NCBI GenBank assembly: GCA_023267275.1
Contig: JAHFNO010000006.1
Span: 9,519 to 73,518, forward strand
Direction of reading: 5' to 3'
Length of the DNA stretch: 64,000 nucleotides
Origin: Candidatus Nomurabacteria bacterium
GTDB lineage: Bacteria; Patescibacteriota; Minisyncoccia; Phycocordibacterales; UBA9973
The position numbers were made by a program, and so were the translations under genes. Positions 1 through 64,000 of the stretch are shown one piece after another. Under the pieces are notes generated by a model. The model was not told the origin of the DNA. It saw only the letters and a program-made list of their open reading frames with translations, and ran no database searches. How positions within the stretch are numbered: position 1 is the first letter of the stretch; each line of letters starts with the position of its first letter.

Positions 1-2
1 AT

Positions 3-1379
3 CAGAATGTACGAGGTGGAACTATCGTTGGTGGTAGTAGTTCATTTACAAGTACCTATACAGGTGGAACAGTGGCAACCCCGCAGATTCCAGATCTTTC
101 AACATCAAATAAAGCTCGTGCTGACATAATGCAAACTGGATATACAGCACTTCAAAATATGTCAGATGTTATTTCAACAGACAATGCTGAATTCCAAAAT
201 GCACAAAGTTACCGTGACAACATATCACAAAAAAAAGCAAATTTAGAAACGAGCCATGCGATTGAGCGACAACTTCTTTCCTTGCTTAAGCGTATTGATT
301 TACTACCAACACTTAGTGGGTATCCAGGACCTACAGGGTCGCTTGATCTTGTTCCAACAATCTCACTTAATGGGGATAAAGTTGTTACAGTAAACCAGGA
401 TGATACCTATACTGATGCTGGAGCAACAGCAAAAGATACAACTGATGGAGATATCACAAACAAAATTATCACGACAAATAACGTAGACACTGCAACCCCA
501 GGAATATACACCATAACCTATGACGTTATAAACAAAGCGGGGATTACGGCAAATCAAGTTACCCGCACTGTTCGCGTGCTTGATCCAAACAACTCGGTTT
601 TACCAGACATACAAAACTATGCGGTAAAAAATGAACCGTTCTCAAAAACAAACCTATTGCCTGACATAGGTACTTTGGATGGATCAGGTACCGGATCAAC
701 ACCTATACGTGATTACAACAAAGACTTGCTTGCAATCAAAAACATGAGAGATATTTCATCTTTTACTGACTACGAACTAGAACTCAGGGCGATCAATAAT
801 ATTTTCAGTCAAATCGCACCATATATTCATGGAGTAGACGATCTCAATAGTGAACAAGCTGTTCTCGATACGATGATGCTCTCTTCAAATAATATTGCGA
901 CCTTTGATAAAACAACAGGGGAACTCACTGGCGGTGTTCTGAATCAATGTATAAAAACAACCACAAAGCCTGGATATAAGGGTCCAACTGCCCGCAAATT
1001 GTTTGCATACCTCGCATCAAATGATGGCACAATTAAAAAATTACCTGAATGGCTCACCACAAAACTTCCTCCGAGTCAGTCATTCCTTCCAGACTGGCAC
1101 TTTGCACAAGGAAACGGACAACAATTGGATGGAAAAAATTGGTTTCCTGGCGATGGAGAACCAGCATATCCACCAGATATACAAGGTAAACAATTTACTT
1201 TCCATAATTATAATGGCAATACAATGAAATTGAATGGGGGCACAATGATTGTAGAAGTAAATGGACCTGTCTCACTTGATGATGATAAACTTATTCGAAA
1301 TGATGATGTCGTCAATATGACCTGGCAACCAGTAATCAATGCAATGAAGGGTATCGAAAATCTCACAGGAATGTATTAG
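3..1379 (+). CDS. Surface protein with bacterial Ig-like (DUF5011-type) domain; 5' end outside window
   Basis: The reading frame is open from position 3, so the gene starts upstream of the window. The motif GDKVVTVNQDDTYTDAGATAKDTTDGDITNKIITTNNVDTATPGIYTITYDVINKAGITANQVTRTVRV matches the DUF5011/Ig-like consensus. Confidence 0.6.
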   Translation, partial: QNVRGGTIVGGSSSFTSTYTGGTVATPQIPDLSTSNKARADIMQTGYTALQNMSDVISTDNAEFQNAQSYRDNISQKKANLETSHAIERQLLSLLKRIDLLPTLSGYPGPTGSLDLVPTISLNGDKVVTVNQDDTYTDAGATAKDTTDGDITNKIITTNNVDTATPGIYTITYDVINKAGITANQVTRTVRVLDPNNSVLPDIQNYAVKNEPFSKTNLLPDIGTLDGSGTGSTPIRDYNKDLLAIKNMRDISSFTDYELELRAINNIFSQIAPYIHGVDDLNSEQAVLDTMMLSSNNIATFDKTTGELTGGVLNQCIKTTTKPGYKGPTARKLFAYLASNDGTIKKLPEWLTTKLPPSQSFLPDWHFAQGNGQQLDGKNWFPGDGEPAYPPDIQGKQFTFHNYNGNTMKLNGGTMIVEVNGPVSLDDDKLIRNDDVVNMTWQPVINAMKGIENLTGMY

Positions 1380-1424
1380 AATCAATAAACAATTGAACAC
1401 GGGAACAAGAAAGCAAAACACACA

Positions 1425-4022
1425 ATGAAACGATTCGCTCCACTTATTTTTACGATAGCCATCCTCGCTAGCACGTTGTTGCCTTTTTCTGCGACACTCA
1501 CTGCAAACCGGGCATATGCAGACAATACAACTTCCGTAAACACCACCTATACTCCGCCACAAGATGTTCAAGGATATCTTGAAGAATGCAGTATAAAAAC
1601 TTTTATTCCAGGATGTCTTGAACAACTAATATATTATATTCCGTACACATTCGGTTCATGGGCAATGTCTGTTGCGGCCGAGGCATTTGACGCAGCGGCA
1701 AATCTTACGCTTTCAAGCACGCTCTATACAACAGGAAGCAATTTCCTTGAAAAAGGATGGACGGTCACCCGCGACTTTGCGAATATTTTCTTTATTCTCA
1801 TTTTGCTTTTCATTGCCTTTTCTTTAGTACTCGACATCGAGATTGGTCACGCAAACCCAAAGAAAATGCTGACCTCTGTTATCTTAGTTGCCATACTTAT
1901 CAACTTCAGCTTTTTTGCTACCGAGGTTGTCATTGATATTTCCAACTCCATGGCGCTCGTCTTCTACAACCAGATCAGCGTGGTAAATGAAAGCGGGGGA
2001 GCAGTAAACAATGATGATGTTAACAAACAGCTAAAAGACACAAACAATCAATATATCAATGCAAGTGCTGTAAAACCACTGAGTGTTGCCTTAGTAAAAG
2101 CATTTACTCCGCAAGTTTTTTCAAACCCGGCGTTTTATGAAAAACTTAAAAAAGTTGGGTCAAGTGGTTTCTTTAATTCGAGTAGCAAAGTAGTAAATAC
2201 AAGCGACAAGATTGAAGCGATGGTCATCATTCCAATCATGCTCATGGTAGGAATGATGTTTCTCGTCGTTGCATATAGTTTTATTGTGGCACTCATCTCA
2301 CTCCTTGGTCGCCTTATTGGGCTTTGGATTGCAATTGTTTTTGCACCGCTCGCCTTTGTTTCCATGATTGTTCCATCCACAAAGGAAATTTCAGGATTTG
2401 GTTGGAATGACTGGAGTAGTTCGCTTCTCACCAATGCATTTGCAGCACCAATCTATTTCTTTTTCTTGCTTCTTATTTCGCTTCTCACACAAATTTCTAT
2501 TGTTCCCAAGACAATTCCTGATTCGCTTTCACCTGGAATACTCCTTGTGCTTGTCATCATCCAATTTGCAATTGTTATGACAATGCTTTTGAAAGCTACT
2601 TCATACGTAAAGAAGGCGGCTGGAGAAATTGGCAACATGGTAATGAAGGGAGCACAGGTACTCGTTGGCGGAGCAGCTGGACTTGCCGCAGGAACAGCAC
2701 TTGGCGCGGTGGCACTTGGCGGACAAGCTACAGTTGGGTTTGTGGGCAAGAGAATTTCTCAATCTGGAATGCTTAATAAATGGGCATCTGGTGAAGGTGG
2801 TGGTGGAAAATTTGGACGAGCCCTTAAGCAATTTACCGGAGAAAATGTTTTGAAGGGTAGCCAATTCCTTTCAAAATCAAGTTTTGATGCACGCCACACT
2901 GGTGTTGCCAACGCGCTCTCTTCTGCAACAGGTATTGGGCTCGGTAGTTTTGGAGCGCTCGCAGCAGCAAAAACCGCGGGTGGTCTTGAGGCCGCTGCAG
3001 CTCGCAAAGCAGAAAAAGATGAAAAGTTTGCAAATAGTCTGCGACAAAATTCCGCTCAAGAAGCAGAATTGAAGAAACTGAAAGGCGCTCGAGAAAAAGA
3101 ACTAGATGAAAAAGAAGCGGAACAAAAACTACAACAAAAATTAAAGGAGAATATTGATGCTGAGGTTCGCACACAAGAAACAATTCGTCGTGAAGCTAGT
3201 GAATTAATGAAAAATCTAAATGCTCAAGGCATTAAACCAGGAGACAAGAGATATGACGATGCACAAAAAGCCTTTGATGAAGCTCTTGTAAAATTAAATG
3301 ATGGACCCAGCGCACTCAAAAAACAAGCTGAGGATGCTCGAAAAGCTGCTCAAAAAATTAAAGAGGAAGCTGATGCAATTAAGCTTGGAAAAAGAAACGC
3401 TGATGGAACTCAAATTAAGGCAACTGAAGGGGAGACTAAAGCCGACGGAACAACAGTTACAAAAAAAGAAGCAGACAGTGGAAAAATTATCAGCAAAGAT
3501 TCTTTGTCCCTTTCAGACCTTGAAAAGCTTGTTGAAAATAGTAAAAAAGCTCCTGCACGCGCATATCTCGCATATCAAGCAGAAACATCTGGCTATCATA
3601 CAAATGTCACCCGAGACAAACTTGGTAACGTAACTGGTTTCCATGTAGACACCAGTCAACCGGGGGAAAGAAATTGGGCACGAGCTGGTATGCGCGTATT
3701 TGGTGCAGCAGCACTTGGCGGGCTTACTGGAAATATTGGACTGCTTACAACGGCTGTTAGTGGAATTGGTGGCGCAGTAACATTTGGTGTTGCAGCGGCA
3801 ATGCGAGATGTACTAGCTGAAATGGGTGGAGGAAAAACAGGTAGTAGTATTGTGGCTGGAGAGGCTGCCCATCACACAGCAGAGCCAGGTGGCAAACACG
3901 AACACGAACATGGTGTCTATCACTCACCAAACAAAGACTTCTTTGATCAGTTGAAATCAATCTTTACTGGCGGTGGAGGAGGTGGAGGTGGATCCAAACC
4001 TGCTGCAGCTGCACATCATTAA
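1425..4022 (+). CDS. VirB6/TrbL-like polytopic membrane protein with long coiled-coil, Gly-rich C-terminal tail
   Basis: An N-terminal signal peptide is followed by at least six hydrophobic helices, a Gly/Ala-rich segment, and a charged coiled-coil region (KAEKDEKFANSLRQNSAQEAELKKLK...). It sits inside a T4SS-like gene cluster. Confidence 0.5.
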   Translation: MKRFAPLIFTIAILASTLLPFSATLTANRAYADNTTSVNTTYTPPQDVQGYLEECSIKTFIPGCLEQLIYYIPYTFGSWAMSVAAEAFDAAANLTLSSTLYTTGSNFLEKGWTVTRDFANIFFILILLFIAFSLVLDIEIGHANPKKMLTSVILVAILINFSFFATEVVIDISNSMALVFYNQISVVNESGGAVNNDDVNKQLKDTNNQYINASAVKPLSVALVKAFTPQVFSNPAFYEKLKKVGSSGFFNSSSKVVNTSDKIEAMVIIPIMLMVGMMFLVVAYSFIVALISLLGRLIGLWIAIVFAPLAFVSMIVPSTKEISGFGWNDWSSSLLTNAFAAPIYFFFLLLISLLTQISIVPKTIPDSLSPGILLVLVIIQFAIVMTMLLKATSYVKKAAGEIGNMVMKGAQVLVGGAAGLAAGTALGAVALGGQATVGFVGKRISQSGMLNKWASGEGGGGKFGRALKQFTGENVLKGSQFLSKSSFDARHTGVANALSSATGIGLGSFGALAAAKTAGGLEAAAARKAEKDEKFANSLRQNSAQEAELKKLKGAREKELDEKEAEQKLQQKLKENIDAEVRTQETIRREASELMKNLNAQGIKPGDKRYDDAQKAFDEALVKLNDGPSALKKQAEDARKAAQKIKEEADAIKLGKRNADGTQIKATEGETKADGTTVTKKEADSGKIISKDSLSLSDLEKLVENSKKAPARAYLAYQAETSGYHTNVTRDKLGNVTGFHVDTSQPGERNWARAGMRVFGAAALGGLTGNIGLLTTAVSGIGGAVTFGVAAAMRDVLAEMGGGKTGSSIVAGEAAHHTAEPGGKHEHEHGVYHSPNKDFFDQLKSIFTGGGGGGGGSKPAAAAHH

Positions 4023-4105
4023 GTAAGCATCTGCTTCCCCTCCTTGTCGAGGAGGGGATTGAGGGGAGGTGATTAAAATTTTTTAAATGCTACAATAATA
4101 AATAT

Positions 4106-4933
4106 ATGGCTGACGAAGTAAAAAAAGTACCTGTTGTCTCTAGTACAACAAACACTCCATCGGTAAACGATCCTCAGTTTGACGAAATAAAAAGTGAGCT
4201 TTTTACTCGTTTCGAACTTCTTCCTGATGATATCAAAAAGGCAATTACTGATGACGGATACCAAACAAAACTCCTCACTATTGCAAAAGAACAAAAAATG
4301 ACCTATGAAGAACTTGGTATACTGGAGACAGAAACAACGATGGTACTTCTTGGAATGACAAAACCTGAAGATTATCGCGATGAACTGCAATTGCAATTGA
4401 AAAAGAACGATGCAGATATCGATACCTTGGTAAAAAAAGTAAATGAACAGGTATTCCTTCCTATCCGCGCATCACTTGAACGAGTATACGCAGCAAAAAA
4501 GGAACCAGCAGATTATATTCCGGAAAGTATTGTTACTGGGGTTGTAGAAAAAACACCTCCCACCACCCCGCCTGGAGTACCAGTCACCCCTCCTCAGGCA
4601 GGAAGGGAAATAATGAGCACACTGTCCACACAAGACAAATCAATTCTTGAAAAAACTGGTGTGGTGATCAATGAAACAAAACCTACTCCCAACCCTGTGC
4701 AAACTGCAGGAGTTGCAAATCGTAATGATTTGCTGAAGGGAATAGAAAACCCTCCAAAAGCACCGGTCATTGGAATGATGGCAAGCAAACTCAACACTAC
4801 CGGGCCAGCCATGCCAACAAAATCGACCGATTACTCAATATTGAAAAATGCGAGTACTCCACCTCCCACAAATATTCCTGTCGCACCAAAAACACAAGGA
4901 TCTGATCCGTATCGGGAACCAATCGGACACTAG
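4106..4933 (+). CDS. hypothetical protein, Pro-rich C-terminus
   Basis: Clean ORF following the terminator hairpin at 4040-4062; no recognisable motif. Confidence 0.5.
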   Translation: MADEVKKVPVVSSTTNTPSVNDPQFDEIKSELFTRFELLPDDIKKAITDDGYQTKLLTIAKEQKMTYEELGILETETTMVLLGMTKPEDYRDELQLQLKKNDADIDTLVKKVNEQVFLPIRASLERVYAAKKEPADYIPESIVTGVVEKTPPTTPPGVPVTPPQAGREIMSTLSTQDKSILEKTGVVINETKPTPNPVQTAGVANRNDLLKGIENPPKAPVIGMMASKLNTTGPAMPTKSTDYSILKNASTPPPTNIPVAPKTQGSDPYREPIGH

Positions 4934-5024
4934 AACAAGAAAACATAAAAACACGAGAACAAAAAATACAATTGTTCTCGTGTTTTGTTTTCATGATCTT
5001 GTGCTCTAGTGATATAATGACTCT

Positions 5025-5429
5025 ATGCGATTTTCTGTTCCACAATTTATTGATGTTGAGGACAAAATTTTTGGACCGCTCACGTTCAAACAATTCGTCT
5101 ATCTTGTAGGTGGGGGAGGAATGGTTTTTCTTTGCTATAAATTCTTGCCTTGGTATCTTTGGATCCCTCTTGGTCTTGGATTCGGCGGTCTCGGATTTGC
5201 ACTCGCCTTTGTTAAGGTAAATGAAAAACCGCTCATCAATACGATAGAGGCAATGTTCAATTACGGTATCAATGACAAGCTCTACGTTTGGAAGAAAGAA
5301 CACCCAACCAAAAAATCACAAGAACAAAAGAACAAGGAACAAGAAGTGCCCGTTCAATTACTCCCCCGAATTTCAGAATCCAAGTTGCACGATATAGCTT
5401 GGGGACTTGATGTTCTTGATAAGAGCTAA
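5025..5429 (+). CDS. PrgI-family (VirB3-like) small membrane protein of T4SS
   Basis: The N-terminus (VPQFIDVEDKIFGPLTFKQFVYL) is followed by two TM helices, and the gene lies immediately upstream of VirB4. A conserved TGnTATAAT promoter module ends 7 nt before the ATG. Confidence 0.5.
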   Translation: MRFSVPQFIDVEDKIFGPLTFKQFVYLVGGGGMVFLCYKFLPWYLWIPLGLGFGGLGFALAFVKVNEKPLINTIEAMFNYGINDKLYVWKKEHPTKKSQEQKNKEQEVPVQLLPRISESKLHDIAWGLDVLDKS

Positions 5430-5472
5430 AAATAAAATAACACAAGAACACTAAAACAAAAGAACAAGATAT

Positions 5473-5838
5473 ATGCAGGGAAATACTTACAGAGAAACAC
5501 TTAAAAATAAAATGGATCAGTATGTTCATTTTATTTATGGGATAACGAAATCATTTCCAAAAGAAGAAATATTCGGTTCAGTTTCTCAAATACGTAGGGC
5601 GGGGCTTTCTGTTGTTTTGAATTATACGGAGGGTTATGCACGAAGAAAACCCTTGGTTCTACTAAACTTTTATGAGATTGCATATGGCTCTCTTCAAGAG
5701 TCAAAATATTTACTTTTGTTTGCAAAAGACGAAAAATATATACCTGAGGATATATACAAAAAAGGAGAAATTATGGCAAACGAAATAGGTGCAATGCTTT
5801 GGAAAGAAATTCAATCAATAGAAAAATCTATTAAATAA
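5473..5838 (+). CDS. four-helix-bundle protein (TIGR02436, 23S rRNA IVS-like protein family)
   Basis: Family signature SQIRRAGLSVVLNYTEGYARRKPLVLLNFYEIAYGSLQESKYLLLFAKDEKYI. Confidence 0.75.
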   Translation: MQGNTYRETLKNKMDQYVHFIYGITKSFPKEEIFGSVSQIRRAGLSVVLNYTEGYARRKPLVLLNFYEIAYGSLQESKYLLLFAKDEKYIPEDIYKKGEIMANEIGAMLWKEIQSIEKSIK

Positions 5839-5884
5839 CAATTTTTGATTTAATGTTCTCTTGTTCTGGTGATATACTGTTCTC

Positions 5885-6541
5885 GTGGCTATCAGCGCAA
5901 CAGCAACTCAAGAATTTGTTCCAATCAAAGAAGTCCGTGAAGGAACCATCGTTCTTAAAGATGGTGGTCTCCGGGCTATTATTGCCGTCTCATCAGTAAA
6001 CCTTGCCCTCAAATCAAGCGACGAGCAAATTGCAACAATCAATCAATTTCAGTCATTTCTCAATTCGATCGATTTTCCTATTCAAATAGTTATTCAATCT
6101 CGCCGTCTTGATATTCGACCATATCTCCTTATGCTCGAAGGCAAAATGAAAGACCAGCACGAACCTCTCCTTAAACTACAGACCGCTGGATATATTAGTT
6201 TCATTCGTGAATTTACCGAACAAGTCGCCATCATGCGCAAATACTTTTACGTAGTTATTCCCTATGAAGAAGCAGCGATTTCAACAAAAAAAGGTTTTTT
6301 GGGTGGAATTTTTGGGAACAAACAATCTGGACAGACAAAACAAATGGCTGAAAATGCAAGCTTTGAAGAAAAGCGAACACAACTTGATGAGCGCGTAAGT
6401 GTGATCGCAAATGGACTTGGCAGTGTTGGTGCTCGTACTGAGCGCCTGCAAACGGAGGAGGTGATCGAGCTCTTCTACAAGACATTCAATCCTGGAGATA
6501 TTCAACCTGCAGTAAAACTCGCCGAAGTAGTAAATCAATAA
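5885..6541 (+). CDS. VirB4/TraE N-terminal domain encoded as a separate gene
   Basis: GTG start. Matches the CagE/TrbE/VirB4 N-domain pattern (EGTIVLKDGGLRAIIAVSSVNLALKSSDEQ ... FPIQIVIQSRRLDIRPYL ... MRKYFYVVIPYEE). It is in a different frame from the downstream ATPase gene and separated from it by a 103-nt intergenic region. Confidence 0.6.
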   Translation: MAISATATQEFVPIKEVREGTIVLKDGGLRAIIAVSSVNLALKSSDEQIATINQFQSFLNSIDFPIQIVIQSRRLDIRPYLLMLEGKMKDQHEPLLKLQTAGYISFIREFTEQVAIMRKYFYVVIPYEEAAISTKKGFLGGIFGNKQSGQTKQMAENASFEEKRTQLDERVSVIANGLGSVGARTERLQTEEVIELFYKTFNPGDIQPAVKLAEVVNQ

Positions 6542-6644
6542 CCAATGAAACGCAAAAACACCAGAACAACTAAACAACAAATGCAAAAACAAGAATGTCT
6601 TTCTGGTTATTATTGTTTTAATGTTTTTATGATTTACTGATTTT

Positions 6645-8495
6645 ATGTTTTCACTATTTGGAAAAAAGAAAAACCCAGCTGGGGAATCAACCCACATTCA
6701 GGCAAACGCAATGCCTATTTTTCCTGAGCAAATTTACGAAGCAGCCTCACTTGAACTCAAAGACATCATCGCTCCTTCAGCACTCAAAATCGAACCAAAA
6801 TCAATCAACCTTGGAGACAAAATTGCACGTACCTATTTTGTTATTTCCTACCCATCAACACTCACCGACAATTGGCTCTCTCCAGTCATCAACCTCGACA
6901 AGGTATTTGATATTTCAATAACAATTCATCCTGTAGAAACTGCACAAATTCTTCGTCAATTTCAAAAGAAAGTAGCCGAGGTACAAAGCCAAATCATGGA
7001 ACGTGAAGCAAAGGGAATGGTGCGCGACCCAATGCTCGATATGGCGAACAAAAATCTTGAGGATTTGCGCGACCGTCTCACTCAAGCACAAGAAAAAATG
7101 TTTGATGTTGGACTCTATCTCACGATTTACGCCGATAACGAAACTGAATTGTATAAAATTGAAAATGAAATCAAATCAATTCTTGAATCAAAACTCATTT
7201 ACTTTAAGCCTGCACTCTTTCAGCAAGATGATGGATTTAAGAGCGTGCTTCCACTTGAAGACGATCGTTTACAGATATACCAAAAGCTCAATTCGGAGCC
7301 ACTCTCGAGTTTTTTCCCATTTGTTTCGTTTGACCTTACGAGTGACAAAGGAATTCTCTACGGTGTAAACCGCCACAATTCCTCACTCATTATTTTTGAC
7401 CGTTTCAGTCTCGACAACTACAACTCAATTATTTTTGCTACATCGGGTGCTGGAAAATCATACGCCACAAAACTCGAAGTGATTCGTTGTCTCATGTTCG
7501 ATACCGAAGTGATTGTTATCGACCCAGAACGTGAATACGAACGTCTCGCCGAAGCACTCGGTGGACGCTACTTCAATATTTCGCTCAACTCTGGAAGTCA
7601 CATCAATCCGTTTGACCTTCCGCTTCCTGGAGAGGGGGAGACGGGTAATGACGTGCTTCGCGGAAATGTCATCAATCTTGTTGGACTCTTTCGTATCATG
7701 CTTGGCGGACTTACTGCCGAAGAAGACGCGCTCGTTGATCGCGCCATAATGGAAACATATGCGGTTAAAGACATCACTCCGGATTCTGATTTTTCTCAAA
7801 TCGAACCGCCGCTTCTTTCCGATTTCGAAATGGTACTCTCGGGCATGGAAGGAACTGAATCAATCGTTTCTCGTCTTTCAAAATATACCCACGGTTCGTG
7901 GGCAGGGTTTATCAACCAGCCATCAAACGTAGACATCAACAAAAAATTTGTGGTTTTCTCTGTGCGCGACATGGAAGACGACCTCAAACCTGCAGCCATG
8001 TATATCGTGACCCACTTCATTTGGAACGAAGTTCGTAAAAATATCAAAAAACGACTGCTTGTAGTGGATGAGGCATGGTGGATGATGAAATCCGACGATA
8101 CTGCCTCGTTCTTGTACTCGATTGCAAAGCGCGGCCGCAAATATTTCTTAGGACTTGCCACAATCACTCAAGACGTCGGAGATTTTATGAAGAGCCCATA
8201 CGGTATTCCAATCGTTACGAACTCATCACTGCAACTTCTCTTGAAACAATCGCCATCAACGGTAGATGTATTGCAAAAAACATTCAACCTCACTGATGAA
8301 GAGAAATATCTGTTGCTTGAATGTAACAAGGGGGAGGGAATCTTCTTTGCTGGACTCAAACATGTGGCGATTAAAGTGATTGCCTCGTACACAGAAGACC
8401 AGCTCATCACAAGCGACCCGTCACAAATCCTAGCATTACAAAAATCAAGAACAGAACTCGCAGAAGCTGTATCTGGAACACCTCCGGTTCAATAA
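6645..8495 (+). CDS. virB4: T4SS ATPase VirB4/TraC/CagE family (C-terminal ATPase half)
   Basis: Walker A ATSGAGKSYATK, Walker B LLVVDEAWWMM, and the VirB4 middle-region motif DIIAPSALKIEPKSINLGDKIARTYFVISYP. Confidence 0.85.
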   Translation: MFSLFGKKKNPAGESTHIQANAMPIFPEQIYEAASLELKDIIAPSALKIEPKSINLGDKIARTYFVISYPSTLTDNWLSPVINLDKVFDISITIHPVETAQILRQFQKKVAEVQSQIMEREAKGMVRDPMLDMANKNLEDLRDRLTQAQEKMFDVGLYLTIYADNETELYKIENEIKSILESKLIYFKPALFQQDDGFKSVLPLEDDRLQIYQKLNSEPLSSFFPFVSFDLTSDKGILYGVNRHNSSLIIFDRFSLDNYNSIIFATSGAGKSYATKLEVIRCLMFDTEVIVIDPEREYERLAEALGGRYFNISLNSGSHINPFDLPLPGEGETGNDVLRGNVINLVGLFRIMLGGLTAEEDALVDRAIMETYAVKDITPDSDFSQIEPPLLSDFEMVLSGMEGTESIVSRLSKYTHGSWAGFINQPSNVDINKKFVVFSVRDMEDDLKPAAMYIVTHFIWNEVRKNIKKRLLVVDEAWWMMKSDDTASFLYSIAKRGRKYFLGLATITQDVGDFMKSPYGIPIVTNSSLQLLLKQSPSTVDVLQKTFNLTDEEKYLLLECNKGEGIFFAGLKHVAIKVIASYTEDQLITSDPSQILALQKSRTELAEAVSGTPPVQ

Positions 8496-8600
8496 AACAA
8501 AAAATCACGAGAACACTAGAGCAAAAAGCCCCGCGCTACGCGCGGGGCTTTTTGTTACTTTTTGTTTTTATGTTCATTGTTCTAGTGATATACTGTTTCT

Positions 8601-9581
8601 ATGATACGCAAAGCGTTGTTTACTCTCACTTTTATTGCAATCGTTGTACCAGCTATTTCATTTGCTCAGGTGAACGATCAAATTTCTGTTTCTACTGATC
8701 CAATAAATCCTGGTGCAAACCAATCCGTCACCGTAACACTCCAAAGTTATTCTCTCGATCTTCAATCGTCTGAAATCGATTGGTCTCTTGATGGAAAACG
8801 AATGAAAGGAGGTATTGGAAACAATACGTTTACTTTCACCACAAAAAGTATCGGTTCACCGTCAACAGTTTCTGTAACAGTTATTCCTATTGGAGTTCCG
8901 CAAATAACCAAAACAATCACCATCAATCCAATGTCGGTGGATATTCTCTGGCAGGCAACCGATTCAATCGTACCTCCGTTGTATAAGGGCAAAGCAATGC
9001 CAACATCAGAATCTCAAATAAAATTTGTGGCTATTCCTCAAGTACAAACTGCTGGAGGATCGCTTGTAGCAAGTAGTTCACTTATCTATGACTGGAAAGA
9101 AAATTACATAAGTGATCAGAGTAATTCCGGTTATGGAAAAGATTTCTTTATCACTGCGATGGACTATCTCAATCCAACAAAAGATGTGAGTGTATCGGTA
9201 GGAACCCGCGATGGAGGAACAGCTACTGATGGCACGGTGGAAATTAAACCGATCAATCCTGAAGTTCTTTGGTATGCATCGAGCCCTCTCTACGGTCCGC
9301 TCTTTTCTGCAGCGCTGGGTGACAGTTACACTGTGGCCGGTAACGAAACTTCTCTCGTTGCAATGCCATACTTCTTTTCACCCTCAAATCCTGCATCAAA
9401 TCTTTTGAGTTACGCATGGCAAATCAATGGAACGGCGGTAGACACACCAACAATCCCAAATTCTCTCTACCTGCACCGCGATTCAAGCTCGACCGGGAGC
9501 GCAACGATCGACCTTTCTATCTCAAACACCACAAAGCTTTTTCAAGAAGCCACTACTCATCTAAATTTGTTGTTGCAATAA
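8601..9581 (+). CDS. secreted hypothetical protein (signal peptide)
   Basis: N-terminal signal peptide MIRKALFTLTFIAIVVPAISFA; the conserved promoter module lies upstream. Confidence 0.5.
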   Translation: MIRKALFTLTFIAIVVPAISFAQVNDQISVSTDPINPGANQSVTVTLQSYSLDLQSSEIDWSLDGKRMKGGIGNNTFTFTTKSIGSPSTVSVTVIPIGVPQITKTITINPMSVDILWQATDSIVPPLYKGKAMPTSESQIKFVAIPQVQTAGGSLVASSSLIYDWKENYISDQSNSGYGKDFFITAMDYLNPTKDVSVSVGTRDGGTATDGTVEIKPINPEVLWYASSPLYGPLFSAALGDSYTVAGNETSLVAMPYFFSPSNPASNLLSYAWQINGTAVDTPTIPNSLYLHRDSSSTGSATIDLSISNTTKLFQEATTHLNLLLQ

Positions 9582-9585
9582 GTAT

Positions 9586-11328
9586 ATGAATAAAAAAATA
9601 TTTATTTTTCTTTTTGTTATACTTTCTTTTTTTGTAAAAATCCCATTTACATCTGCGGGTTTGCAACCATTCCCCAGCCCAACAATAAAAATTGTCTCTC
9701 TGGGTGGAGAAAACTATTCGATCGAGTTAACTTTTACAATGGATTCAGTAACATTAGAATCCATTAAAGACAGTCCGTTCCGTGTATCCCTAGCTCATAA
9801 AAATAGCAAGAAGGGTGCTACTGTATCAGATTCAGATACAATGGAAACATGTGCAAGAGAAGGCTCAACTTCTTTATATACATGCCCAATACAAAACTTA
9901 AAAAATGGGGATACTGAGGTTTTTCAGGTTGGAATAAATAAAAATACAGCTTTGGGTGTTTCCTGGTCTCCTTTATACCAACCAGCAACAACAACAATAA
10001 ATGAACCAGTCTCAACACCTTCATTCACCCTTCAAGGAAAACCTGTGGTAAGTGGAATGACTGCAACTGCTACAGTAAACGCCTCAAACCTTCCAGCTCA
10101 AGGCGGAATATATTACCTTGAATTAGGAGATGCGATGTCAAAATCAGGTGCAAGCAACTACACATGTACAATGAATTCAGGTTTACGTTCACCAGAAATA
10201 CCTGCTGGACATGGAAATCCAAATACCATCAGTTACACATTCACATTGCCACTTCCCGGTGGGTACTGTGTTGGATTGTTACAAAAAAATCTTAATGGGA
10301 GTGTGCGAACCCCCGATGGTGTTCCTGAATATTTTCCTGACTCATTATTTTTTACAGACGGGGTCACTCCACCTCCTGGAGCAACACTTAGTGGAACAGC
10401 AAATAAACTTGGTTGTGTAGCTGGAGACGGCAATAGTGGATACTGTTTACTCGCACCGCTTCCTGGAATTGGAGACCCGAATACTGGATATATCGATGTT
10501 ACCAAAGGCATGGGTAACTATATCAACATGATTATCCGTCTTGTACTTGGTCTCATTGGTGTGCTTGCAGTATTTATGATTATTGTTGGTGGTATCGAAT
10601 ACATGTCGACGGTTTCGCTCGGAGAAAAAGAGGGTGCAAGAACCCGTATTACCAACGCACTATTTGGACTTCTCCTTGCTCTTGCTTCATATATTCTCTT
10701 AAATACAATCAATCCTAACCTTGTAAGTCTGAAAGTGGCTATTCCAAATGCAACTATTGAATATGCCTCAGATGAAGGAAATGAAACAAGCGATATAACC
10801 CCTCCAACTCCAAACATTTCTGGTATTCAAGTTTTCCCAAGCGACACAGCGCAAAATCTGGCAAAACAAATACTGAAAACGCCGGCAATTACCTACCGCA
10901 CACTTCAAGATGAAGCTACAGCAACACCAAAACAAAATATTGAAGATACTGCAGCTGGCAATTCTGCTATGACAAGTAGTAGAGGAGATGTGGGAGCTCA
11001 AAAGGTTGCGTTGGCTGCTCCAATGCTTACTGGATTACTCACAGCTGCAAAATTCTCTTCAATAGAAATTACTGAGATCACTGGGGGAAAACATAGCCCT
11101 GGATCAGCACATTATTTTGGTAGAGCGTTTGATGTTACTGCATCAAAAAATGACACTTCGAGAAATATACAAGTGATGAATGCTTGTCTTGCCGCAAAAG
11201 CAAAAATGAGTCAAATATTTGGACCCTGTTCAGGCTCTTACCGAAGCGATGGAAAATTTACAATATGTGCCGATACAGGGTATCTCACAAACAAAGACCA
11301 TCAAACACATATTCACTGTGGCTGGTAG
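9586..11328 (+). CDS. Secreted protein with pilin-like two-helix membrane hairpin and C-terminal peptidase M15-like (cell-wall hydrolase) domain
   Basis: A signal peptide, then a TM hairpin (NMIIRLVLGLIGVLAVFMIIVGGIEYM ... ITNALFGLLLALASYILLNTINPNLV) reminiscent of VirB2/TrbC pilins. The C-terminus carries an H-x6-D motif (SPGSAHYFGRAFDV) and a terminal HIHCGW, like Zn DD/LD-peptidases. Confidence 0.45.
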   Translation: MNKKIFIFLFVILSFFVKIPFTSAGLQPFPSPTIKIVSLGGENYSIELTFTMDSVTLESIKDSPFRVSLAHKNSKKGATVSDSDTMETCAREGSTSLYTCPIQNLKNGDTEVFQVGINKNTALGVSWSPLYQPATTTINEPVSTPSFTLQGKPVVSGMTATATVNASNLPAQGGIYYLELGDAMSKSGASNYTCTMNSGLRSPEIPAGHGNPNTISYTFTLPLPGGYCVGLLQKNLNGSVRTPDGVPEYFPDSLFFTDGVTPPPGATLSGTANKLGCVAGDGNSGYCLLAPLPGIGDPNTGYIDVTKGMGNYINMIIRLVLGLIGVLAVFMIIVGGIEYMSTVSLGEKEGARTRITNALFGLLLALASYILLNTINPNLVSLKVAIPNATIEYASDEGNETSDITPPTPNISGIQVFPSDTAQNLAKQILKTPAITYRTLQDEATATPKQNIEDTAAGNSAMTSSRGDVGAQKVALAAPMLTGLLTAAKFSSIEITEITGGKHSPGSAHYFGRAFDVTASKNDTSRNIQVMNACLAAKAKMSQIFGPCSGSYRSDGKFTICADTGYLTNKDHQTHIHCGW

Positions 11329-11412
11329 CTCTCGGTTGAATTGAGTCACCCTTTATACTTTATACTTGAGCTTTGCATAAGTGTCCCCTTATACTTTATA
11401 CTTGATTTACCC

Positions 11413-12687
11413 ATGTCTCGAAAAACAATTCTTATTCTCATTGCAATTCTCCTCGTCGCACTCGGTGTGTGGTTCTATTTTTCGAGCGGAACTCCTTCAG
11501 GAACAAATTCTTCTGGAACACAAAAAAGTCTTTTGAGTTCTCTTTTTCCTTTTGGCGCGGGGACCAACAATCAACAGAACATAAAAACACAAGAACAAGG
11601 AACAACAAATCCAACTGAAGAGACTCAGAGCTCGAATACTCCAGATAAACTCATTCAAATATCAAATCGATTGGTTGCTGGTTTTATTCCACTTGTCACA
11701 GACACTACACCCATCATTAAACACGACATTGGTGGCGGACCAGAGTCACAGATTACTCAAAGTATTTTCCCAACAGTTCGTTTTGCCGAAAAAGGCACGG
11801 GGTACATTTACGATATTGATGTAAAAGGACAGAACGAAAAAAAGATTTCTGAAACAGTGATCGCTCGAACAGCAGAAGCTCTTTTTGCAAACGGTGGTGT
11901 CAACGTATTGCTCCGCTATATTAAAACCGACAATACAACTATTGCCTCATTCCTCGGCACTGTTACAGCACCAGCAAATACCAATGCGGTCGGCACACTT
12001 ACTGGAAATTTCCTTGAGGAAAATATTCCGACTGTCACAACATCACCTGACAAAAAGAATTTTCTCTTTTTAATACCAACAAACACGGGTATCGCTGGTA
12101 TCAGTATGAAAGGCGATGGAAGCGGTAAGAAGCAATTGTTTACGAGTTCTTTCTCTGAATGGCTCCTCGATTGGGGAACGAGCCCAATGCTTACCAGCAA
12201 GGCTTCTAGCACTGTTCCTGGCTATGCATACACTGTACTTGCCGGTGGATCACTGCAAAAAGTACTGGGCAATATAGATGGCCTTACTACAAAGATTAGT
12301 CCGGATGGAAAGACACTACTCTATAGCGTTTCTGGTGGAGGAAGTCTCAATTTACACATCCTAACGCTAAAAACCGGAGTTGATACAAATACCGGTCTTA
12401 CAACACTTCCGGAAAAATGTACTTGGAATACAACGAGTACTGTCGTTTATTGCGGAGTAGGTACGGCAATAGTATCAGCAGAATATCCTGACTCATGGTA
12501 CAAAGGTGTCACTCATTTCACAGATTCATTTTGGAAAATAGACACAACCACAAAAACCACGACGGAAATAAATACGGGGGAGGGAAACAATCTTGATGTA
12601 ATAAATCCAAGCATCGACCCAACTAGTCAATATCTTATTTTCATAAACAAAACAAACGGTAGTCTTTGGTCTTTACAACTCAATTAA
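11413..12687 (+). CDS. membrane-anchored protein with TolB-like beta-propeller repeats
   Basis: The ORF track starts at 11341, but the Met at 11413 begins a TM anchor (MSRKTILILIAILLVALGVWFYF). PDGKTLLYS-type repeats are present. Confidence 0.45.
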   Translation: MSRKTILILIAILLVALGVWFYFSSGTPSGTNSSGTQKSLLSSLFPFGAGTNNQQNIKTQEQGTTNPTEETQSSNTPDKLIQISNRLVAGFIPLVTDTTPIIKHDIGGGPESQITQSIFPTVRFAEKGTGYIYDIDVKGQNEKKISETVIARTAEALFANGGVNVLLRYIKTDNTTIASFLGTVTAPANTNAVGTLTGNFLEENIPTVTTSPDKKNFLFLIPTNTGIAGISMKGDGSGKKQLFTSSFSEWLLDWGTSPMLTSKASSTVPGYAYTVLAGGSLQKVLGNIDGLTTKISPDGKTLLYSVSGGGSLNLHILTLKTGVDTNTGLTTLPEKCTWNTTSTVVYCGVGTAIVSAEYPDSWYKGVTHFTDSFWKIDTTTKTTTEINTGEGNNLDVINPSIDPTSQYLIFINKTNGSLWSLQLN

Positions 12688-12705
12688 TCACAAGAGCAAG
12701 AGAAC

Positions 12706-12853
12706 AATGAATTACCCCGAGCTTACGCTCGGGGTATCTTATATAGAAATACAGCAAAGCTGTATTTCCTTGTGTCCAGAGAGCCCAGGACACAAGAACT
12801 CGCTGCATCACGCGACCTTACGGTCGCGGTATTGGGTGGAAGCCCAGCGTAAT
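12706..12853 (+). repeat. 146-nt multi-hairpin repeat, copy 1 (identical copy at 28868-29015)
   Basis: Identical sequence at both loci. Hairpins CCCCGAGC-TTAC-GCTCGGGG, ATACAGC-AAA-GCTGTAT, TTGTGTCC-N10-GGACACAA and GCGACC-TTAC-GGTCGC, plus an outer CGCTG/CAGCG stem. Each copy is followed by a different intrinsic terminator. Confidence 0.7.
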
Positions 12854-12924
12854 AAAACAAAAATCAAAACCGCGCCTGGCGCGGTTTTGATTTAGTGTGT
12901 TTATGATTTCTTGTTCTGGTGTTT

Positions 12925-13431
12925 TTATGTTCTTGTGTCTCGATATCGAATAACAATGTGTCGTTTCATTCCATCACCCGCTGATTCGGTGTACACATCA
13001 GGGACTTCTCCGAGGAACTCGTGAATGATGCGGCGTTCGTGTGGAGGCATTGGGTCGAGATCAACACTTGATTTAAAATACCGTGCGCGTTCTGCCATCA
13101 TGTGTGCGATGGTTTTTAAATTGTCGATTTTCTTTTTCTCAACATTATTTGCATCAATCACCACACGTGGTCGAACTGTTTCTTCACGCATGATTTGTTC
13201 AACAACTTTTGTTGCCAAGTGATTGAGTGCAGTGAGTGCTTCACCATCACGATTTGAAAGAAGGCGAGTGTGCGGGGAAGTAATAGAAAACCAAATAGTA
13301 TTCATTTTCTCATCATACGAAACAGTAACATCAGCCTCAGTAAAACCGAGTTGAGCAAGCATGCCTTTTATATATGTATGTATTTGGTCGTGTTTCATAG
13401 CGTATATCTCAAATCCTATATTTTGTATCAA
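12925..13431 (-). CDS. jag: RNA-binding protein Jag/KhpB (KH + R3H domains)
   Basis: R3H motif ERRIIHEFL; conserved position downstream of yidC. Confidence 0.75.
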   Translation of the reverse strand: MIQNIGFEIYAMKHDQIHTYIKGMLAQLGFTEADVTVSYDEKMNTIWFSITSPHTRLLSNRDGEALTALNHLATKVVEQIMREETVRPRVVIDANNVEKKKIDNLKTIAHMMAERARYFKSSVDLDPMPPHERRIIHEFLGEVPDVYTESAGDGMKRHIVIRYRDTRT

Positions 13432-13471
13432 TTAGAGGAAAGCCCGCCGATAGGCGGGCTTTTAAGAAAGA

Positions 13472-14200
13472 TTAAGCTTGTTTCTTCGCCTTCATCTTGC
13501 TTCGTGTGTAGAGCTCCTGACCTATAGTAAAGATATTACTCGTAATCCAATAAAGCGCAACTGCTGAAGGAAAAAGGAAGTAAGAGAGTCCGGCAGTCAT
13601 AATAGGGAGTCCATAAATCATTTGTACCTGCATATTCTTGGCAAATTCGGCTTGCATACCAGTACCTGTTGGCTTTGCCTGACGACTCTGCATAAGTTTT
13701 GCTTGTACAAACTGTGTTACTCCAACCAAAACAGCAAATACAATACTGTGCTTCACCGAAAGATCGATAAATCCCAAGAAGTGGAGATTGATGAGTGCTG
13801 GCTGGTGTACAAATGAATAGAGTGTCGCTGGTTGAACAATAGTAAGGATTCCAAGAAAGGCTCGATAGAGAGCAATGAGTACCACAGCCTGGATCAAGAG
13901 TGGCATACAACTTGAAAACGGACTGATATTCTTTTCTTTATACAGTGCGAAAATTTGTTTGTTCTGTTCGGTTTTATCAGTAACTTTTTCTTTGATAGCA
14001 GCAACTTCATCTTGCACACTAGTCATTTTGATCTGGCCTTCGATTGCATGCTGGTTGAGCGGGAAGAGGGCGAGTTTGATAATAATTGTAAGAATAATAA
14101 CCGCAAGACCAAGGTCTCCGTGTGGCAAAATACCAATACCAAAGATCAGTGCATTGTAAAAAGGCTGATAAAAAACAGCGGTCCAAAAAGTGTGTAACAT
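13472..14200 (-). CDS. yidC: membrane protein insertase YidC (short form)
   Basis: Polytopic 242-aa protein in the conserved rnpA-yidD-yidC-jag order. Confidence 0.8.
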   Translation of the reverse strand: MLHTFWTAVFYQPFYNALIFGIGILPHGDLGLAVIILTIIIKLALFPLNQHAIEGQIKMTSVQDEVAAIKEKVTDKTEQNKQIFALYKEKNISPFSSCMPLLIQAVVLIALYRAFLGILTIVQPATLYSFVHQPALINLHFLGFIDLSVKHSIVFAVLVGVTQFVQAKLMQSRQAKPTGTGMQAEFAKNMQVQMIYGLPIMTAGLSYFLFPSAVALYWITSNIFTIGQELYTRSKMKAKKQA

Positions 14201-14310
14201 TGGGTCATTATATCACTAGAGCACGAGAACATGAAAACAAATAAAACCACGCCAGGCGCGGTTTTATTATATCGTGTTTTTATGATTTTTTGTTCTGGTG
14301 TTCTTGTGGT

Positions 14311-14592
14311 TCATGGAACCAGGTCTACACCTGGTGTATTGCGTGGATTACAACGAAGAAGTCGTTTTGATCCTAGATAAACACCTTTGATGGTGCCGTG
14401 TTTTTCAATAGCTTGCTTCATATATTCAGAGCATGTCGGGTAGTACATACACACCTTCCGATTAAGACCAAAAAATCGTGGAATACGTCCGGTGTCAAAA
14501 GACAAGAACTTTTGGTAAAAGATAATCAAAAATATAAAGGGTTTCTTAGAAATTGTGGTCACTGTTTTTATGATCTTTTGTTTATTGTTCAT
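14311..14592 (-). CDS. yidD: membrane protein insertion efficiency factor YidD
   Basis: CMYYPTCSEY motif. Confidence 0.8.
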   Translation of the reverse strand: MNNKQKIIKTVTTISKKPFIFLIIFYQKFLSFDTGRIPRFFGLNRKVCMYYPTCSEYMKQAIEKHGTIKGVYLGSKRLLRCNPRNTPGVDLVP

Positions 14593-14935
14593 TGACTCTA
14601 TATATTCGCGCTTGAATAAACGCTTTTTTGAGTTCTTCCCGCATTTCAGGAATGGTTGTCTTGATATCTGGGTTTGTATAAGAAACGAGGGCTACGGCAG
14701 TTGGGGAAAGAAAGGGGATAAGTGGTCGCACAGCATCATACCCTCGTCGGCGAAGCTTATTTCGAAGCACAGCTTTTGGTGCAATCTTCTTTGAGGCGCT
14801 GAAGGATACTTGGGGAGCTGTATGGGAAGGAATTTGTGTATACAAAACAAGAAAGCGCGAAGTTTTTAACCTTCGGCCCTTGAGAAGATGCTTTTCTATC
14901 GTTTGCTTCGTAATACGCGATCTCTTTGGAAGCAT
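14582..14935 (-). CDS. rnpA: ribonuclease P protein component
   Basis: Basic 117-aa protein immediately downstream of rpmH in the conserved context. Confidence 0.75.
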   Translation of the reverse strand: MLPKRSRITKQTIEKHLLKGRRLKTSRFLVLYTQIPSHTAPQVSFSASKKIAPKAVLRNKLRRRGYDAVRPLIPFLSPTAVALVSYTNPDIKTTIPEMREELKKAFIQARIYRVNEQ

Positions 14936-14994
14936 GTAATGAATTTCTAAATCCTAATGTCTAATTTCTAAAAAAGACCTAGGTATAAAGAAAA

Positions 14995-15129
14995 TTAGAG
15001 TGCGATTTTAGCGCGACCTTTCTGGCGTCTCTTTGCCAAGACTTTTCGTCCGGAAGTAGATTTTGAGCGAACGAGGAAACCGTGGGTTTTTGCTCGTTTT
15101 CTCTTTTTTGGCTGGTAGGTAAATGACAT
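14995..15129 (-). CDS. rpmH: 50S ribosomal protein L34
   Basis: [44 protein letters not shown]; the internal Met at 15129 is used rather than the longer ORF start. Confidence 0.9.
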
Positions 15130-15538
15130 AGAGCCAATATAGCACAAGAACATAAAAACACAAGAACAATAAAACAAAAAATATGAAAACCTGACTTATA
15201 GCTATAGGGTGTGTGTTGGTGGTCTAATGTTCCTTTGTTCTTGTGATTATGGTTCTTGTGATCTTGTAATTTAGTGTTCTATTGAATTTTTTGTTTTCAT
15301 GTTCATTTGTTCTTGTGTTATATTGGTTACCCACAGGTTATCAACAGAGATATGCATCGATATTTCTACTCAAAAAAACCTCGGCCTATATAATCGAACT
15401 TATGGATCCCGTAGTAGAAAATGACATTAAAGAAGCGGGACTGTAAGAGTGTGGTAAACATAAAAAGAAAACCGTTACTAGTATTAATTTAGAAAATGGG
15501 TCGCTTCTTTAAGAAGCAATGTCATTTCTCACTACGGG
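15130..15538. promoter_or_regulatory. candidate oriC part 1 / dnaA promoter region
   Basis: Strand switch between rpmH (-) and dnaA (+). DnaA-box-like 9-mers TTACCCACA, TTATCAACA and TGTGGTAAA each carry 1-2 mismatches to TTATCCACA. Multiple GTTCTTGTG repeats are present. Confidence 0.5.
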
Positions 15539-16900
15539 ATGGATACAAAAGAACTCTGGGACCACTGTTTAGTCGAGATTGAAAGTGAAGTTTCAAAGGC
15601 TAATTTCAGTACTTGGTTTAAAAACACTTCATTAGTAAAAGAAGATGCCGGAACGGTGTTTGTTGGTGTGCCAAATGAATTCGTCAAAGACTGGCTTTCA
15701 AACAAATTCCACAAACTCATCATGCGCGTACTCCGAAACGCATGGGAACACACTCGCAATGTTGAATACATGGTAGTAAAAGGCGATCCAAAGTCGCACA
15801 AAATTGAAGTTTCAAGCCAATTGAAGCCAGATTTTGCTATCAGCCAAGAACTTCCTCTCAAAGACCTCTATGTAAACAAGGATGACAACCTCAATCCTCG
15901 TTATACGTTCGATACATTCATCGTTGGACCATTCAACGAGCTCGCATATGCTGCCACACAAGCTGCAGTGGCTCGTCCAGGTAAGCAATACAACCCGCTT
16001 TTCATCTATGGATCGTCTGGTCTTGGAAAAACCCACCTCATTCAAGCAGTAGGGAATGCTATCAAGGAAAAATATCCAGAAAAAAAGGTGTACTACATCA
16101 CGCAGGAAAAATTTACGGTTGATTACATCAACTCAGTACAATCAAACCGTGGTGCTGGAAATACTTTTAAGGAAAAATATCGTAAGTATGATGCGATTAT
16201 TATTGACGACGTACAACTTGTAGGAAAAGCGGAAAAAACCCAAGAAGAATTATTCCATTTATTCAACAGCTATCACGAAGCAGGGAAGCAGATTGTCTTT
16301 TCTTCTGATAAACACCCAAACTTTATTCCGGGATTGGAAGATCGTATGCGCACTCGTTTTGCGCAGGGTATGATAGTGGATATTACCGAGCCTGAATATG
16401 AGTCTCGTCTCGCAATTTTACGTTCAAAAGTACAAGAACTTGGACTCAACCTTCCAGATGAGCTTATGGAATACATTGCAAGCGCTATTGCCGGTAATGT
16501 GCGTGAGCTCGAGGGTAGTTTGAATGCAATCGTGCTTCAATCTCAACTCAAAGGACGTTTTCCAACACTCCTTGAAACAAAAAACCTTCTAAAAAATAGT
16601 ATCAAACAAAAGAAAACCGCTTCCGTAAAAGAAGTAGTGAAGACGATTGCTGACTTTTATAATGTAGAAGAGGCTTCTATTTACGAAAAGACTCGCCGAA
16701 AGGAGATTGTGAAGGTTCGCCAAATCGTGATGTTTATTCTCCGTGAAGATTTTAGTGTGTCATATCCACTTATTGGACAAAAACTCGGGGGAAAAGATCA
16801 CACCACTGTTATCCATTCATGCTTAAAAATAAAGAACGATATGAAAAACGACATGCTTATTGCTCAAGAATTAGATCAAATACGGGCATTGTTCAAATAA
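15539..16900 (+). CDS. dnaA: chromosomal replication initiator DnaA
   Basis: AAA+ Walker A GSSGLGKTHL and a C-terminal DNA-binding domain; characteristic position next to dnaN. Confidence 0.95.
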   Translation: MDTKELWDHCLVEIESEVSKANFSTWFKNTSLVKEDAGTVFVGVPNEFVKDWLSNKFHKLIMRVLRNAWEHTRNVEYMVVKGDPKSHKIEVSSQLKPDFAISQELPLKDLYVNKDDNLNPRYTFDTFIVGPFNELAYAATQAAVARPGKQYNPLFIYGSSGLGKTHLIQAVGNAIKEKYPEKKVYYITQEKFTVDYINSVQSNRGAGNTFKEKYRKYDAIIIDDVQLVGKAEKTQEELFHLFNSYHEAGKQIVFSSDKHPNFIPGLEDRMRTRFAQGMIVDITEPEYESRLAILRSKVQELGLNLPDELMEYIASAIAGNVRELEGSLNAIVLQSQLKGRFPTLLETKNLLKNSIKQKKTASVKEVVKTIADFYNVEEASIYEKTRRKEIVKVRQIVMFILREDFSVSYPLIGQKLGGKDHTTVIHSCLKIKNDMKNDMLIAQELDQIRALFK

Positions 16901-17124
16901 TTGAAGGTTTTGGGTAAAGGTCTGTGGAAAAAGGGTGTGAATATGTGGAATGAATGTGAATAAAAAGAGTGATTTAAAACAAGAAAAAATAGGTGTGTGT
17001 ATAAGATTCTCATTATCAACAGTTGTATAAAAGAAAAAATACAGATTATAGGTTTACAATATAAAGGTATTTCAATCTTATACACATTTCCACAGGGTTA
17101 ATAGTAATAGTAATTTATATATAT
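16901..17124. promoter_or_regulatory. candidate oriC part 2 (dnaA-dnaN intergenic): DnaA-box cluster + AT-rich unwinding element
   Basis: Box-like sites TGTGGAAAA, TGTGGAATG, TGTGAATAA, TTATCAACA and TTTCCACAG, followed by taatagtaatagtaatttatatatat immediately before the dnaN ATG. Confidence 0.5.
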
Positions 17125-18222
17125 ATGATATTCGAAACTACTGTTGAAAAACTCATAACTATAATTGAAAATGCAGATCGTGTGACAGCACGAAATGCAT
17201 CACTCCCAGCACTAAGTACAATTCTTATGATTGTTTCCGGGAGTTCTCTAAAAGTACGAGCAACAAATCTTTCTCTTGGAGTTGAATTTGAAATACCAGT
17301 AAAAAAAGAAAAGGATGGTGTGATTGCACTCGACGGAAAAACACTCTATTCATTTTTAAGTACTCTTCCAAAAAACGAGAAAATAAAAATAGCACACAAT
17401 GAATCAACCCTCACTCTCACCACAGATCACAATCGCACTACAATCAAAACTCACCCATACGAAGATTTTCCTACACTCCCTTCTGTTTCAGGTACTCAAA
17501 TTCAAATACCACAGAAAGAATTTATTCGCGGTATAAAAAACACTTACTTTGCATCCGCTGTTTCTGATATCAAACCCGAGATTGCAAGTGTATTTATGTG
17601 TGCTGAAAAAAACACACTATTTTTTGTGGCTACAGACTCATTCCGTCTTGCTGAAAAGAAAGAAACAATCAAAAAAGCCGTAGAATTTTCTCCGATTCTC
17701 ATTCCATATAAAAACATTATTGAAATTGCTCGTATTCTTGAAAATAAAACAGAAGAAATAACACTTTCTATTAATGAAAATCAAATCGCAATAACGATTC
17801 CAGGAATATATATCACCTCACGACTTACTTCTGGAAGTTTTCCAGATTATAAGCAGATTATCCCCAAGGAATTTCTTACTGAAGTCGTAGTGTTGAAACA
17901 AGATTTACTTACTACACTCAAAACCGCAAACATTTTCTCAGATAAATTTAATCAAATTACGTTTTCTATTACGCCTTCCAAGAAAAAGTTTGAATGTGTA
18001 TCAAAAAATTCTGATGTTGGTGAATATTCTGGAGTAATCGACGCAACCCTCTCCGGAGATGATGTCTCAATCGCTCTCAATCAACGCTATTTGATTGAAT
18101 GTCTCTCATTCATCCCTCAAGACAGTATTACAATTGGACTCAATGGTGGCAGCAAGGCGGTCGTTATACGCGGTGTAGGAGATTCTTCATTCACATACCT
18201 CCTTATGCCGATGAATAGGTAA
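17125..18222 (+). CDS. dnaN: DNA polymerase III beta sliding clamp
   Basis: 365-aa protein directly after dnaA; three-domain clamp-like sequence. Confidence 0.85.
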   Translation: MIFETTVEKLITIIENADRVTARNASLPALSTILMIVSGSSLKVRATNLSLGVEFEIPVKKEKDGVIALDGKTLYSFLSTLPKNEKIKIAHNESTLTLTTDHNRTTIKTHPYEDFPTLPSVSGTQIQIPQKEFIRGIKNTYFASAVSDIKPEIASVFMCAEKNTLFFVATDSFRLAEKKETIKKAVEFSPILIPYKNIIEIARILENKTEEITLSINENQIAITIPGIYITSRLTSGSFPDYKQIIPKEFLTEVVVLKQDLLTTLKTANIFSDKFNQITFSITPSKKKFECVSKNSDVGEYSGVIDATLSGDDVSIALNQRYLIECLSFIPQDSITIGLNGGSKAVVIRGVGDSSFTYLLMPMNR

Positions 18223-18319
18223 ACCCAGGTGTTGGGTGTTTGGTTTTAGGTGTTAGAAAAATACAAATCAATTTTAAGATGATTTACTATTCCCTTAATC
18301 CTAATCCCTTTTCCCTACA

Positions 18320-18580
18320 ATGAAACAACTTAGCGAATTTTTAGAGCGATTTATAAAACTCGCACAATCAAGCGATGATGCAAAACAAGCAATCATTGAT
18401 GCCTTACAACAATCAGGTGTTCGGGTAAATGGGGGATTAGAAAGTGTTGTGATTCGCGGGACGATAGCCACACTTAAACTAAGTCCAATTCAAAAAAGCG
18501 AAGTGTCACTCCGACAAGCAAAAATTATTGCGCTCCTAAAAGAAAATCCCTTAACCAAACACCTCACAGTAGTGAGGTGA
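18320..18580 (+). CDS. small hypothetical protein downstream of dnaN
   Basis: ORF followed by the bidirectional terminator at 18598-18632. Confidence 0.4.
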   Translation: MKQLSEFLERFIKLAQSSDDAKQAIIDALQQSGVRVNGGLESVVIRGTIATLKLSPIQKSEVSLRQAKIIALLKENPLTKHLTVVR

Positions 18581-18678
18581 ACAAAAGAACAATAATTAAA
18601 AAAGCACCGCGGGCGAAGCCCGCGGTGCTTTTGTTCTTGTGTTCATTGTTTTTATGTTCTTCTGAAGATATAAATATT

Positions 18679-21195
18679 TTACTGAATATTTATCTCTTCA
18701 GAAGTGGTCCCTGTGGATTCAACTGTGTCAGTTCCTACCACCATCAATGTATTTGTTCCTGTTTGGAGGTTTGAAATCTGTTCAAGAGGAATCGAGAGGG
18801 TGGGGGTTGATCCATTTGTAGTACCAACATAATTATTGTTCAAGAACACATCCATTTTTTTAAGTGCATATGCTCCAGTAGAAGATATTGAAACAGTGAT
18901 CGTATCTTTTGTTGAAACAGTGCTTCCTTCCATCGGATTTGTTATTTTTATATGTGGTGCATTTGCAAGTGTGTGTACATCGTCATATCCAGCAGGTTTT
19001 TGAGCGAGTGTCACAATAGGGTATTTAGAACTATTTACCTTCCACCAATCCTGCACGGCCGTTTCCCAGTTGTTGTAGAGAGATTCACCTTGAGAGTTTC
19101 CCAAAAATCGATTGCGTGGATCAGTACGATTTACCCAATGAAGAATGTCGTGTACCTCAGTAACCACATATTCTTTTTGAGTTGCCTTTGGAGTCTGTGC
19201 CGTCGCAAGTTTTCCAGAGATAGTATCGACAACAAAACTCGTGTTTCCTTGCCAATATCCACGAAGCACCGGAGGAAGGGTGGCATAATCCGGATCAACC
19301 TCGGGTTTTTCAAATGTTTCAACCGGATAATTTTTTAGTGCCTCTTCCATAAATTGGTGCCAGATCGGTGCAGCAGTAATTCCTTTTCTCATAGCAGTGT
19401 TGTCATTTTTTCCAGCCCATACACCAGCAACGAGCGATGGTGTATATCCAATGGTCCACAAGTCTTTATAATCGTTTGTGGTACCTGTTTTCACTGCAAT
19501 CTGATGGTCGGGGAAGAAGAGTGGAGAAGTCGGGCTGTAGGTCAATCTACGCGCATTGTTGTCGGTGAGCACATCACTAATTTCCAAGGCAGCATTTTTA
19601 GGGAGTACTTGCATTGGATTGTCTTGCCAAGTTTCAAGCGTCGCTCCAGTATTGTCAGTAACCGAAAGAATTCCGTTGTATGGATGACGAACGCCGTTGT
19701 TGGCAAAAACCCCGTATGCACTTACTGCTTCGAGTAGCTTTACTTCACCACCTCCAAGTACAAGCGTTAGACCATAGCGTGACGAATCGGCAAGAGTGGT
19801 AATTCCCATGTCTTGTGCGGTTTTAATTGTATTTTGCACACCCACCATATAGAGCATTTTTACCGCAGGTACGTTCATAGAACTTCCGAGTGATGTGCGA
19901 ATATCGAGCGGGCCATGATAGGTTCCGTCGTAGTTTACTGGCATATAACATTCATCTTGTTTTGTGTTTGCATCTTTTGGATGGCCATATGGATTACAAC
20001 TTGCGTTGAATTCTGTTGGTACATCAAAAAGCACAGTGTCTGGCGTGTAACCATCTTCAAATGCCGTTGCATACATGTATGGTTTGAACGAGGATCCTGG
20101 CTGACGACGAGCTGTCGTCACATTGAAGTTTCCATCGATCTGCGTGTCGAAATAATTTCGGGAACCAACCATGACCAATAGTTGTCCTGTCTTTGGATCA
20201 ATCGCCACAAATCCAGCGTTCAAATCCTCGAGCTGTTTTTTGTCGCCGGTGGTATATTCTGCCACCGCGTTCTCGGCGATTTGCTGGAGATTGTAATCGA
20301 GTGTAGTAATCACTTTGAGTCCGCCAGATTCTACAGTATCGACTCCATATTTTTGTTCAAGATAATCTTTGATGAAAAAAACAAAGTGTGGAGCTTTAAT
20401 GCCTTGTGATTGTTGTGGCTTAAATACAACTTGTTCCGCTTTTGCTTGTGCATATTCTGTATCAGAAATAAATTTCAATTCATGTTCGCGAGCAAGCACG
20501 AGATTTTTGCGTGTTACCAAATCATCTTTATGTGTTCCGTAGGGAGAATAGTGTGTTGGTGCATTGGGAATAGCTGCAAGATAGGCAGCTTCGGCAACAG
20601 TCAAATCTTTTGGATCTTTGCCGAAAAATGTTTGTGATGCTTCTTGAATACCAAAAATATTTCCGCCATACGGAATTTCGTTGAGGTAAATTCCTAAAAT
20701 TTGATCTTTTGAATATGAGCGTTCAAGCTTGAGCGCCAAAATAATTTCCTTGAGTTTGCGTACAATCGTCTTGTCACTCGTGAGAAGACTTTGTTTGATT
20801 ACTTGTTGAGTGATAGTTGATCCACCTTGCACTGCACCCGCATGGGTAATGTTGGCAACAAGTGCGCGAAGCATTGCTTTTGGCTGAACACCAATGTGTT
20901 GATAGAAATTTGAATCTTCAATGGCAACAGTGGCATTTTTTATATTCGCTCCCATATCAGTATAGGGAATAGAGGTGCGGTGTGCGTCACTTCCCAAATC
21001 GTACAACACGATTTGCCCAGTACGGTCATATATTTTTGTGGAATTTACTTGTTTGCGGGAGTCGAACGAAGTGAAGTCGGGAAGCTTCATAAAGCTGATC
21101 CAAATGATGAGCACGCCAAAAATAAACGCCCCGATTCCGAGCACTGCGAATAATGTGTTACGAACATGATGCGTTTTTATGTTTGCTAATGCCAT
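18679..21195 (-). CDS. class A penicillin-binding protein (transglycosylase + transpeptidase)
   Basis: GT51 motifs EDSNFYQHIGV and GGSTITQQ; transpeptidase motifs SSFKP (SxxK) and KTGTT; N-terminal TM anchor. Confidence 0.85.
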   Translation of the reverse strand: MALANIKTHHVRNTLFAVLGIGAFIFGVLIIWISFMKLPDFTSFDSRKQVNSTKIYDRTGQIVLYDLGSDAHRTSIPYTDMGANIKNATVAIEDSNFYQHIGVQPKAMLRALVANITHAGAVQGGSTITQQVIKQSLLTSDKTIVRKLKEIILALKLERSYSKDQILGIYLNEIPYGGNIFGIQEASQTFFGKDPKDLTVAEAAYLAAIPNAPTHYSPYGTHKDDLVTRKNLVLAREHELKFISDTEYAQAKAEQVVFKPQQSQGIKAPHFVFFIKDYLEQKYGVDTVESGGLKVITTLDYNLQQIAENAVAEYTTGDKKQLEDLNAGFVAIDPKTGQLLVMVGSRNYFDTQIDGNFNVTTARRQPGSSFKPYMYATAFEDGYTPDTVLFDVPTEFNASCNPYGHPKDANTKQDECYMPVNYDGTYHGPLDIRTSLGSSMNVPAVKMLYMVGVQNTIKTAQDMGITTLADSSRYGLTLVLGGGEVKLLEAVSAYGVFANNGVRHPYNGILSVTDNTGATLETWQDNPMQVLPKNAALEISDVLTDNNARRLTYSPTSPLFFPDHQIAVKTGTTNDYKDLWTIGYTPSLVAGVWAGKNDNTAMRKGITAAPIWHQFMEEALKNYPVETFEKPEVDPDYATLPPVLRGYWQGNTSFVVDTISGKLATAQTPKATQKEYVVTEVHDILHWVNRTDPRNRFLGNSQGESLYNNWETAVQDWWKVNSSKYPIVTLAQKPAGYDDVHTLANAPHIKITNPMEGSTVSTKDTITVSISSTGAYALKKMDVFLNNNYVGTTNGSTPTLSIPLEQISNLQTGTNTLMVVGTDTVESTGTTSEEINIQ

Positions 21196-21252
21196 TCCAG
21201 TATCATATCACGACCCAAGGACAAAAAAGGGCATTTATGGTACAGTGCTTTT

Positions 21253-22623
21253 ATGAAATCTGTAGATATTGAAGAATTATTTTCTCGCGGAGCTGCGAGT
21301 TTTATAGACCCCGACAATGCATTCCGTAAAAAAGTGGAGGCAAAAATTGCGGGCAACTATCCAGGCGATATTGTTATCAAAATCGGTATGGATCCAACAC
21401 GACCAGACATTCATATCGGCCACGCCGTGATTCTTCGCAAACTTCGTTCATTCCAAGATATCGGCTGTAAGATCATTTTCCTTATCGGCGACTTTACTTC
21501 TCTCATTGGTGATCCGACCGGCAAAAGTAAAACTCGCCCCGAGATTAGTCAGCAAGAAATCGAGAACAATATGAAGACCTACCTCGACCAGGCAGGAAAA
21601 ATTCTTTCACTTGATCCAAAGGTATTTTCTTGGATTCGCAATTCTGATTGGTTTGTTTCTATCAACGACATTCTCGCTCCCGACAATCGAAAAGATCTTT
21701 CTTTTGGAGATATTTCCGTTTCTGTCGACAAACCACTTCCTGGTACACATATTTTGAACAAGGCGAGTTATTGGGTGGAGACACGCATGCAAAAAAATGC
21801 GATTCACAGTTTTTCATTCCTCAACGTTCTTTCTGTGCTTCGTCATGTTACCCACGCACGTCTCATTGAACGTGACATGTTTCAAGATCGTATAGAGAAA
21901 GGGGGAGAACTCTACATGCACGAAATGATGTATCCAGTATTGCAAGGAATCGATTCCACTGTCCTCGCAAACATTTACGGATCATGTGATCTTGAAATCG
22001 GAGGTACCGACCAGACATTCAACATGCTCATGGGACGCGATGTTATGCGTATGAACAAACAAGAAGAGCAATCAGTGCTCTCTATGGATATTCTCGAAGG
22101 ACTTGATGGAAAGGAAAAAATGAGTAAATCACTCGACAACTACATTGGTATCACTGATGAACCAAACAACATGTACGGCAAGGTGCTCTCTATTCCTGAC
22201 GCACTCATTCCACGCTATTTCGCACTTGCCACATACACACCGCTTGCCGAAACAAAAGAAATTGAAAAAACACTCGCGAGTGGAAACACAAATCCGCGTG
22301 ACTTAAAGATGCGCTTGGCACGAGAAATCGTTGCAATATACCACGGTGAATCTGCCGCAGAAGGCGCAGAAAAAAATTTTGTTGAAACGTTTTCACAAAA
22401 AAAGATTCCAGAAAATGTTTTGGAAATCTCTGGAGAATTTACTTCGATTGTTGACGCTATGATGAAAGCCGAAGTTGCTGAATCAAAAACAGATGCACGT
22501 CGTCTGATTGAAGCAGGTGCAGTGACATATCTCGAATCTGATACAAAAATTACTGACGCAACGACTGTACCAGAAAAAGGTACGTATCGTGTTGGAAAGA
22601 TTCGTTTTTTCCGAATCGGGTAG
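21253..22623 (+). CDS. tyrS: tyrosine--tRNA ligase
   Basis: HIGH motif (DIHIGHAV), GDFTSLIGDPTGKS, KMSKS, and a C-terminal S4-like domain. Confidence 0.75.
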   Translation: MKSVDIEELFSRGAASFIDPDNAFRKKVEAKIAGNYPGDIVIKIGMDPTRPDIHIGHAVILRKLRSFQDIGCKIIFLIGDFTSLIGDPTGKSKTRPEISQQEIENNMKTYLDQAGKILSLDPKVFSWIRNSDWFVSINDILAPDNRKDLSFGDISVSVDKPLPGTHILNKASYWVETRMQKNAIHSFSFLNVLSVLRHVTHARLIERDMFQDRIEKGGELYMHEMMYPVLQGIDSTVLANIYGSCDLEIGGTDQTFNMLMGRDVMRMNKQEEQSVLSMDILEGLDGKEKMSKSLDNYIGITDEPNNMYGKVLSIPDALIPRYFALATYTPLAETKEIEKTLASGNTNPRDLKMRLAREIVAIYHGESAAEGAEKNFVETFSQKKIPENVLEISGEFTSIVDAMMKAEVAESKTDARRLIEAGAVTYLESDTKITDATTVPEKGTYRVGKIRFFRIG

Positions 22624-22759
22624 AGTCACAAGAACAAAAGATCATCAGAGTATAAAAACACGAGAGCAGATAATATAAAAACAAAAAATACAAACCCCGC
22701 GCCTGGCGCGGGGTTTGTATTAATGTTCTAGTGATTATTGTTCTCGTGTTCTAGTGATT

Positions 22760-22939
22760 TTACAAGTCTGCTGTAGGCAAATCACTCTCGTCATCGTCTT
22801 CTGTGTCGACATCATCATCGGTGAGGGGAATATCATCTGCTAAAAATTCATCATCGATGTCCGTATCATCTGTCAAAGCAGTTCCGGTAAATTCTGGATC
22901 TTCATCGGATGGGCGAATTGTATCTTCTTCAAATTGCAT
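22760..22939 (-). CDS. small (59 aa) highly acidic hypothetical protein
   Basis: Manual translation gives MQFEEDTIRPSDEDPEFTGTALTDDTDIDDEFLADDIPLTDDDVDTEDDDESDLPTADL. It falls below the 60-aa ORF-track cutoff and sits between two terminator/repeat regions. Confidence 0.35.
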   Translation of the reverse strand: MQFEEDTIRPSDEDPEFTGTALTDDTDIDDEFLADDIPLTDDDVDTEDDDESDLPTADL

Positions 22940-23101
22940 ACTAAGAAAAAATTATAAGTAAGTAAAATAGTTTTCGAGCGACCTAATAACGACCTAATAA
23001 TGTACAGTTGTAACAGATGCAGTTTTTATTAGCAACACCTGTTTTACAAAAAAGTGTGGATATCTAAAAGAGTATGCGTACACAAAATGAATTGGCTCTT
23101 T

Positions 23102-23578
23102 TTATCGAATTTTTGCAATTGCAAAACAAGTGAGCGCTACAGCGATTGCATCCACTTCATCGTCAATCATTTTGCGTTCCGGAAGTTTGATGAGACGTGG
23201 CACCATGTCCATCACTCCGCGCTTGTCACTTTTTCCATAACCAGTAACCGCTACTTTTATTTCAAGTGGTGTGTATTCAAAAATAGGGATGTGCGCTCGA
23301 GCACCTTCATACAAAAGTACACCACGGGCCTCCGCTACCACCATCGCTGTTTTCGTGTTTGTTTCAAAAAACAATTTTTCGATTGCCATACCATCCGGAT
23401 TCCATTCGGTGATCACACGAGCGACTTCTTCTCCCAAGAGAAGAAGTCGCTCGCTGTGCGAAATTTTTGCCGATGTTTTAAAACACTCAGAAAATAAAAA
23501 TGTTTCCTTGTTGCCGATTTTTTCGATTACCGCAATACCGATTCGTTCAATTCCTGGATCAATTCCTAGGATTCTCAT
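23102..23578 (-). CDS. ruvC: Holliday junction resolvase RuvC
   Basis: N-terminus MRILGIDPGIERIGIAVIE. Confidence 0.85.
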   Translation of the reverse strand: MRILGIDPGIERIGIAVIEKIGNKETFLFSECFKTSAKISHSERLLLLGEEVARVITEWNPDGMAIEKLFFETNTKTAMVVAEARGVLLYEGARAHIPIFEYTPLEIKVAVTGYGKSDKRGVMDMVPRLIKLPERKMIDDEVDAIAVALTCFAIAKIR

Positions 23579-23590
23579 AATGTCTAATAA

Positions 23591-23971
23591 CTAATTTCTA
23601 ATTTCTAAAGAATTCGCCTTTGACTTGAGCGAAATGGTAACAAAGATTTTTCGAAGTTCTTCAGCTTCTTTGTATAGTTTTTCTAATTCAGTTCTATGAA
23701 CTTCTGTTTCAATAAGTAGTCGCAACCAGTACTCTGTTTCCTGAGCTTCTTTTTTGCAAATACCAATTTTATGTTCAAAATCCTTTCTTGACTCAGCTCC
23801 ATCAGCCTCATGATAGTTTGCACCAATGCTTGTTCCGGAGCGAATACATTGCAAAATTAAATTTTGGTTTGTCATATTCCTTTGTATTTTTTTGAGAGAA
23901 AAGATTAGATTCTTGCTAAACAAAAAAGTTCTTTCTTTCAAATCATATTTTTTTGTATTGCCATTAGACAT
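23591..23971 (-). CDS. four-helix-bundle protein (TIGR02436 family), second copy
   Basis: Family signature LQCIRSGTSIGANYHEADGAESRKDFEHKIGICKKEAQETEYWLRLL. Confidence 0.75.
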   Translation of the reverse strand: MSNGNTKKYDLKERTFLFSKNLIFSLKKIQRNMTNQNLILQCIRSGTSIGANYHEADGAESRKDFEHKIGICKKEAQETEYWLRLLIETEVHRTELEKLYKEAEELRKIFVTISLKSKANSLEIRN

Positions 23972-23996
23972 TAGAAATTAGAAGTTAGATATTGGG

Positions 23997-24521
23997 TTAC
24001 TCGGCGTTTGTTAGTACTTCTTGCACCTCATTATTGTTTTCTAGTTCATCAATGAGTTTTTCGAGTGCAACACCATCTTCTTCGGAGAGGGGAACAGTCA
24101 TTGTTGGAGTAAGTTCACCATCTACTTTTTGAAATGCCCACATAACACTACCGATGGATCCAAGCGAGGAACCATTTTTATCAAGTATATGACGAATCTC
24201 TTGTGCGGCGCGATTGCGTGAATCGGTAAGTGCTTCAATAATGATTCCGACTCCGCCCGGACCGTAGGCTTCGTAGACGATTGTTTCCAAATCTTTGGCT
24301 TCAGTAGCTTTGCTAATTGCTCGTTCAATAGTATCGACTGGCATATCTGCAGCACGAGCTTTATCGATAGCACTGCGTACTGCTACGGCATTGCGATCGC
24401 CACCAGCCACTTTTACCTGCGCGGAAATCATACGGGAAAGCTTTCCAAAGAGTTGGCTTCGCTTACTATCGCTCGCACCTTTTTGACGTTGTATTTGTGA
24501 CCATTTGTTATGACCTGACAT
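23997..24521 (-). CDS. YebC/PmpR-family transcriptional regulator (short form)
   Basis: MSGHNKWSQIQRQKGASDSKRSQLFGKL ... YEAYGPGGVGIIIEALTDSRNRAAQEIRH; lies between ruvC and ruvB as in many bacteria. Confidence 0.75.
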   Translation of the reverse strand: MSGHNKWSQIQRQKGASDSKRSQLFGKLSRMISAQVKVAGGDRNAVAVRSAIDKARAADMPVDTIERAISKATEAKDLETIVYEAYGPGGVGIIIEALTDSRNRAAQEIRHILDKNGSSLGSIGSVMWAFQKVDGELTPTMTVPLSEEDGVALEKLIDELENNNEVQEVLTNAE

Positions 24522-24607
24522 ATTGCCCAGTATAAATTATCTTTTTCTAAGTAGAAAGGGTTTGACAAATATATAAAAAGGAGGATAATCGAAAAAAACT
24601 AACGCTT

Positions 24608-24862
24608 ATGTATCGCAAACATTTACAGTTTATAACAGAGTTTGGTCCAGCAAACTTTATAATTAGAAAGCAAATAGATCTCGGACACATAGAAGACCAG
24701 GATGTCTTAGATTTTATAAAAATAAGAACCGGAAAAAACTCCTTGGACGAAAACATAAAATATGAGCTGAGGCGCTTACGGAAAAAAGATATTCGATACA
24801 TTCCTTTCGGTGTGATTAATATCACAAAACCCGAATTATGTGTCGAATCTATTGAATGTTAA
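24608..24862 (+). CDS. small hypothetical protein
   Basis: ORF ends 20 nt before the terminator hairpin ATACAGCCCTGCATGCAGGGCTGTAT. Confidence 0.3.
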   Translation: MYRKHLQFITEFGPANFIIRKQIDLGHIEDQDVLDFIKIRTGKNSLDENIKYELRRLRKKDIRYIPFGVINITKPELCVESIEC

Positions 24863-25242
24863 AACGATATTGTATTTATTTATACAGCCCTGCATGCAGG
24901 GCTGTATTTTTTTAAAACCAAATATCCGGGTATTGTATAAACACAGCAACATGCTAGTATTTGTTTCAAATCCACCGCCCATGTTCTCAATACCAATCGC
25001 CCTCCTTATTTACAAATGCCGGCATTTCGTGATGCTTTATTCTGTAAAAGCAATCATTGTCGTCGCCAACTGTATCGATGAATTACACAGATCAAAAACA
25101 GGTATGTTTTTTATCAAAACAGCAGAAGCATTTGCAAAATTATCAATGTAACAGCCTGTCACTCATGATAGGCTGTTTTTCATTTCCAGATTTAGATTGC
25201 TTGTATTCCTTAAAAAGAGTGCTATTGTGAAGAAAAACTATT

Positions 25243-25767
25243 ATGAAACTTATTGATTTTAGAAAAGATCTCGATACATTCAAAAATGAATTACAGGAGA
25301 TTTTTGGAGAAAACTTCTCTCAGATAACAGAATTTCCACTTCCATTGTTTCCCGCGCTCTTCTATTTCAAACAACGGTTTAAATATGGTGAAGAAAAGGA
25401 GTATACAGTGACCCATACCCATCGTATTACGAATATTGATCCATCGAGATACCCATTTCGTGGAGCAATAGGACTCGAGAAGGATTCTTTCTCTTCATGC
25501 AGTTTCGTACTCTACGGCGGAAAATTTGAAAAGAGCGAAGAAGACCAGCTTATGTGGGTGAAAGAGGTGTTCCGATTGCGCGGAGGGATTTTTGATAAAA
25601 ATATGCCAGCTTTGAATGGCGAAGAAAAGCTCAATATCAATGCACAATTTGATTTTTCCTTGTTGCTTGATACAAAAAAAGAATTGCAGTTTATTGCAAA
25701 CATGTTCTCTGAAATAGCAGATTTATATGATTTGATGAATTCAAAAATTGAAAGCGTAAAACTATAA
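25243..25767 (+). CDS. hypothetical protein
   Basis: ORF followed by the terminator AAAAATCCCCATATTACGGGGATTTTT. Confidence 0.5.
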   Translation: MKLIDFRKDLDTFKNELQEIFGENFSQITEFPLPLFPALFYFKQRFKYGEEKEYTVTHTHRITNIDPSRYPFRGAIGLEKDSFSSCSFVLYGGKFEKSEEDQLMWVKEVFRLRGGIFDKNMPALNGEEKLNINAQFDFSLLLDTKKELQFIANMFSEIADLYDLMNSKIESVKL

Positions 25768-25837
25768 AGTAAAAATCCCCATATTACGGGGATTTTTTTG
25801 TTACTCAAACAAGTTTTTTGGAATACCCTAAAGCAAA

Positions 25838-26830
25838 TTATTGCTCGGGCGCGTCGAACCCTAAATGTTCGTAAGCCTTTTTTGTCACCGTGCGTCCGCG
25901 AGTGGTTCGCTCAAGGAGTCCGCGTTGAATGAGATACGGTTCAATCACTTCTTCGATCGTTGCTTCTTCTTCACTCGTCGCTGCCGCAATCGTGTTGAGT
26001 CCCACTGGTCCACCATTGAATTTCTCAATGATTACTTGGAGTACTTGGCGGTCGGATTCTGAAAGACCGAGTTCGTCGATACCCAAGAGGGAAAGTGCAA
26101 GAAATACAGTTTTTTTATCTAAATCTTTTTTATGCACCTGTGCGTAGTCACGGCAACGTTTCAAAAAATAGTTTGCGGTGCGGGGAGTAAAGCGCGCACG
26201 TTTTGCGATTTCTGCTACGGCATCATCGTCAATGGTTACGCCAAGCACTTTTGCTGAGCGATGAATGATCTTCGCAATTTGTTCTTCGGTATAAAATTCC
26301 AAACGAAATGTTCCACCAGAAAAACGTGAGCGGAGTGGGGCAGAAAGAAGCGCGATGCGTGTGGTTGCTGCGATAAGAGTGAATGCAGGAAGGTCGAGTT
26401 GGATTGTACGAGCGCTTGGACCTTTGCCGATAATAATATCGAGTACGCCACTTTCCATGGCAGGGTAGAGGACTTCTTCAATAGTCTTATTCAAGCGATG
26501 AATCTCGTCGACAAACAAAATATCTCCCGGTTGCAGGTTTGTAAGTATGGAAGCAAGGTCGCCAACTTTTTCAATTGCCGGCCCACTCGTCGATTTGAGC
26601 GAGCGTCCAGTTTCTTTTGCAATCAAATGGGCGAGCGTTGTCTTTCCCAATCCTGGTGGACCATAAAAAAGAATATGTTCGGCAGGATGATTGCGTTCCG
26701 AAGCAGCTTGCAAAAGAATTTTTAAATTTTCTTTGATGGATTCCTGACCAATATACTCATCAAATGAGCTTGGGCGGAGTGTCTGGTCAAGATATGAGTC
26801 GTTTTCTTTTTTTTCTTCGTTATTTTCCAT
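25838..26830 (-). CDS. ruvB: Holliday junction branch-migration ATPase RuvB
   Basis: LRPSSFDEYIGQ ... ILFYGPPGLGKTTLA. Confidence 0.9.
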   Translation of the reverse strand: MENNEEKKENDSYLDQTLRPSSFDEYIGQESIKENLKILLQAASERNHPAEHILFYGPPGLGKTTLAHLIAKETGRSLKSTSGPAIEKVGDLASILTNLQPGDILFVDEIHRLNKTIEEVLYPAMESGVLDIIIGKGPSARTIQLDLPAFTLIAATTRIALLSAPLRSRFSGGTFRLEFYTEEQIAKIIHRSAKVLGVTIDDDAVAEIAKRARFTPRTANYFLKRCRDYAQVHKKDLDKKTVFLALSLLGIDELGLSESDRQVLQVIIEKFNGGPVGLNTIAAATSEEEATIEEVIEPYLIQRGLLERTTRGRTVTKKAYEHLGFDAPEQ

Positions 26831-27381
26831 TGTTTTTTAGAATTATTTAGCTTCGTTTTGGTGTTCCTTTAGACATTAGTCATTAGACCTTAGGATTTGG
26901 GTTATAAATGACCACTCTTGACATTTGCAACCTGCTATGCTAGACTAGCAGTAATTAAATCAATACCCACTTTATACACAGGGTATACACACAGTATACC
27001 ACCTGGCCCCATAAATTTCTTTCGGGACTCAGGGTACTATAATTGGGAGGCGATTTTTTATTTTTTAGGATATACATAAATGGCGCATTTCTGAATCAGC
27101 AGATTCACTCTTGGAGGAAGTTGCTTCGCTCGTTTGTTCCCGCAATGTACCCCGTGTACATTTTGGTCACAAGCCTCGCTCGCGCCTCGAACTGCATCCA
27201 TTTCTGTTAAATCCTATTTAAGAAGGCATAAATCTCTAAGTGATCAAGTTTTCGGACTGTATAGGATCTCGTAAAGGACGTTTTGGCTCCCAGGCTCGTT
27301 TCTGGAAGTGCTGCAGCTATCCTCCGCGGTCTCCTTACTTTTAACACCTAGTTGTTGAAAGGATTATTTAGAGATTTATGC

Positions 27382-27520
27382 TTTTTTTGTTGTCAAAATA
27401 GTAAAAAAATATGTCGTTTTGAAAGACACGAAAATTTTTTGCTAAAAATTTTCTCTGTCCGTCGCCGGTCGCTCCTCCCAAGGTCTTTCAAAACGACATA
27501 CTATTTTTACAACAAAAAAA
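27382..27520. repeat. long imperfect inverted repeat (~40-bp arms, ~55-nt spacer)
   Basis: Left arm TTGTTGTCAAAATAGTAAAAAAATATGTCGTTTTGAAAGAC pairs with right arm GTCTTTCAAAACGACATACTATTTTTACAACAA. It lies inside the 0.78-kb gene-free island 26831-27617. Confidence 0.7.
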
Positions 27521-27617
27521 CAAAACTCTCTGGGTGGGGAGATGGGGGAAAATGTGAACCCAATACATTGCTAATGTTGATACTAGTTTTTTATTTATGA
27601 AAAAACCACCCAAATAA

Positions 27618-28223
27618 TTAGGTGGCTTCATTTTTTGCTACAAGCGCTGCAATTGAAAAAATTGCAGATTTACTTTTTTGAGGAAGGATATCTGGAAGAA
27701 GGATATTGCCATAGAGTTCTATTAGTTTTATTGGCATTTTTTCCCACCAGAAACTAAAGCGTTCTTTGTTGCTCATGTGTATAGAGGGTGCTTTTCTTTC
27801 AGATAAAATGACTGCATCTCGCAAAAGACAGATTTTTTCATAGGAATCTCCTTTGTATTTTTCACTCAACCACAGCACATACGGAAGTTTGCGGATCAGG
27901 CATCCTTTGATAAAAACAAGTTTTAATAACTCGGCATACCAGGCAAGAATTTCTTTTTCTTGTTTATTTGGTCCGCGACTTGTTTCCGGATCGATGATAA
28001 GACCAATACAACAATTACTCTCATCTACAATGTTTAGCAAGCTTACATTGAGTTTTTTTATTCCACCTTCAGCTCGCGGGTTTGGTACGAGCCCAAATTG
28101 AGTAATGAGAGCAAGGTTTAATACAAATTGAGCAATCGCTATGTCTAGTATTGGATGTTTTGATTCAACACAGACAATTCCTTTTTTAAGGTCATTTTTA
28201 AGAATCAAAGAAGATGTATTCAT
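27618..28223 (-). CDS. hypothetical protein
   Basis: ORF with a terminator hairpin (CCACC-N10-GGTGG plus T-run) just beyond its stop. Confidence 0.45.
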   Translation of the reverse strand: MNTSSLILKNDLKKGIVCVESKHPILDIAIAQFVLNLALITQFGLVPNPRAEGGIKKLNVSLLNIVDESNCCIGLIIDPETSRGPNKQEKEILAWYAELLKLVFIKGCLIRKLPYVLWLSEKYKGDSYEKICLLRDAVILSERKAPSIHMSNKERFSFWWEKMPIKLIELYGNILLPDILPQKSKSAIFSIAALVAKNEAT

Positions 28224-28329
28224 AAGAGTTGTTTTGCTTACTTATACTCAATCCTGCTCCGTATGTCAAAAATTCATGCATTGCTTTATTTTAGGGAAAG
28301 GTGTTTACTGAAGAAAAATTGACAACAGT

Positions 28330-28872
28330 ATGGAAAATCAAAATGTTCCACCATTGACGCTTGTTCCTCGTGTTATTGATGAGGAGACAGAAAAATGGCT
28401 TAAAAAATGGATAGAGTATATTAAAAATGTTTCTCCACGGATTCTCATTTCATCAATATTAGATGAGGATTTTAAGGAAAGAAGAAGATTGTTGATGGAA
28501 AGTATCCATCTGTATTTATGTGATGGCGACCCTAACGACACTTCAACAATTACAAATCTTAACGAGAATGACATATTATTTTTTCTCGCCATCAATCTTG
28601 CTCTTGGTGCAGAACCCCAAAAATATGCATTTAAGGATATTTGCATTTTTTGTTCAAAAGATAGGGCATTTTTTACTAAATACGAAGGATTCGATTTTGA
28701 AAACGAAAAATTTTTTCTAGGACACCGTCCAGAGGATGAGGACGAACATTGGTCTTCCTCATATTGCCACGATGTTATTTTTAATAAGTGGGAAGTTATA
28801 CTTCCTATGTTTATCAACAGATTCGCTGAGGAGTGGAAAGAAAAAGTACCACCATTTCCCGGTACACAATGA
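28330..28872 (+). CDS. hypothetical protein
   Basis: Plus-strand ORF preferred over the overlapping antisense ORF 28338-28973, which is Ser-rich and runs into the 146-nt repeat. Confidence 0.4.
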   Translation: MENQNVPPLTLVPRVIDEETEKWLKKWIEYIKNVSPRILISSILDEDFKERRRLLMESIHLYLCDGDPNDTSTITNLNENDILFFLAINLALGAEPQKYAFKDICIFCSKDRAFFTKYEGFDFENEKFFLGHRPEDEDEHWSSSYCHDVIFNKWEVILPMFINRFAEEWKEKVPPFPGTQ

Positions 28873-29015
28873 ATTACCCCGAGCTTACGCTCGGGGTATC
28901 TTATATAGAAATACAGCAAAGCTGTATTTCCTTGTGTCCAGAGAGCCCAGGACACAAGAACTCGCTGCATCACGCGACCTTACGGTCGCGGTATTGGGTG
29001 GAAGCCCAGCGTAAT
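28868..29015 (+). repeat. 146-nt multi-hairpin repeat, copy 2
   Basis: Identical to 12706-12853; followed by the terminator AAAAAACGGTTTGCGCTAAGCGCAAACCGTTTTTC. Confidence 0.7.
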
Positions 29016-29093
29016 AAAAAACGGTTTGCGCTAAGCGCAAACCGTTTTTCTTTTTGTATTTTTCTAGAAACTAGACCCTAGAACCTGCCATCA

Positions 29094-30788
29094 CTATTCT
29101 TCCGTGAGGTCGACCACTGACTGCACTTCTTCGATTGAAGTAATTCCTGAGAGAATTTTTACTACACCGTCTTCTTGCATATTAAATATTCCTTGTGTGT
29201 TGGCGACGCGCTTGATTTCGCGTTCACTCGGATTTGTCGGAATAATTTTCTCGATTGCCTCATCTGTTTTGATTGCTTCAAAAATTCCGATACGTCCTTT
29301 AAATCCTGTGCCACTACACTGATCACAACCAGGAGCAGTGTAGAGTTTGATCGGCATATCTGCGGTGAGTTTGTAAGCAGCAAGATCTTTTCCTGCGTCG
29401 CTCGCACCTTTCAAAATTTTCCGAAGCAATGTTTCTTCTTCTGGTTTTATTGGTCGCTCAACTTTACAGTTTGGGCACAATTTTCGCACAAGGCGTTGTG
29501 CCATTGAGAGCGAGAGAGCAGAGACAAGAATTTTTGGATTGACGTCGAGGTCGATGAGGCGGGGGATAACACCAGCAGCATTGTTGGTATGCAATGTTGA
29601 GAACACAATGTGTCCGGTGAGCGCCGATTCCACCGCGATTTTTGCTGTTTCTCCATCACGAATTTCTCCCACCATGATTACATCAGGATCTTGACGCAGT
29701 GCACCACGCAGTCCTTCCAAAAAAGAATAGCCTGGTTCTACTTGTGTTTGAATGATACCCGGCAAATGGTATTCCACTGGATCTTCAATGGTGATGATTT
29801 TTATTTCCGGAGAATAAATTTTGCGCAAGAATGCGTAGAGTGTTGTTGTCTTTCCACTTCCTGTCGGACCGGTAATGAGAATAAGTCCATTTGGTTTTCG
29901 GATTTCTGCATCGATGACGGAAAAGAGGCGTGGTTCAATACCGATATTTGCGAGATCTACCTGAATCGATTTTGGATCAAGAATACGCATCACGATGGAT
30001 TCGCCGTATTCTCCTGGCACAGTAGAAGTACGCATAGAAATTTCCACGCCGTCGAGAATAACACTGAAGCGACCATCCTGCGCGCGAGTGACAATGGTGA
30101 GTTTGAGTCCGGCAACGAGTTTGATGCGCGAGTTCAAAAGGTGATAGAACTTGGGATCAAGAAAAAGAATATCTTGCAGCACACCATCGAGACGATAGCG
30201 CACACGCATGCGTTTTTCTTCTGGCTCGATGTGCACGTCGGAACACTGAAGCGAGATTGCGCCGGCAAGAATCACTTCAAGCAAGTGTGAGGTCGTATGT
30301 ATTTCGTGTGCGGCGGTGATTTGGTCGACGAGTGTTTTGACATCGGCCATTGTTTTGATTTTTTTCTGCAGATCAAGCAATGTATCGCTTGAAACTTCAA
30401 GACCTCCACGACGTGATTCTTCGGCAAAAGAAATTTCTTTGTAGCGCGCCCATGCTCGCTCGAGCGAGGCATGACTTGCCATGTAGGGAATAGCTTTGAA
30501 TCCTTTGCGTCCCAAATCTTCGAGATATGCTTTTGTTGCGTCATCTTCTGGTGAGAGTACGGCAACATGTGCTTCTTTTCCAAAAATTTTAAATGGAGCC
30601 ACCATTATTTTGCGTGCCTCGGCCTCGTCGATGAGGCGAAGTGCCTCATTTTGCACTGCAGTTGTAGACAAATCGACGTACGGAATGCCATATCTGTTGC
30701 TTGCAAGCACGGAAGCGAGCGCTTCCTCTTCTTGGGCTCGATATTCTTCTACTTTTTTATCAATTTTGTCGTCGTAATCCTGGGGCAT
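29094..30788 (-). CDS. pilB: type II secretion/type IV pilus assembly ATPase (GspE/PilB family)
   Basis: T2SE N-terminal domain; Walker A ITGPTGSGKTTT; GEIRDGETAKIAVESALTGHIVFSTLHTN; C-terminal CxxC...CxxC. Confidence 0.85.
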   Translation of the reverse strand: MPQDYDDKIDKKVEEYRAQEEEALASVLASNRYGIPYVDLSTTAVQNEALRLIDEAEARKIMVAPFKIFGKEAHVAVLSPEDDATKAYLEDLGRKGFKAIPYMASHASLERAWARYKEISFAEESRRGGLEVSSDTLLDLQKKIKTMADVKTLVDQITAAHEIHTTSHLLEVILAGAISLQCSDVHIEPEEKRMRVRYRLDGVLQDILFLDPKFYHLLNSRIKLVAGLKLTIVTRAQDGRFSVILDGVEISMRTSTVPGEYGESIVMRILDPKSIQVDLANIGIEPRLFSVIDAEIRKPNGLILITGPTGSGKTTTLYAFLRKIYSPEIKIITIEDPVEYHLPGIIQTQVEPGYSFLEGLRGALRQDPDVIMVGEIRDGETAKIAVESALTGHIVFSTLHTNNAAGVIPRLIDLDVNPKILVSALSLSMAQRLVRKLCPNCKVERPIKPEEETLLRKILKGASDAGKDLAAYKLTADMPIKLYTAPGCDQCSGTGFKGRIGIFEAIKTDEAIEKIIPTNPSEREIKRVANTQGIFNMQEDGVVKILSGITSIEEVQSVVDLTEE

Positions 30789-30991
30789 ATAATTTTTTAT
30801 TGGTTTGGAATTTCACCCTTTAAATACAAGGTGAAAATGAGTTTGTAAGAAGTACTTGTATAGTATAGCGCATAACGAAGCGAGAGGCGATAGACCCCTT
30901 GACTTTTTTCTCAATCTGGTGTAAAATATATTCGAAAATTATATTTATTCTTTAATAAAAAAACAAACAAAAACCATAAAAAACGTAGCTT

Positions 30992-32452
30992 ATGAAGCAG
31001 ATTTTGTTATTCGCCATCTGTGTGATGGTAAGTTTTTTTGCAAATGCAAAAAAAAGGCCGTATGCTGGCCATGTTTACAAACATACGAAACAAGAAATTG
31101 TATCGTGTGCAGATCTGGATTCAGGTCTGACAGATAAAAAATTTTTTACACACCATGCAAGAGGCTGGAACAAGAATCTTGATTCAGTGGCTCTGGTTAC
31201 AAACGGGGAAATAACATCGGAAGGTGTCTATATTCCCGTAGTTGGTGGTGAAAAAAAATTTCTTCATTATGTCGATGTAAACGACATGAAAGAAATATTC
31301 AGTCTTTCCCGAGTGGTTTCCAGCAAAAATATTACGACTGTTATGACCTCTGCTTGGATTTTTGAAGAGCCAGGTTATATCTTTTTTGAAAGGCGATTGC
31401 GTAAGATCAAAATTCCCGAAAAAAAAGATTCTGTTAGTGAAAGTTTTTTAGCAGAAAGTATTGGCGAGTTCTATAAAATACCGGAACTTAACACAATATT
31501 GTTTCTTTTTTGCGGTGATATTTGCTTGAACCCGAATGTTTTGCCAATTTTTCTTCAACCAGAAAAAGTAGAAAAAATGGAGGAAAACCGGCCGTCAAAA
31601 GAGGTAGTACGCGAGAACGTTGAAGATGTGGAAAATATTGAGGATGACAATCAAACCGTGATTGTTAAAAAAGAAACAATTGTCATCGAGTCACAAAACC
31701 CAGCGTATTCAGGAGTGTCTTATGGAGCGTCATCCTATTTGTCGTTTGGTTTGGGTGTGGGTTTGTATTGTGGAGTGTCGAGCACGTACGGTATTTCGTA
31801 TCCGTTTAACTATGGATATCAATATCCACCGTGTTATTACTCAGCATGTTCAAACGGTAGTTATTCTCCGTCTTCAACTACGGTAAATAACAATTTTTAC
31901 AACACGTATGTGGCTAGCACCACAACTCGTGACCATGGTGTTACGCAAAACAGCCCCGGTGTAAATGGGGGAATTCATGGTGTGACACCCAATGGTCATA
32001 GTAATGGCGGAGGTCACAACATTACTCCTGGTGGAAATAATAACAGTGGAAGCCATTCCGGTTTACCCAATGGCTCCGCCGATGGTGGAAACCATGGGAT
32101 CTCACCAAAACCAGGACGTACGAATCGCTCGCTTGCTTCAAATTCGAATCAGAGGCATTATGCGAGTAATGAAAGGCATGGACTGGGACGAGCTCTGTTT
32201 GGCCCATCTCGCTCGCATGGTGACTATGTTCATAGTAACCAGCGCTCTCAAGGAAGAAATTATGGTGGCGGACAGCCGCAAAATTATTCCAATAATGGAA
32301 GAAGTTTTGCAGGTGGAGGCAATGGCGGTCAACGCCAACAGCCAGTAATGATGCAACCACAAAATCGTGGCGGAGGCGGTGGTGTACAACGTATGTCTGC
32401 TCCAGCGCCACAAAGCCGTGGCGGAAATTATGGTGGCGGAGGACGTCGCTAA
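30992..32452 (+). CDS. secreted protein with Gly/Asn/Arg-rich low-complexity C-terminus
   Basis: Signal peptide MKQILLFAICVMVSFFANA; RGG/NGG repeats in the C-terminal third. Confidence 0.5.
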   Translation: MKQILLFAICVMVSFFANAKKRPYAGHVYKHTKQEIVSCADLDSGLTDKKFFTHHARGWNKNLDSVALVTNGEITSEGVYIPVVGGEKKFLHYVDVNDMKEIFSLSRVVSSKNITTVMTSAWIFEEPGYIFFERRLRKIKIPEKKDSVSESFLAESIGEFYKIPELNTILFLFCGDICLNPNVLPIFLQPEKVEKMEENRPSKEVVRENVEDVENIEDDNQTVIVKKETIVIESQNPAYSGVSYGASSYLSFGLGVGLYCGVSSTYGISYPFNYGYQYPPCYYSACSNGSYSPSSTTVNNNFYNTYVASTTTRDHGVTQNSPGVNGGIHGVTPNGHSNGGGHNITPGGNNNSGSHSGLPNGSADGGNHGISPKPGRTNRSLASNSNQRHYASNERHGLGRALFGPSRSHGDYVHSNQRSQGRNYGGGQPQNYSNNGRSFAGGGNGGQRQQPVMMQPQNRGGGGGVQRMSAPAPQSRGGNYGGGGRR

Positions 32453-32588
32453 GTTTAGTTTTTTAAAAAAAGTATCAACCCGAAGTTTTTTGCAAAACAA
32501 AAAACTTCGGGCACTATTTAAATCTTTAATGAGAGTTGAGGATTTAACGGTGCGTTCGAAACACCTACATTATAAAAATATTATTAGT

Positions 32589-35216
32589 ATGAAAAATAAT
32601 TATATGAAAAAAATATATTCATTCGCCTTCGGCTTGCTTATGCTTGCCGGCTTTGTTGTATCTGCACCAGTTGCACATGCTGCATTCAATGACGGTTCGC
32701 TCGGTTCAGATTGTCCAACACTCACTGTTGGCCATGCTCTTTCTGATGGTTGTGCAGGTCTTAGTACCACAGCAACTCCAGGATCTACTGTAAACGTAGT
32801 TTTTTACATTCATAACACCAATGTAAATTCTGCTGACAATGTTGTGCTCCGTCTTTCACCACAGTCTGCAAGTTCTACAACTTCACAGACTTTTTCTGGA
32901 AGTATTACATCAAGTAATGCAGGCAGTACTTCAGGTTCTGCTTCAGTAACTATCAGTTCACCAGCATCGCTTTCATTCAATTCTGCACAGTGGTATACAG
33001 ACAAGAACAGCTACACCACTCCACTTCCGAATGGACAGACTGGTTCTGAAATTTTTGGTAGTGGTCTCAATCTCGGATCAATTCCAGGATATGGAACTTG
33101 TGCCTATGTTGGTGGCGTACGCGACGTATTTTGTCACCAGGGATGGTTGCTCGTTTCGTTCAACGTTTCTGGTACAACCTCAGCTCTCTGTAAAATAAAC
33201 TCATTCACTTCAAGTGCAGGTACAGGCACGATTCCATCTGGATCAAGTGCAACACTTTCTTGGGATGCACCAAACTGTAATCAGTTCTTGCTCTCGGGCG
33301 GAATATTTAACACCACTCCAGCTGGTTCTGGTGTAAGTACTGGTGCGTTGTTTCAAACAACCCCATACACACTCACTGCAATCGGCTCAAATGGTATGCG
33401 CGATACTGCGGTTACCACTGTAAATGTTGGAACAGTTTCTACTGCGTGTTATATCAACAATTTTTCTACAAGTACTCCAACAGTAACTACTGGCGGATAT
33501 GCCACACTCAATTGGAATTCAAATTGTGCGACGGTTACAATTACTGGTCCAAACGCACCAGCAACCTCAAATCCAAATGGTCCAATTACCGTTGGTCCAC
33601 TCTACAGTGCAACAAACACATATAGTATTGTTGGTTACAGCACTTCTGGTCTTTCAACTACAGCTACGCCAGTCACCGTGTATGTAAATACAATCGCAAA
33701 CAACTGTACTGCAAACCTTTCTGCAAATCAGACTTGGGTTTCAAGTGGAATGTCAACAGCACTTACTTGGACAAGTTCAGGTTGTACGTATGTAACAGTT
33801 TCTGGTCCAAACGGAACACTTTCTTCTGGAGCAATGTATGGAACTGTCCAGACTCCTGCAATCTATGGACCAACAGTATTCAATCTTGTTGCGGGTGGTA
33901 CAAACACCGTCAATCAATCAGTTACTGTTTCTGTAAACAATAATCAGACAGGAACAACTCCTGTAGTTTCAACCTATGCAGCAACAGGTGCTGTAGGTAC
34001 TACTGCAACACTCAATGGGTACATTAGTACAAATAATAGTTGTGGATGGCCATACTACTTGTGTGGTTCTTCATACACAAATTATTATTTCCAGTACGGA
34101 ACAAGTCAGTACGCACTCACCATGCAGACTCCTACACAGTCATTCACTCAAAATTCAGGATCTGTATCTGCGTATGTAACAAACTTGCAGCCAAATACAA
34201 CATATTATTTCCAACTTATCGGTTCAAATAGTAATGGTCTTGGATACGGTGGAATTCTTTCATTTAATACATATGGAAATGCATACGTACCAATCACTGC
34301 CATTACATCTGTTGCAACCAATGTTGTTTCAAGCTCAGCTCGTCTCAATGGTGTAGTTACAGCTCCACAAGGAGCAACAAACGTGACTGCTCACTTTGAG
34401 TATGGAATCAGTACAATGCTCGCTCTTCGTACAAACGATCAGATTGTTTCTGGTAATGGTGCGACAAACTACTTCGATACAGTGAATACATTGCCAAATA
34501 CAACCTACTACTACCGCATCGTTGGAATTTCAGGAGGACAAGCATATTACGGAGCAACTGTTTCGTTTACGACACCAGCAGCTGACACCGGTACTGTTGT
34601 TGTTACTCATGTAACTTCTGGAACAGGAAATGGTTCAGCATATGTTTCGCTTTCAATCACTGACCAATCACAAAACGTGTACCCTGGCGATACAATCAAT
34701 TACCTTGTTTCGTACCAAAACATTTCAAAAGTTACACTTAGCAACGCCGTGCTCAATGTTATCTTGCCAACAGGTGTGACATTCCGTCAGTCATCACAAG
34801 GTGTGCTTACAACAAACAACACTGTTGCGGTAACGCTTGGAACACTCATCCCAGCACAACAGGGAACAGTTTCAATCACCGCTGTTGCTGATCAGGGTAT
34901 TGCCGCTGGAAACAATTTTGTAACCACTGCAACACTCGCATTTACAACACCTTCAACCGCACAAGATAGTGCAATCGCATATGTATTGAACAACACAGGA
35001 TCACAAAATAGTCTTGCTGGTCTTGCGCTCTTTGGAACAGGATTCTTCCCAAATTCATTCTTTGGTTGGATTATCCTTCTCCTTCTTGTTCTCATCCTTG
35101 CTCTCATCGCACGATACTTCTATCATCGCGCAAATGAATCAAAGGCCGCTGTACAGCAACCAACGTACAACAACGGAGGACATGGTTCATACCCAAACAA
35201 CAATTTGCCTCACTAA
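32589..35216 (+). CDS. large Ser/Thr/Asn-rich cell-surface protein with FN3-like repeats and C-terminal TM anchor
   Basis: Internal start (MKNNYMKKIYSFAFGLLMLAGFVVSAPVAHA signal peptide) is chosen over the ORF-track start at 32367, which overlaps the upstream gene. Repeated ...TYYFQLIGSN... and ...TYYYRIVGISGG... units; C-terminal GWIILLLLVLILALIARYFY. Confidence 0.55.
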   Translation: MKNNYMKKIYSFAFGLLMLAGFVVSAPVAHAAFNDGSLGSDCPTLTVGHALSDGCAGLSTTATPGSTVNVVFYIHNTNVNSADNVVLRLSPQSASSTTSQTFSGSITSSNAGSTSGSASVTISSPASLSFNSAQWYTDKNSYTTPLPNGQTGSEIFGSGLNLGSIPGYGTCAYVGGVRDVFCHQGWLLVSFNVSGTTSALCKINSFTSSAGTGTIPSGSSATLSWDAPNCNQFLLSGGIFNTTPAGSGVSTGALFQTTPYTLTAIGSNGMRDTAVTTVNVGTVSTACYINNFSTSTPTVTTGGYATLNWNSNCATVTITGPNAPATSNPNGPITVGPLYSATNTYSIVGYSTSGLSTTATPVTVYVNTIANNCTANLSANQTWVSSGMSTALTWTSSGCTYVTVSGPNGTLSSGAMYGTVQTPAIYGPTVFNLVAGGTNTVNQSVTVSVNNNQTGTTPVVSTYAATGAVGTTATLNGYISTNNSCGWPYYLCGSSYTNYYFQYGTSQYALTMQTPTQSFTQNSGSVSAYVTNLQPNTTYYFQLIGSNSNGLGYGGILSFNTYGNAYVPITAITSVATNVVSSSARLNGVVTAPQGATNVTAHFEYGISTMLALRTNDQIVSGNGATNYFDTVNTLPNTTYYYRIVGISGGQAYYGATVSFTTPAADTGTVVVTHVTSGTGNGSAYVSLSITDQSQNVYPGDTINYLVSYQNISKVTLSNAVLNVILPTGVTFRQSSQGVLTTNNTVAVTLGTLIPAQQGTVSITAVADQGIAAGNNFVTTATLAFTTPSTAQDSAIAYVLNNTGSQNSLAGLALFGTGFFPNSFFGWIILLLLVLILALIARYFYHRANESKAAVQQPTYNNGGHGSYPNNNLPH

Positions 35217-35331
35217 GGAACCCAGGCGTTAGGAAATACAACACACGGGGCGCTTTCCAGAGGAAAGCGCCCCGTGCTAGTATTCGGATGTCATCCTGAA
35301 CTTGATTCAGGATCCTGGTCTTGAATTTATT

Positions 35332-35778
35332 ATGCAAAAAACATTTTCAAAAACCGAAATCCCAAAAATCGCCAAGGCGATTTTGGCCTCCCTAAAACCT
35401 AAAACTAAACACCAAACAGCTGGTGGTGCAACTGTAATCACACTCTCCGGCGAGCTCGGAGCAGGGAAGACCACACTCACGCAAACAATCGCTCGTGACC
35501 TTGGCGTGAAAGAGAACGTGATTTCTCCTACCTTTGTGATTATGAAAAGCTACAAGATTGTTGATTCGAGATTTAAAACACTCGTTCATATCGACGCATA
35601 TCGTCTCGATTCTGCAAAAGAACTTGAGCGACTTGGATGGGCTGCATTAATCGCCGACCCAGAAAATTTAATTCTCATTGAATGGCCGGAGCGAGTACCC
35701 GAAGCTATCCCAGCAACCGCACACAAGGTTTTTCTCTCTCATAAAAACGAGGACGAACGCGAAATTCGATTCGTGTAA
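35332..35778 (+). CDS. tsaE: tRNA threonylcarbamoyladenosine biosynthesis protein TsaE
   Basis: P-loop LSGELGAGKTTLTQ; the ORF-track start at 35302 lies inside a conserved palindrome, so the Met at 35332 is preferred. Confidence 0.7.
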   Translation: MQKTFSKTEIPKIAKAILASLKPKTKHQTAGGATVITLSGELGAGKTTLTQTIARDLGVKENVISPTFVIMKSYKIVDSRFKTLVHIDAYRLDSAKELERLGWAALIADPENLILIEWPERVPEAIPATAHKVFLSHKNEDEREIRFV

Positions 35779-35856
35779 TGTGCTTGTAACATTCTGTATT
35801 TGTGCTATTTTGAAGGGGATAATTGGATTTTCAACTTCTTTTAAATATATATAGTT

Positions 35857-36357
35857 ATGAAAGATGCATCAGGAATTTTTTTCGAACCAGGCAAGTGGTC
35901 TGAGTTTAAAAAATATAATTCATCGGTTGTGTATAAGATAAACAACATATATGAACTTGTTTTTGCCGTTGATCAATTTGTCTTTTTTAAGGACGATACT
36001 AAAGATAGTAAAACAGGAATAATAGATATTCCTCACCTCGGAGAAATAAAAAAATCACTTCTTATCGCTTTTCTTGAAAAGAATCCGGACATCGCAGAGA
36101 AGGAAGGAATTATTTTTCAAAAAAGAGAAATTAAAGAGAAGCTCGATCTCTTTGGCTATAAAGATTCAACCAACAGTAATCTTTTAAGTCGGAGTGTTGT
36201 TGTGAAAGGAGTTGGTATGCCAGTGTTTGGTTTTACCTCTTTCATAAAGTTTCATTTATTAAATGAAGAGCAATTTCAAATACTCACCGACCTTGCTCGA
36301 AAAAATGAAATACAATACATCTATAATTTTCTAATCAAATTACTCTATCTTCAATAA
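35857..36357 (+). CDS. hypothetical protein
   Basis: ORF followed by the terminator AAACCAGGCATAGCCTGGTTTTT. Confidence 0.45.
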   Translation: MKDASGIFFEPGKWSEFKKYNSSVVYKINNIYELVFAVDQFVFFKDDTKDSKTGIIDIPHLGEIKKSLLIAFLEKNPDIAEKEGIIFQKREIKEKLDLFGYKDSTNSNLLSRSVVVKGVGMPVFGFTSFIKFHLLNEEQFQILTDLARKNEIQYIYNFLIKLLYLQ

Positions 36358-36436
36358 AACCAGGCATAGCCTGGTTTTTGTTTTGACTTTCCTAAAAAAT
36401 ATTGTAGTATAACCTCAAACAAATTTTTTAAAAAAA

Positions 36437-37564
36437 ATGAAAAAGATATTAGGTATTAAATTTACGGTAACGACAATTATATCCGTAGGATGTTTTCTCG
36501 CGGCCGTAATTATCGGCCTAACGTGTCTTGCAGGAAAAATTTTTTTCAAGACAGAAGATTCAGTATATATAACCCAGTATGTCTGGTTGGGGTATATGGC
36601 TTTTATTTTTTTATTTATAGCCATTATTGTTCCTTTGTTTAGAAGGCTTTGGGTATATTTGAGAATAAAACACAATCCATTGCTCAGAAAGCTGTGGATG
36701 TACTCAAAAATTACACCCTTATTTAGGAGGTTGTTGATGTATTTGAGAATCAAACATAATCCGATTGATGGTCTTGCAACAATATTGCTTGCAGTATTTT
36801 CTTCCATACCACTTGTTTTTTTGTGGTGGATAACTTTTTTTCTTTTAAAAAGGTATCCAATAGGTAAATACAAAATAGTAAGATTTACTTGCAGGGTTAC
36901 AACTATTCTTATCGGAGCGTTTGTATTTATTCATGGTAAACGTGATAAAAATGCACCCTTTGTGATTGCTCCGCACACAGCGTGGCTTGATTACTTGCTC
37001 GGCATACTTATTATGGATGAAGATGAACTATTTAATATTGTATCTGGGATCAATCTAAGCGATCTAAAACTGCAAAAAACAAAACCAACATTTTGGGATA
37101 AATGTATTGCAATTACAATCGGGAGATTGGTGAGGGATTATTCAATACCGATTGATAGAGATGATGAAGAGTCTCGCAAAAGGGTGGCATTGCGAATTAT
37201 TCGTGATGTAAAAGATGGAAGAAGTATTATGCTGTATCCCGAGGGTACACGAATGCTTAAATCTAAAATTAAACAAGGTGTTCTATTGCAAGATTTTCAG
37301 GACGGAATATTTCGAATTGCATTCGAGATAAAAAAACCTATCCAACCCGTTGTGTTTATTTGGCCAGTTATGTGGCGAGGAAAAGGAGATGATTGGTGGG
37401 GTGTTCATCCTGGTCGCACAGACTTGTATTACTTACCTCCAATAAATCCTTGCGAATATGAAAATTACGAAGAATTTCGTGATGCCTGCTGGAATGCAAT
37501 GTATGAAAAACTAAAATCTTCAAAAAAAGTGCAACGTTTTGTAAAAGAATTACAAGTAAATTAG
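36437..37564 (+). CDS. membrane-anchored lysophospholipid acyltransferase (PlsC/LPLAT family)
   Basis: HX4D motif (APHTAWLD) and PEGTR motif; N-terminal TM helices; internal tandem duplication LFRRLWVYLRIKHNP / LFRRLLMYLRIKHNP. Confidence 0.6.
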   Translation: MKKILGIKFTVTTIISVGCFLAAVIIGLTCLAGKIFFKTEDSVYITQYVWLGYMAFIFLFIAIIVPLFRRLWVYLRIKHNPLLRKLWMYSKITPLFRRLLMYLRIKHNPIDGLATILLAVFSSIPLVFLWWITFFLLKRYPIGKYKIVRFTCRVTTILIGAFVFIHGKRDKNAPFVIAPHTAWLDYLLGILIMDEDELFNIVSGINLSDLKLQKTKPTFWDKCIAITIGRLVRDYSIPIDRDDEESRKRVALRIIRDVKDGRSIMLYPEGTRMLKSKIKQGVLLQDFQDGIFRIAFEIKKPIQPVVFIWPVMWRGKGDDWWGVHPGRTDLYYLPPINPCEYENYEEFRDACWNAMYEKLKSSKKVQRFVKELQVN

Positions 37565-37631
37565 TAAAAAGTCCGTACCGAGATAATCGGCCGGACTTTT
37601 TTATTTATCTCAATCCGCGTATACTTTCACC

Positions 37632-40040
37632 ATGCCTGAGAAATCTAAAAAAACTACTAAATCTGCCAAGCCTGCCAAGGCAAAACGACTTGTTTTGCTT
37701 GATGCCCATGCCATCATTCACCGCGCCTATCATGCCATGCCTGAGTTTGCGAGTAGTAATGGTGAGCCCACGGGTGCCCTCTACGGCATTTGCTCTATGC
37801 TCATGAAGATAGTGACCGATCTCAAGCCCGACTATATTGTGGCGTGTTATGACCTTCCACAAAAGACCTTCCGTCATGAAGCCTATGAGGCATACAAAGG
37901 TACTCGTTCAAAAGCTGACGATGGGCTCGTTTCGCAAATAAAGCGTTCACGCAGTATTTTCGAAGCATTTAATATTCCCATGTATGACGTGCCTGGTTTT
38001 GAGGCCGATGATATTTTGGGTACGATTGTTGCGCAAACAAAAGCCGACAAGAACATCAACATTGTGATCGCTTCCGGCGATATGGACACACTGCAACTTG
38101 TGGACGACAAAAAAGTGCAGGTGTTTACTTTGAAAAAAGGATTGAACGATACCGTTATGTATGACGAAGATGCAGTCGTGGCACGCTTCGGTTTTTTACC
38201 GAAACTACTTCCTGACTACAAAGGACTTCGCGGTGATCCTTCCGACAACATTGTTGGTATTGCTGGCATTGGAGAAAAGACAGCTACCGATTTGATTGTG
38301 CAGTTTGGTTCAATCGAAGATTTATATAAAAAATTGAAAAAAGATGAGGCTGCAGTTTTGGCAGTGGTGAAGCCACGCATTGTCGAACTTTTGAAAAATG
38401 GGGAAGAGGAGGCACTCTTTTCAAAAACACTCGCCACGATTCGTCGCGATGCGCCAATCACATTTGAACTTCCAAAAAAAGAATTTATGGAAGGCGTGGA
38501 AGTAGAAAAAATCGAAGCCCTATTTCGTGAGCTCGAATTTCGTGGACTTACTCCACGCGTGCACACTATTTTTGGCAAATCAGAAGCTACCGAAGCAAAG
38601 GAACAAGAAGCGAATGAGATTATTGATCCTGAAGAATTGCGCAAACTCGCTATTGGACTTTGGTTGCTCAATTCTGACCTGACCAATATTGGCTACGGTG
38701 ATATTTCAAGTTATAAGGGTTCGAAAAATTTTGCCGAAGGGAAAGCAAAAATCCTCGCCGATATTAAAGAGCGAAATCTTACTTATGTGTATGAAGACAT
38801 TGAGCTTCCCATCTTGCCTGTCGTTGAATCGATGGAAAAGTACGGTATTAGCGTCGATGTGAAAAAGATGGAGAAACTATCGGTGGAAGGTCACAAAGAA
38901 CTTTCTGTTATTGAGAAAAAAATTTGGGGATATGCTGGACGTGAATTTAATATCAATTCTCCAAAACAGCTCGGTGAAATTTTGTTTGATGAACTCAAAG
39001 TAGGCGAAGGGTCAGGAGTCAAAATGAAGAAGACTGAAGGGGGAGCGCGCTCGACTCGTGAAAGCGAGCTCATGAAATTGCAGGGTATTCATCCGATCAT
39101 TGATGAGATTTTGCAGTATCGCGAACTTTCAAAATTGCTCTCTACCTATATTGATACATTGCCATCACTCGTTGCTCCCGATGGACGGCTCCATGCCACA
39201 TTCAACCAGGCGGGCACTACAACAGGACGATTCAATTCTTCAAATCCGAATTTACAGAATATTCCCGTGGGTGACGGTTTCGCCAAAGAAATCCGCGGAG
39301 CATTTATTGCTGCACCAGGACATACTTTTATTGCATTCGATTATTCGCAAATCGAATTGCGTGTTGCCGCGCTCATGTCTGGCGATGATTATTTGATTGA
39401 TACATTTGAGGCAGGCAAAGATATTCACTCCGCTGTGGCGTCGCGTGTGTTTGGAGTACCGGAAGACAAGGTGACACATGACATGCGTCGTAAGGCAAAG
39501 GTGATTAACTTCGGCATTTTGTATGGAATGGGTGTGACTGCACTGCAACAAAATCTCGGTACCGACAGAAAGGAAGCACAATCATTCCACGACAATTACT
39601 TTGCTAGTTTTCCTGCGATTGCTGGCTACATGGAGAGCACGACTGAATTTGCTAAAAAGAATGGGTATACTGAAACACTCTTTGGTCGTCGCCGTTATTT
39701 TCCATTACTGAAATCACCACTGCCATTTTTGCGTGCTGGTGCTGAGCGTCAGGCAGGGAACGCACCACTGCAGGGTACGGCAGCCGATTGTATCAAGATT
39801 GCCATCCGCGATGCCGACCAGGCACTTCGCAATGAAAACCTTATCGACAAAGCTCACCTTGTACTTCAGGTGCACGACGAGCTCGTGTTTGAGGTGGAAG
39901 AATCAGTCGTAGACAAAGTTTCTGTGCTTGTGGAGAATGCTATGAAAAATGTACTCCCACGAGAATTTTTGAAAGGCAAACGACCTGTGCCACTAGAAGT
40001 CCATGTCTCAGTGGGTAAAAACTGGGGTGAATTAAAGTAA
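37632..40040 (+). CDS. polA: DNA polymerase I
   Basis: 5'-nuclease N-terminus; polymerase motifs DYSQIELRVAA, RRKAKVINFGILYGMG and QVHDELVFE. Confidence 0.9.
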   Translation: MPEKSKKTTKSAKPAKAKRLVLLDAHAIIHRAYHAMPEFASSNGEPTGALYGICSMLMKIVTDLKPDYIVACYDLPQKTFRHEAYEAYKGTRSKADDGLVSQIKRSRSIFEAFNIPMYDVPGFEADDILGTIVAQTKADKNINIVIASGDMDTLQLVDDKKVQVFTLKKGLNDTVMYDEDAVVARFGFLPKLLPDYKGLRGDPSDNIVGIAGIGEKTATDLIVQFGSIEDLYKKLKKDEAAVLAVVKPRIVELLKNGEEEALFSKTLATIRRDAPITFELPKKEFMEGVEVEKIEALFRELEFRGLTPRVHTIFGKSEATEAKEQEANEIIDPEELRKLAIGLWLLNSDLTNIGYGDISSYKGSKNFAEGKAKILADIKERNLTYVYEDIELPILPVVESMEKYGISVDVKKMEKLSVEGHKELSVIEKKIWGYAGREFNINSPKQLGEILFDELKVGEGSGVKMKKTEGGARSTRESELMKLQGIHPIIDEILQYRELSKLLSTYIDTLPSLVAPDGRLHATFNQAGTTTGRFNSSNPNLQNIPVGDGFAKEIRGAFIAAPGHTFIAFDYSQIELRVAALMSGDDYLIDTFEAGKDIHSAVASRVFGVPEDKVTHDMRRKAKVINFGILYGMGVTALQQNLGTDRKEAQSFHDNYFASFPAIAGYMESTTEFAKKNGYTETLFGRRRYFPLLKSPLPFLRAGAERQAGNAPLQGTAADCIKIAIRDADQALRNENLIDKAHLVLQVHDELVFEVEESVVDKVSVLVENAMKNVLPREFLKGKRPVPLEVHVSVGKNWGELK

Positions 40041-40042
40041 AT

Positions 40043-40089
40043 TCCTAAAAGCCCTTATTCGGTTGTCACTTGACAACCGAATAAGGGCT
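40043..40089. terminator. strong intrinsic terminator hairpin after polA
   Basis: AAAGCCCTTATTCGGTTGTCA-CTT-GACAACCGAATAAGGGCTTT: 21-bp perfect stem with an A/T-flanked bidirectional design. Confidence 0.75.
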
Positions 40090-40105
40090 TTGATATTATT
40101 AGCTG

Positions 40106-41893
40106 ATGAATAATAATGACTATATTTCAACAACCGATCTTGCTCGCATACTAGGGGTTACCAGACAAGCCATTCAAAAAAAATTAAAGGGAGAAGATGA
40201 GCTAAAAACCAAAGAAGTTGGTACTGGTTTTTTATATCAAATTGGGAGTTTACCTCAATCTATTAGAGATAGAATAAAAACAGAACAAGAAACAGCCAAG
40301 GAAAAAGCAATTTCGAAAAAAATCGGTGATAACCATCATGATCTTAATTTTGAGAAAGAGCTTTGGGCAGCCGCAGACAAACTCCGTGGAAATATCGATG
40401 TTTCCGAATATAAAAATATTGTTCTCGGACTTCTTTTTTTAAAATATATTTCTGATTCATTTTACAAGCGTCGTGAAGAACTTGAAGTGATGACTCGTGA
40501 TACCAAAAATGAGGATTTTTATGTTCCAAATGATGAATCACGCAAGCAGATTCTTGAGACAAAAGATTTTTACACGAGCGTTGGAGTTTTTTATGTTCCT
40601 GAAAAATCCCGTTGGGAATATCTTCAAACAAAAATATTGAACCCAGAATTGGCAAAAATTCTTGATGGCGCGATGGATTTGATTGAACAAGATAATCGAG
40701 CCCAACTCGAGGGAGTTCTTCCGAAAGTGTATACAAAAACGACTCTTGATCACGCGGTGCTTGGCGAACTAGTTAATATTTTTTCTCGGATTTCTTTTGA
40801 TCACAATTTCGACAGAGAAAAAGATATCCTTGGTCGCATCTATGAATATTTCCTTGGGCAGTTTGCTTCATCCGAGGGAAAACGTGGAGGTGAGTTTTTT
40901 ACTCCACGATCAATCGTTAAACTACTCGTAGAAATTCTTGAACCATATGAAAACGCGCGTGTCTTAGATCCTGCTTGTGGTAGCGGAGGTATGTTTGTAT
41001 CTATGGGTGAATATTTACATACTCATAAAATGGATCCATCAAAACTTTCTATAAGCGGACAGGAAAGCAATCAAACTACGCTTCGTCTTGCGAAAATGAA
41101 TCTTGCAATTCGGGGGCTTTCGGGGAAAATTGAGCTGGGAAACACTTACTATCAGGATAAGTTTCCAAACCTTCAAGCTGATTTTGTGATTGCCAATCCT
41201 CCGTTTAATGGCGAATGGGAACCGTCAAAACTTTCAGATAATGACCCTCGTATTATTCTTGGCACTCCGCCGTCTGGTAATGCAAATTTTATGTGGGTGC
41301 AACATTTTGCTCATCACCTTGCTCCGAATGGTCAGGCAGGGTTTGTTATGCCGAATGGCGCGCTTGCAGTGTCAGGTAAAGAAGGAGATTTGCGAAAAAA
41401 ATTAATCGAGGCAGATTTGGTCGACGTAATCATTTCTTGTCCCGGAAAACTTTTTTATAACGTTTCGCTTCCAGTTTCTTTATGGTTTTTGGCAAAAAAT
41501 AAATCCGGCGACCGCTTTCGTAAACGAAAAGGGGAAACACTCTTTATTGATGCGCGCGACACCTTTGAACAAATTTCACGCAAGCAAGTTGTTTTTAATC
41601 CTAAAAATATTGAGAAAATTACAAATACTGTTCGCGCATGGCGAGGAGAAAAAGGTGCCGATAAGTATGAAAATATTGCCGGTTTTTGTAAATCTGCAGC
41701 TCTGAAGGAAATTGAAAAAAATGGGTATGTACTTACTCCCGGCCGATATGTTGGGCTTGCGGATGTCGAAGATGATGGAATTTCATTTGAAGAAAAAATG
41801 CAAAAGCTTTCCAGCGAACTTCGTGCCGCTTTTCTGAAGGGTCGAGATTTGGAAAAACAGATTGAAAATAATTTGAAAGAATTGGGATTTTAA
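40106..41893 (+). CDS. hsdM: type I restriction-modification system methyltransferase subunit HsdM (with extra N-terminal HTH-like segment)
   Basis: Catalytic NPPFNG motif (VIANPPFNGEW) and an AdoMet-binding region. Confidence 0.85.
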   Translation: MNNNDYISTTDLARILGVTRQAIQKKLKGEDELKTKEVGTGFLYQIGSLPQSIRDRIKTEQETAKEKAISKKIGDNHHDLNFEKELWAAADKLRGNIDVSEYKNIVLGLLFLKYISDSFYKRREELEVMTRDTKNEDFYVPNDESRKQILETKDFYTSVGVFYVPEKSRWEYLQTKILNPELAKILDGAMDLIEQDNRAQLEGVLPKVYTKTTLDHAVLGELVNIFSRISFDHNFDREKDILGRIYEYFLGQFASSEGKRGGEFFTPRSIVKLLVEILEPYENARVLDPACGSGGMFVSMGEYLHTHKMDPSKLSISGQESNQTTLRLAKMNLAIRGLSGKIELGNTYYQDKFPNLQADFVIANPPFNGEWEPSKLSDNDPRIILGTPPSGNANFMWVQHFAHHLAPNGQAGFVMPNGALAVSGKEGDLRKKLIEADLVDVIISCPGKLFYNVSLPVSLWFLAKNKSGDRFRKRKGETLFIDARDTFEQISRKQVVFNPKNIEKITNTVRAWRGEKGADKYENIAGFCKSAALKEIEKNGYVLTPGRYVGLADVEDDGISFEEKMQKLSSELRAAFLKGRDLEKQIENNLKELGF

Positions 41894-41897
41894 ATTT

Positions 41898-42563
41898 ATG
41901 GATTTGCAAGACTTAAAAAAGAAGTTTATCAAAGATGAGCTACAGATCACCGAAGATTACGGGAAGATTTTCGCTTTCATCGATTTCTCAAATGTAAATA
42001 AGTGGTTTCAAAACGACAACCAGGATTGGGAGAACAAACTACTTGCTCTCGATGAAAAGTTATCAATAGACTTAGAAAAACTAAAATTATTCGTGGATAT
42101 TTTTAGTGAGAGAGCTAGAATCTACTATGGAGAAAATCCTAAAAACCAAAAGTCTCTCAGTTTTACCTATGTTATGCGGAAAGTTTTTGGCAAGAGAGAT
42201 GTAATGACCAAAGACATTCAAAAAATTAGGCATTATTTTGAGACGGGCGAACATATTCCTGATAAATATGTTGAAACAGACGCAGATGGTAAAAAATTTA
42301 TAGAAATCAGAAAATCAAATTTTGATGTAGAGATTTCTGTAGATGCACTAAGGATGCTTGAACACTATGATACCTTCTGTATTTTTTCCGGAGATGCTGA
42401 TTTTGTGTATTTAAATAATTACTTAAAACGAAAAGGTAAGAAAGTGATTATAGTGAAGGGTGGATATATTTTGACAAAATTCAGAGAGTCGGCTGATTTA
42501 GTCGTAAATGCGCAGAATATTAAGAAGCATATTGCCAAGGTAGAAAAACAAAAACCTGACTAG
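41898..42563 (+). CDS. NYN/LabA-like (PIN-fold) nuclease-domain protein embedded in type I RM operon
   Basis: FIDFSNV ... EISVDALRMLEHYDTFCIFSGDADFVYLNNYLKRKGKKVIIV fits the NYN-domain acidic-residue pattern. It sits 4 nt after the hsdM stop. Confidence 0.5.
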   Translation: MDLQDLKKKFIKDELQITEDYGKIFAFIDFSNVNKWFQNDNQDWENKLLALDEKLSIDLEKLKLFVDIFSERARIYYGENPKNQKSLSFTYVMRKVFGKRDVMTKDIQKIRHYFETGEHIPDKYVETDADGKKFIEIRKSNFDVEISVDALRMLEHYDTFCIFSGDADFVYLNNYLKRKGKKVIIVKGGYILTKFRESADLVVNAQNIKKHIAKVEKQKPD

Positions 42564-42667
42564 GTCAGGTTTTTGTGGAAAGTCATCCCGAATTGACCTC
42601 GGGCAGGTATGGAAGGAGTATAACATTCACCACCCTCAAAATCAAGAGTTATCAACAGAACAAAAAT

Positions 42668-43912
42668 ATGAGCAAATTATTGGAACAAATAAAAAAAAAT
42701 AAAGAAACCAAGCGATTGGGGGATTTAGTTGTGATCAATCAATCGTCAATCACAAAGGATTTTCCGCATAAAGTCATTGAGTATATTGATACTTCTTCTG
42801 TGACACGAAATTCTTTTGATAAACCAGAAATTCTGAATATAAACGAAGCCCCGAGTCGAGCAAAACGATTGGTTAAAGACGGAGACACGATACTTTCTAC
42901 AGTAAGGCCCAGCCAGCATCATTATGGTTTTATCCGAGCTCCTAAACCAAACACAATTGTTTCAACAGGATTTGCTGTCCTGACTCCCCAAAACGATATT
43001 GATCCATTTTATTTATATTCATATTTAACTCAGGATTCAGTGACAAGTATTCTGAATGCGATAGCCGAAGCAACTACCACGACCTTCCCAGCATTTAGAC
43101 CTGAAGTTCTTTCAGATATGGAAATAGAAATTCCGGATCTACCAACTCAAAAGAAAATTGCAGAAATTTTGGGCGCTTATGACGCAAAGATTGAGAATAA
43201 CAATCAAATAATAAAAAATCTTGAATTGACGGCACAAACTATTTTCGATGAATGGTTTGTAAAATTTCGATTTCCTGGGCATGGGAAAGTGAAAATGGTT
43301 GAGAGTGAAATGGGGGAGATTCCTGAAGGGTGGGAAGTAAAGAAGGTTTCTGATGTTGCTCATCTTAACAAGGGTGTTTCTTATACATCAGCCGAAATAA
43401 ACACTGAGCATAAAGGTGCAGCGTTAATTAATCTAGGAAACTTTCTGAGAGGAGGAGGTTTTAATTCTGATGGAATAAAATATTACACAGGCGAATATAA
43501 ATCAACCCATATTGTAAAACCCGGACAAATTTTAATTGCTATGACTGATTTAACTTCCAACAGAGAAGTCATTGGTCATCCAGCTAGACTGCCTGAAAAT
43601 TTTAAGGAAGCTGTAATTTCTCTTGATGTCTGTTCTCTTAGCCCCGGAAAAGATATATATCTTGAATTTATCTACAATTCTATGCTGAAGAGAAGTTTTT
43701 CTAAATTGATGGCTAGTTGTGCGTCCGGAACAAATGTTTCTCATCTCAAGAAAGAAAACATTGAAGGATATGATCTAATATTTCCCGAGGAATCATTATT
43801 GGTTCAATTTAACAATTTTACGCAACCCGTTTTTACCAAACAAGCTATCTTAGAAGAAGAAAATCAAAGATTAAAACAGTCGAGAGATCAATTACTGGCA
43901 AAACTAATTTAA
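42668..43912 (+). CDS. hsdS: type I RM specificity subunit HsdS (two target-recognition domains)
   Basis: Position between hsdM and hsdR; two-TRD architecture with conserved central and C-terminal coiled regions. The Met at 42668 is preferred to the ORF-track start at 42575. Confidence 0.7.
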   Translation: MSKLLEQIKKNKETKRLGDLVVINQSSITKDFPHKVIEYIDTSSVTRNSFDKPEILNINEAPSRAKRLVKDGDTILSTVRPSQHHYGFIRAPKPNTIVSTGFAVLTPQNDIDPFYLYSYLTQDSVTSILNAIAEATTTTFPAFRPEVLSDMEIEIPDLPTQKKIAEILGAYDAKIENNNQIIKNLELTAQTIFDEWFVKFRFPGHGKVKMVESEMGEIPEGWEVKKVSDVAHLNKGVSYTSAEINTEHKGAALINLGNFLRGGGFNSDGIKYYTGEYKSTHIVKPGQILIAMTDLTSNREVIGHPARLPENFKEAVISLDVCSLSPGKDIYLEFIYNSMLKRSFSKLMASCASGTNVSHLKKENIEGYDLIFPEESLLVQFNNFTQPVFTKQAILEEENQRLKQSRDQLLAKLI

Positions 43913-43917
43913 ATTTT

Positions 43918-44598
43918 ATGGATAAAACTAATTTAACTGAATTCCAACAATACTTATATGATCAACACAAGGAAACATCTGAAATGAGGTCAAAATTCGG
44001 GCGTGAATTCCTGACTATTTTTAGCAATGCCAATAAATCAAGGATTGAACTTTCTAAACATATCACCATGCTCACTGTTGGATTGCTTGCTGTGGGTGTT
44101 TTTTGGCAAACTGGAAGTTTATATGCGAAGGTTGGATTTGGTTTTGCGCTGATAACTATTGTTTTTACCGTATTCTTTCTACGCGAAAGAATTGATCAAG
44201 AGGGAAGAGAAGCTGTAACGATGATAAAGGTTTACAATGCGATGTTTGATAAATACCTTAGCATAATTCTCGCAGCAGTTAAAAAAGATAACCCCAAAGA
44301 ATATTTCCAAAACCTAAATAATTTTCTCGAGAAAGATCCTGATTTTTTGAACATTCAGAATAATTACGAAAGTAGTTTAATTAGAAACGAGATTCTTGAT
44401 TACGGTGGAGAAGTCGTGAATTTTCTATTTCTTTCTACACTAACATTCTATGTATTAGCTTTTTTATCAATCCAGTTTAATTTTATTTTGGTAGTATTAG
44501 TTATCACCCTTACTTTTTCATTTTCAGTATTTGAAACAGCAAGTTTTATTCTCCGACCTTTAAATAGATGGTTAAATAAAAATATATCTAGGAAATAA
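43918..44598 (+). CDS. hypothetical 4-TM membrane protein inside the RM locus
   Basis: Hydrophobic helices (LTVGLLAVGVFW, FGFALITIVFTVFFL, two C-terminal); no known motif. Confidence 0.5.
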   Translation: MDKTNLTEFQQYLYDQHKETSEMRSKFGREFLTIFSNANKSRIELSKHITMLTVGLLAVGVFWQTGSLYAKVGFGFALITIVFTVFFLRERIDQEGREAVTMIKVYNAMFDKYLSIILAAVKKDNPKEYFQNLNNFLEKDPDFLNIQNNYESSLIRNEILDYGGEVVNFLFLSTLTFYVLAFLSIQFNFILVVLVITLTFSFSVFETASFILRPLNRWLNKNISRK

Positions 44599-44599
44599 T

Positions 44600-44666
44600 A
44601 TGAACCCCTCAACGAAAAAAACATAGCGGAAGAATCCCTCATCGACTGGCTGAAAGGTGAGGGGGG
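44600..44666 (+). pseudogene. degenerate duplicate of the hsdR 5' end (frameshifted fragment)
   Basis: About 65 nt are near-identical to 45890-45956 but one C is missing from the C-run, so it reads MNPSTKKT-stop. Confidence 0.7.
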
Positions 44667-44754
44667 TGAATACTCAAAAACCAACTTTTAATATACCTTT
44701 ACTTATTAAAAGTTAAATGCTAAACTTTTAATATAAATAATCATATTATAACTT

Positions 44755-45885
44755 ATGCAACAAATATTTAAAGCAGGTATATATAGACAACAACTGGAAT
44801 ACAAGAGTTTCAGCCCTTTTCCTATCAATAAACAATTTGAGTGGACTGATAAGAAAATAAATATGCTTTCAGATGAGGCTATGCGTCTTTTGGGTGAACT
44901 TAATGCTTATTCCACACTCGTTCCTGATGTGAATTATTTTATAAAAATGCACATCGCAAAAGAAGCGACGAAATCAAGCCGAATTGAAGGTACAAAAACA
45001 AATATCGATGAAGTGCTTCTTTCTAAAGAAGATGTTGATCCTGAACGACGAGATGATTGGAAGGAGGTGCATAATTATATTGTAGCGATGAATCAGGCAA
45101 TAAAAGAACTCTCAACCCTACCACTTTCAATGCGTCTTTTGAAAAACGCTCATAAAATACTTTTAACACACGTGCGCGGAGAGCACAAAACCCCAGGGGA
45201 GATTCGCATCAGTCAAAATTGGATAGGTGGTTCAAGTCTAAAAGACGCGTTCTTTATACCACCTCATCCAAGTGAAGTTGGAGAACTTATTTCTGATCTT
45301 GAAAAATTTTGGCACAACAGAAATCTTGAAATTCCATTCCTAATAAAAATGGCAATAAGTCATTATCAGTTTGAGACAATTCACCCGTTCCTAGATGGCA
45401 ACGGAAGAATAGGACGACTGCTCATTACTTTGCAGTTAGTTGATAAAAAGATACTCCAGAGACCGACCTTGTATCTTTCCGATTTTTTTGAAAGAAACAA
45501 AGGTTCGTATTATGATTCGCTGACCCTTGTTCGTTCTTCTAACAATATAGAGCAATGGATTAAATTTTTTCTTTCAGGTGTAATTGAAACAGCCCATAAG
45601 GGTAAGGAAACATTTGAAAAAATAATCGTATTGCGCCAAAAATATGAGCAAAAAATCATGAAATTGGGTCGTCGAGCCGAACTCGGACAGCGGTTGCTAA
45701 TTAAACTCTTTTCTCAACCGATATTAAATGTAAATCAGATTGCAAAGGAATTGGATATTACATTTCCTACAGCATCGTCGCTTGTGGACGAGTTTGAGCA
45801 AAAAGGCATTCTAAAGGAAGTTACCGGTTTTTCAAGAAACCGTTCTTTTGAGTTGTTTGAGTATGTTGAATTGTTTAGGAATTAA
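44755..45885 (+). CDS. fic: Fic/DOC family protein (AMPylation-type motif)
   Basis: Fic motif [12 protein letters not shown]; C-terminal winged-helix-like region. Confidence 0.85.
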
Positions 45886-45889
45886 TTAT

Positions 45890-48800
45890 ATGAACCCCCT
45901 CAACGAAAAAAACATAGCGGAAGAATCCCTCATCGACTGGCTGAAAGGCGAGGGGTATGAGTATGTAAAAGGTACAGATATCGCCCCGGGGCAGCCTCGT
46001 GCGGAGCGCGAGGATTTCCGGGGTGTGGTTTTAAAAGACCGCCTGCTTGGAGCTATTCGTAGGATCAATCCACAACTGCCTGCTGAACAGGCGGAACAAG
46101 TTGTTGTCGATATTGCCTCGTATCACAATGCTGATTTAATGCTCGGAAACAAGGAGATGTTTTCTTTTATTACAGAAGGAGTAAAAAGGACTTGGCAAGA
46201 ACAAGGAAATGAAAAAACAGAAATAGTAAAGTTGATTGATTTCGAGAATAAAGATGCGAATGAGTTCCTTGTAGTCAATCAATTTACGGTGCAGGGGGTT
46301 GACTCACTCGGTCGTCCCGATGTCGTTATTTTCATAAATGGATTGCCACTTGCGGTGTTCGAGCTGAAGAGCCCGGTACGACAAACCGCTGATATCCGTG
46401 AGGCATACAGAGATATTGAGGATTACAAAAAAGAAATACCGAAACTTTTTTTCTACAACCAGATTGTAGCGATTTCGGATTTATTCCACGCGCATCATGG
46501 AACGATCTCATCTTCGTGGGAACGTTATGGCACATGGAAGGGAATAAAAAATGAAACTGATGTTCCGAAAGATACAGAGGAACTCGAAGTGTTATTGAAA
46601 GGGCTTTTCAATAAGGAGCGGCTTTTGGATGTGATCGAAAACTTTATTGTTTTTGAAGCAAGTGGTGATGGTGATGCCGTAACATATACAAAAAAGATGT
46701 GTTTGTATCATCAGTATTATGGTGTCAATAAAACAATTGAGAGTACGATTCGCTCAGTTCTCGGCAAGCAAGATAGAAAAATCGGCGTATTTTGGCACAC
46801 ACAAGGATCAGGCAAATCGCTCTCAATGGTTTTTTATGTGAACAAAACAAAAAATATACCTGAGCTCAAAAGTCCGGCGTATGTGTTTTTGACTGATCGT
46901 GAAGATTTAGACGACCAGTTGTTTAAGACATTCAATCACACCGGATATGGAACTCTAGCCAAGAAGGCCTCAAGCATCAAAGATTTGCGCAGTCGACTTA
47001 CGTATATTGGCGGGGAACTTATTTTCACGACAATTCAAAAGTTTCAAGAAGATCCTGACGCGCATGAGGCCTTGAGTTTGCGCGAGAACATTATTGTTTT
47101 GGCCGACGAAGCGCACCGCACGCAGTATAGCAATCTGGCAGGCAATGTTCGTCTTGCACTGCCGAATGCGAGTTTTTTGGGAGTCACAGGTACGCCGATT
47201 GCTCGGAATGACAAAGATACAGTACGGGTGTTTGGCCCAGTTGTGAGTTCGTATAAGATCAGTCAATCAGTCAAAGACAAATCAACCGTGCCAATTTATT
47301 ACGAGGGGCGGCTTGTGCCACTCCATCTCGCTGATCAATTAATCGACAGCAAATTCGACGCGGTTCTCGGTGAAGTTGTGCCGGATGATAACGCACGAAT
47401 GCGTAAGGAGTATGCAGTGCTTGAGGAAGTCGTGGGCGCACCGAGCCGAATAGAGAAAATCGCACAGGATGTCATACATCATTTTAATAATCATCCAATT
47501 GAAGGTAAGGCCATGATTGTGACGATGAGCCGCCGAATCGCGGTGCTTATGTATGAGGCCATCCAAAAGATACCTAGTGTTCCAGAAGTGGCAGTCGTGA
47601 TTTCAAACAACGATGAATATAGTTCAAGAATTCAAAAGGAACATAATATAAAAACTTTAGAGCGAAGGTTTAAAGATGACAAAGATCCGCTCAAAATCGC
47701 CATTCTTTGTGATATGTGGCTCACCGGTTTTGACGTTCCGTGTATGCATACACTGTATCTCGATAAGCCTCTCAAAAATCATGGCTTGATGCAGGCGATA
47801 GCTCGCGTGAATCGAGTGTATAAAGACAAGCCAGGAGGTTTGGTTGTGGACTATATTGGTATTGCAGAGAATTTGAAAAAAGCACTTGCGTGGTATGACT
47901 CCGACATACAAAATGATGCGCTTGTTCCTATTTCCGAAGTTGTAGAGCAAATGAATATTCTCCGTGATCAAGTCACCAAATTTTTCGGGAAACTCGACTA
48001 TACTGCATGGAAGAAACTAAAAGGTATTGAGCTTGTCACAATTATGCAGGCAGGAATGAATGAGGTCATCACTCAAGGTGGCATATTAAATGACGAACAG
48101 AAGATGAAATACATGGGTACAGTTTCTAAGCTTTCAAAATTACACGCACTTGTAATGCCGGGGGATGAAGCTATGAAAATAATATCGGATCTCCAATTTT
48201 TTCAGGCTATACGAGAGGCAATTCGCAAACAAACTGTTTTGCCGCATGCGATATTCCCTGAAGAAACGGAAAGCGCGATTCGTAGCCTGATGCATAATTC
48301 AATTCAGGCTGAGGGCATCGTTGATCTTTTTAGCGTCCCAGGAGAAGAGAAGAAAAGTATTTCGATATTTGATGAGAAGTTTATTGAAGGTATCCGAAAA
48401 TCACACTACCAGAATTTTGCAGTCGATTCTGTGCGAAAATTGCTCGATCAGGAAATACGATCACGAATGCGATTGAATAATGCTCGATACGAAACAATGC
48501 TCTCGCTTCTTGAGGGTTTGATTGAAAAATATGAGAACAATGTAATTAGTTCTGCTGAAATTATAAAGCAGTTGCTTGAAATTGCAGATGGTATTAAAAA
48601 GCTAGATCAAGAAAGTAAGGAAACAGGACTCTCGAATGAAGAAATTGTTTTTTATGATTCTTTAGCCACCGACCCTGATCTAAAAAAAGCCGGAATTGAT
48701 ATTAAAGAATTTGTAAAGGAATTAACAAGGCGTATTCGACGTGATTTGGCAATCGATTGGACAAACAATGAAACAATCAAAGCTCGTATTCGTCAGAATG

Positions 48801-48919
48801 TGAGATTACTTTTATTACAAAAAGGGATTGTTGAGGAGATGCAGACGAAGCGACTAATTGAGTCGATATATCAAGAGACAGTAAGAGTATATAGAGGATT
48901 TTTACCTACAGTCTTATAA
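45890..48919 (+). CDS. hsdR: type I restriction enzyme R subunit HsdR
   Basis: N-terminal nuclease region; SF2 helicase motifs (GSGKS-like P-loop, DEAH-box VLADEAHRTQY); ~1010 aa. Confidence 0.85.
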   Translation: MNPLNEKNIAEESLIDWLKGEGYEYVKGTDIAPGQPRAEREDFRGVVLKDRLLGAIRRINPQLPAEQAEQVVVDIASYHNADLMLGNKEMFSFITEGVKRTWQEQGNEKTEIVKLIDFENKDANEFLVVNQFTVQGVDSLGRPDVVIFINGLPLAVFELKSPVRQTADIREAYRDIEDYKKEIPKLFFYNQIVAISDLFHAHHGTISSSWERYGTWKGIKNETDVPKDTEELEVLLKGLFNKERLLDVIENFIVFEASGDGDAVTYTKKMCLYHQYYGVNKTIESTIRSVLGKQDRKIGVFWHTQGSGKSLSMVFYVNKTKNIPELKSPAYVFLTDREDLDDQLFKTFNHTGYGTLAKKASSIKDLRSRLTYIGGELIFTTIQKFQEDPDAHEALSLRENIIVLADEAHRTQYSNLAGNVRLALPNASFLGVTGTPIARNDKDTVRVFGPVVSSYKISQSVKDKSTVPIYYEGRLVPLHLADQLIDSKFDAVLGEVVPDDNARMRKEYAVLEEVVGAPSRIEKIAQDVIHHFNNHPIEGKAMIVTMSRRIAVLMYEAIQKIPSVPEVAVVISNNDEYSSRIQKEHNIKTLERRFKDDKDPLKIAILCDMWLTGFDVPCMHTLYLDKPLKNHGLMQAIARVNRVYKDKPGGLVVDYIGIAENLKKALAWYDSDIQNDALVPISEVVEQMNILRDQVTKFFGKLDYTAWKKLKGIELVTIMQAGMNEVITQGGILNDEQKMKYMGTVSKLSKLHALVMPGDEAMKIISDLQFFQAIREAIRKQTVLPHAIFPEETESAIRSLMHNSIQAEGIVDLFSVPGEEKKSISIFDEKFIEGIRKSHYQNFAVDSVRKLLDQEIRSRMRLNNARYETMLSLLEGLIEKYENNVISSAEIIKQLLEIADGIKKLDQESKETGLSNEEIVFYDSLATDPDLKKAGIDIKEFVKELTRRIRRDLAIDWTNNETIKARIRQNVRLLLLQKGIVEEMQTKRLIESIYQETVRVYRGFLPTVL

Positions 48920-48932
48920 AATGAGGGAAGGG

Positions 48933-48988
48933 TATACCCGCACACTTCCTTTTTTGACCCTTTCCAAAAAGGAAGTGTGCGGGTATAC
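48933..48988. repeat. 23-bp perfect palindrome (arms equal to the inverted repeats flanking the GIY-YIG gene)
   Basis: GTATACCCGCACACTTCCTTTTT-N10-AAAAAGGAAGTGTGCGGGTATAC; the core ACCCGCACACTT(C/A)CTTTTT also flanks 50240-50494. Confidence 0.8.
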
Positions 48989-48995
48989 TTCGCGT

Positions 48996-49481
48996 ATGGA
49001 TCCTATCGAAACACAAAAAAACCCAGGACTTTCTGTGCACCAGATACTGGCTCAAGGGTACTTGATCTACCTCGCTGCTATCGTGGTTGGGTTTGGTGCA
49101 AGCTATCTTTGGCCAGAAACACTCTCATTTCCGTTCGAATCTCCATTTGGTTTTGTGTTGATTGTGCTTGGCACACTCGTAATCTACTGGGCGCAGTATG
49201 CGACAGGTTCTACTTCGGCAAAGCGAAATATACAGGAAGCAGTCATTACCAAGGAACATTTTTTTGTTGGACCGTACAAATATTCTCGTTCACCAACACA
49301 GTACGGACTATTCTTGATGGCGTTTGGACTCGCACTTTTGTACGGGTCACTCTATATGACAATCACTACTGCAATCGCGCTTCTTGTTGGAAAATTCTTT
49401 ATCATCCCGCATGAAGAAAAAAATTTGGCACGCCGATACGGACAGCCCTATTTGGAATATAAAAAAGAAGTTAGACTCTAA
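48996..49481 (+). CDS. isoprenylcysteine carboxyl methyltransferase / PEMT-family membrane methyltransferase
   Basis: GPYKYSRSPTQYGLF ... IIPHEEKNLARRYGQPYLEYKKEV family signature. The Met at 48996 is used because the ORF-track start at 48921 overlaps the palindrome. Confidence 0.65.
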   Translation: MDPIETQKNPGLSVHQILAQGYLIYLAAIVVGFGASYLWPETLSFPFESPFGFVLIVLGTLVIYWAQYATGSTSAKRNIQEAVITKEHFFVGPYKYSRSPTQYGLFLMAFGLALLYGSLYMTITTAIALLVGKFFIIPHEEKNLARRYGQPYLEYKKEVRL

Positions 49482-49487
49482 TTTGTT

Positions 49488-50210
49488 ATGCTCACTGTTC
49501 TTGTAGGAAATGACACTGGAAAACGAGCCAAGCGACTCGATGTACTTCTCGCGCCAGCACAAAAAAGTGGCGGGGATATTCAAGTATTCAGCGACGTAAA
49601 TTTTGATGCAACTATTTTTCGTACGATAGCAGAAAGTATGTCGCTCTTTGGCGGAACAAGTACGGTAATCCTTTCTGGTGTTGGTGATGTTGCAGAGCTT
49701 CGCGACTCGCTCGAAAAAATATTGCCGATACTTTCTGAATCACCACACACATTTATTGTTTCCGAAACAAGTTTGCTCGCTCCTTTTTTGAAGAAGGTTC
49801 AATCAAGTGGGGGAGCGATAGAAAAATTTGAACTTGCAGAAAAAATAAAAAAAGGAGAAGCGTTCAATTCATTTCTTTTGACCGATGCATTTTCCGAACG
49901 GAAGCGTTCTGTTGCGTGGCCACTCTATCGTAAAGCGATTGATCTTGGTGTTGAACCGCGTGAACTCGCCGGCAAAATTTTTTGGGCAACAAAAAATATG
50001 CTTCTCGCAAAAAAAACTACTGGAGCAAGTGAGTCTGGTTTAAATCCATTTGTGTATTCAAAAGCAAAACTTGGGAGTAAAAATTTTTCTGATGCAGAGC
50101 TCGAAAAAATTGCGACCGAGCTCACCATTCTTTTTCATGAATCAATGTTTTCTTCCGTAGAATTTGAACCAGCACTCGAAGCATTTATTTTGCGCGTGCT
50201 CGCAAAATAA
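49488..50210 (+). CDS. holA: DNA polymerase III delta subunit-like (HolA-like, short)
   Basis: Weak clamp-loader delta pattern only: an N-terminal Rossmann-like half and a C-terminal helical domain. Confidence 0.4.
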   Translation: MLTVLVGNDTGKRAKRLDVLLAPAQKSGGDIQVFSDVNFDATIFRTIAESMSLFGGTSTVILSGVGDVAELRDSLEKILPILSESPHTFIVSETSLLAPFLKKVQSSGGAIEKFELAEKIKKGEAFNSFLLTDAFSERKRSVAWPLYRKAIDLGVEPRELAGKIFWATKNMLLAKKTTGASESGLNPFVYSKAKLGSKNFSDAELEKIATELTILFHESMFSSVEFEPALEAFILRVLAK

Positions 50211-50513
50211 ACCCGCACACTTACTTTTTTATTACTCTCATGTTTTATGTATATGTTTTGAAAAGTAAAAAAGATGAAGAATTGTACATTGGTTCAACCA
50301 ATGATCTTAAGCGTAGAATAAAAGAACATGAGAGTGGAGAGAGTTTTTCAACAAAGCTGAGGAGACCTTTTGATTTAATTTATTACGAAGCATATAAAGA
50401 TGAGAAGGACGCAAGAAAGAGAGAGTCATCATTGAAACTTCGTGGAAGGTCTCGTTTTCATTTAATGCAAAGATTAAAAAACTCTCTCCTATAAAAAAGT
50501 AAGTGTGCGGGTA
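50211..50513 (+). mobile_element. GIY-YIG gene bracketed by perfect 20-bp inverted repeats (putative mini mobile element)
   Basis: Left inverted repeat ACCCGCACACTTACTTTTTT at 50211-50230; its exact reverse complement at 50494-50513; the CDS between them is GIY-YIG. Confidence 0.55.
50240..50494 (+). CDS. GIY-YIG (URI-domain) nuclease family protein, 84 aa
   Basis: MFYVYVLKSKKDEELYIGSTNDLKRRIKEHESGE ... matches the short stand-alone GIY-YIG family. Confidence 0.8.
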   Translation: MFYVYVLKSKKDEELYIGSTNDLKRRIKEHESGESFSTKLRRPFDLIYYEAYKDEKDARKRESSLKLRGRSRFHLMQRLKNSLL

Positions 50514-50899
50514 AAAAAAGAGCCTGCGATATATTTCCGAAACTCAGAAACATGTCGCAGGCTCTTTGATATTCGCACTAGCCTTTAGCTGGAGAATGTT
50601 ATTCTCCTTTTTGTTTTGTAAAGAATAGAACAAAGAGTGAGTAGTAATTTTTCAACTGATCAATTTTTTATAATAGCCACTTACTTCTATTATTGAAATC
50701 GTATCTATGAAGTTGAAAGCTCTTTGCGAAATGTGGTTGTAGTATTTGATGTATGTCCCGAAGTGGGTAACTTGAATGCTACAGTACTCCGCTATTTCTG
50801 CTTGCGTCTATTATATCGCATCAAAGAAGAACAAAAGGTGGATAAATAAAATTCTTGTGGATAACTTATTCGTTCGCCACAGCGAGTGCTATTAAACCC

Positions 50900-51436
50900 T
50901 TATTTTGAGCCACGCTTTGCCACAATGAGCAGGAAGAGCAATACAGTGAATCCAATGAGTCCCATTACGGGAATGGTGATAAAACCATATTCATTCACAT
51001 ATTTAATAAGACATGATGGACCGGATGCTTCGCAAGAGAAAGCTGAGTATCCGATGTTTTCTGAAATCACGTGATAGAGACTGACAAGTGTGCCTGCAAT
51101 CGTGAGTACAAGTGTGTAGTCAATAATTCGAAAATCTTTTTTCCAGATAGCCATTCCAAATAGAAAAACTTGCGGATAGAAAAAAATTCGCGCGTACCAA
51201 CACAAGAGGCATGGTGGAAACCCAATGATGTTTGAATAGGTGAGACTAGAGACGAGTGCTACGAGTGAAGTGAAAAATCCAAGAATCAAAATATTTTTTT
51301 GTACAAATAGTTGAATTTGTTTTGCAAAAAAATATTCAGGGACAAAAAGTGTAAATAATAAAACACAGCTTACAATAATGCCGAAGAATACACCCAGGCT
51401 CATTATTTGATTCCAAACGAGAATAAAATGTTCCAT
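50900..51436 (-). CDS. disulfide bond formation protein B (DsbB/BdbC-like)
   Basis: Four TM helices; Cys pairs PCLLC and SCEASGPSC in the predicted loops. Confidence 0.65.
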   Translation of the reverse strand: MEHFILVWNQIMSLGVFFGIIVSCVLLFTLFVPEYFFAKQIQLFVQKNILILGFFTSLVALVSSLTYSNIIGFPPCLLCWYARIFFYPQVFLFGMAIWKKDFRIIDYTLVLTIAGTLVSLYHVISENIGYSAFSCEASGPSCLIKYVNEYGFITIPVMGLIGFTVLLFLLIVAKRGSK

Positions 51437-51439
51437 AGA

Positions 51440-52057
51440 TTATTTTTGTGTATCTTCAACAAGTGGAACACCAGAAATTTCTGAGAGACGTTGCAATGTA
51501 GCCTCACCGCGCAACTGAGCACTTGGAAGAAATGTCCATACATCGCCAGTGTGTGTTGGTGGAACATCACTCGCTACTATTTCACCGGAAGGAAATACCC
51601 AGCGTCTAAAATATTCAGATGCCCAGTTTGTAGTACAACGAGGATCTTCACCGGGAACATTTGGAGCGATAGAACAAATTTCTGGAGCTTTTGCACTTGT
51701 TATAGAAATGCCTTTTGGAAAAGTCCATGTCGGATAACTTTCAATTTTATTTTCATCACAAATAGGGAAGCGGCTTCGATCAGCATGTTCGCATTCTTTA
51801 TACAAACCCTCTGCTGTAAGTTTTTGTCGAGATGCCTCGAACCATTTTTCTTGTTCTTGGCAGTGTGGACACCAAAATGCTCCGTAGAAAGCCACGCCTT
51901 CTTTTACCAATGCTTTTGCAAAAGTATCGTATTTACCCGAAGTTGATGAGCCACGTATAACAATCGTCATCATGACGATGATTGCAACCATGACAAGAAC
52001 GAAAATAATAAGACGCGAATTTTTTGTTTCTGTTTTCATTTGTTGATTATAACCCAC
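51440..52057 (-). CDS. membrane-anchored thioredoxin-fold thiol:disulfide oxidoreductase (DsbA/BdbD-like)
   Basis: N-terminal TM helix plus a WCPHC active site; adjacent to the DsbB-like gene. Confidence 0.65.
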   Translation of the reverse strand: MGYNQQMKTETKNSRLIIFVLVMVAIIVMMTIVIRGSSTSGKYDTFAKALVKEGVAFYGAFWCPHCQEQEKWFEASRQKLTAEGLYKECEHADRSRFPICDENKIESYPTWTFPKGISITSAKAPEICSIAPNVPGEDPRCTTNWASEYFRRWVFPSGEIVASDVPPTHTGDVWTFLPSAQLRGEATLQRLSEISGVPLVEDTQK

Positions 52058-52193
52058 TTTGATTTTGAGCGACAGACAAGTTGTTTCTTGATTTAAAGGT
52101 TGTTTTATGGTATTTTCGAGAGGTTAACAAATATCCCTAAATCCGCGGTAGCGGATCGGGCGAACAAATTCGCTCGAAGAGAATTTGTTTTAG

Positions 52194-52266
52194 CCGCCCG
52201 TAGCTCAGCTGGTAGAGCAGCTCCCTTTTAAGGAGAGGGTCGCAGGTTCGATTCCTGCCGGGCGGA
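52194..52266 (+). tRNA. tRNA-Lys (anticodon UUU)
   Basis: Manual fold: acceptor CCGCCCG/CGGGCGG, D-loop AGCTGGTA, anticodon loop CTTTTAA, T-arm GCAGG-TTCGATT-CCTGC, discriminator A. No CCA is encoded. Confidence 0.85.
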
Positions 52267-52373
52267 CACTTACAAAAATGAGCTCGACTTTTAGGTCGAG
52301 CCATTTTTGTGTGTCCGCCCGGAGAAAGCCAACTTCTCATTCAGCAGAATGACTCTTGGAGTAAGGCTTTCGT

Positions 52374-52463
52374 CAGGAATCGAAAGACTTTTCGTTACCG
52401 AAGTTTACTTCGGTCGAAAAGTATCTGGCGACGTGGTCGCCGATCCGTGTACTCACTTCCTGC
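52374..52463 (+). ncRNA. conserved 90-nt structured element downstream of tRNA (copy 1)
   Basis: Shares CAGGAATCGAAAGACTTTTC ... GAAAAGTAYCTG ... CGATCCGTGTACTCACTTCCTGC with 58335-58424. The two internal hairpins differ at every base pair between copies but stay fully paired. Confidence 0.5.
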
Positions 52464-52505
52464 TGCATTCAATAACTTTCGATAAGAGTACTCGCGATCC
52501 TGCTT

Positions 52506-53255
52506 TTATTTATATTGTATCTGTATTCCACCCGGCACAATTTTCATACCTTTGATCTCTTTCCCAGACTGCATTTTTTTACGGAGCACGTATTTCTTAA
52601 AAATTTCATCGAGTAGAGGGTTTACCTTATCTTTTGCTTTCCAGGTTAAAAGGAGCCCCGCGTCGATCTTTCTTGTTTCTTTTGGTATTGTAAGAAAATC
52701 TCCATTCTGAACAATAGTCCCAGAAACTTTTACATCTACGGTCGAAACAATAGTTGCTTTAAAAGTAAGATGATCACCTTCCTTGTTTATTTCGATATTG
52801 TAGAGTTCCGATTTGTCACCCTTTTCTTTCATACTTGTTACAATCATATCTTCAAAACTTTTTCGAAATTCTGTCAGATTTATCACTACCGGTGGATTTT
52901 CCACTTTTTTCATTTCAGCTTTTTTATCCAGACCCGCAATTATTTTTTCCGGAATCGGTTTTGGCGAGTAGGGAATACTTTCTGTGATGAGCAATTTTGC
53001 TGGTGCGGGTTCTAGTTTGTCGATATAGGTTGCTTCAATTTCTTTTTTCAACGTGTCGTGCGATACAAGCGTGCTTGTAGTATCACTCACTGTTTTTGCA
53101 GATTGCTCGGTTTTAGGTTTTTCAGTTTTGTGATGATTTTGTTGTTCGGAACTTTCGCCAGGGTGCATTAACATAGCTCCTGCGAGCACTGCCGTTTTAA
53201 AAATAGTGCCTCGTTTATTTTCAGCTTCTTTGTGTATTTTTTTGAATCCTTCCAT
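52506..53255 (-). CDS. secreted/membrane-anchored hypothetical protein
   Basis: N-terminal hydrophobic segment AVLAGAMLM; Lys/Glu-rich. Confidence 0.5.
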   Translation of the reverse strand: MEGFKKIHKEAENKRGTIFKTAVLAGAMLMHPGESSEQQNHHKTEKPKTEQSAKTVSDTTSTLVSHDTLKKEIEATYIDKLEPAPAKLLITESIPYSPKPIPEKIIAGLDKKAEMKKVENPPVVINLTEFRKSFEDMIVTSMKEKGDKSELYNIEINKEGDHLTFKATIVSTVDVKVSGTIVQNGDFLTIPKETRKIDAGLLLTWKAKDKVNPLLDEIFKKYVLRKKMQSGKEIKGMKIVPGGIQIQYK

Positions 53256-53312
53256 TCGGCTATTATATGCCTATTTCAAAACTGAATCAAAAGCTTTTTG
53301 TTTTGACAGACT

Positions 53313-53810
53313 TTGTGTATGATGCGAGCGATGACAAAAACACACGAAGCAGTCCTTATTCTTCCCGACATTCGCAGCACACACAATGTGGGTGCTATTT
53401 TCCGTACGGCAGATGCGCTCGGAATTGCAAAGATATATCTTGTTGGAACCACGCCAGCACCGCTCGACCGATTTGGACGAGTGCGGAGCGATATCGCAAA
53501 AACAGCACTTGGTGCTGAAAATACTGTGCCCTGGGAATCAAAGGCCACACTTGCACCGCTACTCACAAAACTAAAAAAAGAAGGATTCACCATCGTCGCA
53601 ATCGAGCAATCAGAAAAATCGGTTGATTACAAAAAAGTAAAATCGAGCGAGAAAACGGTATTTATTGTAGGAACAGAAGTCACTGGTCTGCCAAAATCGG
53701 TTTTGCAAAAATGTGACATTATTGCTGAGATTCCAATGGCGGGAATGAAAGAATCACTCAATGTGTCGGTGGCAACAGGTGTGGCACTGTTTCGTATATT
53801 GGGTAAATAG
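53313..53810 (+). CDS. SpoU/TrmH-family RNA 2'-O-methyltransferase (TrmL-like size)
   Basis: SPOUT motifs NVGAIFRTADALG and a C-terminal SLNVSVATGVALF knot region. Confidence 0.7.
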   Translation: MCMMRAMTKTHEAVLILPDIRSTHNVGAIFRTADALGIAKIYLVGTTPAPLDRFGRVRSDIAKTALGAENTVPWESKATLAPLLTKLKKEGFTIVAIEQSEKSVDYKKVKSSEKTVFIVGTEVTGLPKSVLQKCDIIAEIPMAGMKESLNVSVATGVALFRILGK

Positions 53811-53890
53811 GTACAATTTTTAATTTTGTAAACAATGTTTTAATATCCAAATATTTTAAAAATTAAAAATGGAAAAATTATAAAATTCAT

Positions 53891-54913
53891 TTAGTATTCT
53901 TTTTGATGTACTGGGCAAAAGTGCGCACTGCGTCCGCCAACAACGATGCGGTGAATTGTTCCACTGCATCCGCGTTTTTTACACGGTGTTTTTGCGAGGC
54001 GATAGGCATTGTGCTCGTGACTGAAATCGCCACGCGTGCCATCGATTTGTCGATAGTCACTCGTAGAATCACCACGAAAATCGATGCCTTTTTTAAGTAC
54101 ACTTTGCACCGCATGAAAAAGCGCGAGCGCTTTTTCATGCGGAATTTTTGCCACCACAGAAAGCGGATGAACACCAGCGAGCCAAAGTGCTTCGTCGGAA
54201 TAAATATTGCCAACACCAGAAAGTATCGATTGATCCATGAGTACTGATTTTATTTTTCCTTTTGGTTTGCGATTGATACATTCGCTAAATTGTTTGAAAT
54301 CGAAATGCTTTTCGAGTGGCTCTGGTCCAAGATTGTCGAGATGCCTGCCCGAACGGCTGAAGCCATTCAGTCGGGCGGGTTTTGTAGCGTGTGCATCTAC
54401 TGTGGAGAGGAGAGTGACTTTCGCAAATTTGCGCACATCGGAGAGTACCAAACTTTTTCCATTGGTAAACGTAATTACAAAATGGAGAAATCTATTGAAT
54501 GGATCACGTAATGCACCATTCTTTTCTTTTGGGCTCGGTTCCCAGTATTCAACTTTTGACTTTACGCTTTCAGCTTTAGACCTCTTGATGTACGTTCCGT
54601 ACATCAAGTGCCCAGTCATTTTCATATGAATGAGAATAGTCTTACCCGAGCACGAGCCGTCGTGCTTTAGGGTCTTTTCATTTGAAAGATTGATAAGAAT
54701 ATTTTTTGCTCGGCGTTCAGCAGAAACAATCTTTGCTCCATGCACAGATTTTTTGAACTGCTCGAAAAAGGGGAGATACTTGATTGAATCTTTGTAATCT
54801 GGACGATTGATATTTTTGCGTGCTAAATCAGTCCACACCGCTGAGATGGTGAGTCCAACAACAGTCTTCTTGAGACCGTTCACTGTAGTTTGTACTTCGG
54901 GGAGTTCGGGCAT
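53891..54913 (-). CDS. mutM: formamidopyrimidine-DNA glycosylase (Fpg/Nei family)
   Basis: N-terminus MPELPEV; C-terminal zinc finger ending CPVHQ. Confidence 0.8.
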   Translation of the reverse strand: MPELPEVQTTVNGLKKTVVGLTISAVWTDLARKNINRPDYKDSIKYLPFFEQFKKSVHGAKIVSAERRAKNILINLSNEKTLKHDGSCSGKTILIHMKMTGHLMYGTYIKRSKAESVKSKVEYWEPSPKEKNGALRDPFNRFLHFVITFTNGKSLVLSDVRKFAKVTLLSTVDAHATKPARLNGFSRSGRHLDNLGPEPLEKHFDFKQFSECINRKPKGKIKSVLMDQSILSGVGNIYSDEALWLAGVHPLSVVAKIPHEKALALFHAVQSVLKKGIDFRGDSTSDYRQIDGTRGDFSHEHNAYRLAKTPCKKRGCSGTIHRIVVGGRSAHFCPVHQKEY

Positions 54914-54919
54914 AAAAGG

Positions 54920-55162
54920 TTAATAATCCTGATATGTATTGTCGTCTCGATATCCGACGTCAAGAATTGCAGATTCGTGTCCATCTCTTTGGAAAATGAT
55001 CCGTACCCTCCCTATGCGAACTCGAAACTTATTTTTTGAATCTTTTAATTTCTTGCAATGAAGCCCGGAAAGATCATCCCGTAGGATGCGGGCGACAGTT
55101 TCTTCAATGAGAAGACGCATTCCAGGGTCTATCTTTTTTAAGAACTTATCGATTTTGTTCAT
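54920..55162 (-). CDS. type II toxin, RelE/ParE superfamily
   Basis: FRVRIGRVRIIFQRDGHESAILDVGYRDDNTY matches the RelE/ParE C-terminal pattern; overlaps the upstream antitoxin gene by 17 nt. Confidence 0.55.
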   Translation of the reverse strand: MNKIDKFLKKIDPGMRLLIEETVARILRDDLSGLHCKKLKDSKNKFRVRIGRVRIIFQRDGHESAILDVGYRDDNTYQDY

Positions 55163-55412
55163 GCTTTCTCAGGCGTTTCAAACTCGCCAAAACCTCTTCT
55201 GCGGGGACTCCGCCTTTTCTGATCTTTGTAAAATCAACAAGCGTTTTCCATGCACCTTCGTCACCCCATTCGTCGACAGGAGCGGAGATTTTGAGGATCG
55301 GTTTTGATCTGCGGACAATGGTAAATGACTTGCCGAGAGCCACGGCGTTGATATATTTATCTGAGTTTTCCCGGAATTCTTTAAAACCAATGATATGTGA
55401 TTTGATAGCCAT
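55146..55412 (-). CDS. type II antitoxin, Phd/YefM family
   Basis: IGFKEFRENSDKYINAVALGKSFTIVRRSKPILKI matches the Phd/YefM N-terminal fold pattern. Confidence 0.55.
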   Translation of the reverse strand: MAIKSHIIGFKEFRENSDKYINAVALGKSFTIVRRSKPILKISAPVDEWGDEGAWKTLVDFTKIRKGGVPAEEVLASLKRLRKHEQNR

Positions 55413-55505
55413 ACACAAAGATTATCTTAAGATAATCTTTGTGTCAACCGTTGGTATATTACGCTCTTACTTATTATTATTGACAAAAAGTTTTTATGCA
55501 GTAGT

Positions 55506-56057
55506 GTGAAGAAAAACCATTTCATGAACGAACAAATACTAGCATTTTGGCAATTGTACGATCAATACGTGCAAACAGAAAATAAGGATATAAGACCGAG
55601 ACTCTCAAGTCTTCTTAGTGAGATTGAAGAAAAAGATCGGAGAAAACAGCTTTTACGACCTGAAAAAGGCTGGAATACAATTCTTGCATGGCAGGTATTA
55701 CGTACACAAGAATTTATTTTTTCTGATAACGTAATTTTCAGACTATACACAGGAGATGTTCTTGTTTGGGAACCGCATTGGGATCGTGATATTTTACTCA
55801 CACGATTTCCGATGGAAACCAATATTATTTCAGGAAGAATTTTAAAACCAGGATTTGAGATGACTCACGAAGATAAAGGAGAGCTCTCTGATTACGAATG
55901 GAATCAACAAATACGCAGTCTTGGCATCACAAATGAAAAAGGTCTGTATCTTCCTGTTTATGAATCCGATACGCTCAAAAAGTTTTGCTTGTCACAAATT
56001 GCGGAGATGCAAAAAGGAATATTTTCTTACCTAGGAAAAGAATTAAATATTTTTTAA
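55506..56057 (+). CDS. hypothetical protein
   Basis: ORF with a terminator-like hairpin after its stop. Confidence 0.45.
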   Translation: MKKNHFMNEQILAFWQLYDQYVQTENKDIRPRLSSLLSEIEEKDRRKQLLRPEKGWNTILAWQVLRTQEFIFSDNVIFRLYTGDVLVWEPHWDRDILLTRFPMETNIISGRILKPGFEMTHEDKGELSDYEWNQQIRSLGITNEKGLYLPVYESDTLKKFCLSQIAEMQKGIFSYLGKELNIF

Positions 56058-56086
56058 TTAAAAACCATCCAGAATATCGGGTGGTT

Positions 56087-56671
56087 TTATTTTTTTCCTA
56101 AAATTTTAAGGGCCTCTTTAATACGCGCGTTTGTTCCGATGATTTCGGCAGGCACTTCTTTGAGTGCATCGCGAGCTTCGTTTTGAGAATAGCCGAGTGC
56201 TTTGAGTGCTTCAACAACATCAGACTCGGCGCGGAGTTCATGTGGATTTTCTTTTGTATCGGCATGCGCTTTGAGCTTGTCGCGCAATTCGAGCACTACT
56301 TTTTCTGCAGTCTTGCGGCCGATGCCAGAAACTTTTGTGAGATAACTCGTGTCGCCAGTAGCGATTGCTTTCTTGAGTGTGTTGGTCGATGTTGCACTCA
56401 AAATTGCGAGTGCACCTTTTGGTCCGATACCAGAAACAGAAATAAGGAGCTGAAAAAAATCTTCTTCCTCGCGAGAAACAAATCCGTACAAATCGAGTGC
56501 ATCTTCACGTACGACAAGATAGGTAAAAAGCGATGCCGGTGTATCTTCGCGAAGTTGGGCAAGGGTATCGGTTGAACAATATACTTTGTAGCCAACGCCA
56601 CGAACGTCGATGACTGCAAATTTTTCACTGAGTTCGATGATGGTGCCTGTTAAATGCGATATCATGAACAT
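56087..56671 (-). CDS. ruvA: Holliday junction DNA helicase RuvA
   Basis: MISHLTGTIIE...VIDVRGVGYKV OB-fold N-terminus and HhH motifs (GIGPKGALAIL, GIGRKTAEKV). Confidence 0.85.
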   Translation of the reverse strand: MFMISHLTGTIIELSEKFAVIDVRGVGYKVYCSTDTLAQLREDTPASLFTYLVVREDALDLYGFVSREEEDFFQLLISVSGIGPKGALAILSATSTNTLKKAIATGDTSYLTKVSGIGRKTAEKVVLELRDKLKAHADTKENPHELRAESDVVEALKALGYSQNEARDALKEVPAEIIGTNARIKEALKILGKK

Positions 56672-56834
56672 AGTATACAGTATTCAGTATACGGTATACA
56701 GTATAGGTATCAGACCCTTGAATATCTAAAGTATTTCTGGTATAGTGTTTTTGCCTAAGTATGGTGTCTCGTATTTGGGTCGTTTTATTTCATACTGTAT
56801 ACGAAATACCGTATACTTAATACTAATTCAATCT

Positions 56835-57089
56835 ATGCCAATCACCAGTTCAGCAAAAAAGGCCATTCGCGTTTCAAAGCGCAAGAAGCTCATCAACGAT
56901 CGTCGCACAAAAAACATGAAAGAGGCGATCAAGAAGCTTGAAAAAACACTTAAAGCAGGAACAAAAGAAGAGGCAGCAAAGATGCTCCCAGCTGCGTTCC
57001 AAGCTGTAGACAAGGCTGCAAAGCGCGGTGTTATCAAGAAAAACACAGCATCTCGCAAAAAAGCTCGCCTTGCCCGTCTTACAAAGTAG
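56835..57089 (+). CDS. rpsT: 30S ribosomal protein S20
   Basis: MPITSSAKKAIRVSKRKKLINDRRTKNMKEAIKKLEK...; the internal Met is preferred over the ORF-track start at 56745. Confidence 0.8.
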   Translation: MPITSSAKKAIRVSKRKKLINDRRTKNMKEAIKKLEKTLKAGTKEEAAKMLPAAFQAVDKAAKRGVIKKNTASRKKARLARLTK

Positions 57090-57241
57090 GAATAGGGTCT
57101 CGCCCGTATCATAAAATAATCACGTAAACCACAAGAGTACTAAAACAAGAGAACATAAAAACAACAACAAATGCCCCTAACGGGGCATTTGTTGTATACT
57201 GTTTTTGTATTTATTAGCTAATATCTAGAGCCTAATTATCT

Positions 57242-57499
57242 ATGAGCCTAATAAACTTTTATGGAACCGAATGTCCTCATTGTAAAACAATGGAGCCAAT
57301 CATTGCAGTGTTTGAAAAAGAAACAGGATTGACCGTGGAGCGCAAAGAAGTCTGGCACGATCAAGACAATATGAAAGTCATGGACGGATACGACAAGGGC
57401 GTGTGTGGGGGAGTGCCGTACTTCTTCAATACCGAAACAGGTAAATCGATTTGCGGAGAAGCGACTGTGGAAGAGCTCAAGGAATGGGCTGGAAAATAG
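57242..57499 (+). CDS. glutaredoxin/NrdH-like small redox protein
   Basis: CPHC active-site motif near the N-terminus; 85 aa. Confidence 0.55.
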   Translation: MSLINFYGTECPHCKTMEPIIAVFEKETGLTVERKEVWHDQDNMKVMDGYDKGVCGGVPYFFNTETGKSICGEATVEELKEWAGK

Positions 57500-57599
57500 T
57501 TGTAAAATAAGGATAAAATGATAAAAGCCATATGTATTGACATACGGCTTTTATTGTGCTATCATACGGCTAAACTTTAAAAAACAAAAAAACGCAACG

Positions 57600-58043
57600 A
57601 TGGCAAAAAATTTGAATGTTGACCCAAAAAAGGTTCAATCTATTAAGAGCTTGATTGCAAGCTCACCACTCGCATCAGAGTTCACAAGGAAAATTTGTTT
57701 CCAATTGTTGGAGCAATATCAAAAAACAGGAAATACTGTTTCGATCACACTTTTTGAATCAGAAGAAATTTCCCGTTTTGATATGATTAAGGCAACGGGG
57801 GAGTTTGAAGATTTGAGCAGTAGTGCTCGTTGTACAAAATTAAATACTGTGGTTGCAAAACTCGGTATCTCAATGGAATTTATGGCTGGACTTGGCTACT
57901 ACAACGAAGATCAGCAATTTTTCAACAAGTTTATTCCCACTGAAAATGGGGACAAAGCCGCAACCACTTTTTGGTTCTGCATTCATGGTCAGCATCATAA
58001 AAGTGAGCATCTTATATTTAAAGAAAGGTTTGAAATGGTATAG
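57600..58043 (+). CDS. hypothetical protein
   Basis: The Met at 57600 is preferred over the ORF-track start at 57537. Confidence 0.4.
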   Translation: MAKNLNVDPKKVQSIKSLIASSPLASEFTRKICFQLLEQYQKTGNTVSITLFESEEISRFDMIKATGEFEDLSSSARCTKLNTVVAKLGISMEFMAGLGYYNEDQQFFNKFIPTENGDKAATTFWFCIHGQHHKSEHLIFKERFEMV

Positions 58044-58191
58044 ATAATCATTTTAATCAATTACACAAAACATCCGTATACAACGCGGGTGTTTTTTATT
58101 CTCTATTTACTAATTTAGCAAAATAACGTATAGTCTAACTCTGTATAAGTGTTCCCTTAGCGTGTTAATTCGTTTTTTGGCTAATAAATAT

Positions 58192-58263
58192 GATCCTGTC
58201 GTTCAACGGATAGGACACTCCCCTGCGAAGGGAGAAATGCAGGTTCGATTCCTGCCAGGATCA
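58192..58263 (+). tRNA. tRNA with anticodon GCG (reads Arg codon CGC), variable loop 4 nt
   Basis: Manual fold: acceptor GATCCTG/CAGGATC, D-arm GTTC-AACGGATA-GGAC, anticodon stem CTCCC/GGGAG with loop CTGCGAA, T-arm GCAGG-TTCGATT-CCTGC, discriminator A. Confidence 0.65.
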
Positions 58264-58334
58264 CAAAAAGAAAAAGCACCCATTAGGGTGTTTTTTCTTT
58301 TTGTGTCCTGAGCGAGCCAACTGTTTGGCTCGCG

Positions 58335-58424
58335 GCAGGAATCGAAAGACTTTTCTATGTTTTGTTTACAAAACAAGAAAAGTACCTGCCTATGTAATAG
58401 GCGATCCGTGTACTCACTTCCTGC
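58335..58424 (+). ncRNA. conserved 90-nt structured element downstream of tRNA (copy 2)
   Basis: See 52374-52463. Hairpins TTTTGTT/AACAAAA and CCTAT-GTA-ATAGG replace CCGAAGT/ACTTCGG and GCGAC-GTG-GTCGC. Confidence 0.5.
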
Positions 58425-58578
58425 CAGGATCACCAAGTCGTGACTACTCACGAGGAGCTTAAAATGCTCTAAATATAGCCAAATCAAAAAACTACCCGAT
58501 TGGGTAGTTTTTTGATTTGGCTATTACTGTTTATTTGCGAGAGAAGTAAATTCAAACCCCTGAGGGCTATGACATCCT

Positions 58579-58848
58579 ATGTTTAATGAAACTAAGTACA
58601 CTATCGCCATAAGTATGGGCGAGGCTTTGGAAGAGCATCAAAAACGTCTTGAAGAAGAGATTAGAAAAACATATTATAACGGGCAAAGAGAAAAAGGTGA
58701 TGAGTTGACCCGTGAAAAAGTGAATACGCTTTATGCTTACTTTCCTGTAAAAATAGACCACGAAAATGATTCTAATAATATGTCACTCGTTAAAAGATTT
58801 AATGTGTTAAGACAAGGTATTGAGAAGTTGTTTCGACGGAAAAAATAA
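58579..58848 (+). CDS. hypothetical protein
   Basis: ORF only. Confidence 0.4.
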   Translation: MFNETKYTIAISMGEALEEHQKRLEEEIRKTYYNGQREKGDELTREKVNTLYAYFPVKIDHENDSNNMSLVKRFNVLRQGIEKLFRRKK

Positions 58849-59024
58849 TTTTCACTTTTAATAAAAATACTCAAACATATCAAAATTTCGAGTTTTAAAT
58901 CGGTATCGTTCCAGAAAACATAAGACTACCAAACATGTTGATTTGTTAGGAAATAATTTTACATAATAAAACCCCCTGACAATTTTGCCAGAGGGTTTGA
59001 ATATTTTATTCCCGCTTTACTTAA

Positions 59025-59570
59025 TTACTGCACCGTTTTTTTCCTAAAAACAAGAAAATCCGGTATCAACAATTTTAACGAAACTTCCTTGTTGCCAGCT
59101 TCCTTCATTCTCTCTAATGTTCCGAGTGGGTCAATCAGAAAACTAACACCAACAAGGACAATTAGAAACCCTACTAAAGTGAGGAGAACAAATCTGAAAA
59201 CCTCGTCACCAGCAGTGCTTAAGAAATGATCTTGTCCGGGTGTTATCCCGTGAGAATCATGGTGACACTCAACTTTAATCCCGTTAGGAGTCGATTTTAC
59301 ATAATAAAACCGATGGTCTTCATTAACATTGGGGAAAACCGTAACCCAGCTTTTTTCAACATTTGGATAAAAGTAAGATTTTACTATATCAAATGATGTT
59401 AAATTTAAACCAGCCACCGGAATACCCCGCCCGTTTTCAAAGCTGTATTTTTGAGGCTCAAATCTTTGATTCTCAATGTATGCTTTGATTGGGAAAAGTG
59501 GTAGTACGATTAGAGCTATGCTCATAATACGTAGCAGTGCTGCGCGATGCGCAAGAACAAACTTTTTCAT
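59025..59570 (-). CDS. hypothetical membrane protein (N- and C-terminal TM segments)
   Basis: Hydrophobic segments MSIALIVLPLF and FVLLTLVGFLIVLVGVSFLI. Confidence 0.45.
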   Translation of the reverse strand: MKKFVLAHRAALLRIMSIALIVLPLFPIKAYIENQRFEPQKYSFENGRGIPVAGLNLTSFDIVKSYFYPNVEKSWVTVFPNVNEDHRFYYVKSTPNGIKVECHHDSHGITPGQDHFLSTAGDEVFRFVLLTLVGFLIVLVGVSFLIDPLGTLERMKEAGNKEVSLKLLIPDFLVFRKKTVQ

Positions 59571-59643
59571 TTAATACGTTTTTGAGTTGAACATTGTTTT
59601 GGTGCCTTAGACCCGTGTCTAAGACTATCCGGTAGTTATTTCT

Positions 59644-60135
59644 TTAGGATTTTGGCTTCATTAACGTGTCTTCGTTTATACTCCTCAAGCATTCCAAGTC
59701 GTGTTCCTTTTCAGCAATTTTCTGAAAAGCATTCCTTGTTGCTTGTGGTGTTCGGCCGTTAGATAAATACCAATCATACCCATCTCCGCTAAACCTTTTG
59801 CGGAGAAACCTCGCAGTACTATCCGGCCCCAAAGTCCGCTCAAGTACCAAAATGGCGTCATGCGTAAGCTTGAGGTAGTTTGTGTGGTCTATCCAAGCTA
59901 TACGTGTAAACGCTATTTTAATTGCGCTTGCTTTCAGGGTGTCATTTGGACGCACTAGGTACGTCTTCATGGTGTCCAGGGATAATCGTTCAACTAGCGA
60001 CACTCTTACACCAGGGTAAACCGTAGTGTCGTCAGTGATTATAATTCCAGCGTTACTATTTTTCGCGCTGTTTTTTTGATCGCAATAAGCGATTGTGCCT
60101 ATAACAAGCAAAGCGGCGATGATAAAGCTTCTCAT
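59644..60135 (-). CDS. secreted hypothetical protein
   Basis: The Met at 60135 begins a signal peptide (MRSFIIAALLVIGTIAYC); the ORF-track alternative start is 60201. Confidence 0.45.
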   Translation of the reverse strand: MRSFIIAALLVIGTIAYCDQKNSAKNSNAGIIITDDTTVYPGVRVSLVERLSLDTMKTYLVRPNDTLKASAIKIAFTRIAWIDHTNYLKLTHDAILVLERTLGPDSTARFLRKRFSGDGYDWYLSNGRTPQATRNAFQKIAEKEHDLECLRSINEDTLMKPKS

Positions 60136-60534
60136 ATGTCTATTGTGTTGTTTTTGTGGCGTAAAGCCGTTTTTTGAATTGGTTGCCCCAAGGGCTATCA
60201 AGCCATTCAGGCAACCAATTCAAGTTAAAGCAACCTTATTTTCAAAGGATATACTTATGTTTAGTATAACATATACATCATAAAAAGTCAAGCAAAATAA
60301 CCTTGTAAAATAAGGGTAGAAAAGCTAAGAAGAGTATAAAAATGGGGAATTTTGACCCAAAATCTGCCATAGATTATATTAACTAATCGTTATTTCCTTA
60401 GCGAACTTTTTCAGCAGAAAAAGATTTGTGACCGATACGTGTACTCATTTCCTGTCAGGATCACATCCTCGTGATGGCTCATGAGGAGTTTAAGAAGCTC
60501 TACATAAAGTACCCCCCCAATTGGTTTAAATGTA

Positions 60535-61449
60535 TTACTTTTTTCCTATACTTTCCTTATATATTTTGCTTTGCCTTAAGATAAAATCCCAATATCCTGG
60601 TATGAACTGATGTGCAGCACGCACTGCTACTTCTCCAAGAAATTTGTCAGCTTCATCATTATTAGGATGACGAAAACCCTCAGTTAATTTTTTGACTATT
60701 TCACTATCCAAAGATTCTTGAAATCTAACACCAATGGAAATATAGGAATTACCACGATTGTCAGTCATGTAATTATTGCGAGGTTCCATAGGATCTCCCT
60801 CGAAGCAGCGGACGCGAAATTGCACCAATGCATAAATCCATGGGTCAGATCTAGAGAATTTAGTGTACCCTGTAAAAAGTTCTTTGTCTCCACTAGGTCT
60901 GTCGTCTAAAAATTCTAAACTTCTCGTACTCACCATTTTTTGTTTTTGTTGATCAAAAATACCTCCGCTAGCTCCAGTACCCGAGCCACGTTCTTCGTCC
61001 GTTACATTTCCTATGCCATATGAGACAAAATTGATACGCGGATCATGTTTTATGAGCTCAAGAGTTTTGTTCACTAATTTTTCTTGAAGCGCTCTTTCTA
61101 AAGCTTTAGGATCCTCGGTTGGATCTTCTTTTTTTGGTTCAACAGCGTCAACTGAAGATTTATTGCTTGAGCTCATTTTTAGAATTTCACCACGAATTGC
61201 TTCGGTGGCATACTCATCTGCAGTTTTTCTTGCTTCGTCAGCAATAATATTAAGAGATTCTTTCGATGTCGTTGTAGGAGCCAAGTTTATTTCTTTATCA
61301 TTTGGAATTCTGTCGATATTATTTTTTGCAGCAAGTGCTCCAATCTCCGCCAAGTCTTTATTATCAAGACTAGCTTTGTTTATATCTTCTAGGGTAAATT
61401 TCGCCGGTTCCACGTTTATTATATTACAATGAATTGTAGATTTCGACAA
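60535..61449 (-). CDS. hypothetical protein
   Basis: ORF only; a 2x23-nt tandem repeat lies in its upstream region. Confidence 0.45.
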   Translation of the reverse strand: MSKSTIHCNIINVEPAKFTLEDINKASLDNKDLAEIGALAAKNNIDRIPNDKEINLAPTTTSKESLNIIADEARKTADEYATEAIRGEILKMSSSNKSSVDAVEPKKEDPTEDPKALERALQEKLVNKTLELIKHDPRINFVSYGIGNVTDEERGSGTGASGGIFDQQKQKMVSTRSLEFLDDRPSGDKELFTGYTKFSRSDPWIYALVQFRVRCFEGDPMEPRNNYMTDNRGNSYISIGVRFQESLDSEIVKKLTEGFRHPNNDEADKFLGEVAVRAAHQFIPGYWDFILRQSKIYKESIGKK

Positions 61450-61476
61450 CGATATTTTCGCACCCCATTTTCTGTC

Positions 61477-61523
61477 TAGGTCTTGCCTAGGCTATGCAAT
61501 AGGTCTTGCCTAGGCTATGCAAA
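61477..61523. repeat. tandem direct repeat, 2 x ~23 nt (AGGTCTTGCCTAGGCTATGCAA)
   Basis: Exact tandem copies, each containing a CCTAGG palindrome. The repeat lies between the start of 60535-61449 (-) and the stop of 61487-62239 (-). Confidence 0.8.
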
Positions 61524-62239
61524 TACTCATACGCCTTAGGAATCCACGTATCAATATCCGGATTGTATAACCAAAGCTTTCTTAAATATTCATAATATTT
61601 TTGATGGCCTGGATATCCAAAGTATTCTATTTCTCCTTGCATCTCTTTGAATTCAGGAAGGGTTTGTATTACATCATTAAACAATTCTGCCAACATCCAG
61701 AAGATTCCAGTATTTTTGTCGAGTGTTCCAAAAATCTCTGGAAATTTTTTAACTGCATAATCATAAAAAAAGAAATGCAGTATTTCATGAATTGCAATTT
61801 CATTTGAACCATTTTTGTGTTTGTAAAAAACCTGAAATGTTTTGGTGTCGAGGAATCGGGGATTGCAATTGATTGTCGATATATATCCAACCCATTTACC
61901 ATCAGGTTTGAGGGGATTTTTAAAAACAGTATTCAATTGTTTCGTAAATACATTTTCAATTTTTACCCAGTCGGTTTGAAACTGAGATACATATTGTTCC
62001 AACTCCGTTTTGTGCTCGTCATAATATGTATCAAAATATTCTCCAATAATTCTTTTTTGTTCATCCTCGTGTAAATCTTTTATGCTTGCAAGCGTTGGAT
62101 GAAAATCGGTAACGTTCTTCGAAAAATCAACACCAGCAATTTTGCTGGATTTGTTGAGAAAAACAAAAGCCATTTCTTTGTCGAGTTCTTTATTCAATTC
62201 GAATGTAATGCCTAGATTCATATGCGGAGATTGTACCAT
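61487..62239 (-). CDS. hypothetical protein with HExxH motif (possible metallopeptidase)
   Basis: AIHEILHFFF contains HEILH; no other support. Confidence 0.4.
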   Translation of the reverse strand: MVQSPHMNLGITFELNKELDKEMAFVFLNKSSKIAGVDFSKNVTDFHPTLASIKDLHEDEQKRIIGEYFDTYYDEHKTELEQYVSQFQTDWVKIENVFTKQLNTVFKNPLKPDGKWVGYISTINCNPRFLDTKTFQVFYKHKNGSNEIAIHEILHFFFYDYAVKKFPEIFGTLDKNTGIFWMLAELFNDVIQTLPEFKEMQGEIEYFGYPGHQKYYEYLRKLWLYNPDIDTWIPKAYEYLHSLGKTYCIA

Positions 62240-62267
62240 GACCCCAATAGTATTTTCTTATTTATTA

Positions 62268-62298
62268 CCTGGATCCTGAATCAAGTTCAGGATGACCC
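62268..62298. promoter_or_regulatory. 8-4-8 palindrome ATCCTGAA-N4-TTCAGGAT (second copy at 35288-35320); candidate operator
   Basis: A 29-nt block (GTCATCCTGAACTTGATTCAGGATCC(T/A)GG) is near-identical at the two loci. This copy sits in the divergent marR / HExxH-gene intergenic region. Confidence 0.45.
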
Positions 62299-62392
62299 AG
62301 AAACCCATGAATCAAAGCAGGGGAATTTGCCAAATCCGCCCGAATACGTTATATTAGTTTAGCTAATTATTAGATAAACTAACTATTTACCC

Positions 62393-62818
62393 ATGGCCAC
62401 ACATGAACATACAACGGTCACTTTGGAGGATCTCATTCTGACATTTCGCCGAAAAATTATCGACGTGTGTCGCAGAGAGGGTTTGCCATACGACCTCACA
62501 CTTTCTCAAGCAGAAATTGTTCGCTACATCGGTATGACAGGGCATGTTCCTATGAAGGACATTGCCGAGCATTTGAAAATTACTCCACCATCGGCCACTG
62601 TTGCCATTGCCGAACTAGAGAAGAAAGGAGTTGTCATGCGAGTATCTGACAAAAATGATCGCCGAATCGTTTCCATATCACTCACAAAGAAAGCTGAAAA
62701 AATATATCACTCAATGCAAAAGCATAAAGAGACCGTGCTCAAAGAAATGCTTTCACGATTGAATGAAGCCGACAAAAAAACACTTGAACGAATTATTACT
62801 ATTCTTATAAAAGACTAA
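62393..62818 (+). CDS. MarR-family transcriptional regulator
   Basis: Winged-helix region LSQAEIVRYIGMTGHVPMKDIAEHLKITPPSATVAIAELEKKGVVMRVSDKNDRR. Confidence 0.8.
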   Translation: MATHEHTTVTLEDLILTFRRKIIDVCRREGLPYDLTLSQAEIVRYIGMTGHVPMKDIAEHLKITPPSATVAIAELEKKGVVMRVSDKNDRRIVSISLTKKAEKIYHSMQKHKETVLKEMLSRLNEADKKTLERIITILIKD

Positions 62819-62823
62819 TCAGT

Positions 62824-64000
62824 ATGAAACAAAAATTGCACACATTTATCAATACACCAAACCATGTAGCTATGACCTCAATCGCGATTGCGCTTTTGAT
62901 TGGTATTTTTGGCTACATGCAAATTCACCGCGCGCCAACATATACATTTGCAACTGCGGGAGCGGGAACAATTGCACAACTCTCTGGAAATCAATCAACA
63001 CGTAGTCTGACACTCGGATTTGTTTCTGGTGGACGCATTGCAACTGTTTCGGTAAAAGTAGGCGACAGTGTAAGGAAGGGAGCAGTACTCGCTTCGCTTG
63101 ATGCAGGCAATGCTGCCGGCGTTCTCGCGCAAGCAAAAGCGAATTATCAAAAAGTAGTGAATGGCGCTACGAGTCCAGCTATTGATGTGGCGAAGGCAAC
63201 AGTAAATAGTGCGCAAGTAGCACTCACTGAGGCAACAAAACAACAGACAACGCTTGTTGGAAATGCACTCCGCACATTGCTCAATTCATCACTCGTTGCA
63301 GAAAATACAACGAACGCAACACTGACTCCACCAACAATTTCTGGAACATACACTGGCACAGAACAGGGAACAATTTCATTTACGATTCATCAGACTGGAA
63401 GTGCAGCGTACGCAACACTTTCAGGAATGGTTTCCGGAACAGAAAACCTGGTTTCAGGGGGAGCTACACCGATTGCTGACACAGGGCTCTTTCTTACCGT
63501 ATCAAACCTGAGTGCATATGCCGATACACAATGGAATATTCAGATTCCAAACGTAAAAGCGGTTAGTTATGTTGCAAATTACAACGCATATCAATCTGCA
63601 CTTCAGACAAAAAGTCAGGTGCTCGCAAGTGCGCAGGCAAATCTTGATCAGGCAAATGCAGCACTCACTGCGCTTGTAAGTGCGGCGCGACCAGAAGATA
63701 TTGCGGGAGCTCAAGCACAAGTAGAAATTGCGCAGGCTGCGTATGAAAATACCGTCATTGTTGCTCCAGCAGATGGCACGGTCACTGCAGTACTTGTTGC
63801 ACCAGGACAGATTGCCACAGCAAACGCAGGAGCTATTGAATTGCAGGCACTTTCTACTGAAAAAAATGTTGCCATTGCTGTGCCAGTAAGTGCAATCTTT
63901 TCTCGTAATGGAATCTCTTATGTGCTTTTGCAGAAAGGCAACAGTGTTGTGGAGCAGGCAGTAACGCTCGGTGATAAAGATGCAGTGCTTGTTGAAATCA
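62824..64000 (+). CDS. efflux transporter periplasmic adaptor (HlyD/membrane-fusion protein family); 3' end outside window
   Basis: Absent from the ORF track because no stop falls in the window. Manual translation of frame 1 from ATG 62824 stays open to position 64000. It has an N-terminal TM segment, a lipoyl-like hairpin (GRIATVSVKVGDSVRKGAVLASLD), a coiled coil, and TVIVAPADGTVTAVLVAPGQIA. Confidence 0.7.
   Translation, partial: MKQKLHTFINTPNHVAMTSIAIALLIGIFGYMQIHRAPTYTFATAGAGTIAQLSGNQSTRSLTLGFVSGGRIATVSVKVGDSVRKGAVLASLDAGNAAGVLAQAKANYQKVVNGATSPAIDVAKATVNSAQVALTEATKQQTTLVGNALRTLLNSSLVAENTTNATLTPPTISGTYTGTEQGTISFTIHQTGSAAYATLSGMVSGTENLVSGGATPIADTGLFLTVSNLSAYADTQWNIQIPNVKAVSYVANYNAYQSALQTKSQVLASAQANLDQANAALTALVSAARPEDIAGAQAQVEIAQAAYENTVIVAPADGTVTAVLVAPGQIATANAGAIELQALSTEKNVAIAVPVSAIFSRNGISYVLLQKGNSVVEQAVTLGDKDAVLVEI

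Follow-up and report, generated by a model that had tools for sequence, protein, structure and literature searches.

Two identical 145-nt blocks on either side of the likely replication origin of a Candidatus Nomurabacteria genome are very probably non-autonomous IS200-type elements

Two blocks of 145 nt, located as identical direct repeats 16,162 bp apart in a 64,000-nucleotide stretch of Candidatus Nomurabacteria DNA (the whole stretch that was analysed, hereafter the window), are very probably non-autonomous derivatives (MITE/PATE type) of a member of the IS200 group of the IS200/IS605 family. The block is an ordinary kind of mobile DNA and not a new RNA gene. A preliminary description of this DNA had left the choice between a small structured RNA gene, a 3'-UTR element and a recently mobile miniature element. 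The last of these was upheld by the homology of the ends, by empty sites in relatives and by the fit of a guide/cleavage code, while the two RNA options were not supported as its identity, as no Rfam family was matched, the block was absent from orthologous loci and the hairpins had the architecture of an insertion sequence (IS).

Pairwise comparison within the window identified 154 nt which are 100% identical between positions 12704-12857 and 28866-29019, slightly more than had first been reported, and it was confirmed that the flanks of the two copies are unrelated, with immediate divergence on either side. Two 100% identical copies at unrelated core-genome loci are consistent with recent movement. 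The repeat is real and not an assembly artefact, since one independent contig from ENA runs through copy 2 with 100% identity and another (k=141) ends after 141 nt of the repeat, as a genuine repeat would predict. The window was screened for further full, partial or diverged copies using blastn, nhmmer and a scan for GTAA/TTAC-looped hairpins and none was found; neither copies nor tnpA were detected when it was extended by approximately 8.6 kb to the left and approximately 2 kb to the right with ENA contigs. The exact element was not found outside this organism in scans of genomes and JGI metagenomes. In the latter the specific 28-nt right end gave 0 matches, a degenerate left-end pattern recovered from metagenomes only a related family from a Hainich H51 sample (family F2, see below), and the element was not found in viral contigs, which were scanned twice. 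The search of related genomes for more copies, which the preliminary description had proposed, leaves only two known copies, both in the window.

No internal ORF with homologues was present in the 145-nt element. Its sole fully open frame, encoding the peptide MNYPELTLGV..., had no homologue in a collection of 5.8 billion protein clusters; a small protein gene was accordingly rejected and the earlier suspicion that the peptide predicted here is an artefact of the block was borne out. A DGR TR/VR pair was likewise rejected, as the copies are 100% identical and non-coding and their overlap with a gene amounts to one stop codon.

Other repeats were also noted in the window. Segments 52365-52463 and 58327-58424 (D9 and D15) are 83-90% identical, lie approximately 5.96 kb apart and are situated approximately 100-230 nt downstream of tRNA genes (52194-52266 and 58192-58263); they could represent a duplicated tRNA-flanking segment or the boundaries of an integrated element. 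A 75-nt direct repeat (D7; 44605-44679 and 45896-45970; 91% identity, spacing 1291 nt) has its first copy just upstream of ORF 44755-45885 and its second near the start of ORF 45848-48919, and the arms of a 37-nt inverted repeat (I4; 35290-35326 and 62260-62296; 89% complementary; GTCATCCTGAACTTGATTCAGGATCC...) are 27 kb apart.

The boundaries of the element were set by comparison with a relative, represented by L119 (JGI 3300035182) and L120 (SRR11727985), in which the ortholog of ORF 28330-28872 adjoins the same pilB-like ATPase gene. The empty site there reads ...GGTGCACA / ATAAAACAAAACGG-terminator (beginning ATAAAAC, with the slash marking the insertion point) and is exactly 145 nt shorter: the relative reads ...CCTGGTGCACA / ATAAAACAAAACGG-terminator where the window reads ...CCCGGTACACA + 145 nt + ATAAAAAACGG-terminator. 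On the top strand (the transposase-sense strand, which is the minus strand of the window) the L119 site is TTTTAT / TGTG, and the window holds 145 nt exactly at the slash. On the basis of this comparison the two copies were delimited as listed in Table 1, each situated 3' of TTAT without target duplication. A TTAC target (GTAA on the plus strand), considered by analogy with IS608, was rejected, as both the empty site and the guide rule described below lead to TTAT, a shift of 2 nt. Some bases are shared by the two copies beyond the ends of the element (TGT past the right end and TT past TTAT on the left); these exceed the 4-nt need of the target, and only the T-rich terminator context and chance are offered as an explanation. 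At the jag side, where copy 1 is located, the intergenic region in four related genomes (one of which co-occurs in the same ENA samples) measures 37-95 nt and holds the terminator alone; these relatives lack the element, yet are too diverged to yield a base-by-base empty site.

Each copy is located between convergent genes, beside a bidirectional intrinsic terminator, and the upstream genes encode proteins of 448 amino acids (copy 1) and 180 amino acids (copy 2). The preliminary description had assigned each copy its own terminator. A terminator-like hairpin does follow each copy, but it lies outside the element: both terminators belong to the host and also occur at the empty sites. The reported positions relative to the upstream genes were reproduced, in that copy 1 starts 18-19 nt past a TAA stop codon (12685-12687; 18 nt had been given) and the stop codon of ORF 28330-28872 is a TGA (28870-28872) inside copy 2. 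At copy 2 the ancestral CAA TAA was overlapped by the target ATAA (plus strand) and now reads CA-A TGA. As the terminal ATGA of the element restores the stop, the protein is unchanged; it still ends ...GTQ in the window, the protein of the relative ending ...GAQ. In the same ortholog an in-frame TAG was observed in the two independent assemblies (L119, 517-519; L120, 511-513), past which in-frame homology to the window protein runs for approximately 40 more codons to the shared ...PGAQ-stop end; this could be a pseudogene, read-through or a recoded codon.

Table 1. Coordinates of the two copies, their component parts and the adjacent host terminators in the window.
Feature	Copy 1	Copy 2	Strand	Basis or remark
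Non-autonomous IS200/IS605-type element (very probable), 145 nt, copy 1	12707-12851		-	Empty-site comparison, guide/cleavage rule, end homology
Same 145-nt element, copy 2		28869-29013	-	Identity to copy 1; L119/L120 empty site
Target and predicted left cleavage site TTAT (ATAA on +)	12852-12855	29014-29017	-	Flank, outside the element; kept in L119 empty site
Left-end (LE) subterminal hairpin and guide	12809-12833	28971-28995	-	Alignment A1, six related elements
Right-end (RE) subterminal hairpin TACCCCGAGC GTAA GCTCGGGGTA and guide	12713-12738	28875-28900	-	20-nt core shared
Predicted right cleavage site TCAT (ATGA on +), last 4 nt of element	12707-12710	28869-28872	-	Guide rule
H3, CTTGTGTCC/GGACACAAG, putative counterpart of LE-leader/tnpA-3'-end helix	12769-12796	28931-28958	-	Position
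H2, GAAATACAGC/GCTGTATTTC, between bridging helix and RE hairpin	12746-12768	28908-28930	-	Position only
Hairpin H1	12713-12736		+ (reading)	10 bp, TTAC loop
Hairpin H2	12746-12768		+ (reading)	10 bp
Hairpin H3	12769-12796		+ (reading)	9 bp
Hairpin H4	12811-12828		+ (reading)	7 bp, TTAC loop
Host bidirectional intrinsic terminator, 448-aa gene/jag	12861-12893		both	Relatives without the element have one there
Host bidirectional intrinsic terminator, ORF 28330-28872/pilB-like ATPase gene		29017-29049	both	Equivalent in L119 empty site

When read on the plus strand, the block contains the four hairpins originally described, two of them with TTAC loops, together with the enclosing stem, although the latter (GCTG/CAGC) is weak. 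On the minus strand it carries a subterminal hairpin with a GTAA loop at each end, on one strand and in direct rather than inverted orientation, and terminal inverted repeats are absent. The left part of the minus strand reads TTTTAT / TACGCTGGGCTTCCACCCAATA, LE hairpin, ATGCAG, CGAGTT, CTTGTGTCC ... GGACACAAG, and the right part GAAATACAGC TTT GCTGTATTTC, TATATAA, GATA, CCCCGAGC GTAA GCTCGGGG, TAAT TCAT / TGT. The top-strand sequence of the LE hairpin itself (12809-12829) is C-CGCGACC GTAA GGTCGCG-(T)-G, in which a single base is bulged; the left guide AATA, of 4 nt, is located 5' of the hairpin foot (12830-12833 on the plus strand) and a conserved ATGCAG follows directly 3' of the hairpin. 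The right guide, GATA, occupies 12735-12738 on the plus strand.

The family motif reported from one hairpin stem, CACAAGAAC, was found in the H3 stem of both copies (12791-12799 and 28953-28961). The same motif was counted 14 times against 0.68 expected, with 2 of the 14 occurrences in the H3 stems of the element copies. In addition, 8-nt-periodic arrays of CACAAGAAC / GTTCTTGTG, with the variants ACATAAAA and ACACCAGA, were observed around the origin, between positions 4900 and 22750 of the window, on either strand and both between genes and at their ends (for example at 5292-5344, 11563-11607, 12885-12945, 14205-14312, 15134-15325, 18625-18661 and 22627-22753).

The 20-nt core of hairpin 1 (CCCCGAGCTTACGCTCGGGG) was used to search one genome per GTDB species and was found in at least 116 places, in many phyla; only the first approximately 45 nt (AATGAAnnn and the hairpin) are common to the block and those matches. 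In L006 (Uhrbacteria), L026 (Peribacteria) and L057 (Liptonbacteria) the core is located 2-13 nt 3' of the stop codon of an ORF of 143-144 amino acids, with the GTAA loop on the ORF strand. The ORFs of L006 and L026 match Pfam Y1_Tnp (E = 6e-32 and 9e-35, respectively), and that of L057 is 58% identical to these two (tblastn; the Pfam scan covered L006 and L026). The L026 ORF scored 132.9 bits against the NCBIfam model transpos_IS200 (cut-off 55), compared to only 24 bits against the RAYT model (cut-off 80). Versions of tnpA which are frameshifted or internally deleted were found in L097 and L073, and three contigs of a Gracilibacteria MAG (L011, L012 and L051) end in the same tnpA 3' end and hairpin, with a different flank in each after ...TTCAT; related copies diverge directly after TTCAT. 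As it follows the tnpA stop codon in L006, L026 and L057, the hairpin is the RE subterminal hairpin of a widespread IS200-type IS. Its core is also identical to the right end of many miniature elements.

Many of the 20-mer matches do not belong to this family, for example rrn terminators of Pseudidiomarina and longer GC-rich hairpins in Planctomycetota. In a Pseudidiomarina indica MAG (L047, L066 and L098) the 20-nt hairpin and a T-run were observed directly after the 3' end of the 5S rRNA; as the same hairpin is the rrn operon terminator there, some matches lie outside the IS family.

The left end of the block (CACCCAATA-CCGCGACC GTAA GGTCGCGTG-ATGCAG) aligns with the LE of the IS copies L006, L026, L057 and L097, as well as with miniature elements in Gracilibacteria, another Patescibacteria MAG, Firestonebacteria and others, and in the alignment of six related elements (A1) 4 of the 5 pairs in the upper stem show compensatory changes on both sides. 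In the transposase sense, a full-length IS consists of a flank, 15-20 nt, the LE hairpin (for example CTCCGGGC GTAA GCCCGAGAG, with a bulged base), GGGATGnAG, a leader, tnpA, a small hairpin (CAAGC GAAG CTTG), the 4-nt guide, the RE hairpin, AGnTTCAT and a flank. Four families, designated F1-F4, each comprise several near-identical copies without a transposase gene in unrelated flanks, with TTTAC or TTTAT at the left boundary and TTTAC, TTCAC or TTCAT at the right one.

In L006, L026, L057 and L097 a stretch of 13-18 nt in the leader after GATGnAG is the perfect complement of the final codons of tnpA, and the sequence of this helix differs between the IS copies; it is a covarying long-range helix which joins the ends of the IS. 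H3 begins after ATGCAG and approximately 6 nt, the same position as the leader helix in the IS copies, and a central hairpin is found at this position in the miniature elements L069 and L070 and in those of family F1. H2 is situated where the IS copies carry the CAAGC-GAAG-CTTG hairpin, a match in position only, with sequence homology absent. H3 and H2 appear to be what remains of the leader/tnpA-3'-end helix and of the small hairpin preceding the RE, respectively, after loss of the transposase coding region. It is conceivable, if rather doubtful, that the bridging helix, the RE core (identical across distant phyla) and the covarying LE make up an undescribed conserved four-helix scaffold of this IS200 clade. 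If so, the bridging helix could be a functional requirement, holding the ends together in single-stranded DNA for synapsis, or alternatively could join the two ends of the tnpA mRNA by base pairing and throttle its translation, and the miniature element would represent the scaffold reduced to its minimum.

The cleavage sites of IS608 pair with tetranucleotide guides, one located 5' of the foot of each hairpin (AAAG with TTAC at the left end); the left site lies outside the element, 19 nt from the hairpin on its 5' side, and the right site inside the element, 10 nt from the hairpin on its 3' side (PMC3201880). The pairing scheme applied here was guide position 1 with site position 2, guide position 2 with site position 1 and guide position 4 with site position 4. 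Under this scheme the right guide GATA predicts a TCAT site, which is present 4 nt after the core of the RE hairpin as the last bases of the element, and a TTAT site is predicted by the left guide AATA, in agreement with the flank set independently by the empty site, 22 nt from the hairpin foot. The order hairpin, 4 nt, TCAT recurs with the same spacing in at least 20 related ends. Among the matches listed, the predicted right site was located 2-14 nt downstream in 31 of 93 distinct hairpin contexts, compared to 9.2 ± 2.6 contexts (maximum 22 in 2000 trials) for shuffled guides; the rule is obeyed by only about a third of the 20-mer matches listed. Guide and site also covary between families (GAAA or GATA with TCAT, GATG with TCAC, AAAA with TTAT and AATG with TTAC), and related families carry TTTAC or TTTAT at the place of the left target.

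By extension of the IS608 paradigm, a TnpA dimer made elsewhere would bind both hairpins on the single-stranded top strand, the guides AATA and GATA would pair with TTAT in the left flank and TCAT at the end of the element, respectively, and the top strand would be excised as a single-stranded circle, the RE-LE junction of which would read ...ATTCAT joined to TACGCTGG.... The circle would then be inserted 3' of another TTAT that is single-stranded during replication. T-rich TTAT occurs in the A/T tracts beside bidirectional terminators, which explains why both copies are located between a stop codon and a host terminator. No Y1 transposase gene was found in the 64-kb window or in approximately 10 kb of added flank (approximately 75 kb in all), so that a trans-acting partner in this genome is only assumed.

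The interval between the two copies contains jag, yidC, yidD, rnpA, dnaA, dnaN, a class A PBP gene, tyrS, ruvC, yebC and ruvB. Clusters of DnaA boxes (one mismatch) were identified upstream of dnaA (15327-15346) and in the dnaA-dnaN spacer (16923-17086), the cumulative GC skew has its minimum near 12 kb, and oriC is likely to lie between the two copies. This family prefers insertions with the top strand on the lagging-strand template (PMC6006769, PMC5027513). With oriC placed between them and both copies in the same orientation, only copy 1 would have the preferred orientation (1 of 2 copies, a sample of two). Two small genes for 23S-rRNA-IVS / bAvd four-helix-bundle proteins were also observed (5473-5838 and 23591-23971), one inside a type IV secretion-like cluster (TraG/VirB4-like, PrgI, TraC-like and T4SS pilin) and the other between ruvC and yebC.

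Three other explanations of the repeated block were weighed. That it is maintained for a function, be it as a small RNA gene in its own right or as a cis-acting structured 3'-UTR RNA (a processing signal or stabiliser), is improbable. Co-transcription would be expected on the plus strand, where each copy is preceded by a stop codon and followed by an intrinsic terminator, and folding is very strong: z-scores were -9.2 for plus-strand RNA, -6.9 for minus-strand RNA and -9.5 for minus-strand single-stranded DNA, and 0 of 200 shuffled controls were as stable as the block. Two of the minus-strand loops are moreover GUAA, a GNRA-type tetraloop. The Rfam scan suggested in the preliminary description nevertheless gave no family at gathering thresholds and, at E ≤ 10, only sub-threshold matches on the element, the best of which were driven by the terminator; orthologous loci in relatives are entirely without the element, and all four hairpins are explained by homology to, or position in, IS200-type elements. 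The perfect stems and the identity of the copies point to recent copying rather than long-term conservation. The element does add 145 nt of stable structure to two 3' UTRs on the plus strand. Any effect of this on mRNA stability is speculation; a stabilising side effect on the upstream 3' UTRs, as known for REP sequences, is possible and would be secondary.

Still less probable is a REP/REPIN-type element served by a single-copy domesticated RAYT in place of an IS200 derivative. The block is an extragenic, hairpin-based repeat beside terminators, as such an element would be, and RAYTs are related to the TnpA of IS200 (PMC3333891, PMC3337134). The transposase linked to the hairpin, however, scores as transpos_IS200 and far under the RAYT cut-off, and its genes sit inside multi-copy IS units bounded by LE and RE; instead of two inverted REPs the block has an LE hairpin and a different RE hairpin that share one orientation, and its guides and cleavage sites are arranged as in IS608.

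It can hardly be credited that the repeat is an assembly artefact, a pair of att-type sites of an island or the product of a non-mobile duplication, whether segmental or by gene conversion: identical direct repeats 16,162 bp apart would suit attL and attR, but att sites of an integrated island were ruled out because the 16-kb interval is core genome around the origin, with no match to an integrase among its 17 largest ORFs (12925-28872), while the repeat is reproduced in independent assemblies and the block matches a widespread mobile family.

As a probable IS200-type derivative, the block resembles IS608 of Helicobacter pylori in several respects: its two ends carry subterminal hairpins in place of terminal inverted repeats, it is inserted 3' of a defined tetranucleotide and the target is not duplicated, a 4-nt guide 5' of each hairpin foot pairs with the cleavage site, the left site is outside the element at a distance of approximately 20 nt from the hairpin (19 nt in IS608 and 22 nt in the block), and the right site is inside the element, a few nucleotides 3' of the hairpin. 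It differs from IS608 in its target (TTAT as opposed to TTAC), in the distance of the right site from the hairpin core (4 nt as opposed to 10 nt) and in its hairpin sequences, which are unrelated. The full-length IS200-type copies L006, L026 and L057 measure approximately 600-700 nt, compared to 145 nt for the element here, which lacks tnpA.

The PATEs of Haloquadratum and the PATE-like elements of Geobacillus stearothermophilus are similarly protein-less and consist only of the LE and RE of an IS200/IS605 element, and their mobilisation in trans is presumed, as it is here (PMC10055086, PMC3119063). Published PATEs derive from IS605/IS1341-type elements bearing tnpB or iscB and often encode guide RNAs, whereas the element here stems from a tnpA-only IS200-type clade, shows no sign of a guide RNA and is carried by a small CPR-type host genome. 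The element shares with REP, BIME and REPIN sequences its small size, its hairpin structure, its occurrence as a repeat outside genes, a relationship to the ends of IS200, a frequent location near terminators and possible effects on mRNA stability; the differences are an enzyme of the IS200 type and not a RAYT, an LE-RE arrangement and not an inverted REP doublet, and few copies. Close counterparts are also the miniature elements L069 and L070 (Gracilibacteria), F1 (Elusimicrobiaceae), F2 (Patescibacteria H51-bin091), F3 and F4 (Firestonebacteria). Their 20-nt RE core is identical to that of the element here, their LE hairpin is homologous and precedes GGGATGnAG, and they likewise have a hairpin in the centre and T-rich targets of the form TTAY. 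They differ in their internal sequences, which are unrelated, and in length (approximately 105 to 150 nt), and none carries the H2 or H3 sequences found here. No description of IS200-derived miniature elements in CPR bacteria was found in a search of the literature, which is absence of evidence only.

The finding is mildly novel with respect to the identity of the RE hairpin across phyla, the covarying LE/3'-end helix and the location next to oriC in a small genome of the CPR type. What had been a candidate for a novel structured RNA now has a precise annotation, with boundaries, active strand, target and cleavage sites, and the odd overlap with a stop codon is explained as a silent insertion. 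For annotation pipelines, such blocks break short-read assemblies and yield spurious ORFs. At 145 nt, with two hairpins and the predicted guides AATA and GATA, the element offers a compact test substrate for this IS200 clade, in which the RE hairpin shows unusual conservation between phyla. Relics of single-strand transposons that were active or acquired recently are thereby shown to occur beside the origin in very small CPR-type genomes.

Follow-up and report, generated by a model that had tools for sequence, protein, structure and literature searches.

The gene-free island beside ruvB at 26831-27617 holds a real, unannotated and conserved non-coding RNA gene, here called RNA-A. It lies in the window, the whole stretch of 64,000 nt that was analysed, from a bacterium of the class Paceibacteria (CPR). 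By RuvB, the nearest relatives are metagenome-assembled genomes that carry the labels Nomurabacteria, Paceibacteria and Minisyncoccia. The island as a whole is probably a compound, made up of the RNA-A gene, a palindromic repeat that we call element B, the upstream region of ruvB and the terminator of a 201-aa open reading frame (ORF).

The CPR bacteria (Patescibacteria) account for a large share of bacterial diversity. Hardly any of them have been cultured, and non-coding DNA is scarce in their tiny genomes. The literature that we searched contained no survey of non-coding RNAs from these bacteria. RNA-A is very likely to be important to the biology of Paceibacteria because it is retained throughout the class, has one of the few near-consensus promoters of the region and keeps an intricate fold. 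It is a concrete and testable candidate, which can be traced in existing metatranscriptomes and can serve as bait to retrieve its protein partner, and its addition to the RNA family databases would let such gene-free islands be annotated.

The gene-free island and its surroundings

The island is bounded by ruvB and the 201-aa ORF. The features at its two borders are as follows:

25838-26830, minus strand: ruvB, with the RuvB_N, AAA_lid_4 and RuvB_C domains (Pfam)
26871-26904, minus strand: 34-nt motif TAACCCAAATCCTAAGGTCTAATGACTAATGTCT, 41 nt upstream of the ruvB start codon
27601-27629, minus strand: terminator hairpin GAAGCCACCUAAUUAUUUGGGUGGUUUUUUC at the end of the 201-aa ORF, with T-runs on both strands
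27618-28223, minus strand: 201-aa ORF, function unassigned, no Pfam match

The initial annotation had described this interval as free of genes, and the description stood. Its longest ORFs are 82, 55 and 53 aa, they are not conserved, and a Pfam scan of the island ORFs gave no matches; the 82-aa ORF passes through the long hairpin of element B. The accompanying statement that spacers are typically shorter than 120 nt agrees with the median of 73 nt in the window (crude ORF map, n = 67), but 16 of the 67 spacers exceed 120 nt and seven exceed 300 nt, so that the island is among the largest gaps of the window and not the sole large one. It had also been noted that RNase P RNA, tmRNA, SRP RNA and 6S RNA are not recognisable elsewhere in the window. 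A scan of the whole 64 kb against Rfam at gathering thresholds agreed with this, finding two tRNAs only and none of these four RNAs, and ARAGORN found no tmRNA. A suppressor tRNA called by ARAGORN at 52194-52267 (plus strand, anticodon UUA) was rejected as a misregister of one base: standard numbering gives the loop CUUUUAA, the anticodon UUU and the assignment tRNA-Lys, and this tRNA is closely similar to the tRNA-Lys of E. coli.

The 34-nt motif at 26871-26904 probably belongs to the promoter or 5' region of ruvB. A second copy (23966-23999, minus strand) overlaps the start of a four-helix-bundle (23S_rRNA_IVP) gene upstream of ruvC, which makes two matches in the window with 0 expected; the common pattern is TAACCCAA..TCTAA..TCTAAT..CTAATGTCT. 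The motif may be a common promoter or operator of the recombination genes, or a duplicated 5' region. An ATG inside the ruvB copy opens an upstream ORF of nine codons. The recombination genes occupy 23102-26830 in the order ruvB, a 174-aa ORF, yebC, the four-helix-bundle gene and ruvC, with no ruvA beside ruvB. The position upstream of ruvB is usually occupied by ruvA; in Paceibacteria it is filled by RNA-A, on the opposite strand.

Most relatives have pilB directly after RNA-A, and here about 1.7 kb of extra DNA is found between the two. This stretch (27393-29093) contains element B, the 201-aa ORF (minus strand) and a 180-aa ORF (plus strand) that overlaps a 211-aa ORF (minus strand). Neither these three ORFs nor the 174-aa ORF (25243-25767) had a match by tblastn in the related loci, and the 201-, 180- and 174-aa ORFs had none in Pfam. 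The stretch looks like a small variable islet. Three contigs with an identical RuvB, from independent assemblies of the same or a near-identical strain (L001, L002 and L003), end 38-90 nt upstream of ruvB or within the 201-aa ORF, which suggests strain-level variation or difficulty of assembly in the region of the RNA-A leader and element B.

Several further elements were observed in the window. A perfect direct repeat of 154 nt (12704-12857 and 28866-29019, 100% identity) forms four consecutive hairpins, and each copy is then followed by its own, different terminator-like hairpin. It matched nothing in Rfam, no homologue was present in the fetched loci, and it could be a small RNA or encode a peptide of about 50 aa (MNYPELTLGVSY...). 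A direct repeat of 72 nt (44594-44664 / 45884-45955, 96% identity) flanks the gene at 44755-45885, and a perfect palindrome of 32 nt lies at 55413-55444. Strong promoter patterns occur at only four sites in the 64 kb, namely 26918, 40070 and 57537 (plus strand) and 60263-60291 (minus strand). The site at 40070-40099 stops 7 nt short of the start codon (ATG) of the gene at 40106, and this suggests that the mRNA of this gene is leaderless.

Structure and transcription signals of RNA-A

Eighty ruvB loci, from contigs taken at one genome per species, formed the comparison set. Against the RuvB-anchored relatives, only 27217-27391 is conserved in the island (86-88% identity in the two nearest, and recognisable in many others), and this segment consists of an inverted repeat (27220-27245 / 27362-27387) together with the sequence that it encloses. 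In the relatives it is always found immediately upstream of ruvB, in the orientation opposite to that gene. In a first alignment of 12 sequences, compensatory changes were present in 18 of the 37 predicted pairs. The covariance model made from this alignment detected RNA-A in practically all Paceibacteria ruvB loci, at RuvB identities down to 59%, and the loci that carry it are labelled Nomura-, Kaiser-, Ryan-, Zambryski- and Sungiibacteria. Two loci (L022 and L035) were missed by the model, yet they carry recognisable divergent versions of RNA-A. The parts of RNA-A in the window are as follows:

27216-27392, plus strand: RNA-A, conserved structured small RNA gene (covariance-model match, 154 bits)
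27220-27245 / 27362-27387, plus strand: P1, closing helix of 26 bp with the core AAUCUCUAAG/CUUAGAGAUU; 21 of 25 pairs compensatory
27247-27258, plus strand: P2, small hairpin, missing in some family members
27263-27335, plus strand: long arm P3-P4-P5 (comparative and minimum-energy fold)
27263-27272 / 27326-27335, plus strand: P3, long-range helix with GC/AU/UA/CG alternation in the 88-sequence alignment
27275-27278 / 27320-27323, plus strand: P4, invariant AGGA/UCCU (comparative fold)
27280-27317, plus strand: P5 and hypervariable tip; the tip holds GGAAG...GCAGC
27338-27361, plus strand: P6, hairpin with conserved CUUU.../...AAAG, abutting the 3' strand of P1; 5 of 5 pairs compensatory
27381-27387, plus strand: U7 tract, ending the 3' strand of P1

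The helices meet in a tight four-way junction with 0-4 unpaired bases between them. Family members range from 147 to 190 nt, with a P1 of 26-30 bp and a P3-P5 arm of about 20-25 bp. Minimum-energy folding, which had been proposed as a check, gave the comparative fold from the window sequence alone (z = -5.8). RNA-A would be a structured small RNA of about 165-175 nt, made from a stand-alone gene on the plus strand.

The covariation statistics were calculated from 21 RuvB-anchored sequences only, none of which had been chosen by an RNA pattern. In these, 93.6% of the cells are paired, and both partners have changed in 32 of the 41 pairs. The covariation score was 0.505, compared with 0.196 for shuffles (0.505 was reached in none of 500) and 0.09-0.16 for controls in which the pairing partners were slid. 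The strand of RNA-A was fixed as plus because G-U pairs outnumber A-C mismatches by 636 to 101 in the paired columns. The RNAalifold consensus energy was -73.8 kcal/mol on the plus strand vs -43.6 kcal/mol on the minus strand, and the plus-strand fold was the more stable one in 81 of 88 sequences. The covariance-model score (154 bits on plus, 39 on minus) was discounted as evidence for the strand because the model had been built from plus-strand sequences.

These results bear on the possibility that the conserved inverted repeat acts as DNA, for example as a cruciform or as a recombination or binding site near ruvB, or that the region encodes a small protein. A long inverted repeat does lie here beside the gene of a Holliday-junction helicase, and ORFs of 34-46 aa overlap the region. 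However, the asymmetry between G-U pairs and A-C mismatches is unexpected for a cruciform, which needs both strands paired, and the internal helices covary as well. A small protein was rejected on the grounds that the lengths of family members differ by numbers that are not multiples of three, that the ORFs are not conserved and that they have no Pfam matches. Both forms of this explanation are largely refuted, and we regard them as very improbable in comparison with an RNA gene.

The conservation of sequence within the helices has to be read with some care. The family members collected from metagenomes were gathered by a pattern that fixes parts of P1 and P4, and the invariance of these parts is in some measure a sampling artefact. 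We had taken the invariance of the P1 core as a sign of sequence-specific recognition, and this is partly withdrawn, since the selecting pattern contains the core and distant RuvB-anchored members change the core with compensation.

The signals that would govern the transcription of RNA-A lie between ruvB and P1:

26918-26946, plus strand: RNA-A promoter, TTGACA-17-TAGACT with a TG-extended -10 (TGCTAGACT); 10 of 12 matches plus TG
26947-27215, plus strand: RNA-A leader of 269 nt, the longest among 88, with a modest folding signal (z = -2.5)

The promoter-like sequence at 26918-26946 had been flagged in the initial annotation and is indeed present. The site alone is not above chance (2 found vs 3.0 expected), and it is taken as the promoter of RNA-A because comparison shows that it is conserved. 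It is retained base for base in L004 and L005, lying about 20 nt from the RNA in the latter. More generally, the pattern TTGAC[AT]-N13-15-TGnTAnnnT is found on the RNA strand 5-269 nt upstream in 88 of 90 family members, against a background of 121 sites in 1.48 Mb (both strands), four of them in the window. The first part of the leader (26947-27005) is common to L004 and the remainder (27006-27215) is specific to this genome; homologues of the remainder were found in no fetched locus and are missing even at RuvB identities of 88-90%. A further strong -10 had been proposed near 27035. The sequence TACTATAAT is present at 27035-27043, but no -35 accompanies it and it is not conserved. A start site that is nearer to RNA-A and weaker is still conceivable in this window, because the distance of 269 nt to the promoter is the largest in the family.

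Of 91 members, 61 have a run of U at the 3' end of P1, and a separate terminator hairpin is found in most of the others. In the window the 26-bp P1 followed by U7 (27381-27387) has the form of an intrinsic terminator. Transcription of RNA-A would run away from ruvB, starting from the extended -10 promoter at 26918-26946, and would stop at the closing helix of the RNA itself plus U7. The variable 5' leader would probably be trimmed, for example by RNase III within the long perfect P1. RNA-A is considered a stand-alone RNA gene and not a 5' leader because the next downstream gene is convergent.

The palindromic element B

The long hairpin in the island is an element distinct from RNA-A:

27382-27520, strand unassigned: element B, palindromic repeat (the covariance-model match covers 27412-27499)

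Its arms lie at 27382-27427 and 27483-27520, and the element spans 139 nt with a folding energy of -49.2 kcal/mol (z = -11.3 vs shuffles). It begins inside the U-tract of RNA-A. The hairpin had been singled out in the initial annotation, and its presence was confirmed, including by folding, but it is not the conserved RNA of the island; this candidate was rejected because the closest relatives, L004 and L005, lack element B. Among the interpretations that had been offered for it (a MITE, an attenuator or a part of a large structured RNA), the first comes closest, as copies exist in related genomes, and the other two do not apply.

Element B consists of a long perfect-type stem and an asymmetric core. 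The core, about 55 nt long, contains two small hairpins (GGAUAUUUUC-UUGCUA-GAAAAUUCC and GCGC-CGUC-GCGC) and is conserved between copies, and the sequence of the stem varies. Pairing is nevertheless kept in 93% of the cells, and 24 of 29 pairs have changed on both sides. These changes are almost all from one Watson-Crick pair to another, with hardly any G-U, and for this reason they point to a palindrome that is maintained on both strands or at the level of DNA.

A profile of the loop found relatives in L127, L008 and L152 (two each) and in L184, L015, L119 and L014, and 11 matches in all were obtained in 818 kb of Paceibacteria loci, with paired copies within 2 kb in L127, L008 and L152. In the 64-kb window there is one copy only, and blastn, nhmmer and the covariance model found no further one. 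L008 carries the element at a place where the near-identical L163 is empty. Of the 11 copies, six follow RNA-A at a distance of up to about 200 nt, on its strand, and no fewer than two come immediately after ruvB. No target-site duplication was evident at the borders and no terminal inverted repeats are conserved. No viral match was found for the hairpin, and a permissive Rfam scan gave only chance matches to microRNA precursors on it.

These observations fit a sporadically gained, terminator-associated palindromic repeat. Element B would have been gained in this lineage directly after the U-tract and would be unrelated to the fold of RNA-A. It resembles REP/REPIN and MITE-like repeats in being an intergenic long hairpin of about 90-140 nt, with two copies less than 2 kb apart in some genomes, variable presence at orthologous sites and a position beside terminators. 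It differs from them in that the asymmetric core is conserved and not the arms, which stay paired by Watson-Crick changes only. Even these streamlined genomes thus contain a structured palindromic repeat, which is gained and lost beside terminators.

Distribution and identity of RNA-A

A DNA pattern derived from the alignment occurs once in the window (0 expected) and matched at least 120 metagenome stretches. Among the metagenome matches listed, 65 were true RNA-A members by the covariance model. In all, at least 92 distinct homologues were collected, every one of them in Paceibacteria, and RNA-A is single-copy in every stretch examined. Many of the loci came from the Hainich wells. In a negative control, 47 ruvB loci from outside the CPR (Chloroflexi, Firmicutes and others) gave no RNA-A match. 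A phage or viral origin was rejected, as no family member was present among 66 viral contigs that matched a loose pattern.

The neighbourhood of RNA-A is strongly conserved. The ruvB gene is adjacent and divergent in 59 of the 65 pattern-selected loci (the other six have less than 215 nt of upstream sequence) and the same holds for every RuvB-anchored Paceibacteria locus. Between 38 and 386 nt separate the two genes, the 386 nt of the window being the largest gap. On the other side, 63 of 76 loci have a convergent pilB no further than 1.2 kb away, often within a few bases of the 3' end of RNA-A. Over a wider range, ruvC is found on the far side of ruvB in 37 of 42 loci, and pilB comes no further than 3 kb away in 34 of 37, so that the conserved order of the block is pilB - RNA-A - ruvB - (yebC) - ruvC.

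The complete adjacency to ruvB could mean a local regulatory rather than a housekeeping role. RNA-A would then act, by strong convergent transcription or by an RNA duplex (cis-antisense or transcription interference), between the co-directional pilB and ruvB, and would tune or uncouple ruvB and perhaps pilB. Besides the fixed position between these two genes, the gap of down to 38 nt is in keeping with such a role since the two promoters must then overlap, and no good U-tract follows the helix on the minus strand, which, as a reading of the sequence, makes read-through from pilB across the element plausible. However, the linkage to ruvB may be inherited gene order and not function, because the wider block is syntenic at similar rates. 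In addition, an antisense RNA or a roadblock needs no four-way junction, no invariant internal helix and no strand-specific G-U pairs, and in the window RNA-A is 386 nt away from ruvB and has 1.7 kb of other genes between itself and pilB. We therefore judge a purely local regulator to be improbable, and a new RNA family remains the preferred reading of RNA-A.

The suggestion that the island holds an unannotated housekeeping RNA proved right in one respect, as it contains an unannotated conserved RNA gene with the promoter that had been flagged; it did not hold for the named candidates. The Rfam 15 scans covered the window at the gathering threshold, positions 26700-27750 with E<=10 and 20 related loci with E<=5. 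No family matched RNA-A in the window or in the 20 loci, and the proposed models for RNase P RNA, tmRNA, SRP RNA and 6S RNA had no match in the island even at E<=10. Every curated Rfam family was rejected for RNA-A, as the only matches were chance ones to plant microRNA precursors and assorted sRNAs. RNase P RNA, which is usually longer than 270 nt, is further excluded by the family length of 147-190 nt and by the lack of the P4, CR-I and CR-V core motifs in the alignment. For tmRNA, size and missing core motifs are likewise exclusive, and neither ARAGORN nor Rfam found a tRNA-like domain with a tag reading frame in the window. A riboswitch or 5' leader was rejected since the gene that comes next runs towards RNA-A in 63 of 76 loci, where it is pilB, and likewise in the window, and since the terminator follows directly after P1. 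Our search of the literature in full text found no description of such an RNA, and none from CPR bacteria.

The most defensible statement is that RNA-A is a new class-wide RNA family, with its function to be tested. To judge from its sequence, it is most likely an abundant, stable and trans-acting RNA that binds protein; abundance, processing and protein binding are suggested because the promoter is strong, the leader is variable and the long perfect P1 carries conserved internal motifs. On balance we favour, with some reservation, a previously undescribed class, that is, a strongly expressed single-copy RNA with a four-way junction, present in the whole of Paceibacteria and with no known homologue, which may be the RNA part of a ribonucleoprotein specific to these episymbionts with reduced genomes, and in that role either a stand-in for 6S RNA or something without precedent.

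Among the known RNAs, the bacterial SRP (4.5S) RNA resembles RNA-A in the pairing of its ends in a long helix and in a strong promoter with a variable 5' leader that would need trimming; the 4.5S precursor of E. coli also needs to be trimmed at its 5' end. Unlike SRP RNA, RNA-A has no GNRA-capped helix 8 with symmetric and asymmetric loops, and the tip of its arm is hypervariable, ranging from a bare UUCG to 40 nt. The GGAAG...GCAGC at 27300-27330, in which the initial annotation had seen a weak likeness to SRP domain IV, belongs to this tip and is missing in the relatives, so that this assignment was abandoned together with SRP RNA itself, for which there is no conserved helix 8 and no Rfam match.

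6S RNA is a decoy of RNA polymerase-sigma70 that mimics an open promoter. It is the most plausible known housekeeping RNA for RNA-A, which would then be a highly divergent Paceibacteria version that Rfam misses through drift, although we consider this unlikely. The two share a size of about 150-200 nt, a mostly double-stranded form with the ends paired in a long closing helix (26-30 bp in RNA-A), a second arm (about 20-25 bp) with a variable terminal loop, and a single-copy gene with its own promoter, which is very strong in RNA-A. Distant members of RNA-A keep the structure while the sequence drifts, and 6S RNAs are known for conservation of structure only. No canonical 6S RNA is present in the window, but as the window is only 64 kb, such a gene could sit elsewhere in the genome. 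As a weak guess by analogy, RNA-A might be a 6S-like rod that binds RNA polymerase, because its central junction has a helical arm on either side (one of about 27 bp, the other of 20-25 bp). Unlike 6S RNA (ssrS; RF00013), however, RNA-A has a centre that is a tight three- or four-way junction, in which the strands fold as the covarying hairpins P2 and P6 (5 of 5 pairs in P6) and leave no open bubble of 10 bases or more. It also has an invariant AGGA/UCCU helix (P4) and a conserved P1 core, such conservation of sequence being untypical of 6S RNA, as well as a built-in 3' terminator, and it had no RF00013 match at any threshold tried (E<=10 over 1 kb, E<=5 in the 20 related loci).

The closest parallel in kind to a new family is found among lineage-specific orphan RNAs. 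Weinberg et al. reportedly described in 2010, by comparative genomics, structured small RNAs of this sort such as the Bacteroidales-1 and Chlorobi-1 type motifs. RNA-A has no relation to them in sequence or structure; all of them are in Rfam and none matches, and RNA-A comes from the CPR. Like them, it is a gene of unassigned function that runs from promoter to terminator, is confined to one lineage, shows strong covariation and keeps a fixed neighbourhood.

Follow-up and report, generated by a model that had tools for sequence, protein, structure and literature searches.

Three apparently unrelated passenger genes and a predicted small RNA gene in a type I restriction-modification operon of a Candidatus Nomurabacteria bacterium

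Accessory and defence genes nested in type I restriction-modification (RM) operons are known from PrrC in EcoprrI and from a "guilt-by-embedding" survey (bioRxiv 10.1101/2024.01.29.577857). In the window analysed here, a stretch of 64,000 nucleotides from a Candidatus Nomurabacteria bacterium, an ultra-small member of the Patescibacteria (contig JAHFNO010000006.1), six intact ORFs lie on the + strand in the order hsdM, NYN, hsdS, four-helix membrane protein, Fic, and hsdR (40106-48919). Do the three genes between the hsd genes form one RM-coupled machine, or were they acquired separately? A preliminary description of this DNA proposed, as one hypothesis, that the trio is a single module, and did not recognise the combination as a described one. 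The gene order that it gave was recovered in full, with all six ORFs on the + strand. The genes on either side of the operon are polA and holA. A perfect palindrome with 21-nt arms lies 3′ of polA (40048..40091), and another with 26-nt arms lies immediately 3′ of hsdR (48932..48988); both are terminator-like. A likely hsdM promoter, TTGACA-18-TATTAT, is predicted inside the left palindrome (40070-40099). The gaps at three junctions of this operon-like array are 4-5 nt. The long bounding palindromes, a small RNA gene with its promoter, and a remnant of the hsdR 5′ end, the latter two described below, were all overlooked at the first reading.

It was found that HsdM, HsdS, and HsdR are all intact by profiles and motifs, which bears out the earlier reading of the locus as a full type I RM operon that hosts accessory genes. 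HsdM (595 aa; 40106..41893, + strand) has an N-terminal HTH extension followed by HsdM_N and N6_Mtase domains. It matches PF12161 at 3.5e-25 and PF02384 at 8e-102, with DPACGSG at residue 288 and the catalytic NPPF at residue 364. HsdS (414 aa; 42668..43912, + strand) has two target-recognition domains; Methylase_S matches it in two stretches, and the PADLOC Specificity_I model matches it over its full length at 1.7e-65. HsdR (1009 aa; 45890..48919, + strand) contains HSDR_N, an SF2 ATPase (GSGKS, DEAH; SWI2_SNF2 in Pfam), T1R_D3-like, and T1RH-like_C, and scores 603 bits against TIGR00348 (cutoff, 284.55). For hsdS, the probable start is ATG 42668 and not GTG 42575, whose extension crosses a conserved non-coding element; an independent assembly (L027) has the same ATG call. 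For hsdR, ATG 45890 is the probable start and not TTG 45848. Thus classified by its three subunits, the core is a type I system whose methylation and ATP-dependent restriction activities are putative.

The Fic gene encodes a SoFic-type class II AMPylase of 376 aa (44755..45885, + strand) with Fic_N, Fic, and a C-terminal wHTH; HTH_13 and MarR match the C-terminal region weakly. A 12-residue active-site motif at residue 210 fits HxFx(D/E)GNGRxxR. SSRIEG at residue 74 fits (S/T)xxxE(G/N), the N-terminal inhibitory motif by which class II is defined (PMC12249575). The PADLOC SoFic model (PDLC03963) matches residues 15-374 at 3.2e-117, and the closest solved structures are those of S. oneidensis SoFic (3eqx/3zcn; 5e-34, residues 15-358). 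SoFic has been published as a single-gene anti-phage defence acting via abortive infection (Millman et al. 2022). The present protein shares the domain order, the length, and both motifs with SoFic (3EQX/3ZCN), but it scores only 169 bits against the NCBIfam SoFic equivalog NF046030, below the 550-bit cutoff, and it resides inside an RM operon of a Patescibacteria genome. Moreover, no AS1-like small ORF follows it, since only 4 nt separate the Fic stop from the hsdR start. It is a SoFic-like relative and no curated equivalog, with predicted AMPylation and anti-phage activity.

How did Fic come to lie before hsdR? An 80-nt remnant of an hsdR 5′ end lies upstream of Fic (44600..44679, + strand). 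Over 75 nt it is 91% identical to 45896-45970, and a frameshift of 1 nt disrupts it. Between this remnant and Fic there is an AT-rich leader with repeated AACTTTTAATATA boxes (44680..44754, + strand), which is conserved in locus L082 and is likely to provide the Fic cassette with its own promoter. The same hsdR scar recurs in L082, where it precedes a Fic of 91% identity and follows a different gene (DUF4145). Since a duplicated hsdR 5′ end precedes it, the sequence marks Fic as a late insertion into the operon. A homologous single crossover at the hsdR start, duplicating about 80 nt of hsdR, would explain the entry. The preliminary description had considered that Fic might belong to a housekeeping clade. 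This is not so; its homologues occur in defence or mobile islands, and those of 80-84% identity lie outside RM operons.

The membrane protein (226 aa; 43918..44598, + strand) has about four hydrophobic helices and found no match in Pfam and PADLOC. It belongs to a small family in which R89/E90/D93 and E165 are invariant. Its only close homologue (80% identity) belongs to another type I RM operon, arranged hsdS-TM-hsdR, which is only 31-40% identical and has neither NYN nor Fic. In L026 the gap between the TM gene and hsdR is 2 nt. The hsdR remnant in the present locus lies directly 3′ of the TM gene, implying that this gene once abutted hsdR. The protein may have a functional link to hsdR or to Fic.

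Is the trio found together elsewhere? Outside the assemblies of this genome, NYN, TM, and Fic were not found together, and sister operons with RM and NYN are usually devoid of Fic. Two loci with the same hsdM-NYN-hsdS-hsdR backbone have other cargo and no Fic in the hsdS-hsdR slot: a 287-aa coiled-coil/TM protein in L006, and DUF4145 in L007, where a DUF3800 gene accompanied by a duplicate of the hsdM 3′ end is also present. Gene content, insertion scars, and the non-conservation of the trio are established. With the later Fic insertion, the swapped cargo, and a TM homologue that stands without NYN or Fic, the reading of the trio as one co-inherited RM-coupled module was not sustained. Rather, the scars and neighbourhoods mark the three passenger genes as acquired one at a time and not as a three-gene machine. 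To call the arrangement undescribed was also an overstatement, given the SoFic match of Fic and the published cases of embedding in defence operons. What is new is the small RNA partner of NYN; the embedding of genes in type I RM is already known. Cargo between hsd genes, junction hotspots, and contents that differ between close relatives are all shared with the known RM-embedded genes, while the present locus displays visible scars in the form of duplicated 55-80-nt hsd gene ends.

The NYN gene (221 aa; 41898..42563, + strand) begins 4 nt 3′ of the hsdM stop and appears to be translationally coupled to hsdM. The assignment to the LabA-like PIN-fold nucleases was upheld by both profile and fold searches. 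Pfam NYN (PF01936) matches at 54 bits (cutoff, 24.2), spanning residues 102-200 only, and the PADLOC NYN model matches at 7.6e-7. Among PDB entries, the fold is matched best by the LabA-like protein 2qip (8e-6) and by the NYN domain of MARF1. The AF2 model has a pLDDT of 73, with a low-confidence insert at 79-108. Six acidic residues (D29, D143, E145, D149, D166, and D168) are invariant among 20 sequences of the family. Neither the NYN protein nor the TM protein was found in a PHROG family, and no functional studies on this bacterial LabA-like NYN family are reported in the literature examined.

I found that the 104-nt gap between NYN and hsdS is wholly occupied by a predicted small RNA (sRNA) gene and its promoter, facing the operon. 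The gene, of about 68 nt (42538..42613, - strand), is convergent with NYN and covers the last ~20 nt of the NYN ORF. From 5′ to 3′, the RNA would consist of AUACCUG, hairpin H2 (CCCGA/UCGGG), a conserved linker, hairpin H1, and a U-tract; a transcript of ~65-70 nt is predicted, from near 42610 to near 42543. H1 (13 bp; 42548-42576, - strand) and the U-tract form a predicted intrinsic terminator, and the NYN stop codon falls within H1. The predicted promoter is TTGATT-N17-TATACT with a TG extension (42617..42645, - strand); in all loci compared, the two hexamers (-35 and -10) are kept at a fixed spacing, whereas the spacer sequence is variable. A DnaA-box-like sequence, TTATCAACA, lies beyond this promoter (42649-42657); candidate DnaA boxes are written as TGTGGATAA.

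Is it an RNA that is conserved? In the alignment of the sRNA helices, 99.0% of the cells are paired and 11 of the 18 pairs have compensatory changes, a result matched by none of 500 shuffles. There are 42 G·U cells when the helices are read on the minus strand, versus 4 A·C cells; thus, the structure fits a minus-strand RNA. The position of the NYN stop codon relative to H1 differs among loci, which indicates that the constraint acts on the nucleotides and not on the protein. Conservation, covariation, and strand are established from these alignments, and I infer that the element is transcribed as a discrete RNA. A scan with the Rfam 15 covariance models gave nothing at the gathering threshold; the sole permissive match was rnk_pseudo (E=0.85; 25 bits versus a gathering score of 55). 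A literature search found no description of a structured RNA beside NYN in Patescibacteria. When the NYN 5′ region was tested with RNAduplex for pairing with the sRNA, z was about 0 in 19 loci, and no trans-pairing site was found. The unpaired segments are conserved more strongly than a purely cis-antisense antidote would need, and this strong conservation of primary sequence hints at protein binding. A tRNA-like reading of H2 plus "CCA" was dropped, since the acceptor pairing is absent.

The element was found at the NYN 3′ end in all of the 24 loci reached through the NYN protein, a small sample. Scores are 76-99 bits in 23 of these loci and 56 bits in the IMG/VR contig L133, whose NYN is only 45% identical and still has the sRNA. 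The reverse does not hold: against zero NYN genes without the sRNA in these loci, there are nine orphan sRNAs without NYN, which adjoin RhuM, MazF, ImmA/IrrE, and hsd genes. Because the RNA motif served as seed for the metagenome set, that set is blind to any NYN without the RNA and under-samples variation in H2. Chance matches account for about 19 of the 93 metagenome matches to the 18-mer, which have no covariance-model match. A phage origin was considered and set aside: the sRNA motif has no match in IMG/VR, and NYN has three weak relatives on viral contigs, one with the sRNA.

The unit of NYN and sRNA is rare and patchy, occurring in 21 species among 185,579 genomes, in several lineages of Patescibacteria and with 46-97% identity. 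About 27% of the units (about 13 of the 48 dereplicated loci whose upstream sequence is long enough) lie directly after hsdM. These NYN copies start 5-8 nt after hsdM, in two hsdM families that are ~33% identical. The expectation that NYN homologues recur inside RM loci was therefore only partly correct: the post-hsdM site is used in two divergent RM families, but most copies are outside RM, and ~70% of the units adjoin no RM. In L015, an hsdM C-terminal remnant precedes a stand-alone NYN. The neighbours of the non-RM copies are mostly housekeeping genes, with 155 Pfam families and none dominant; PIF1-IleRS and miaA-peroxiredoxin are among the contexts. The PIF1-IleRS slot is a variable island in its own right: in L124 it contains DpnI, MazE, and Fic. 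This distribution marks the unit as mobile within Patescibacteria.

Convergent antisense RNAs that overlap the 3′ end of a toxin gene are familiar from type I toxin-antitoxin systems, such as txpA/RatA and bsrG/SR4 of B. subtilis, and most of the known toxins of this type are small peptides. The NYN-sRNA unit resembles them in being convergent and 3′-overlapping, with a predicted shared bidirectional terminator, and in being mobile and patchy with orphan RNAs. The likeness of the RNA to a type I antisense antitoxin is one of anatomy. The RNA accompanies a soluble NYN nuclease of 221 aa and not a small hydrophobic toxin, the overlap covers only ~20 nt of the ORF, and the primary sequence of the RNA is strongly conserved. 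In type III systems (ToxIN, AbiQ), a structured RNA neutralises an endoribonuclease and abortive infection results. By analogy, the present unit would likewise combine an endoribonuclease with a structured RNA; unlike type III, it has no tandem repeats, its RNA is single-copy, downstream, and antisense, and the fold is NYN and not ToxN. PIN-like nucleases have been linked to defence operons including type I RM (Matelska et al. 2017, PMC5499597), and for HEC-09, another NYN protein, which is found within Hma systems, published tests showed no defence. As in those cases, the PIN-fold nuclease here is transcriptionally coupled to RM subunits without a protein antitoxin. On the other hand, this NYN family is distinct, being LabA-like, confined to Patescibacteria, and mostly outside RM, and its obligate convergent small RNA partner is unreported in those works.

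It is reasonably probable, in my judgement, that the type I RM operon served as a scaffold whose gene junctions received three unrelated cargo units on separate occasions, NYN and the sRNA being a toxin-antitoxin-like unit. NYN would be the toxin and the sRNA the antidote of a mobile pair, acting by antisense pairing with the 3′ end of the NYN mRNA, by protein binding, or by both. The pair may stabilise the island or serve as an abortive-infection layer. Fic would be a stand-alone, auto-inhibited abortive-infection effector, and the cargo units would work alongside restriction, not as a coordinated trio. NYN toxicity, an antitoxin role of the RNA, and any defence phenotype are putative. A more specific proposal is tentative and somewhat doubtful: NYN and its obligate ~68-nt RNA might constitute a new RNA-antidote toxin-antitoxin or abortive-infection module, with a hybrid type I/type III-like antitoxin, that spreads horizontally, favours post-hsdM sites, and leaves orphan RNAs behind. 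On a neutralisation of NYN by the RNA, the excess of orphan sRNAs over NYN genes lacking one bears only indirectly; against any toxin-antitoxin reading, most units lie beside ordinary housekeeping genes, which also fits a non-defence RNase with its regulator.

Such a housekeeping or regulatory RNase with an antisense regulator, playing no part in conflict and reaching the post-hsdM site through insertion hotspots, is the subject of an unlikely explanation to which the diverse housekeeping contexts and the regulatory roles of LabA-like NYN proteins in cyanobacteria lend some weight. It does not account well for the rarity and patchiness of the unit, the high identity (60-97%) between distant lineages, the tight coupling to hsdM in two RM families, the defence-related neighbours of the orphan sRNAs, or the variability of the PIF1-IleRS slot. 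Might the unit instead control RM? Head-on transcription of the sRNA, alone or together with cleavage by NYN in the stretch from hsdM to hsdS/hsdR, could delay or limit restriction relative to methylation in a new host. The unit indeed sits exactly between hsdM and hsdS-hsdR in both RM families, the sRNA gene and promoter fill the NYN-hsdS gap, and in L083 and L034 the sRNA alone is retained at hsd junctions. Yet the units that adjoin no RM are identical in form, so the primary function cannot be RM-specific, and I regard this as quite unlikely.

The original proposal of one abortive-infection or toxin module, in which HsdMSR restrains NYN, the membrane protein, and Fic until restriction is subverted, now seems very improbable. 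It can draw on the short gaps of the single operon-like array, on PrrC as a precedent, and on NYN-Fic adjacency outside RM (L012 and L030; Fic is a neighbour in 3 of the 38 non-RM NYN loci). Against it stand the restriction of the trio to this genome's own assemblies, the late arrival of Fic with its own leader and scar, the exchange of cargo in sister loci, the TM homologue without NYN or Fic, and the close Fic homologues outside RM operons. In addition, the PrrC/RloC architecture (an ABC-ATPase-like N-domain with an anticodon-nuclease C-domain) is absent from all three accessory proteins in Pfam, PADLOC, and NCBIfam. Least credible of all is that the conserved element is a DNA site, such as a recombination or cassette boundary or a cruciform, with no RNA gene. 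Two copies bracket hsdM and two cargo genes in L034, the element marks junctions with differing cargo, and in L024 the two arms of H1 look like the core and inverse core of an integron site. The strand-specific excess of G·U over A·C, the hexamers at fixed spacing, and the U-tract after H1 fit an RNA instead, and an integrase or recombinase was not consistently found alongside the element in the neighbourhoods surveyed. An integron attC-like site was set aside in view of the G·U bias and the conserved promoter.

The scaffold reading, with NYN and its sRNA as a toxin-antitoxin-like unit, would make this locus an illustration of how defence cargo builds up stepwise in the type I RM operons of genome-reduced CPR bacteria, with the scars still visible. 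The NYN-sRNA pair suggests a testable function for the bacterial LabA-like NYN family, namely an RNA-controlled nuclease, and, if true, would add a new toxin fold to the RNA-antitoxin systems. The sRNA adds a candidate structured RNA to Patescibacteria, and the covariance model from this analysis, together with the clear -35/-10 promoter and the terminator, eases searches for it in metatranscriptomes.

Elsewhere in the window, ARAGORN called a "tRNA-Stop(tta)" at 52194. Since its anticodon loop is CUUUUAA, it looks like a tRNA-Lys(UUU) and no suppressor.

What is new at this locus is the pairing of a nuclease gene with a small RNA element; the mosaic cargo of the restriction-modification (RM) operon and the SoFic-type Fic are already known. 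The six ORFs all lie on the plus strand in the order given in the preliminary description: hsdM (40106-41893), a gene for a 221-aa LabA-like PIN-fold nuclease (NYN; 41898-42563, behind a 4-nt gap), hsdS (opening with GTG at 42575, conserved ATG at 42668), a gene for a 226-aa membrane protein (TM protein; 43918-44598), fic (44755-45885), and hsdR (opening with TTG at 45848, conserved ATG at 45890, 4 nt past the fic stop codon). Its claim of a complete type I RM with embedded accessory genes was also borne out. Profile searches of the window proteins identified HsdM_N and N6_Mtase domains in HsdM, two target-recognition domains in HsdS, and a 603-bit match of HsdR to TIGR00348, and the catalytic motifs of HsdM and HsdR are intact on inspection. 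HsdMSR would restrict unmethylated DNA. The island lies between polA and holA, with one long perfect palindrome on each side, and its G+C content is 0.32-0.35 over the cargo (the accessory genes at the hsd junctions) versus 0.41-0.47 in the flanks. The host belongs to Patescibacteria/CPR, and near-identical proteins are labelled Candidatus Yonathbacteria or Paceibacterota in databases.

The top sigma-70-like promoter of the region (TTGACA-18-TATTAT, 11/12, TG-extended) lies inside the polA terminator palindrome (40048-40099). Its end is 7 nt from the hsdM ATG, so the hsdM mRNA is predicted to be leaderless or to have a very short leader. HsdM is extended at its N-terminus by an HTH (residues 1-80, 40106-40345; weak match to HTH_11), which may serve operon autoregulation. 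An unrelated HsdM of the L010 type, likewise an NYN host, has a MerR/excisionase-like HTH, and the 531-aa HsdM of L026, a locus with no NYN, lacks the N-terminal extension. Small GIY-YIG nuclease genes were found near both RM islands, in the window (50240-50494) and in L006 (7442-7687). At 52194-52267, ARAGORN called a tRNA-Stop with the anticodon tta, and Rfam scored the same segment as a tRNA with 68.8 bits; the anticodon loop CUUUUAA fits an ordinary tRNA-Lys(UUU), and this is probably not a suppressor.

The NYN, TM, and Fic genes had been put forward, as a hypothesis, as one coordinated and novel module at an RM hotspot. The hotspot with defence-type cargo stands, but the coordination does not. 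L005, L006, and L007 share the backbone hsdM-NYN-hsdS…hsdR with the window (NYN 92-97% identical, HsdM and HsdR 73-86%). The cargo of L006 is a 287-aa coiled-coil/TM protein and that of L007 is DUF4145 and DUF3800, and both loci lack the 226-aa TM protein as well as Fic. Since the cargo of relatives differs and homologues of TM and Fic sit elsewhere (the former without NYN or Fic, the latter also outside RM), the hsd junctions act as interchangeable cargo slots, in agreement with a published survey of genes embedded in defence systems (bioRxiv 10.1101/2024.01.29.577857). PIN-like nucleases coupled to type I RM have also been surveyed (Matelska et al. 2017, PMC5499597). The three cargo units were acquired independently, and the RM is intact. 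Mosaics of this kind are known, and so is the SoFic-type system inside this one; the novelty of the trio was not upheld.

Other RM loci also carry embedded genes. The second RM family hosting an NYN (L010, 10802-14403) has five more embedded genes from NYN to hsdR, including a half-size hsdS, a Trypsin_2 peptidase, and a Bro-N protein, with a YgjP/DUF45-like gene downstream of hsdR. A further type I RM from Patescibacteria, L122, has uncharacterised genes for a 218-aa protein in the hsdM/hsdS slot (11575-12231) and a 316-aa protein in the hsdS/hsdR slot (13418-14368). Neither matches Pfam or PHROG, and the small RNA element is absent at this locus. RadC and PhdYeFM/ParE lie upstream of the L122 RM, as in L026.

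Among the cargo, fic is a known defence gene that entered the operon late. Over its whole length, the protein matches the SoFic model of PADLOC (3e-117), its nearest solved structures are those of S. oneidensis SoFic, and it carries the Fic motif and a class II N-terminal inhibitory motif. Because it falls below the NCBIfam equivalog cutoff for SoFic, it is named SoFic-type here. SoFic is a published single-gene anti-phage system (Millman et al. 2022), proposed to act by abortive infection via AMPylation (PMC12249575). The TM stop codon is followed directly by a duplicate of the hsdR 5′ end, 75-80 nt long (91% identity, frame shifted by one missing C), and then by a 75-nt AT-rich leader, fic, and the intact hsdR. 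Thus, the ancestral order was hsdS-TM-hsdR. L082 has a 91% identical Fic behind the same leader, together with an hsdR 5′ duplication of its own, and this cassette follows a DUF4145 gene, where the window has the TM gene. L007 has a duplicated hsdM 3′ end of ~55 nt flanking the DUF3800 gene that separates hsdM from NYN. These duplications of hsd ends fit single-crossover integration of circular DNA with short homology. Expressed from its own leader, Fic would be an auto-inhibited AMPylase that aborts infection. Homologues of Fic with 80-84% identity adjoin another type I RM without being embedded in it; others lie beside a retroelement or, together with DpnI and MazE, in an island from PIF1 to IleRS. 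The PIF1 helicase-IleRS interval is a variable island in various Patescibacteria (L002, 8033-14320; L124, 1-14477), which holds NYN and the small RNA element in L002, and DpnI, MazE, HTH_17 with a short Fic, and a 376-aa Fic in L124-L126.

The TM protein is a near-orphan: two sequences were found among 5.8 billion, and exhaustive HMMER searching added about 30 remote relatives. Its sole close homologue (80% identical) also lies inside an RM, in the order hsdS-TM-hsdR with a 2-nt TM-hsdR gap, but that RM is only 31-40% identical to the window RM and has no NYN or Fic. The AF2 model, which is confident (pLDDT 86), has a long helical hairpin and two further TM helices, and LRExxD and GE motifs are conserved in the family. 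Fold and family searches returned no informative match.

The NYN assignment was confirmed by Pfam (54 bits against a cutoff of 24.2), the invariant acidic residues of the family, and structural comparison, in which 2qip (a LabA-like protein) and the NYN domain of MARF1 matched best. This family is rare, with 21 species in 185,579 genomes, and spans several Patescibacteria lineages with 46-97% identity. I found that all nucleotide alignments of NYN loci extend ~50-100 nt past the stop codon. This conserved tail marks a structured, promoter-bearing element tied to NYN on the minus strand (42538-42613), hereafter the sRNA. Read on the plus strand, it consists of a 13-bp hairpin (H1), a conserved linker, a 5-bp hairpin with a 7-nt loop (H2), and a terminal CAGGTAT. 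The NYN stop codon of the window lies in the loop or arm of H1; its position varies between loci, from ahead of H1, through the 5′ arm or the loop, to beyond the hairpin. Thus, the element is constrained as nucleotides, not as protein. Among loci found via NYN, nine pairs changed on both sides (0/500 shuffles match). In a model-fitted alignment of 73 distinct sequences, whose metagenome set was seeded on H2, 99.0% of cells are paired (25-55% in slid controls) and 11 of the 18 pairs are compensatory. Of the cells that are not Watson-Crick pairs, 42 are G·U when read on the minus strand and 4 are A·C, indicating that the folded molecule is an RNA from the strand opposite NYN. On that strand, the predicted promoter (TTGAYT-N17-TATAYT, in which the hexamers are conserved and the spacer sequence varies) lies ~7 nt before a conserved AUACCUG, and the U-tract behind H1 suggests an intrinsic terminator. 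An RNA of ~68 nt is predicted, which overlaps the final ~20 nt of the NYN ORF. No Rfam family matched the sRNA, and no mention of it was found in the literature searched.

The sRNA is present in 23/23 loci found via the NYN protein (76-99 bits, one copy per NYN), and on an IMG/VR contig that carries an NYN of only 45% identity. A metagenome scan with the 18-nt H2 motif gave 93 loci, about 62 with NYN at a fixed convergent distance; about 19 are chance 18-mers. Nine metagenome loci have a full high-scoring sRNA without the 221-aa NYN: immediately behind hsdM (L083), between an ImmA/IrrE-HTH gene and hsdS (L034, where a second copy adjoins an NYN upstream of hsdM), convergent with a RhuM gene carrying the same KQKPD tail and with a different NYN gene alongside (L067), near a MazF gene (L071), behind a polA-type 5′-3′ exonuclease (L119, L121, and L059), and in L117 and L064. 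The two L034 copies (1575-1650 and 5250-5325 on one 6-kb contig) bracket hsdM, a 111-aa gene, and the HTH/ImmA-IrrE gene, and only the hsdM-upstream copy has NYN. The RhuM-family gene of L067 (10100-11232, Pfam 2e-98) has precisely the overlap with the sRNA terminator that NYN shows; the different NYN there is a divergent 342-aa gene on the promoter side.

Is NYN a component of RM loci? Among 56 dereplicated loci, 48 had enough upstream sequence, and about 13 of these have hsdM 5-8 nt upstream of NYN (one with a DUF3800 insert between); the other neighbours are heterogeneous and mostly housekeeping. The hsdM-NYN loci span two hsdM families only ~33% identical. L015 has an hsdM C-terminal remnant ahead of a stand-alone NYN, and in L012 NYN-sRNA is followed by Fic and a type IIG-like enzyme.

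The NYN-sRNA pair is the real lead of the locus, a candidate variant among RNA-controlled nuclease modules. In a toxin-antitoxin-like arrangement, NYN would be a toxic RNase co-translated with HsdM, and the convergent sRNA would keep it harmless by binding it directly, by pairing as an antisense RNA at the terminator shared by the two genes, or in both ways. Such a pair would serve for addiction or abortive infection and would, in addition, stabilise the island. This reading is favoured by the occurrence of orphan sRNAs with no orphan NYN found, the patchy, seemingly horizontal spread, the enrichment at RM junctions and beside toxin-antitoxin or defence genes, and the intact NYN active site. 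Against it count the many housekeeping contexts, unpaired sRNA regions more conserved than cis-antisense requires, and the absence of a trans target in an RNAduplex search of the NYN 5′ region in 19 loci.

DnaA-box-like sequences lie on both sides of the sRNA promoter in the window (42649-42657 and 42578-42586) and also occur at L002, L006, L008, L012, L018, L019, and L022. Among 78 distinct loci, TGTGGATAA (<=1 mismatch) lies just upstream of the sRNA -35 in 27, and TATCCACA lies within the sRNA in 58. Control by DnaA is one possible explanation, and a long-range stem within the 3′ UTR of the NYN mRNA is another. A polA or stand-alone 5′-3′ exonuclease gene lies immediately upstream of NYN and sRNA, or of an orphan sRNA, in L025, L085, L059, L119, and L121, and the window polA (37632-40040) is upstream of the whole island. 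This neighbour could mark a recurrent insertion site or the ancestral position.

Follow-up and report, generated by a model that had tools for sequence, protein, structure and literature searches.

The region of interest lies in a 64-kb stretch of DNA (the window) from a Patescibacteria (CPR) genome and holds a Type I restriction-modification (RM) operon, in which hsdM, hsdS, and hsdR are encoded on the same (+) strand and show the characteristic Pfam domains. The methyltransferase gene hsdM (40106–41893; N6_Mtase, 8e-102, and HsdM_N) is followed, in the hsdM–hsdS slot, by a cargo gene with a NYN domain (41898–42563, +; Pfam NYN, 3e-14). This gene is 92–95% identical to the NYN genes of two related loci (L006 and L015), and hsdM is 76–78% identical to that of the same loci. 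The hsdS gene (42668–43912; Methylase_S) has an N-terminus conserved across loci, which begins with MSKLLEQI at 42668; the mechanically called ORF begins with GTG at 42575. Downstream are orf5, a 226-aa cargo gene (43918–44598, +) with no match in Pfam or PADLOC, then fic (44755–45885, +), and finally an intact hsdR of 1009 aa (45890–48919; HSDR_N, SWI2_SNF2, T1R_D3-like, and T1RH-like_C). A partial copy of hsdR lies between the two cargo genes orf5 and fic. In the window or in related RM loci, the genes embedded between hsdM, hsdS, and hsdR are SoFic, RhuM (PDC-S05), DUF3800, NYN, and PD-T7-4-like genes.

Judged from its sequence, fic is a self-contained, putative defence module of the SoFic type. 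The product shows the Fic_N and Fic domains of Pfam together with a wHTH domain, and it matches SoFic in PADLOC (3.2e-117) and in the PDB (5e-34). The catalytic motif HxFx(D/E)GNGRxxR is present. Class II Fic proteins are defined by an N-terminal inhibitory motif. Here the inhibitory-helix motif (S/T)xxxE(G/N) occurs as SSRIEG at residues ~74–79, in agreement with the class II definition (PMC3667792). The gene is preceded by a leader of ~75 nt (44676–44754, +) that is conserved in 13 CPR fic loci and contains two palindromes with covarying arms (44683–44692/44705–44714 and 44723–44734/44743–44754). The arms were 81.7% paired, compared with at most 41% when they were slid against each other, and none of 500 shuffles reached the observed value. 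The leader also contains a putative -35 element, TTTACT (44698–44703), and a putative extended -10 element, TGCTAAACT (44718–44726). From this arrangement we infer promoter and operator roles; the module is probably equipped with a promoter of its own, and its two palindromes probably act as operators. In a sigma-70 scan the putative leader promoter scored 8/12, which is below the threshold, and an Rfam search of 44300–46100 found no known RNA family. To our knowledge, a conserved double-palindrome leader of this kind has not been described before.

The leader and fic are bracketed by a direct repeat. The left copy (44600–44664, 65 nt, +) corresponds to the first 66 nt of hsdR, and the right copy (45890–45955, 66 nt, +) is the true start of the functional gene. 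The alignment of the two contains an identical 50-nt core (44608–44657 and 45899–45948), which occurs only at these two places in the whole window and was not matched in any of 100 shuffles. A profile of the hsdR 5' end searched with nhmmer also recovered the left copy (44601–44673, E = 1.6e-13). The copies differ by one C in a C-run (C4 on the left and C5 on the right) and by a single T/C mismatch at nt 59/60. As proposed in the original prediction, the upstream copy is thus frameshifted by the lost C and reads MNPSTKKT-stop (8 codons), and the antisense ORFs of the two copies have a peptide, SPFSQSMRDSSAMFFSLRG, in common. Its ATG lies 1 nt past the stop codon of orf5. Between the repeats, fic is the sole + strand ORF of at least 50 aa. 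The secure boundary of the repeat was placed after GAGGGG because the next 15 nt (44665–44679 and 45956–45970) match at only 8 positions. This doubtful extension was judged not significant in its likeness either to hsdR nt 67–81 or to a DUF3800 3'UTR motif (GTGGATAAGTCAAAAA). The left copy is best explained as a remnant without function, made up of the first ~65 nt of hsdR in a displaced position. Because this CPR genome was assembled from a metagenome, the repeat could in principle be collapsed or chimeric; the chance of such an artefact is close to nil, given that the window and two assemblies from other samples (L125 and L145) do not differ across the region, with no mismatch between L145 and the window over 11,030 nt, and that analogous structures occur in many independent contigs.

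The search for the duplication in other RM loci was productive. The layout of upstream context, hsdR nt 1–x, cargo, and intact hsdR was found in at least eight other loci, with x ranging from 27 to 70 and fic, RhuM, or DUF3800 as the cargo. In addition to the window locus (nt 1–66), remnants precede fic in L037–39 (nt 1–67) and in L127 and L129–131 (nt 1–70), and a remnant of nt 1–62 precedes RhuM in L007. In L005, L023, and L026, a remnant of nt 1–27 or ~40 is fused in frame to DUF3800, and L037–39 also carry nt 1–32 fused to DUF3800; in such fusions the cargo takes its start codon from the remnant. The two remnants of L037 are 95.5% (inner) and 90.9% (outer) identical to hsdR, which fits successive stacking of cargo. 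Another hsdR family is involved in L128, whose N-terminus is of the L124 type (31% identical to hsdR of the window) and which carries a copy of its own hsdR nt 1–40 with one mismatch. The hsdM–hsdS slot of L006 and L127 holds remnants of the mirror-image kind, which copy the 3' end of hsdM. Repeat lengths differ between loci (27–80 nt, and 196 nt in L042). The remnants are of local origin: L128 and L026 copy their own hsdR, L026 down to its variant MTNKLNEN, and the two copies in the window have seven private substitutions in common against the hsdR family. Among loci with an hsdR start, a recognisable remnant was present in 4 of the 23 with cargo in the hsdS–hsdR slot and in none of the six without cargo.

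These observations bear on whether the repeat could be a regulatory leader of hsdR, the possibility named in the original prediction as its refutation. This was ruled out; what matches is coding sequence from the 5' end of hsdR, and the extra copies lie only upstream of cargo, directly ahead of the hsdR-proximal gene. It is also very unlikely that the left copy has been kept for a function, either as a short upstream ORF that keeps ribosomes engaged between orf5 and the fic leader or as a leader that regulates fic or hsdR. The retained ATG next to the orf5 stop would suit such a role, as would the remnants of L127 and L129, which form ORFs of 40 and 34 codons ending just ahead of fic. However, neither length nor frame is conserved (8 codons in the window and 34–40 elsewhere), L040, L042, and L140 have an intact leader and fic and no such copy, repeat identity decays to 87–89% in L127 and L129, and there is no Rfam match. 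No conservation of a peptide or of a remnant–leader structure was seen across the loci.

The two junctions of the cargo behave differently. The fic stop codon TAA, 2–5 nt, and the hsdR ATG form a constant junction in the window locus, L037, L040, L127, L128, and L129. In contrast, the opposite junction varies on its target side (hsdR nt 40, 62, 66, 67, and 70) and on its leader side (between -1 and about -18 relative to the palindrome). The locus has the make-up of a displacement remnant, with a piece of the conserved anchor gene lying between variable modules and with one junction constant and the other variable. A junction lacking fic, as sought in relatives, was found for orf5 and hsdR in L124, whose genome is distant and whose hsdR belongs to another family; there the sole homologue of orf5 (80% identity) adjoins hsdR on the upstream side. 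No fic-less version of the exact window locus was found, and all contigs found to encode exactly these hsdR and orf5 proteins have the same structure. Empty sites in L003 and L020, in which a DUF3800 3'UTR adjoins hsdR, align cleanly with the occupied sites of L037 and L129. The original prediction of a fic cassette inserted at the start of hsdR with target duplication holds in part. The extra copies upstream of cargo only, the L124 junction, and the aligned empty sites support the view that the repeat is a footprint of cargo recombined in at this place, but the constant fic–hsdR junction and the variable opposite one fit hsdR-anchored recombination between alleles better than a target-site duplication.

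Quite unlikely, too, is a single ancient insertion of leader and fic at hsdR nt ~66–70, inherited vertically, with gene conversion keeping the copies alike and small deletions varying the junctions. Such a history would account for the identity in the window, which is perfect over nt 10–58 and then falls like a conversion tract, and for left copies that resemble their own hsdR and not the left copies of other genomes. It is at odds with the varying upstream context (orf5, a DUF3800 3'UTR, or a gene of 357 aa), with the separate event in another hsdR family in L128, with the same pattern around RhuM and DUF3800, and with L040, which has fic next to hsdR and no remnant. The phylogenies of fic and hsdR also disagree; for example, L129 is nearest to L040 in fic (0.90 nucleotide identity) and to L037 in hsdR (0.92), a hint that the loci with a remnant are not monophyletic for hsdR or fic. 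The family-1 target-side joins cluster at nt 62–70, as a single insertion would predict, and could represent one ancestral junction that was trimmed and gene-converted; this clustering counts against recombination between alleles.

The same prediction regarded fic as a recent acquisition. This is only partly supported: the repeat itself is young or homogenised, and the fic–hsdR linkage is widespread and old. The fic protein is 80–94% identical to its relatives, which had suggested recent horizontal transfer; this was rejected, as identity at third codon positions is 0.54–0.63 to every known relative, indicating deep divergence under purifying selection. Even for the nearest fic (94% protein identity), synonymous sites are nearly saturated. 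Because of this third-position divergence, no recent fic donor is known, and a donor allele was not found among the fic relatives compared. The newcomer could equally be orf5: an incoming piece consisting of orf5 and an hsdR fragment explains the structure equally well.

Features of mobile elements were sought around the operon. No recombinase or transposase was found between hsdM and a GIY-YIG gene, no integrase in 37.6–50.5 kb, and no inverted repeat joining the cassette ends (44680–44700 and 45870–45889). A transposon or IS target-site duplication was rejected for lack of a transposase and terminal inverted repeats and for a repeat length that is not fixed, and a site-specific att element for lack of an integrase, varying junctions, and unrelated targets. 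An integron cassette was likewise rejected: the cassette ends 4 nt past the fic stop, the palindromes are on the 5' side and overlap the promoter-like element, and the scanned neighbourhood contains no intI. A metagenome scan based on fic yielded mostly distant homologues (52–70%) in other contexts, which said little about the donor, and exposed a wider repeat pattern, in which the bracketing repeats derive from radC, hsdM, another hsdR, or the 3' end of a glycosyltransferase gene. Direct repeats bracket members of this Fic family in 11 of 70 cases, compared with 8 of 421 for other genes. This rate, with its unrelated targets, exceeds the obvious prediction of a purely passive model and counts against it.

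The same enrichment speaks for a mobile cassette, in which fic or other cargo excises as a circle via the repeats and re-enters hsdR 5' ends by a Campbell-type crossover, or by a dedicated mechanism with long target duplication, the repeat acting as portable homology arms. We consider this possible but rather unlikely. Near-identity over 65–70 nt suffices for RecA recombination. A circle with a partial target yields such a duplication by a single crossover in E. coli (PMC3240628), and L132 has the 5' fragment of a non-neighbour gene, as if remnant and cassette had moved together. On the other hand, the junctions vary on both sides between loci, whereas an inherited circle would retain one; both copies in L128 are of the local hsdR type, which would not result if a foreign circle had integrated by homology; an integrase, a transposase, and terminal repeats are all absent; and 19 of the 23 cargo-bearing loci have no remnant. 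A wider version would make SoFic-type genes and other RM-embedded defence genes, such as DUF3800 and RhuM, integrase-free mobile cassettes that use the duplicated neighbour piece as portable homology for loop-out and re-entry into conserved anchor genes. Type I RM operons would then collect defence genes much as integrons do, and the sequence of acquisitions could be read from the order of the remnants. We regard this version as unlikely.

We consider it fairly likely, although far from certain, that the repeat is the scar of unequal recombination between Type I RM alleles with different cargo, and its recurrence in related loci is best read as a sign of defence-gene stacking inside RM operons. 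It draws on the recurrence and local origin of the remnants, the differing behaviour of the two junctions, the empty sites, the mirror remnants of hsdM, the mixed affinities of L129, the remnant identities in L037, and the lack of mobility genes. The recombination pathway and the donor partner are presumed from the comparison of loci. The remnant would mark the seam between two modules, orf5 and leader–fic, each of which would once have lain directly upstream of an hsdR. Two alleles of the locus would recombine unequally, with a homologous crossover within the conserved hsdR (or, symmetrically, hsdS or hsdM) and an illegitimate join between hsdR nt ~66 in one allele and, in the other, the DNA that immediately precedes the fic leader. 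The similarities observed at the illegitimate joins were no more than weak. The process would resemble homology-facilitated illegitimate recombination, probably following DNA uptake, and selection would retain only products with orf5, fic, and the full hsdR intact. Because of this selection and of intergenic gaps of 1–4 nt, the illegitimate join would fall no more than some tens of bases into hsdR, leaving a short direct repeat.

Many reports now describe defence genes embedded in RM, BREX, and Hma operons. Fragments of the hsdR 5' end and the hsdM 3' end at the seams of cargo are a recurrent and datable footprint, and they offer a testable route of embedding, that is, recombination anchored in conserved RM genes with no need for mobile-element machinery. 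The scar is ordinary but recurrent and suggests how embedded defence genes accumulate. For annotation, short "ORFs" repeating the start of hsdR can be taken as scars marking cassette boundaries. Loss of fic by recombination between the repeats would usually bring the frameshifted C4 run into hsdR and thereby switch restriction off.

Several known systems resemble parts of this locus. The fic product, known here from sequence, is like the anti-phage SoFic and the class II Fic AMP-transferases (PDB 3EQX and 3ZCN; PMC12249575) in domain architecture and in its catalytic and inhibitory motifs. Defence genes are similarly embedded in Type I RM, BREX, or Hma operons in TgvAB (PMC11411939) and in Payne et al. 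2024 (bioRxiv 10.1101/2024.01.29.577857); among the passages of these two papers reached by a term search, none deals with the embedding route or anchor-gene remnants. As in integron arrays, single-gene cassettes stack near a promoter or anchor, but here there is no integrase or attC-like 3' site, the junctions are variable, and the repeats come from the target gene. De Vries and Wackernagel reportedly described in 2002 a homology-facilitated illegitimate recombination with one homologous side and one illegitimate join. That process and single-crossover integration (PMC3240628) likewise leave an insert with part of the homologous gene duplicated at its flanks; those were laboratory events with duplications of 109–950 bp, whereas our evidence is comparative, the remnants measure 27–80 nt, and selection in a compact operon has filtered them. 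An equivalent explanation has been put forward for displacement and orphan arrays of Rhs, CDI, and T6SS effector–immunity modules (Jackson 2009; Kirchberger 2017, PMC5361080). In both cases a conserved anchor gene lies beside a variable slot, modules recombine by homology within the anchor and join illegitimately on their far side, arrays build up with no integrase, and older modules are displaced along with a fragment of the anchor gene. Those arrays have a conserved 5' core with remnants of 3' tips downstream, and their cargo consists of toxin tips and immunity genes. In contrast, the anchor here is hsdR with its 5' remnant upstream, the cargo consists of unrelated defence genes, and the start codon of the remnant can be used by the cargo, as in the DUF3800 fusions.

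The Type I RM operon in the window lies between polA and a PEMT/holA-like/GIY-YIG block and comprises hsdM (40106-41893), an NYN gene (41898-42563), hsdS (42668-43912, with the conserved start MSKLLEQI at 42668), orf5 (43918-44598; 226 aa, no family), fic (44755-45885), and hsdR (45890-48919). The relatives of this hsdR (68-83% at the amino-acid level) are nearly all from Patescibacteria/CPR genomes. Their loci, given below as L numbers with coordinates local to each contig, share the architecture hsdM-(slot)-hsdS-(slot)-hsdR, and the genes held in the slots (cargo) are very diverse. The gap of about 105 nt from the NYN stop to the conserved hsdS start (42563-42668) has an equal length in L006, L015, and L037, and GTG 42575, the mechanical ORF start of hsdS, is probably not the real start. 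The NYN cargo is 92-95% identical among the window, L006 (7368-8030), and L015 (7146-7808), while their hsdM genes are only 76-78% identical; fic is likewise better conserved than the surrounding RM genes. In several genomes a short free-standing GIY-YIG gene lies only a few kb from the RM or fic locus (84 aa at 50240-50494 in the window; L015 4587-4784, L026 2387-2632, L031 5980-6177, and L068 6828-7076).

Nucleotides 1-66 of hsdR are repeated at 44600-44664, starting one base past the orf5 stop codon. The left copy has C4 at 44606-44609 in place of C5 at 45896-45900 in hsdR and, with one C missing, reads MNPSTKKT-stop. Alignment and translation thus bear out the frameshifted hsdR 5' duplication of the original prediction, and the peptide it described as common to both antisense ORFs is real. 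The 50-nt core of the repeat is identical between the copies, occurs only twice in the window, and had no match in shuffles. The two copies have seven substitutions in common that set them apart from the rest of the hsdR family, and the region is identical in two more assemblies from other samples (L125, and L145 with 0 mismatches over 11 kb). Deletion of fic by a crossover in the identical tract would carry the frameshift of the left copy into hsdR and abolish restriction.

Conservation of the hsdR 5' sequence within the family is due to the protein N-terminus encoded there, MNP(I/L)NENNLTEQSLIDWL. A search with a profile of hsdR nt 1-120 found extra copies in some loci only, always directly upstream of the hsdR-adjacent cargo. 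Besides nt 1-66 ahead of fic in the window, the copies comprise nt 1-67 (L037-39) and nt 1-70 (L127 and L129-131) ahead of fic, nt 1-62 ahead of RhuM (L007), and nt 1-27 to ~40 as the in-frame start of DUF3800 genes (L005, L023, L026, and a second copy in L037). The duplication therefore recurs in other RM loci, with fic, RhuM, and DUF3800 as cargo. In the species-level genome sample, a recognisable remnant was present in 4 of the 23 loci whose hsdS-hsdR slot is occupied by cargo and in none of the six cargo-free loci. A conserved regulatory leader of hsdR was ruled out, since the similarity is the coding 5' end and the extra copies stand only before cargo. The DUF3800 genes concerned (L005 877-1614, L023 9152-9904, L026 9163-9915, and L037 5010-5759) take their first 9-13 codons from the adjoining hsdR (MNPINENN..., in L026 MTNKLNEN...); this duplication has given them both its start codon and its ribosome-binding site. 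As a mirror image of the hsdR remnants, the last 41-77 nt of hsdM are copied ahead of cargo in the hsdM-hsdS slot of L006 (7323-7364, NYN) and L127 (1189-1265, Bro-N).

The right junction does not change: in the window, L037, L040, L127, L128, and L129, the fic stop is separated from the hsdR ATG by 2-5 nt. The left junction varies both on the target side (nt 40, 62, 66, 67, or 70 of hsdR) and on the leader side (1 to ~18 nt ahead of the first palindrome). The left copy retains the sequence that stood before hsdR prior to the event; its 5' neighbour is the orf5 stop in the window, a DUF3800 3'UTR in L037, L129, and L007, and a 357-aa gene in L127. Comparison with related loci did reveal junctions lacking fic: an orf5 homologue (80% identical) abuts hsdR in L124, and a DUF3800 3'UTR abuts hsdR in L003 and L020; the latter two can be aligned base by base with the occupied L037 and L129 as far as nt ~70. 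L128 is decisive for a local origin of the remnant. Its fic is 91% identical to that of the window and stands ahead of an hsdR from another family (the L124 type, L124 hsdR being 31% identical to that of the window), and its remnant is nt 1-40 of its own hsdR with one mismatch. The L026 remnant likewise copies its own unusual hsdR start, MTNKLNEN. In L040, which has fic and no hsdR remnant, the stretch directly after hsdS (5848-5915) includes what by eye is the 3'-terminal ~36 nt of a DUF3800 gene (...GQEIQPRL-stop), a sequence suggesting that an earlier cargo was deleted.

The event in the window, or its last homogenisation, is recent, because the repeat is 98% identical there and 87-97% identical elsewhere. 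The fic protein is 80-94% identical to hundreds of CPR homologues. This high identity reflects purifying selection; third-position identity of fic (0.54-0.63) is close to that of hsdR (0.47-0.51), and fic itself is not demonstrably recent. Moreover, the structure is symmetric, and the incoming piece may equally be orf5 plus an hsdR fragment. Of the proposed insertion of a recently acquired fic cassette, the recombination scar at the hsdR start and a young or homogenised repeat thus stand, but the recency of fic and its role as the incomer are only partly supported. We consider it quite improbable that a single old insertion occurred and that gene conversion has held the left copy similar to hsdR.

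The product of fic is a SoFic-type class II Fic protein (Pfam Fic_N and Fic; PADLOC SoFic, 3e-117; PDB SoFic, 5e-34) with the motif SSRIEG and a 12-residue motif; SoFic has been described as a toxic anti-phage protein (PMC12249575). Further cargo in loci of the hsdR family includes RhuM (PDC-S05), DUF3800, a PD-T7-4-like gene, and NYN. With these assignments the cargo are defence genes embedded in an RM operon, an arrangement that is already known (PMC11411939). Across 13 CPR loci, whether or not these belong to an RM context, the 75 nt ahead of fic are conserved. This leader contains, at 44683-44754, two palindromes, both with the half-site AACTTnnAAT, which flank a promoter-like TTTACT-17 nt-TGCTAAACT. 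The palindrome arms covary (81.7% paired versus at most 41% in slid controls, with 10 pairs changed on both sides), the observed pairing was reached in 0 of 500 shuffles, and the central bases change together in the two palindromes of a locus (TT/TT in the window, GG/GG in L037). Judged from sequence, the leader looks like a putative promoter with two candidate operators for the Fic wHTH domain, that is, autoregulation.

No transposase, integrase, or terminal inverted repeat was associated with the insert, and repeat lengths and junctions are variable rather than fixed; transposition and integron-type or att-type insertion were ruled out as tested. A truly mobile, circle-forming cassette, with the repeats as homology arms, has a laboratory precedent in single-crossover duplications (PMC3240628). 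Among 70 Fic homologues (52-94% identity, varied contigs) inspected from 600 nt upstream to 300 nt downstream, direct repeats bracketed 11, versus 8 of the remaining 421 ORFs of 200-600 aa from these loci, several of the eight being RM cargo themselves. The enrichment keeps the cassette alive as an explanation, which we nevertheless regard as unlikely, and the pattern is only partly explained. The repeated pieces derive from local neighbours of fic: the 5' end of RadC (L066) or of another HsdR family (L092), the HsdM 5' region (L093), and a glycosyltransferase 3' end (L084).

In unrelated genomes, the bracketed SoFic-type genes are distant ones (55-67% identity; L066, L082, L084, L092, L093, L099, L113, L115, and L051), and their direct repeats of 36-100 nt come from local neighbours, which include non-coding hairpins besides the genes just named. 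In L042, from which hsdR has been lost, a lysine-rich ORF of 61 aa occurs three times (4158-4343, 5665-5850, and 7193-7378; two copies are 92% identical over 196 nt), bracketing a DUF4325/HATPase gene and fic, and the ATGAAC following fic is possibly the last trace of hsdR. In L132, the 5' gene fragment that precedes the fic leader (739-795, MATLNWTGKEAVVKVVWD) has no match in the gene now lying downstream, which would fit a joint move of remnant and cassette; the peptide of this fragment presumably resembles the N-terminus of a DNA methyltransferase. In L136, fic with the same leader lies between two paralogous genes of ~570 aa (1210-2922 and 4271-5980), which share a 63-nt 5'-proximal stretch (1266-1328 and 4333-4395, 89% identical).

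The conserved anchor gene, the one inherited junction, the one variable join, and the anchor remnants at the seams lead us to favour, with some reservation, unequal recombination between RM alleles with different cargo. Such an exchange would rely on homology inside hsdR (or hsdM/hsdS) on one side and on an illegitimate join on the other, leaving a fragment of the anchor gene at the seam. With intergenic spacings of 1-4 nt, all genes would survive only if the join fell within the first tens of hsdR bases; the compact operon would therefore keep remnants short and at the hsdR start. The in-frame DUF3800 fusions would be an analogous solution, in which the cargo borrows the hsdR start codon. In agreement with unequal recombination, the genealogies of fic and hsdR conflict (L129 groups with L040 by fic and with L037 by hsdR), and in L037 the inner remnant is 95.5% and the outer 90.9% identical to hsdR. 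The repeat is real and was correctly described, and it is an ordinary recombination scar; the remnant is likely without function. What makes the scar a useful clue to the accumulation of embedded defence genes is that it recurs with different cargo types, in different slots, and in different hsdR families. For the orphan arrays of T6SS and Rhs loci, the same recombination model has been put forward (PMC5361080), and compared with those displacement remnants the hsdR remnant is a mirror-image variant in kind.
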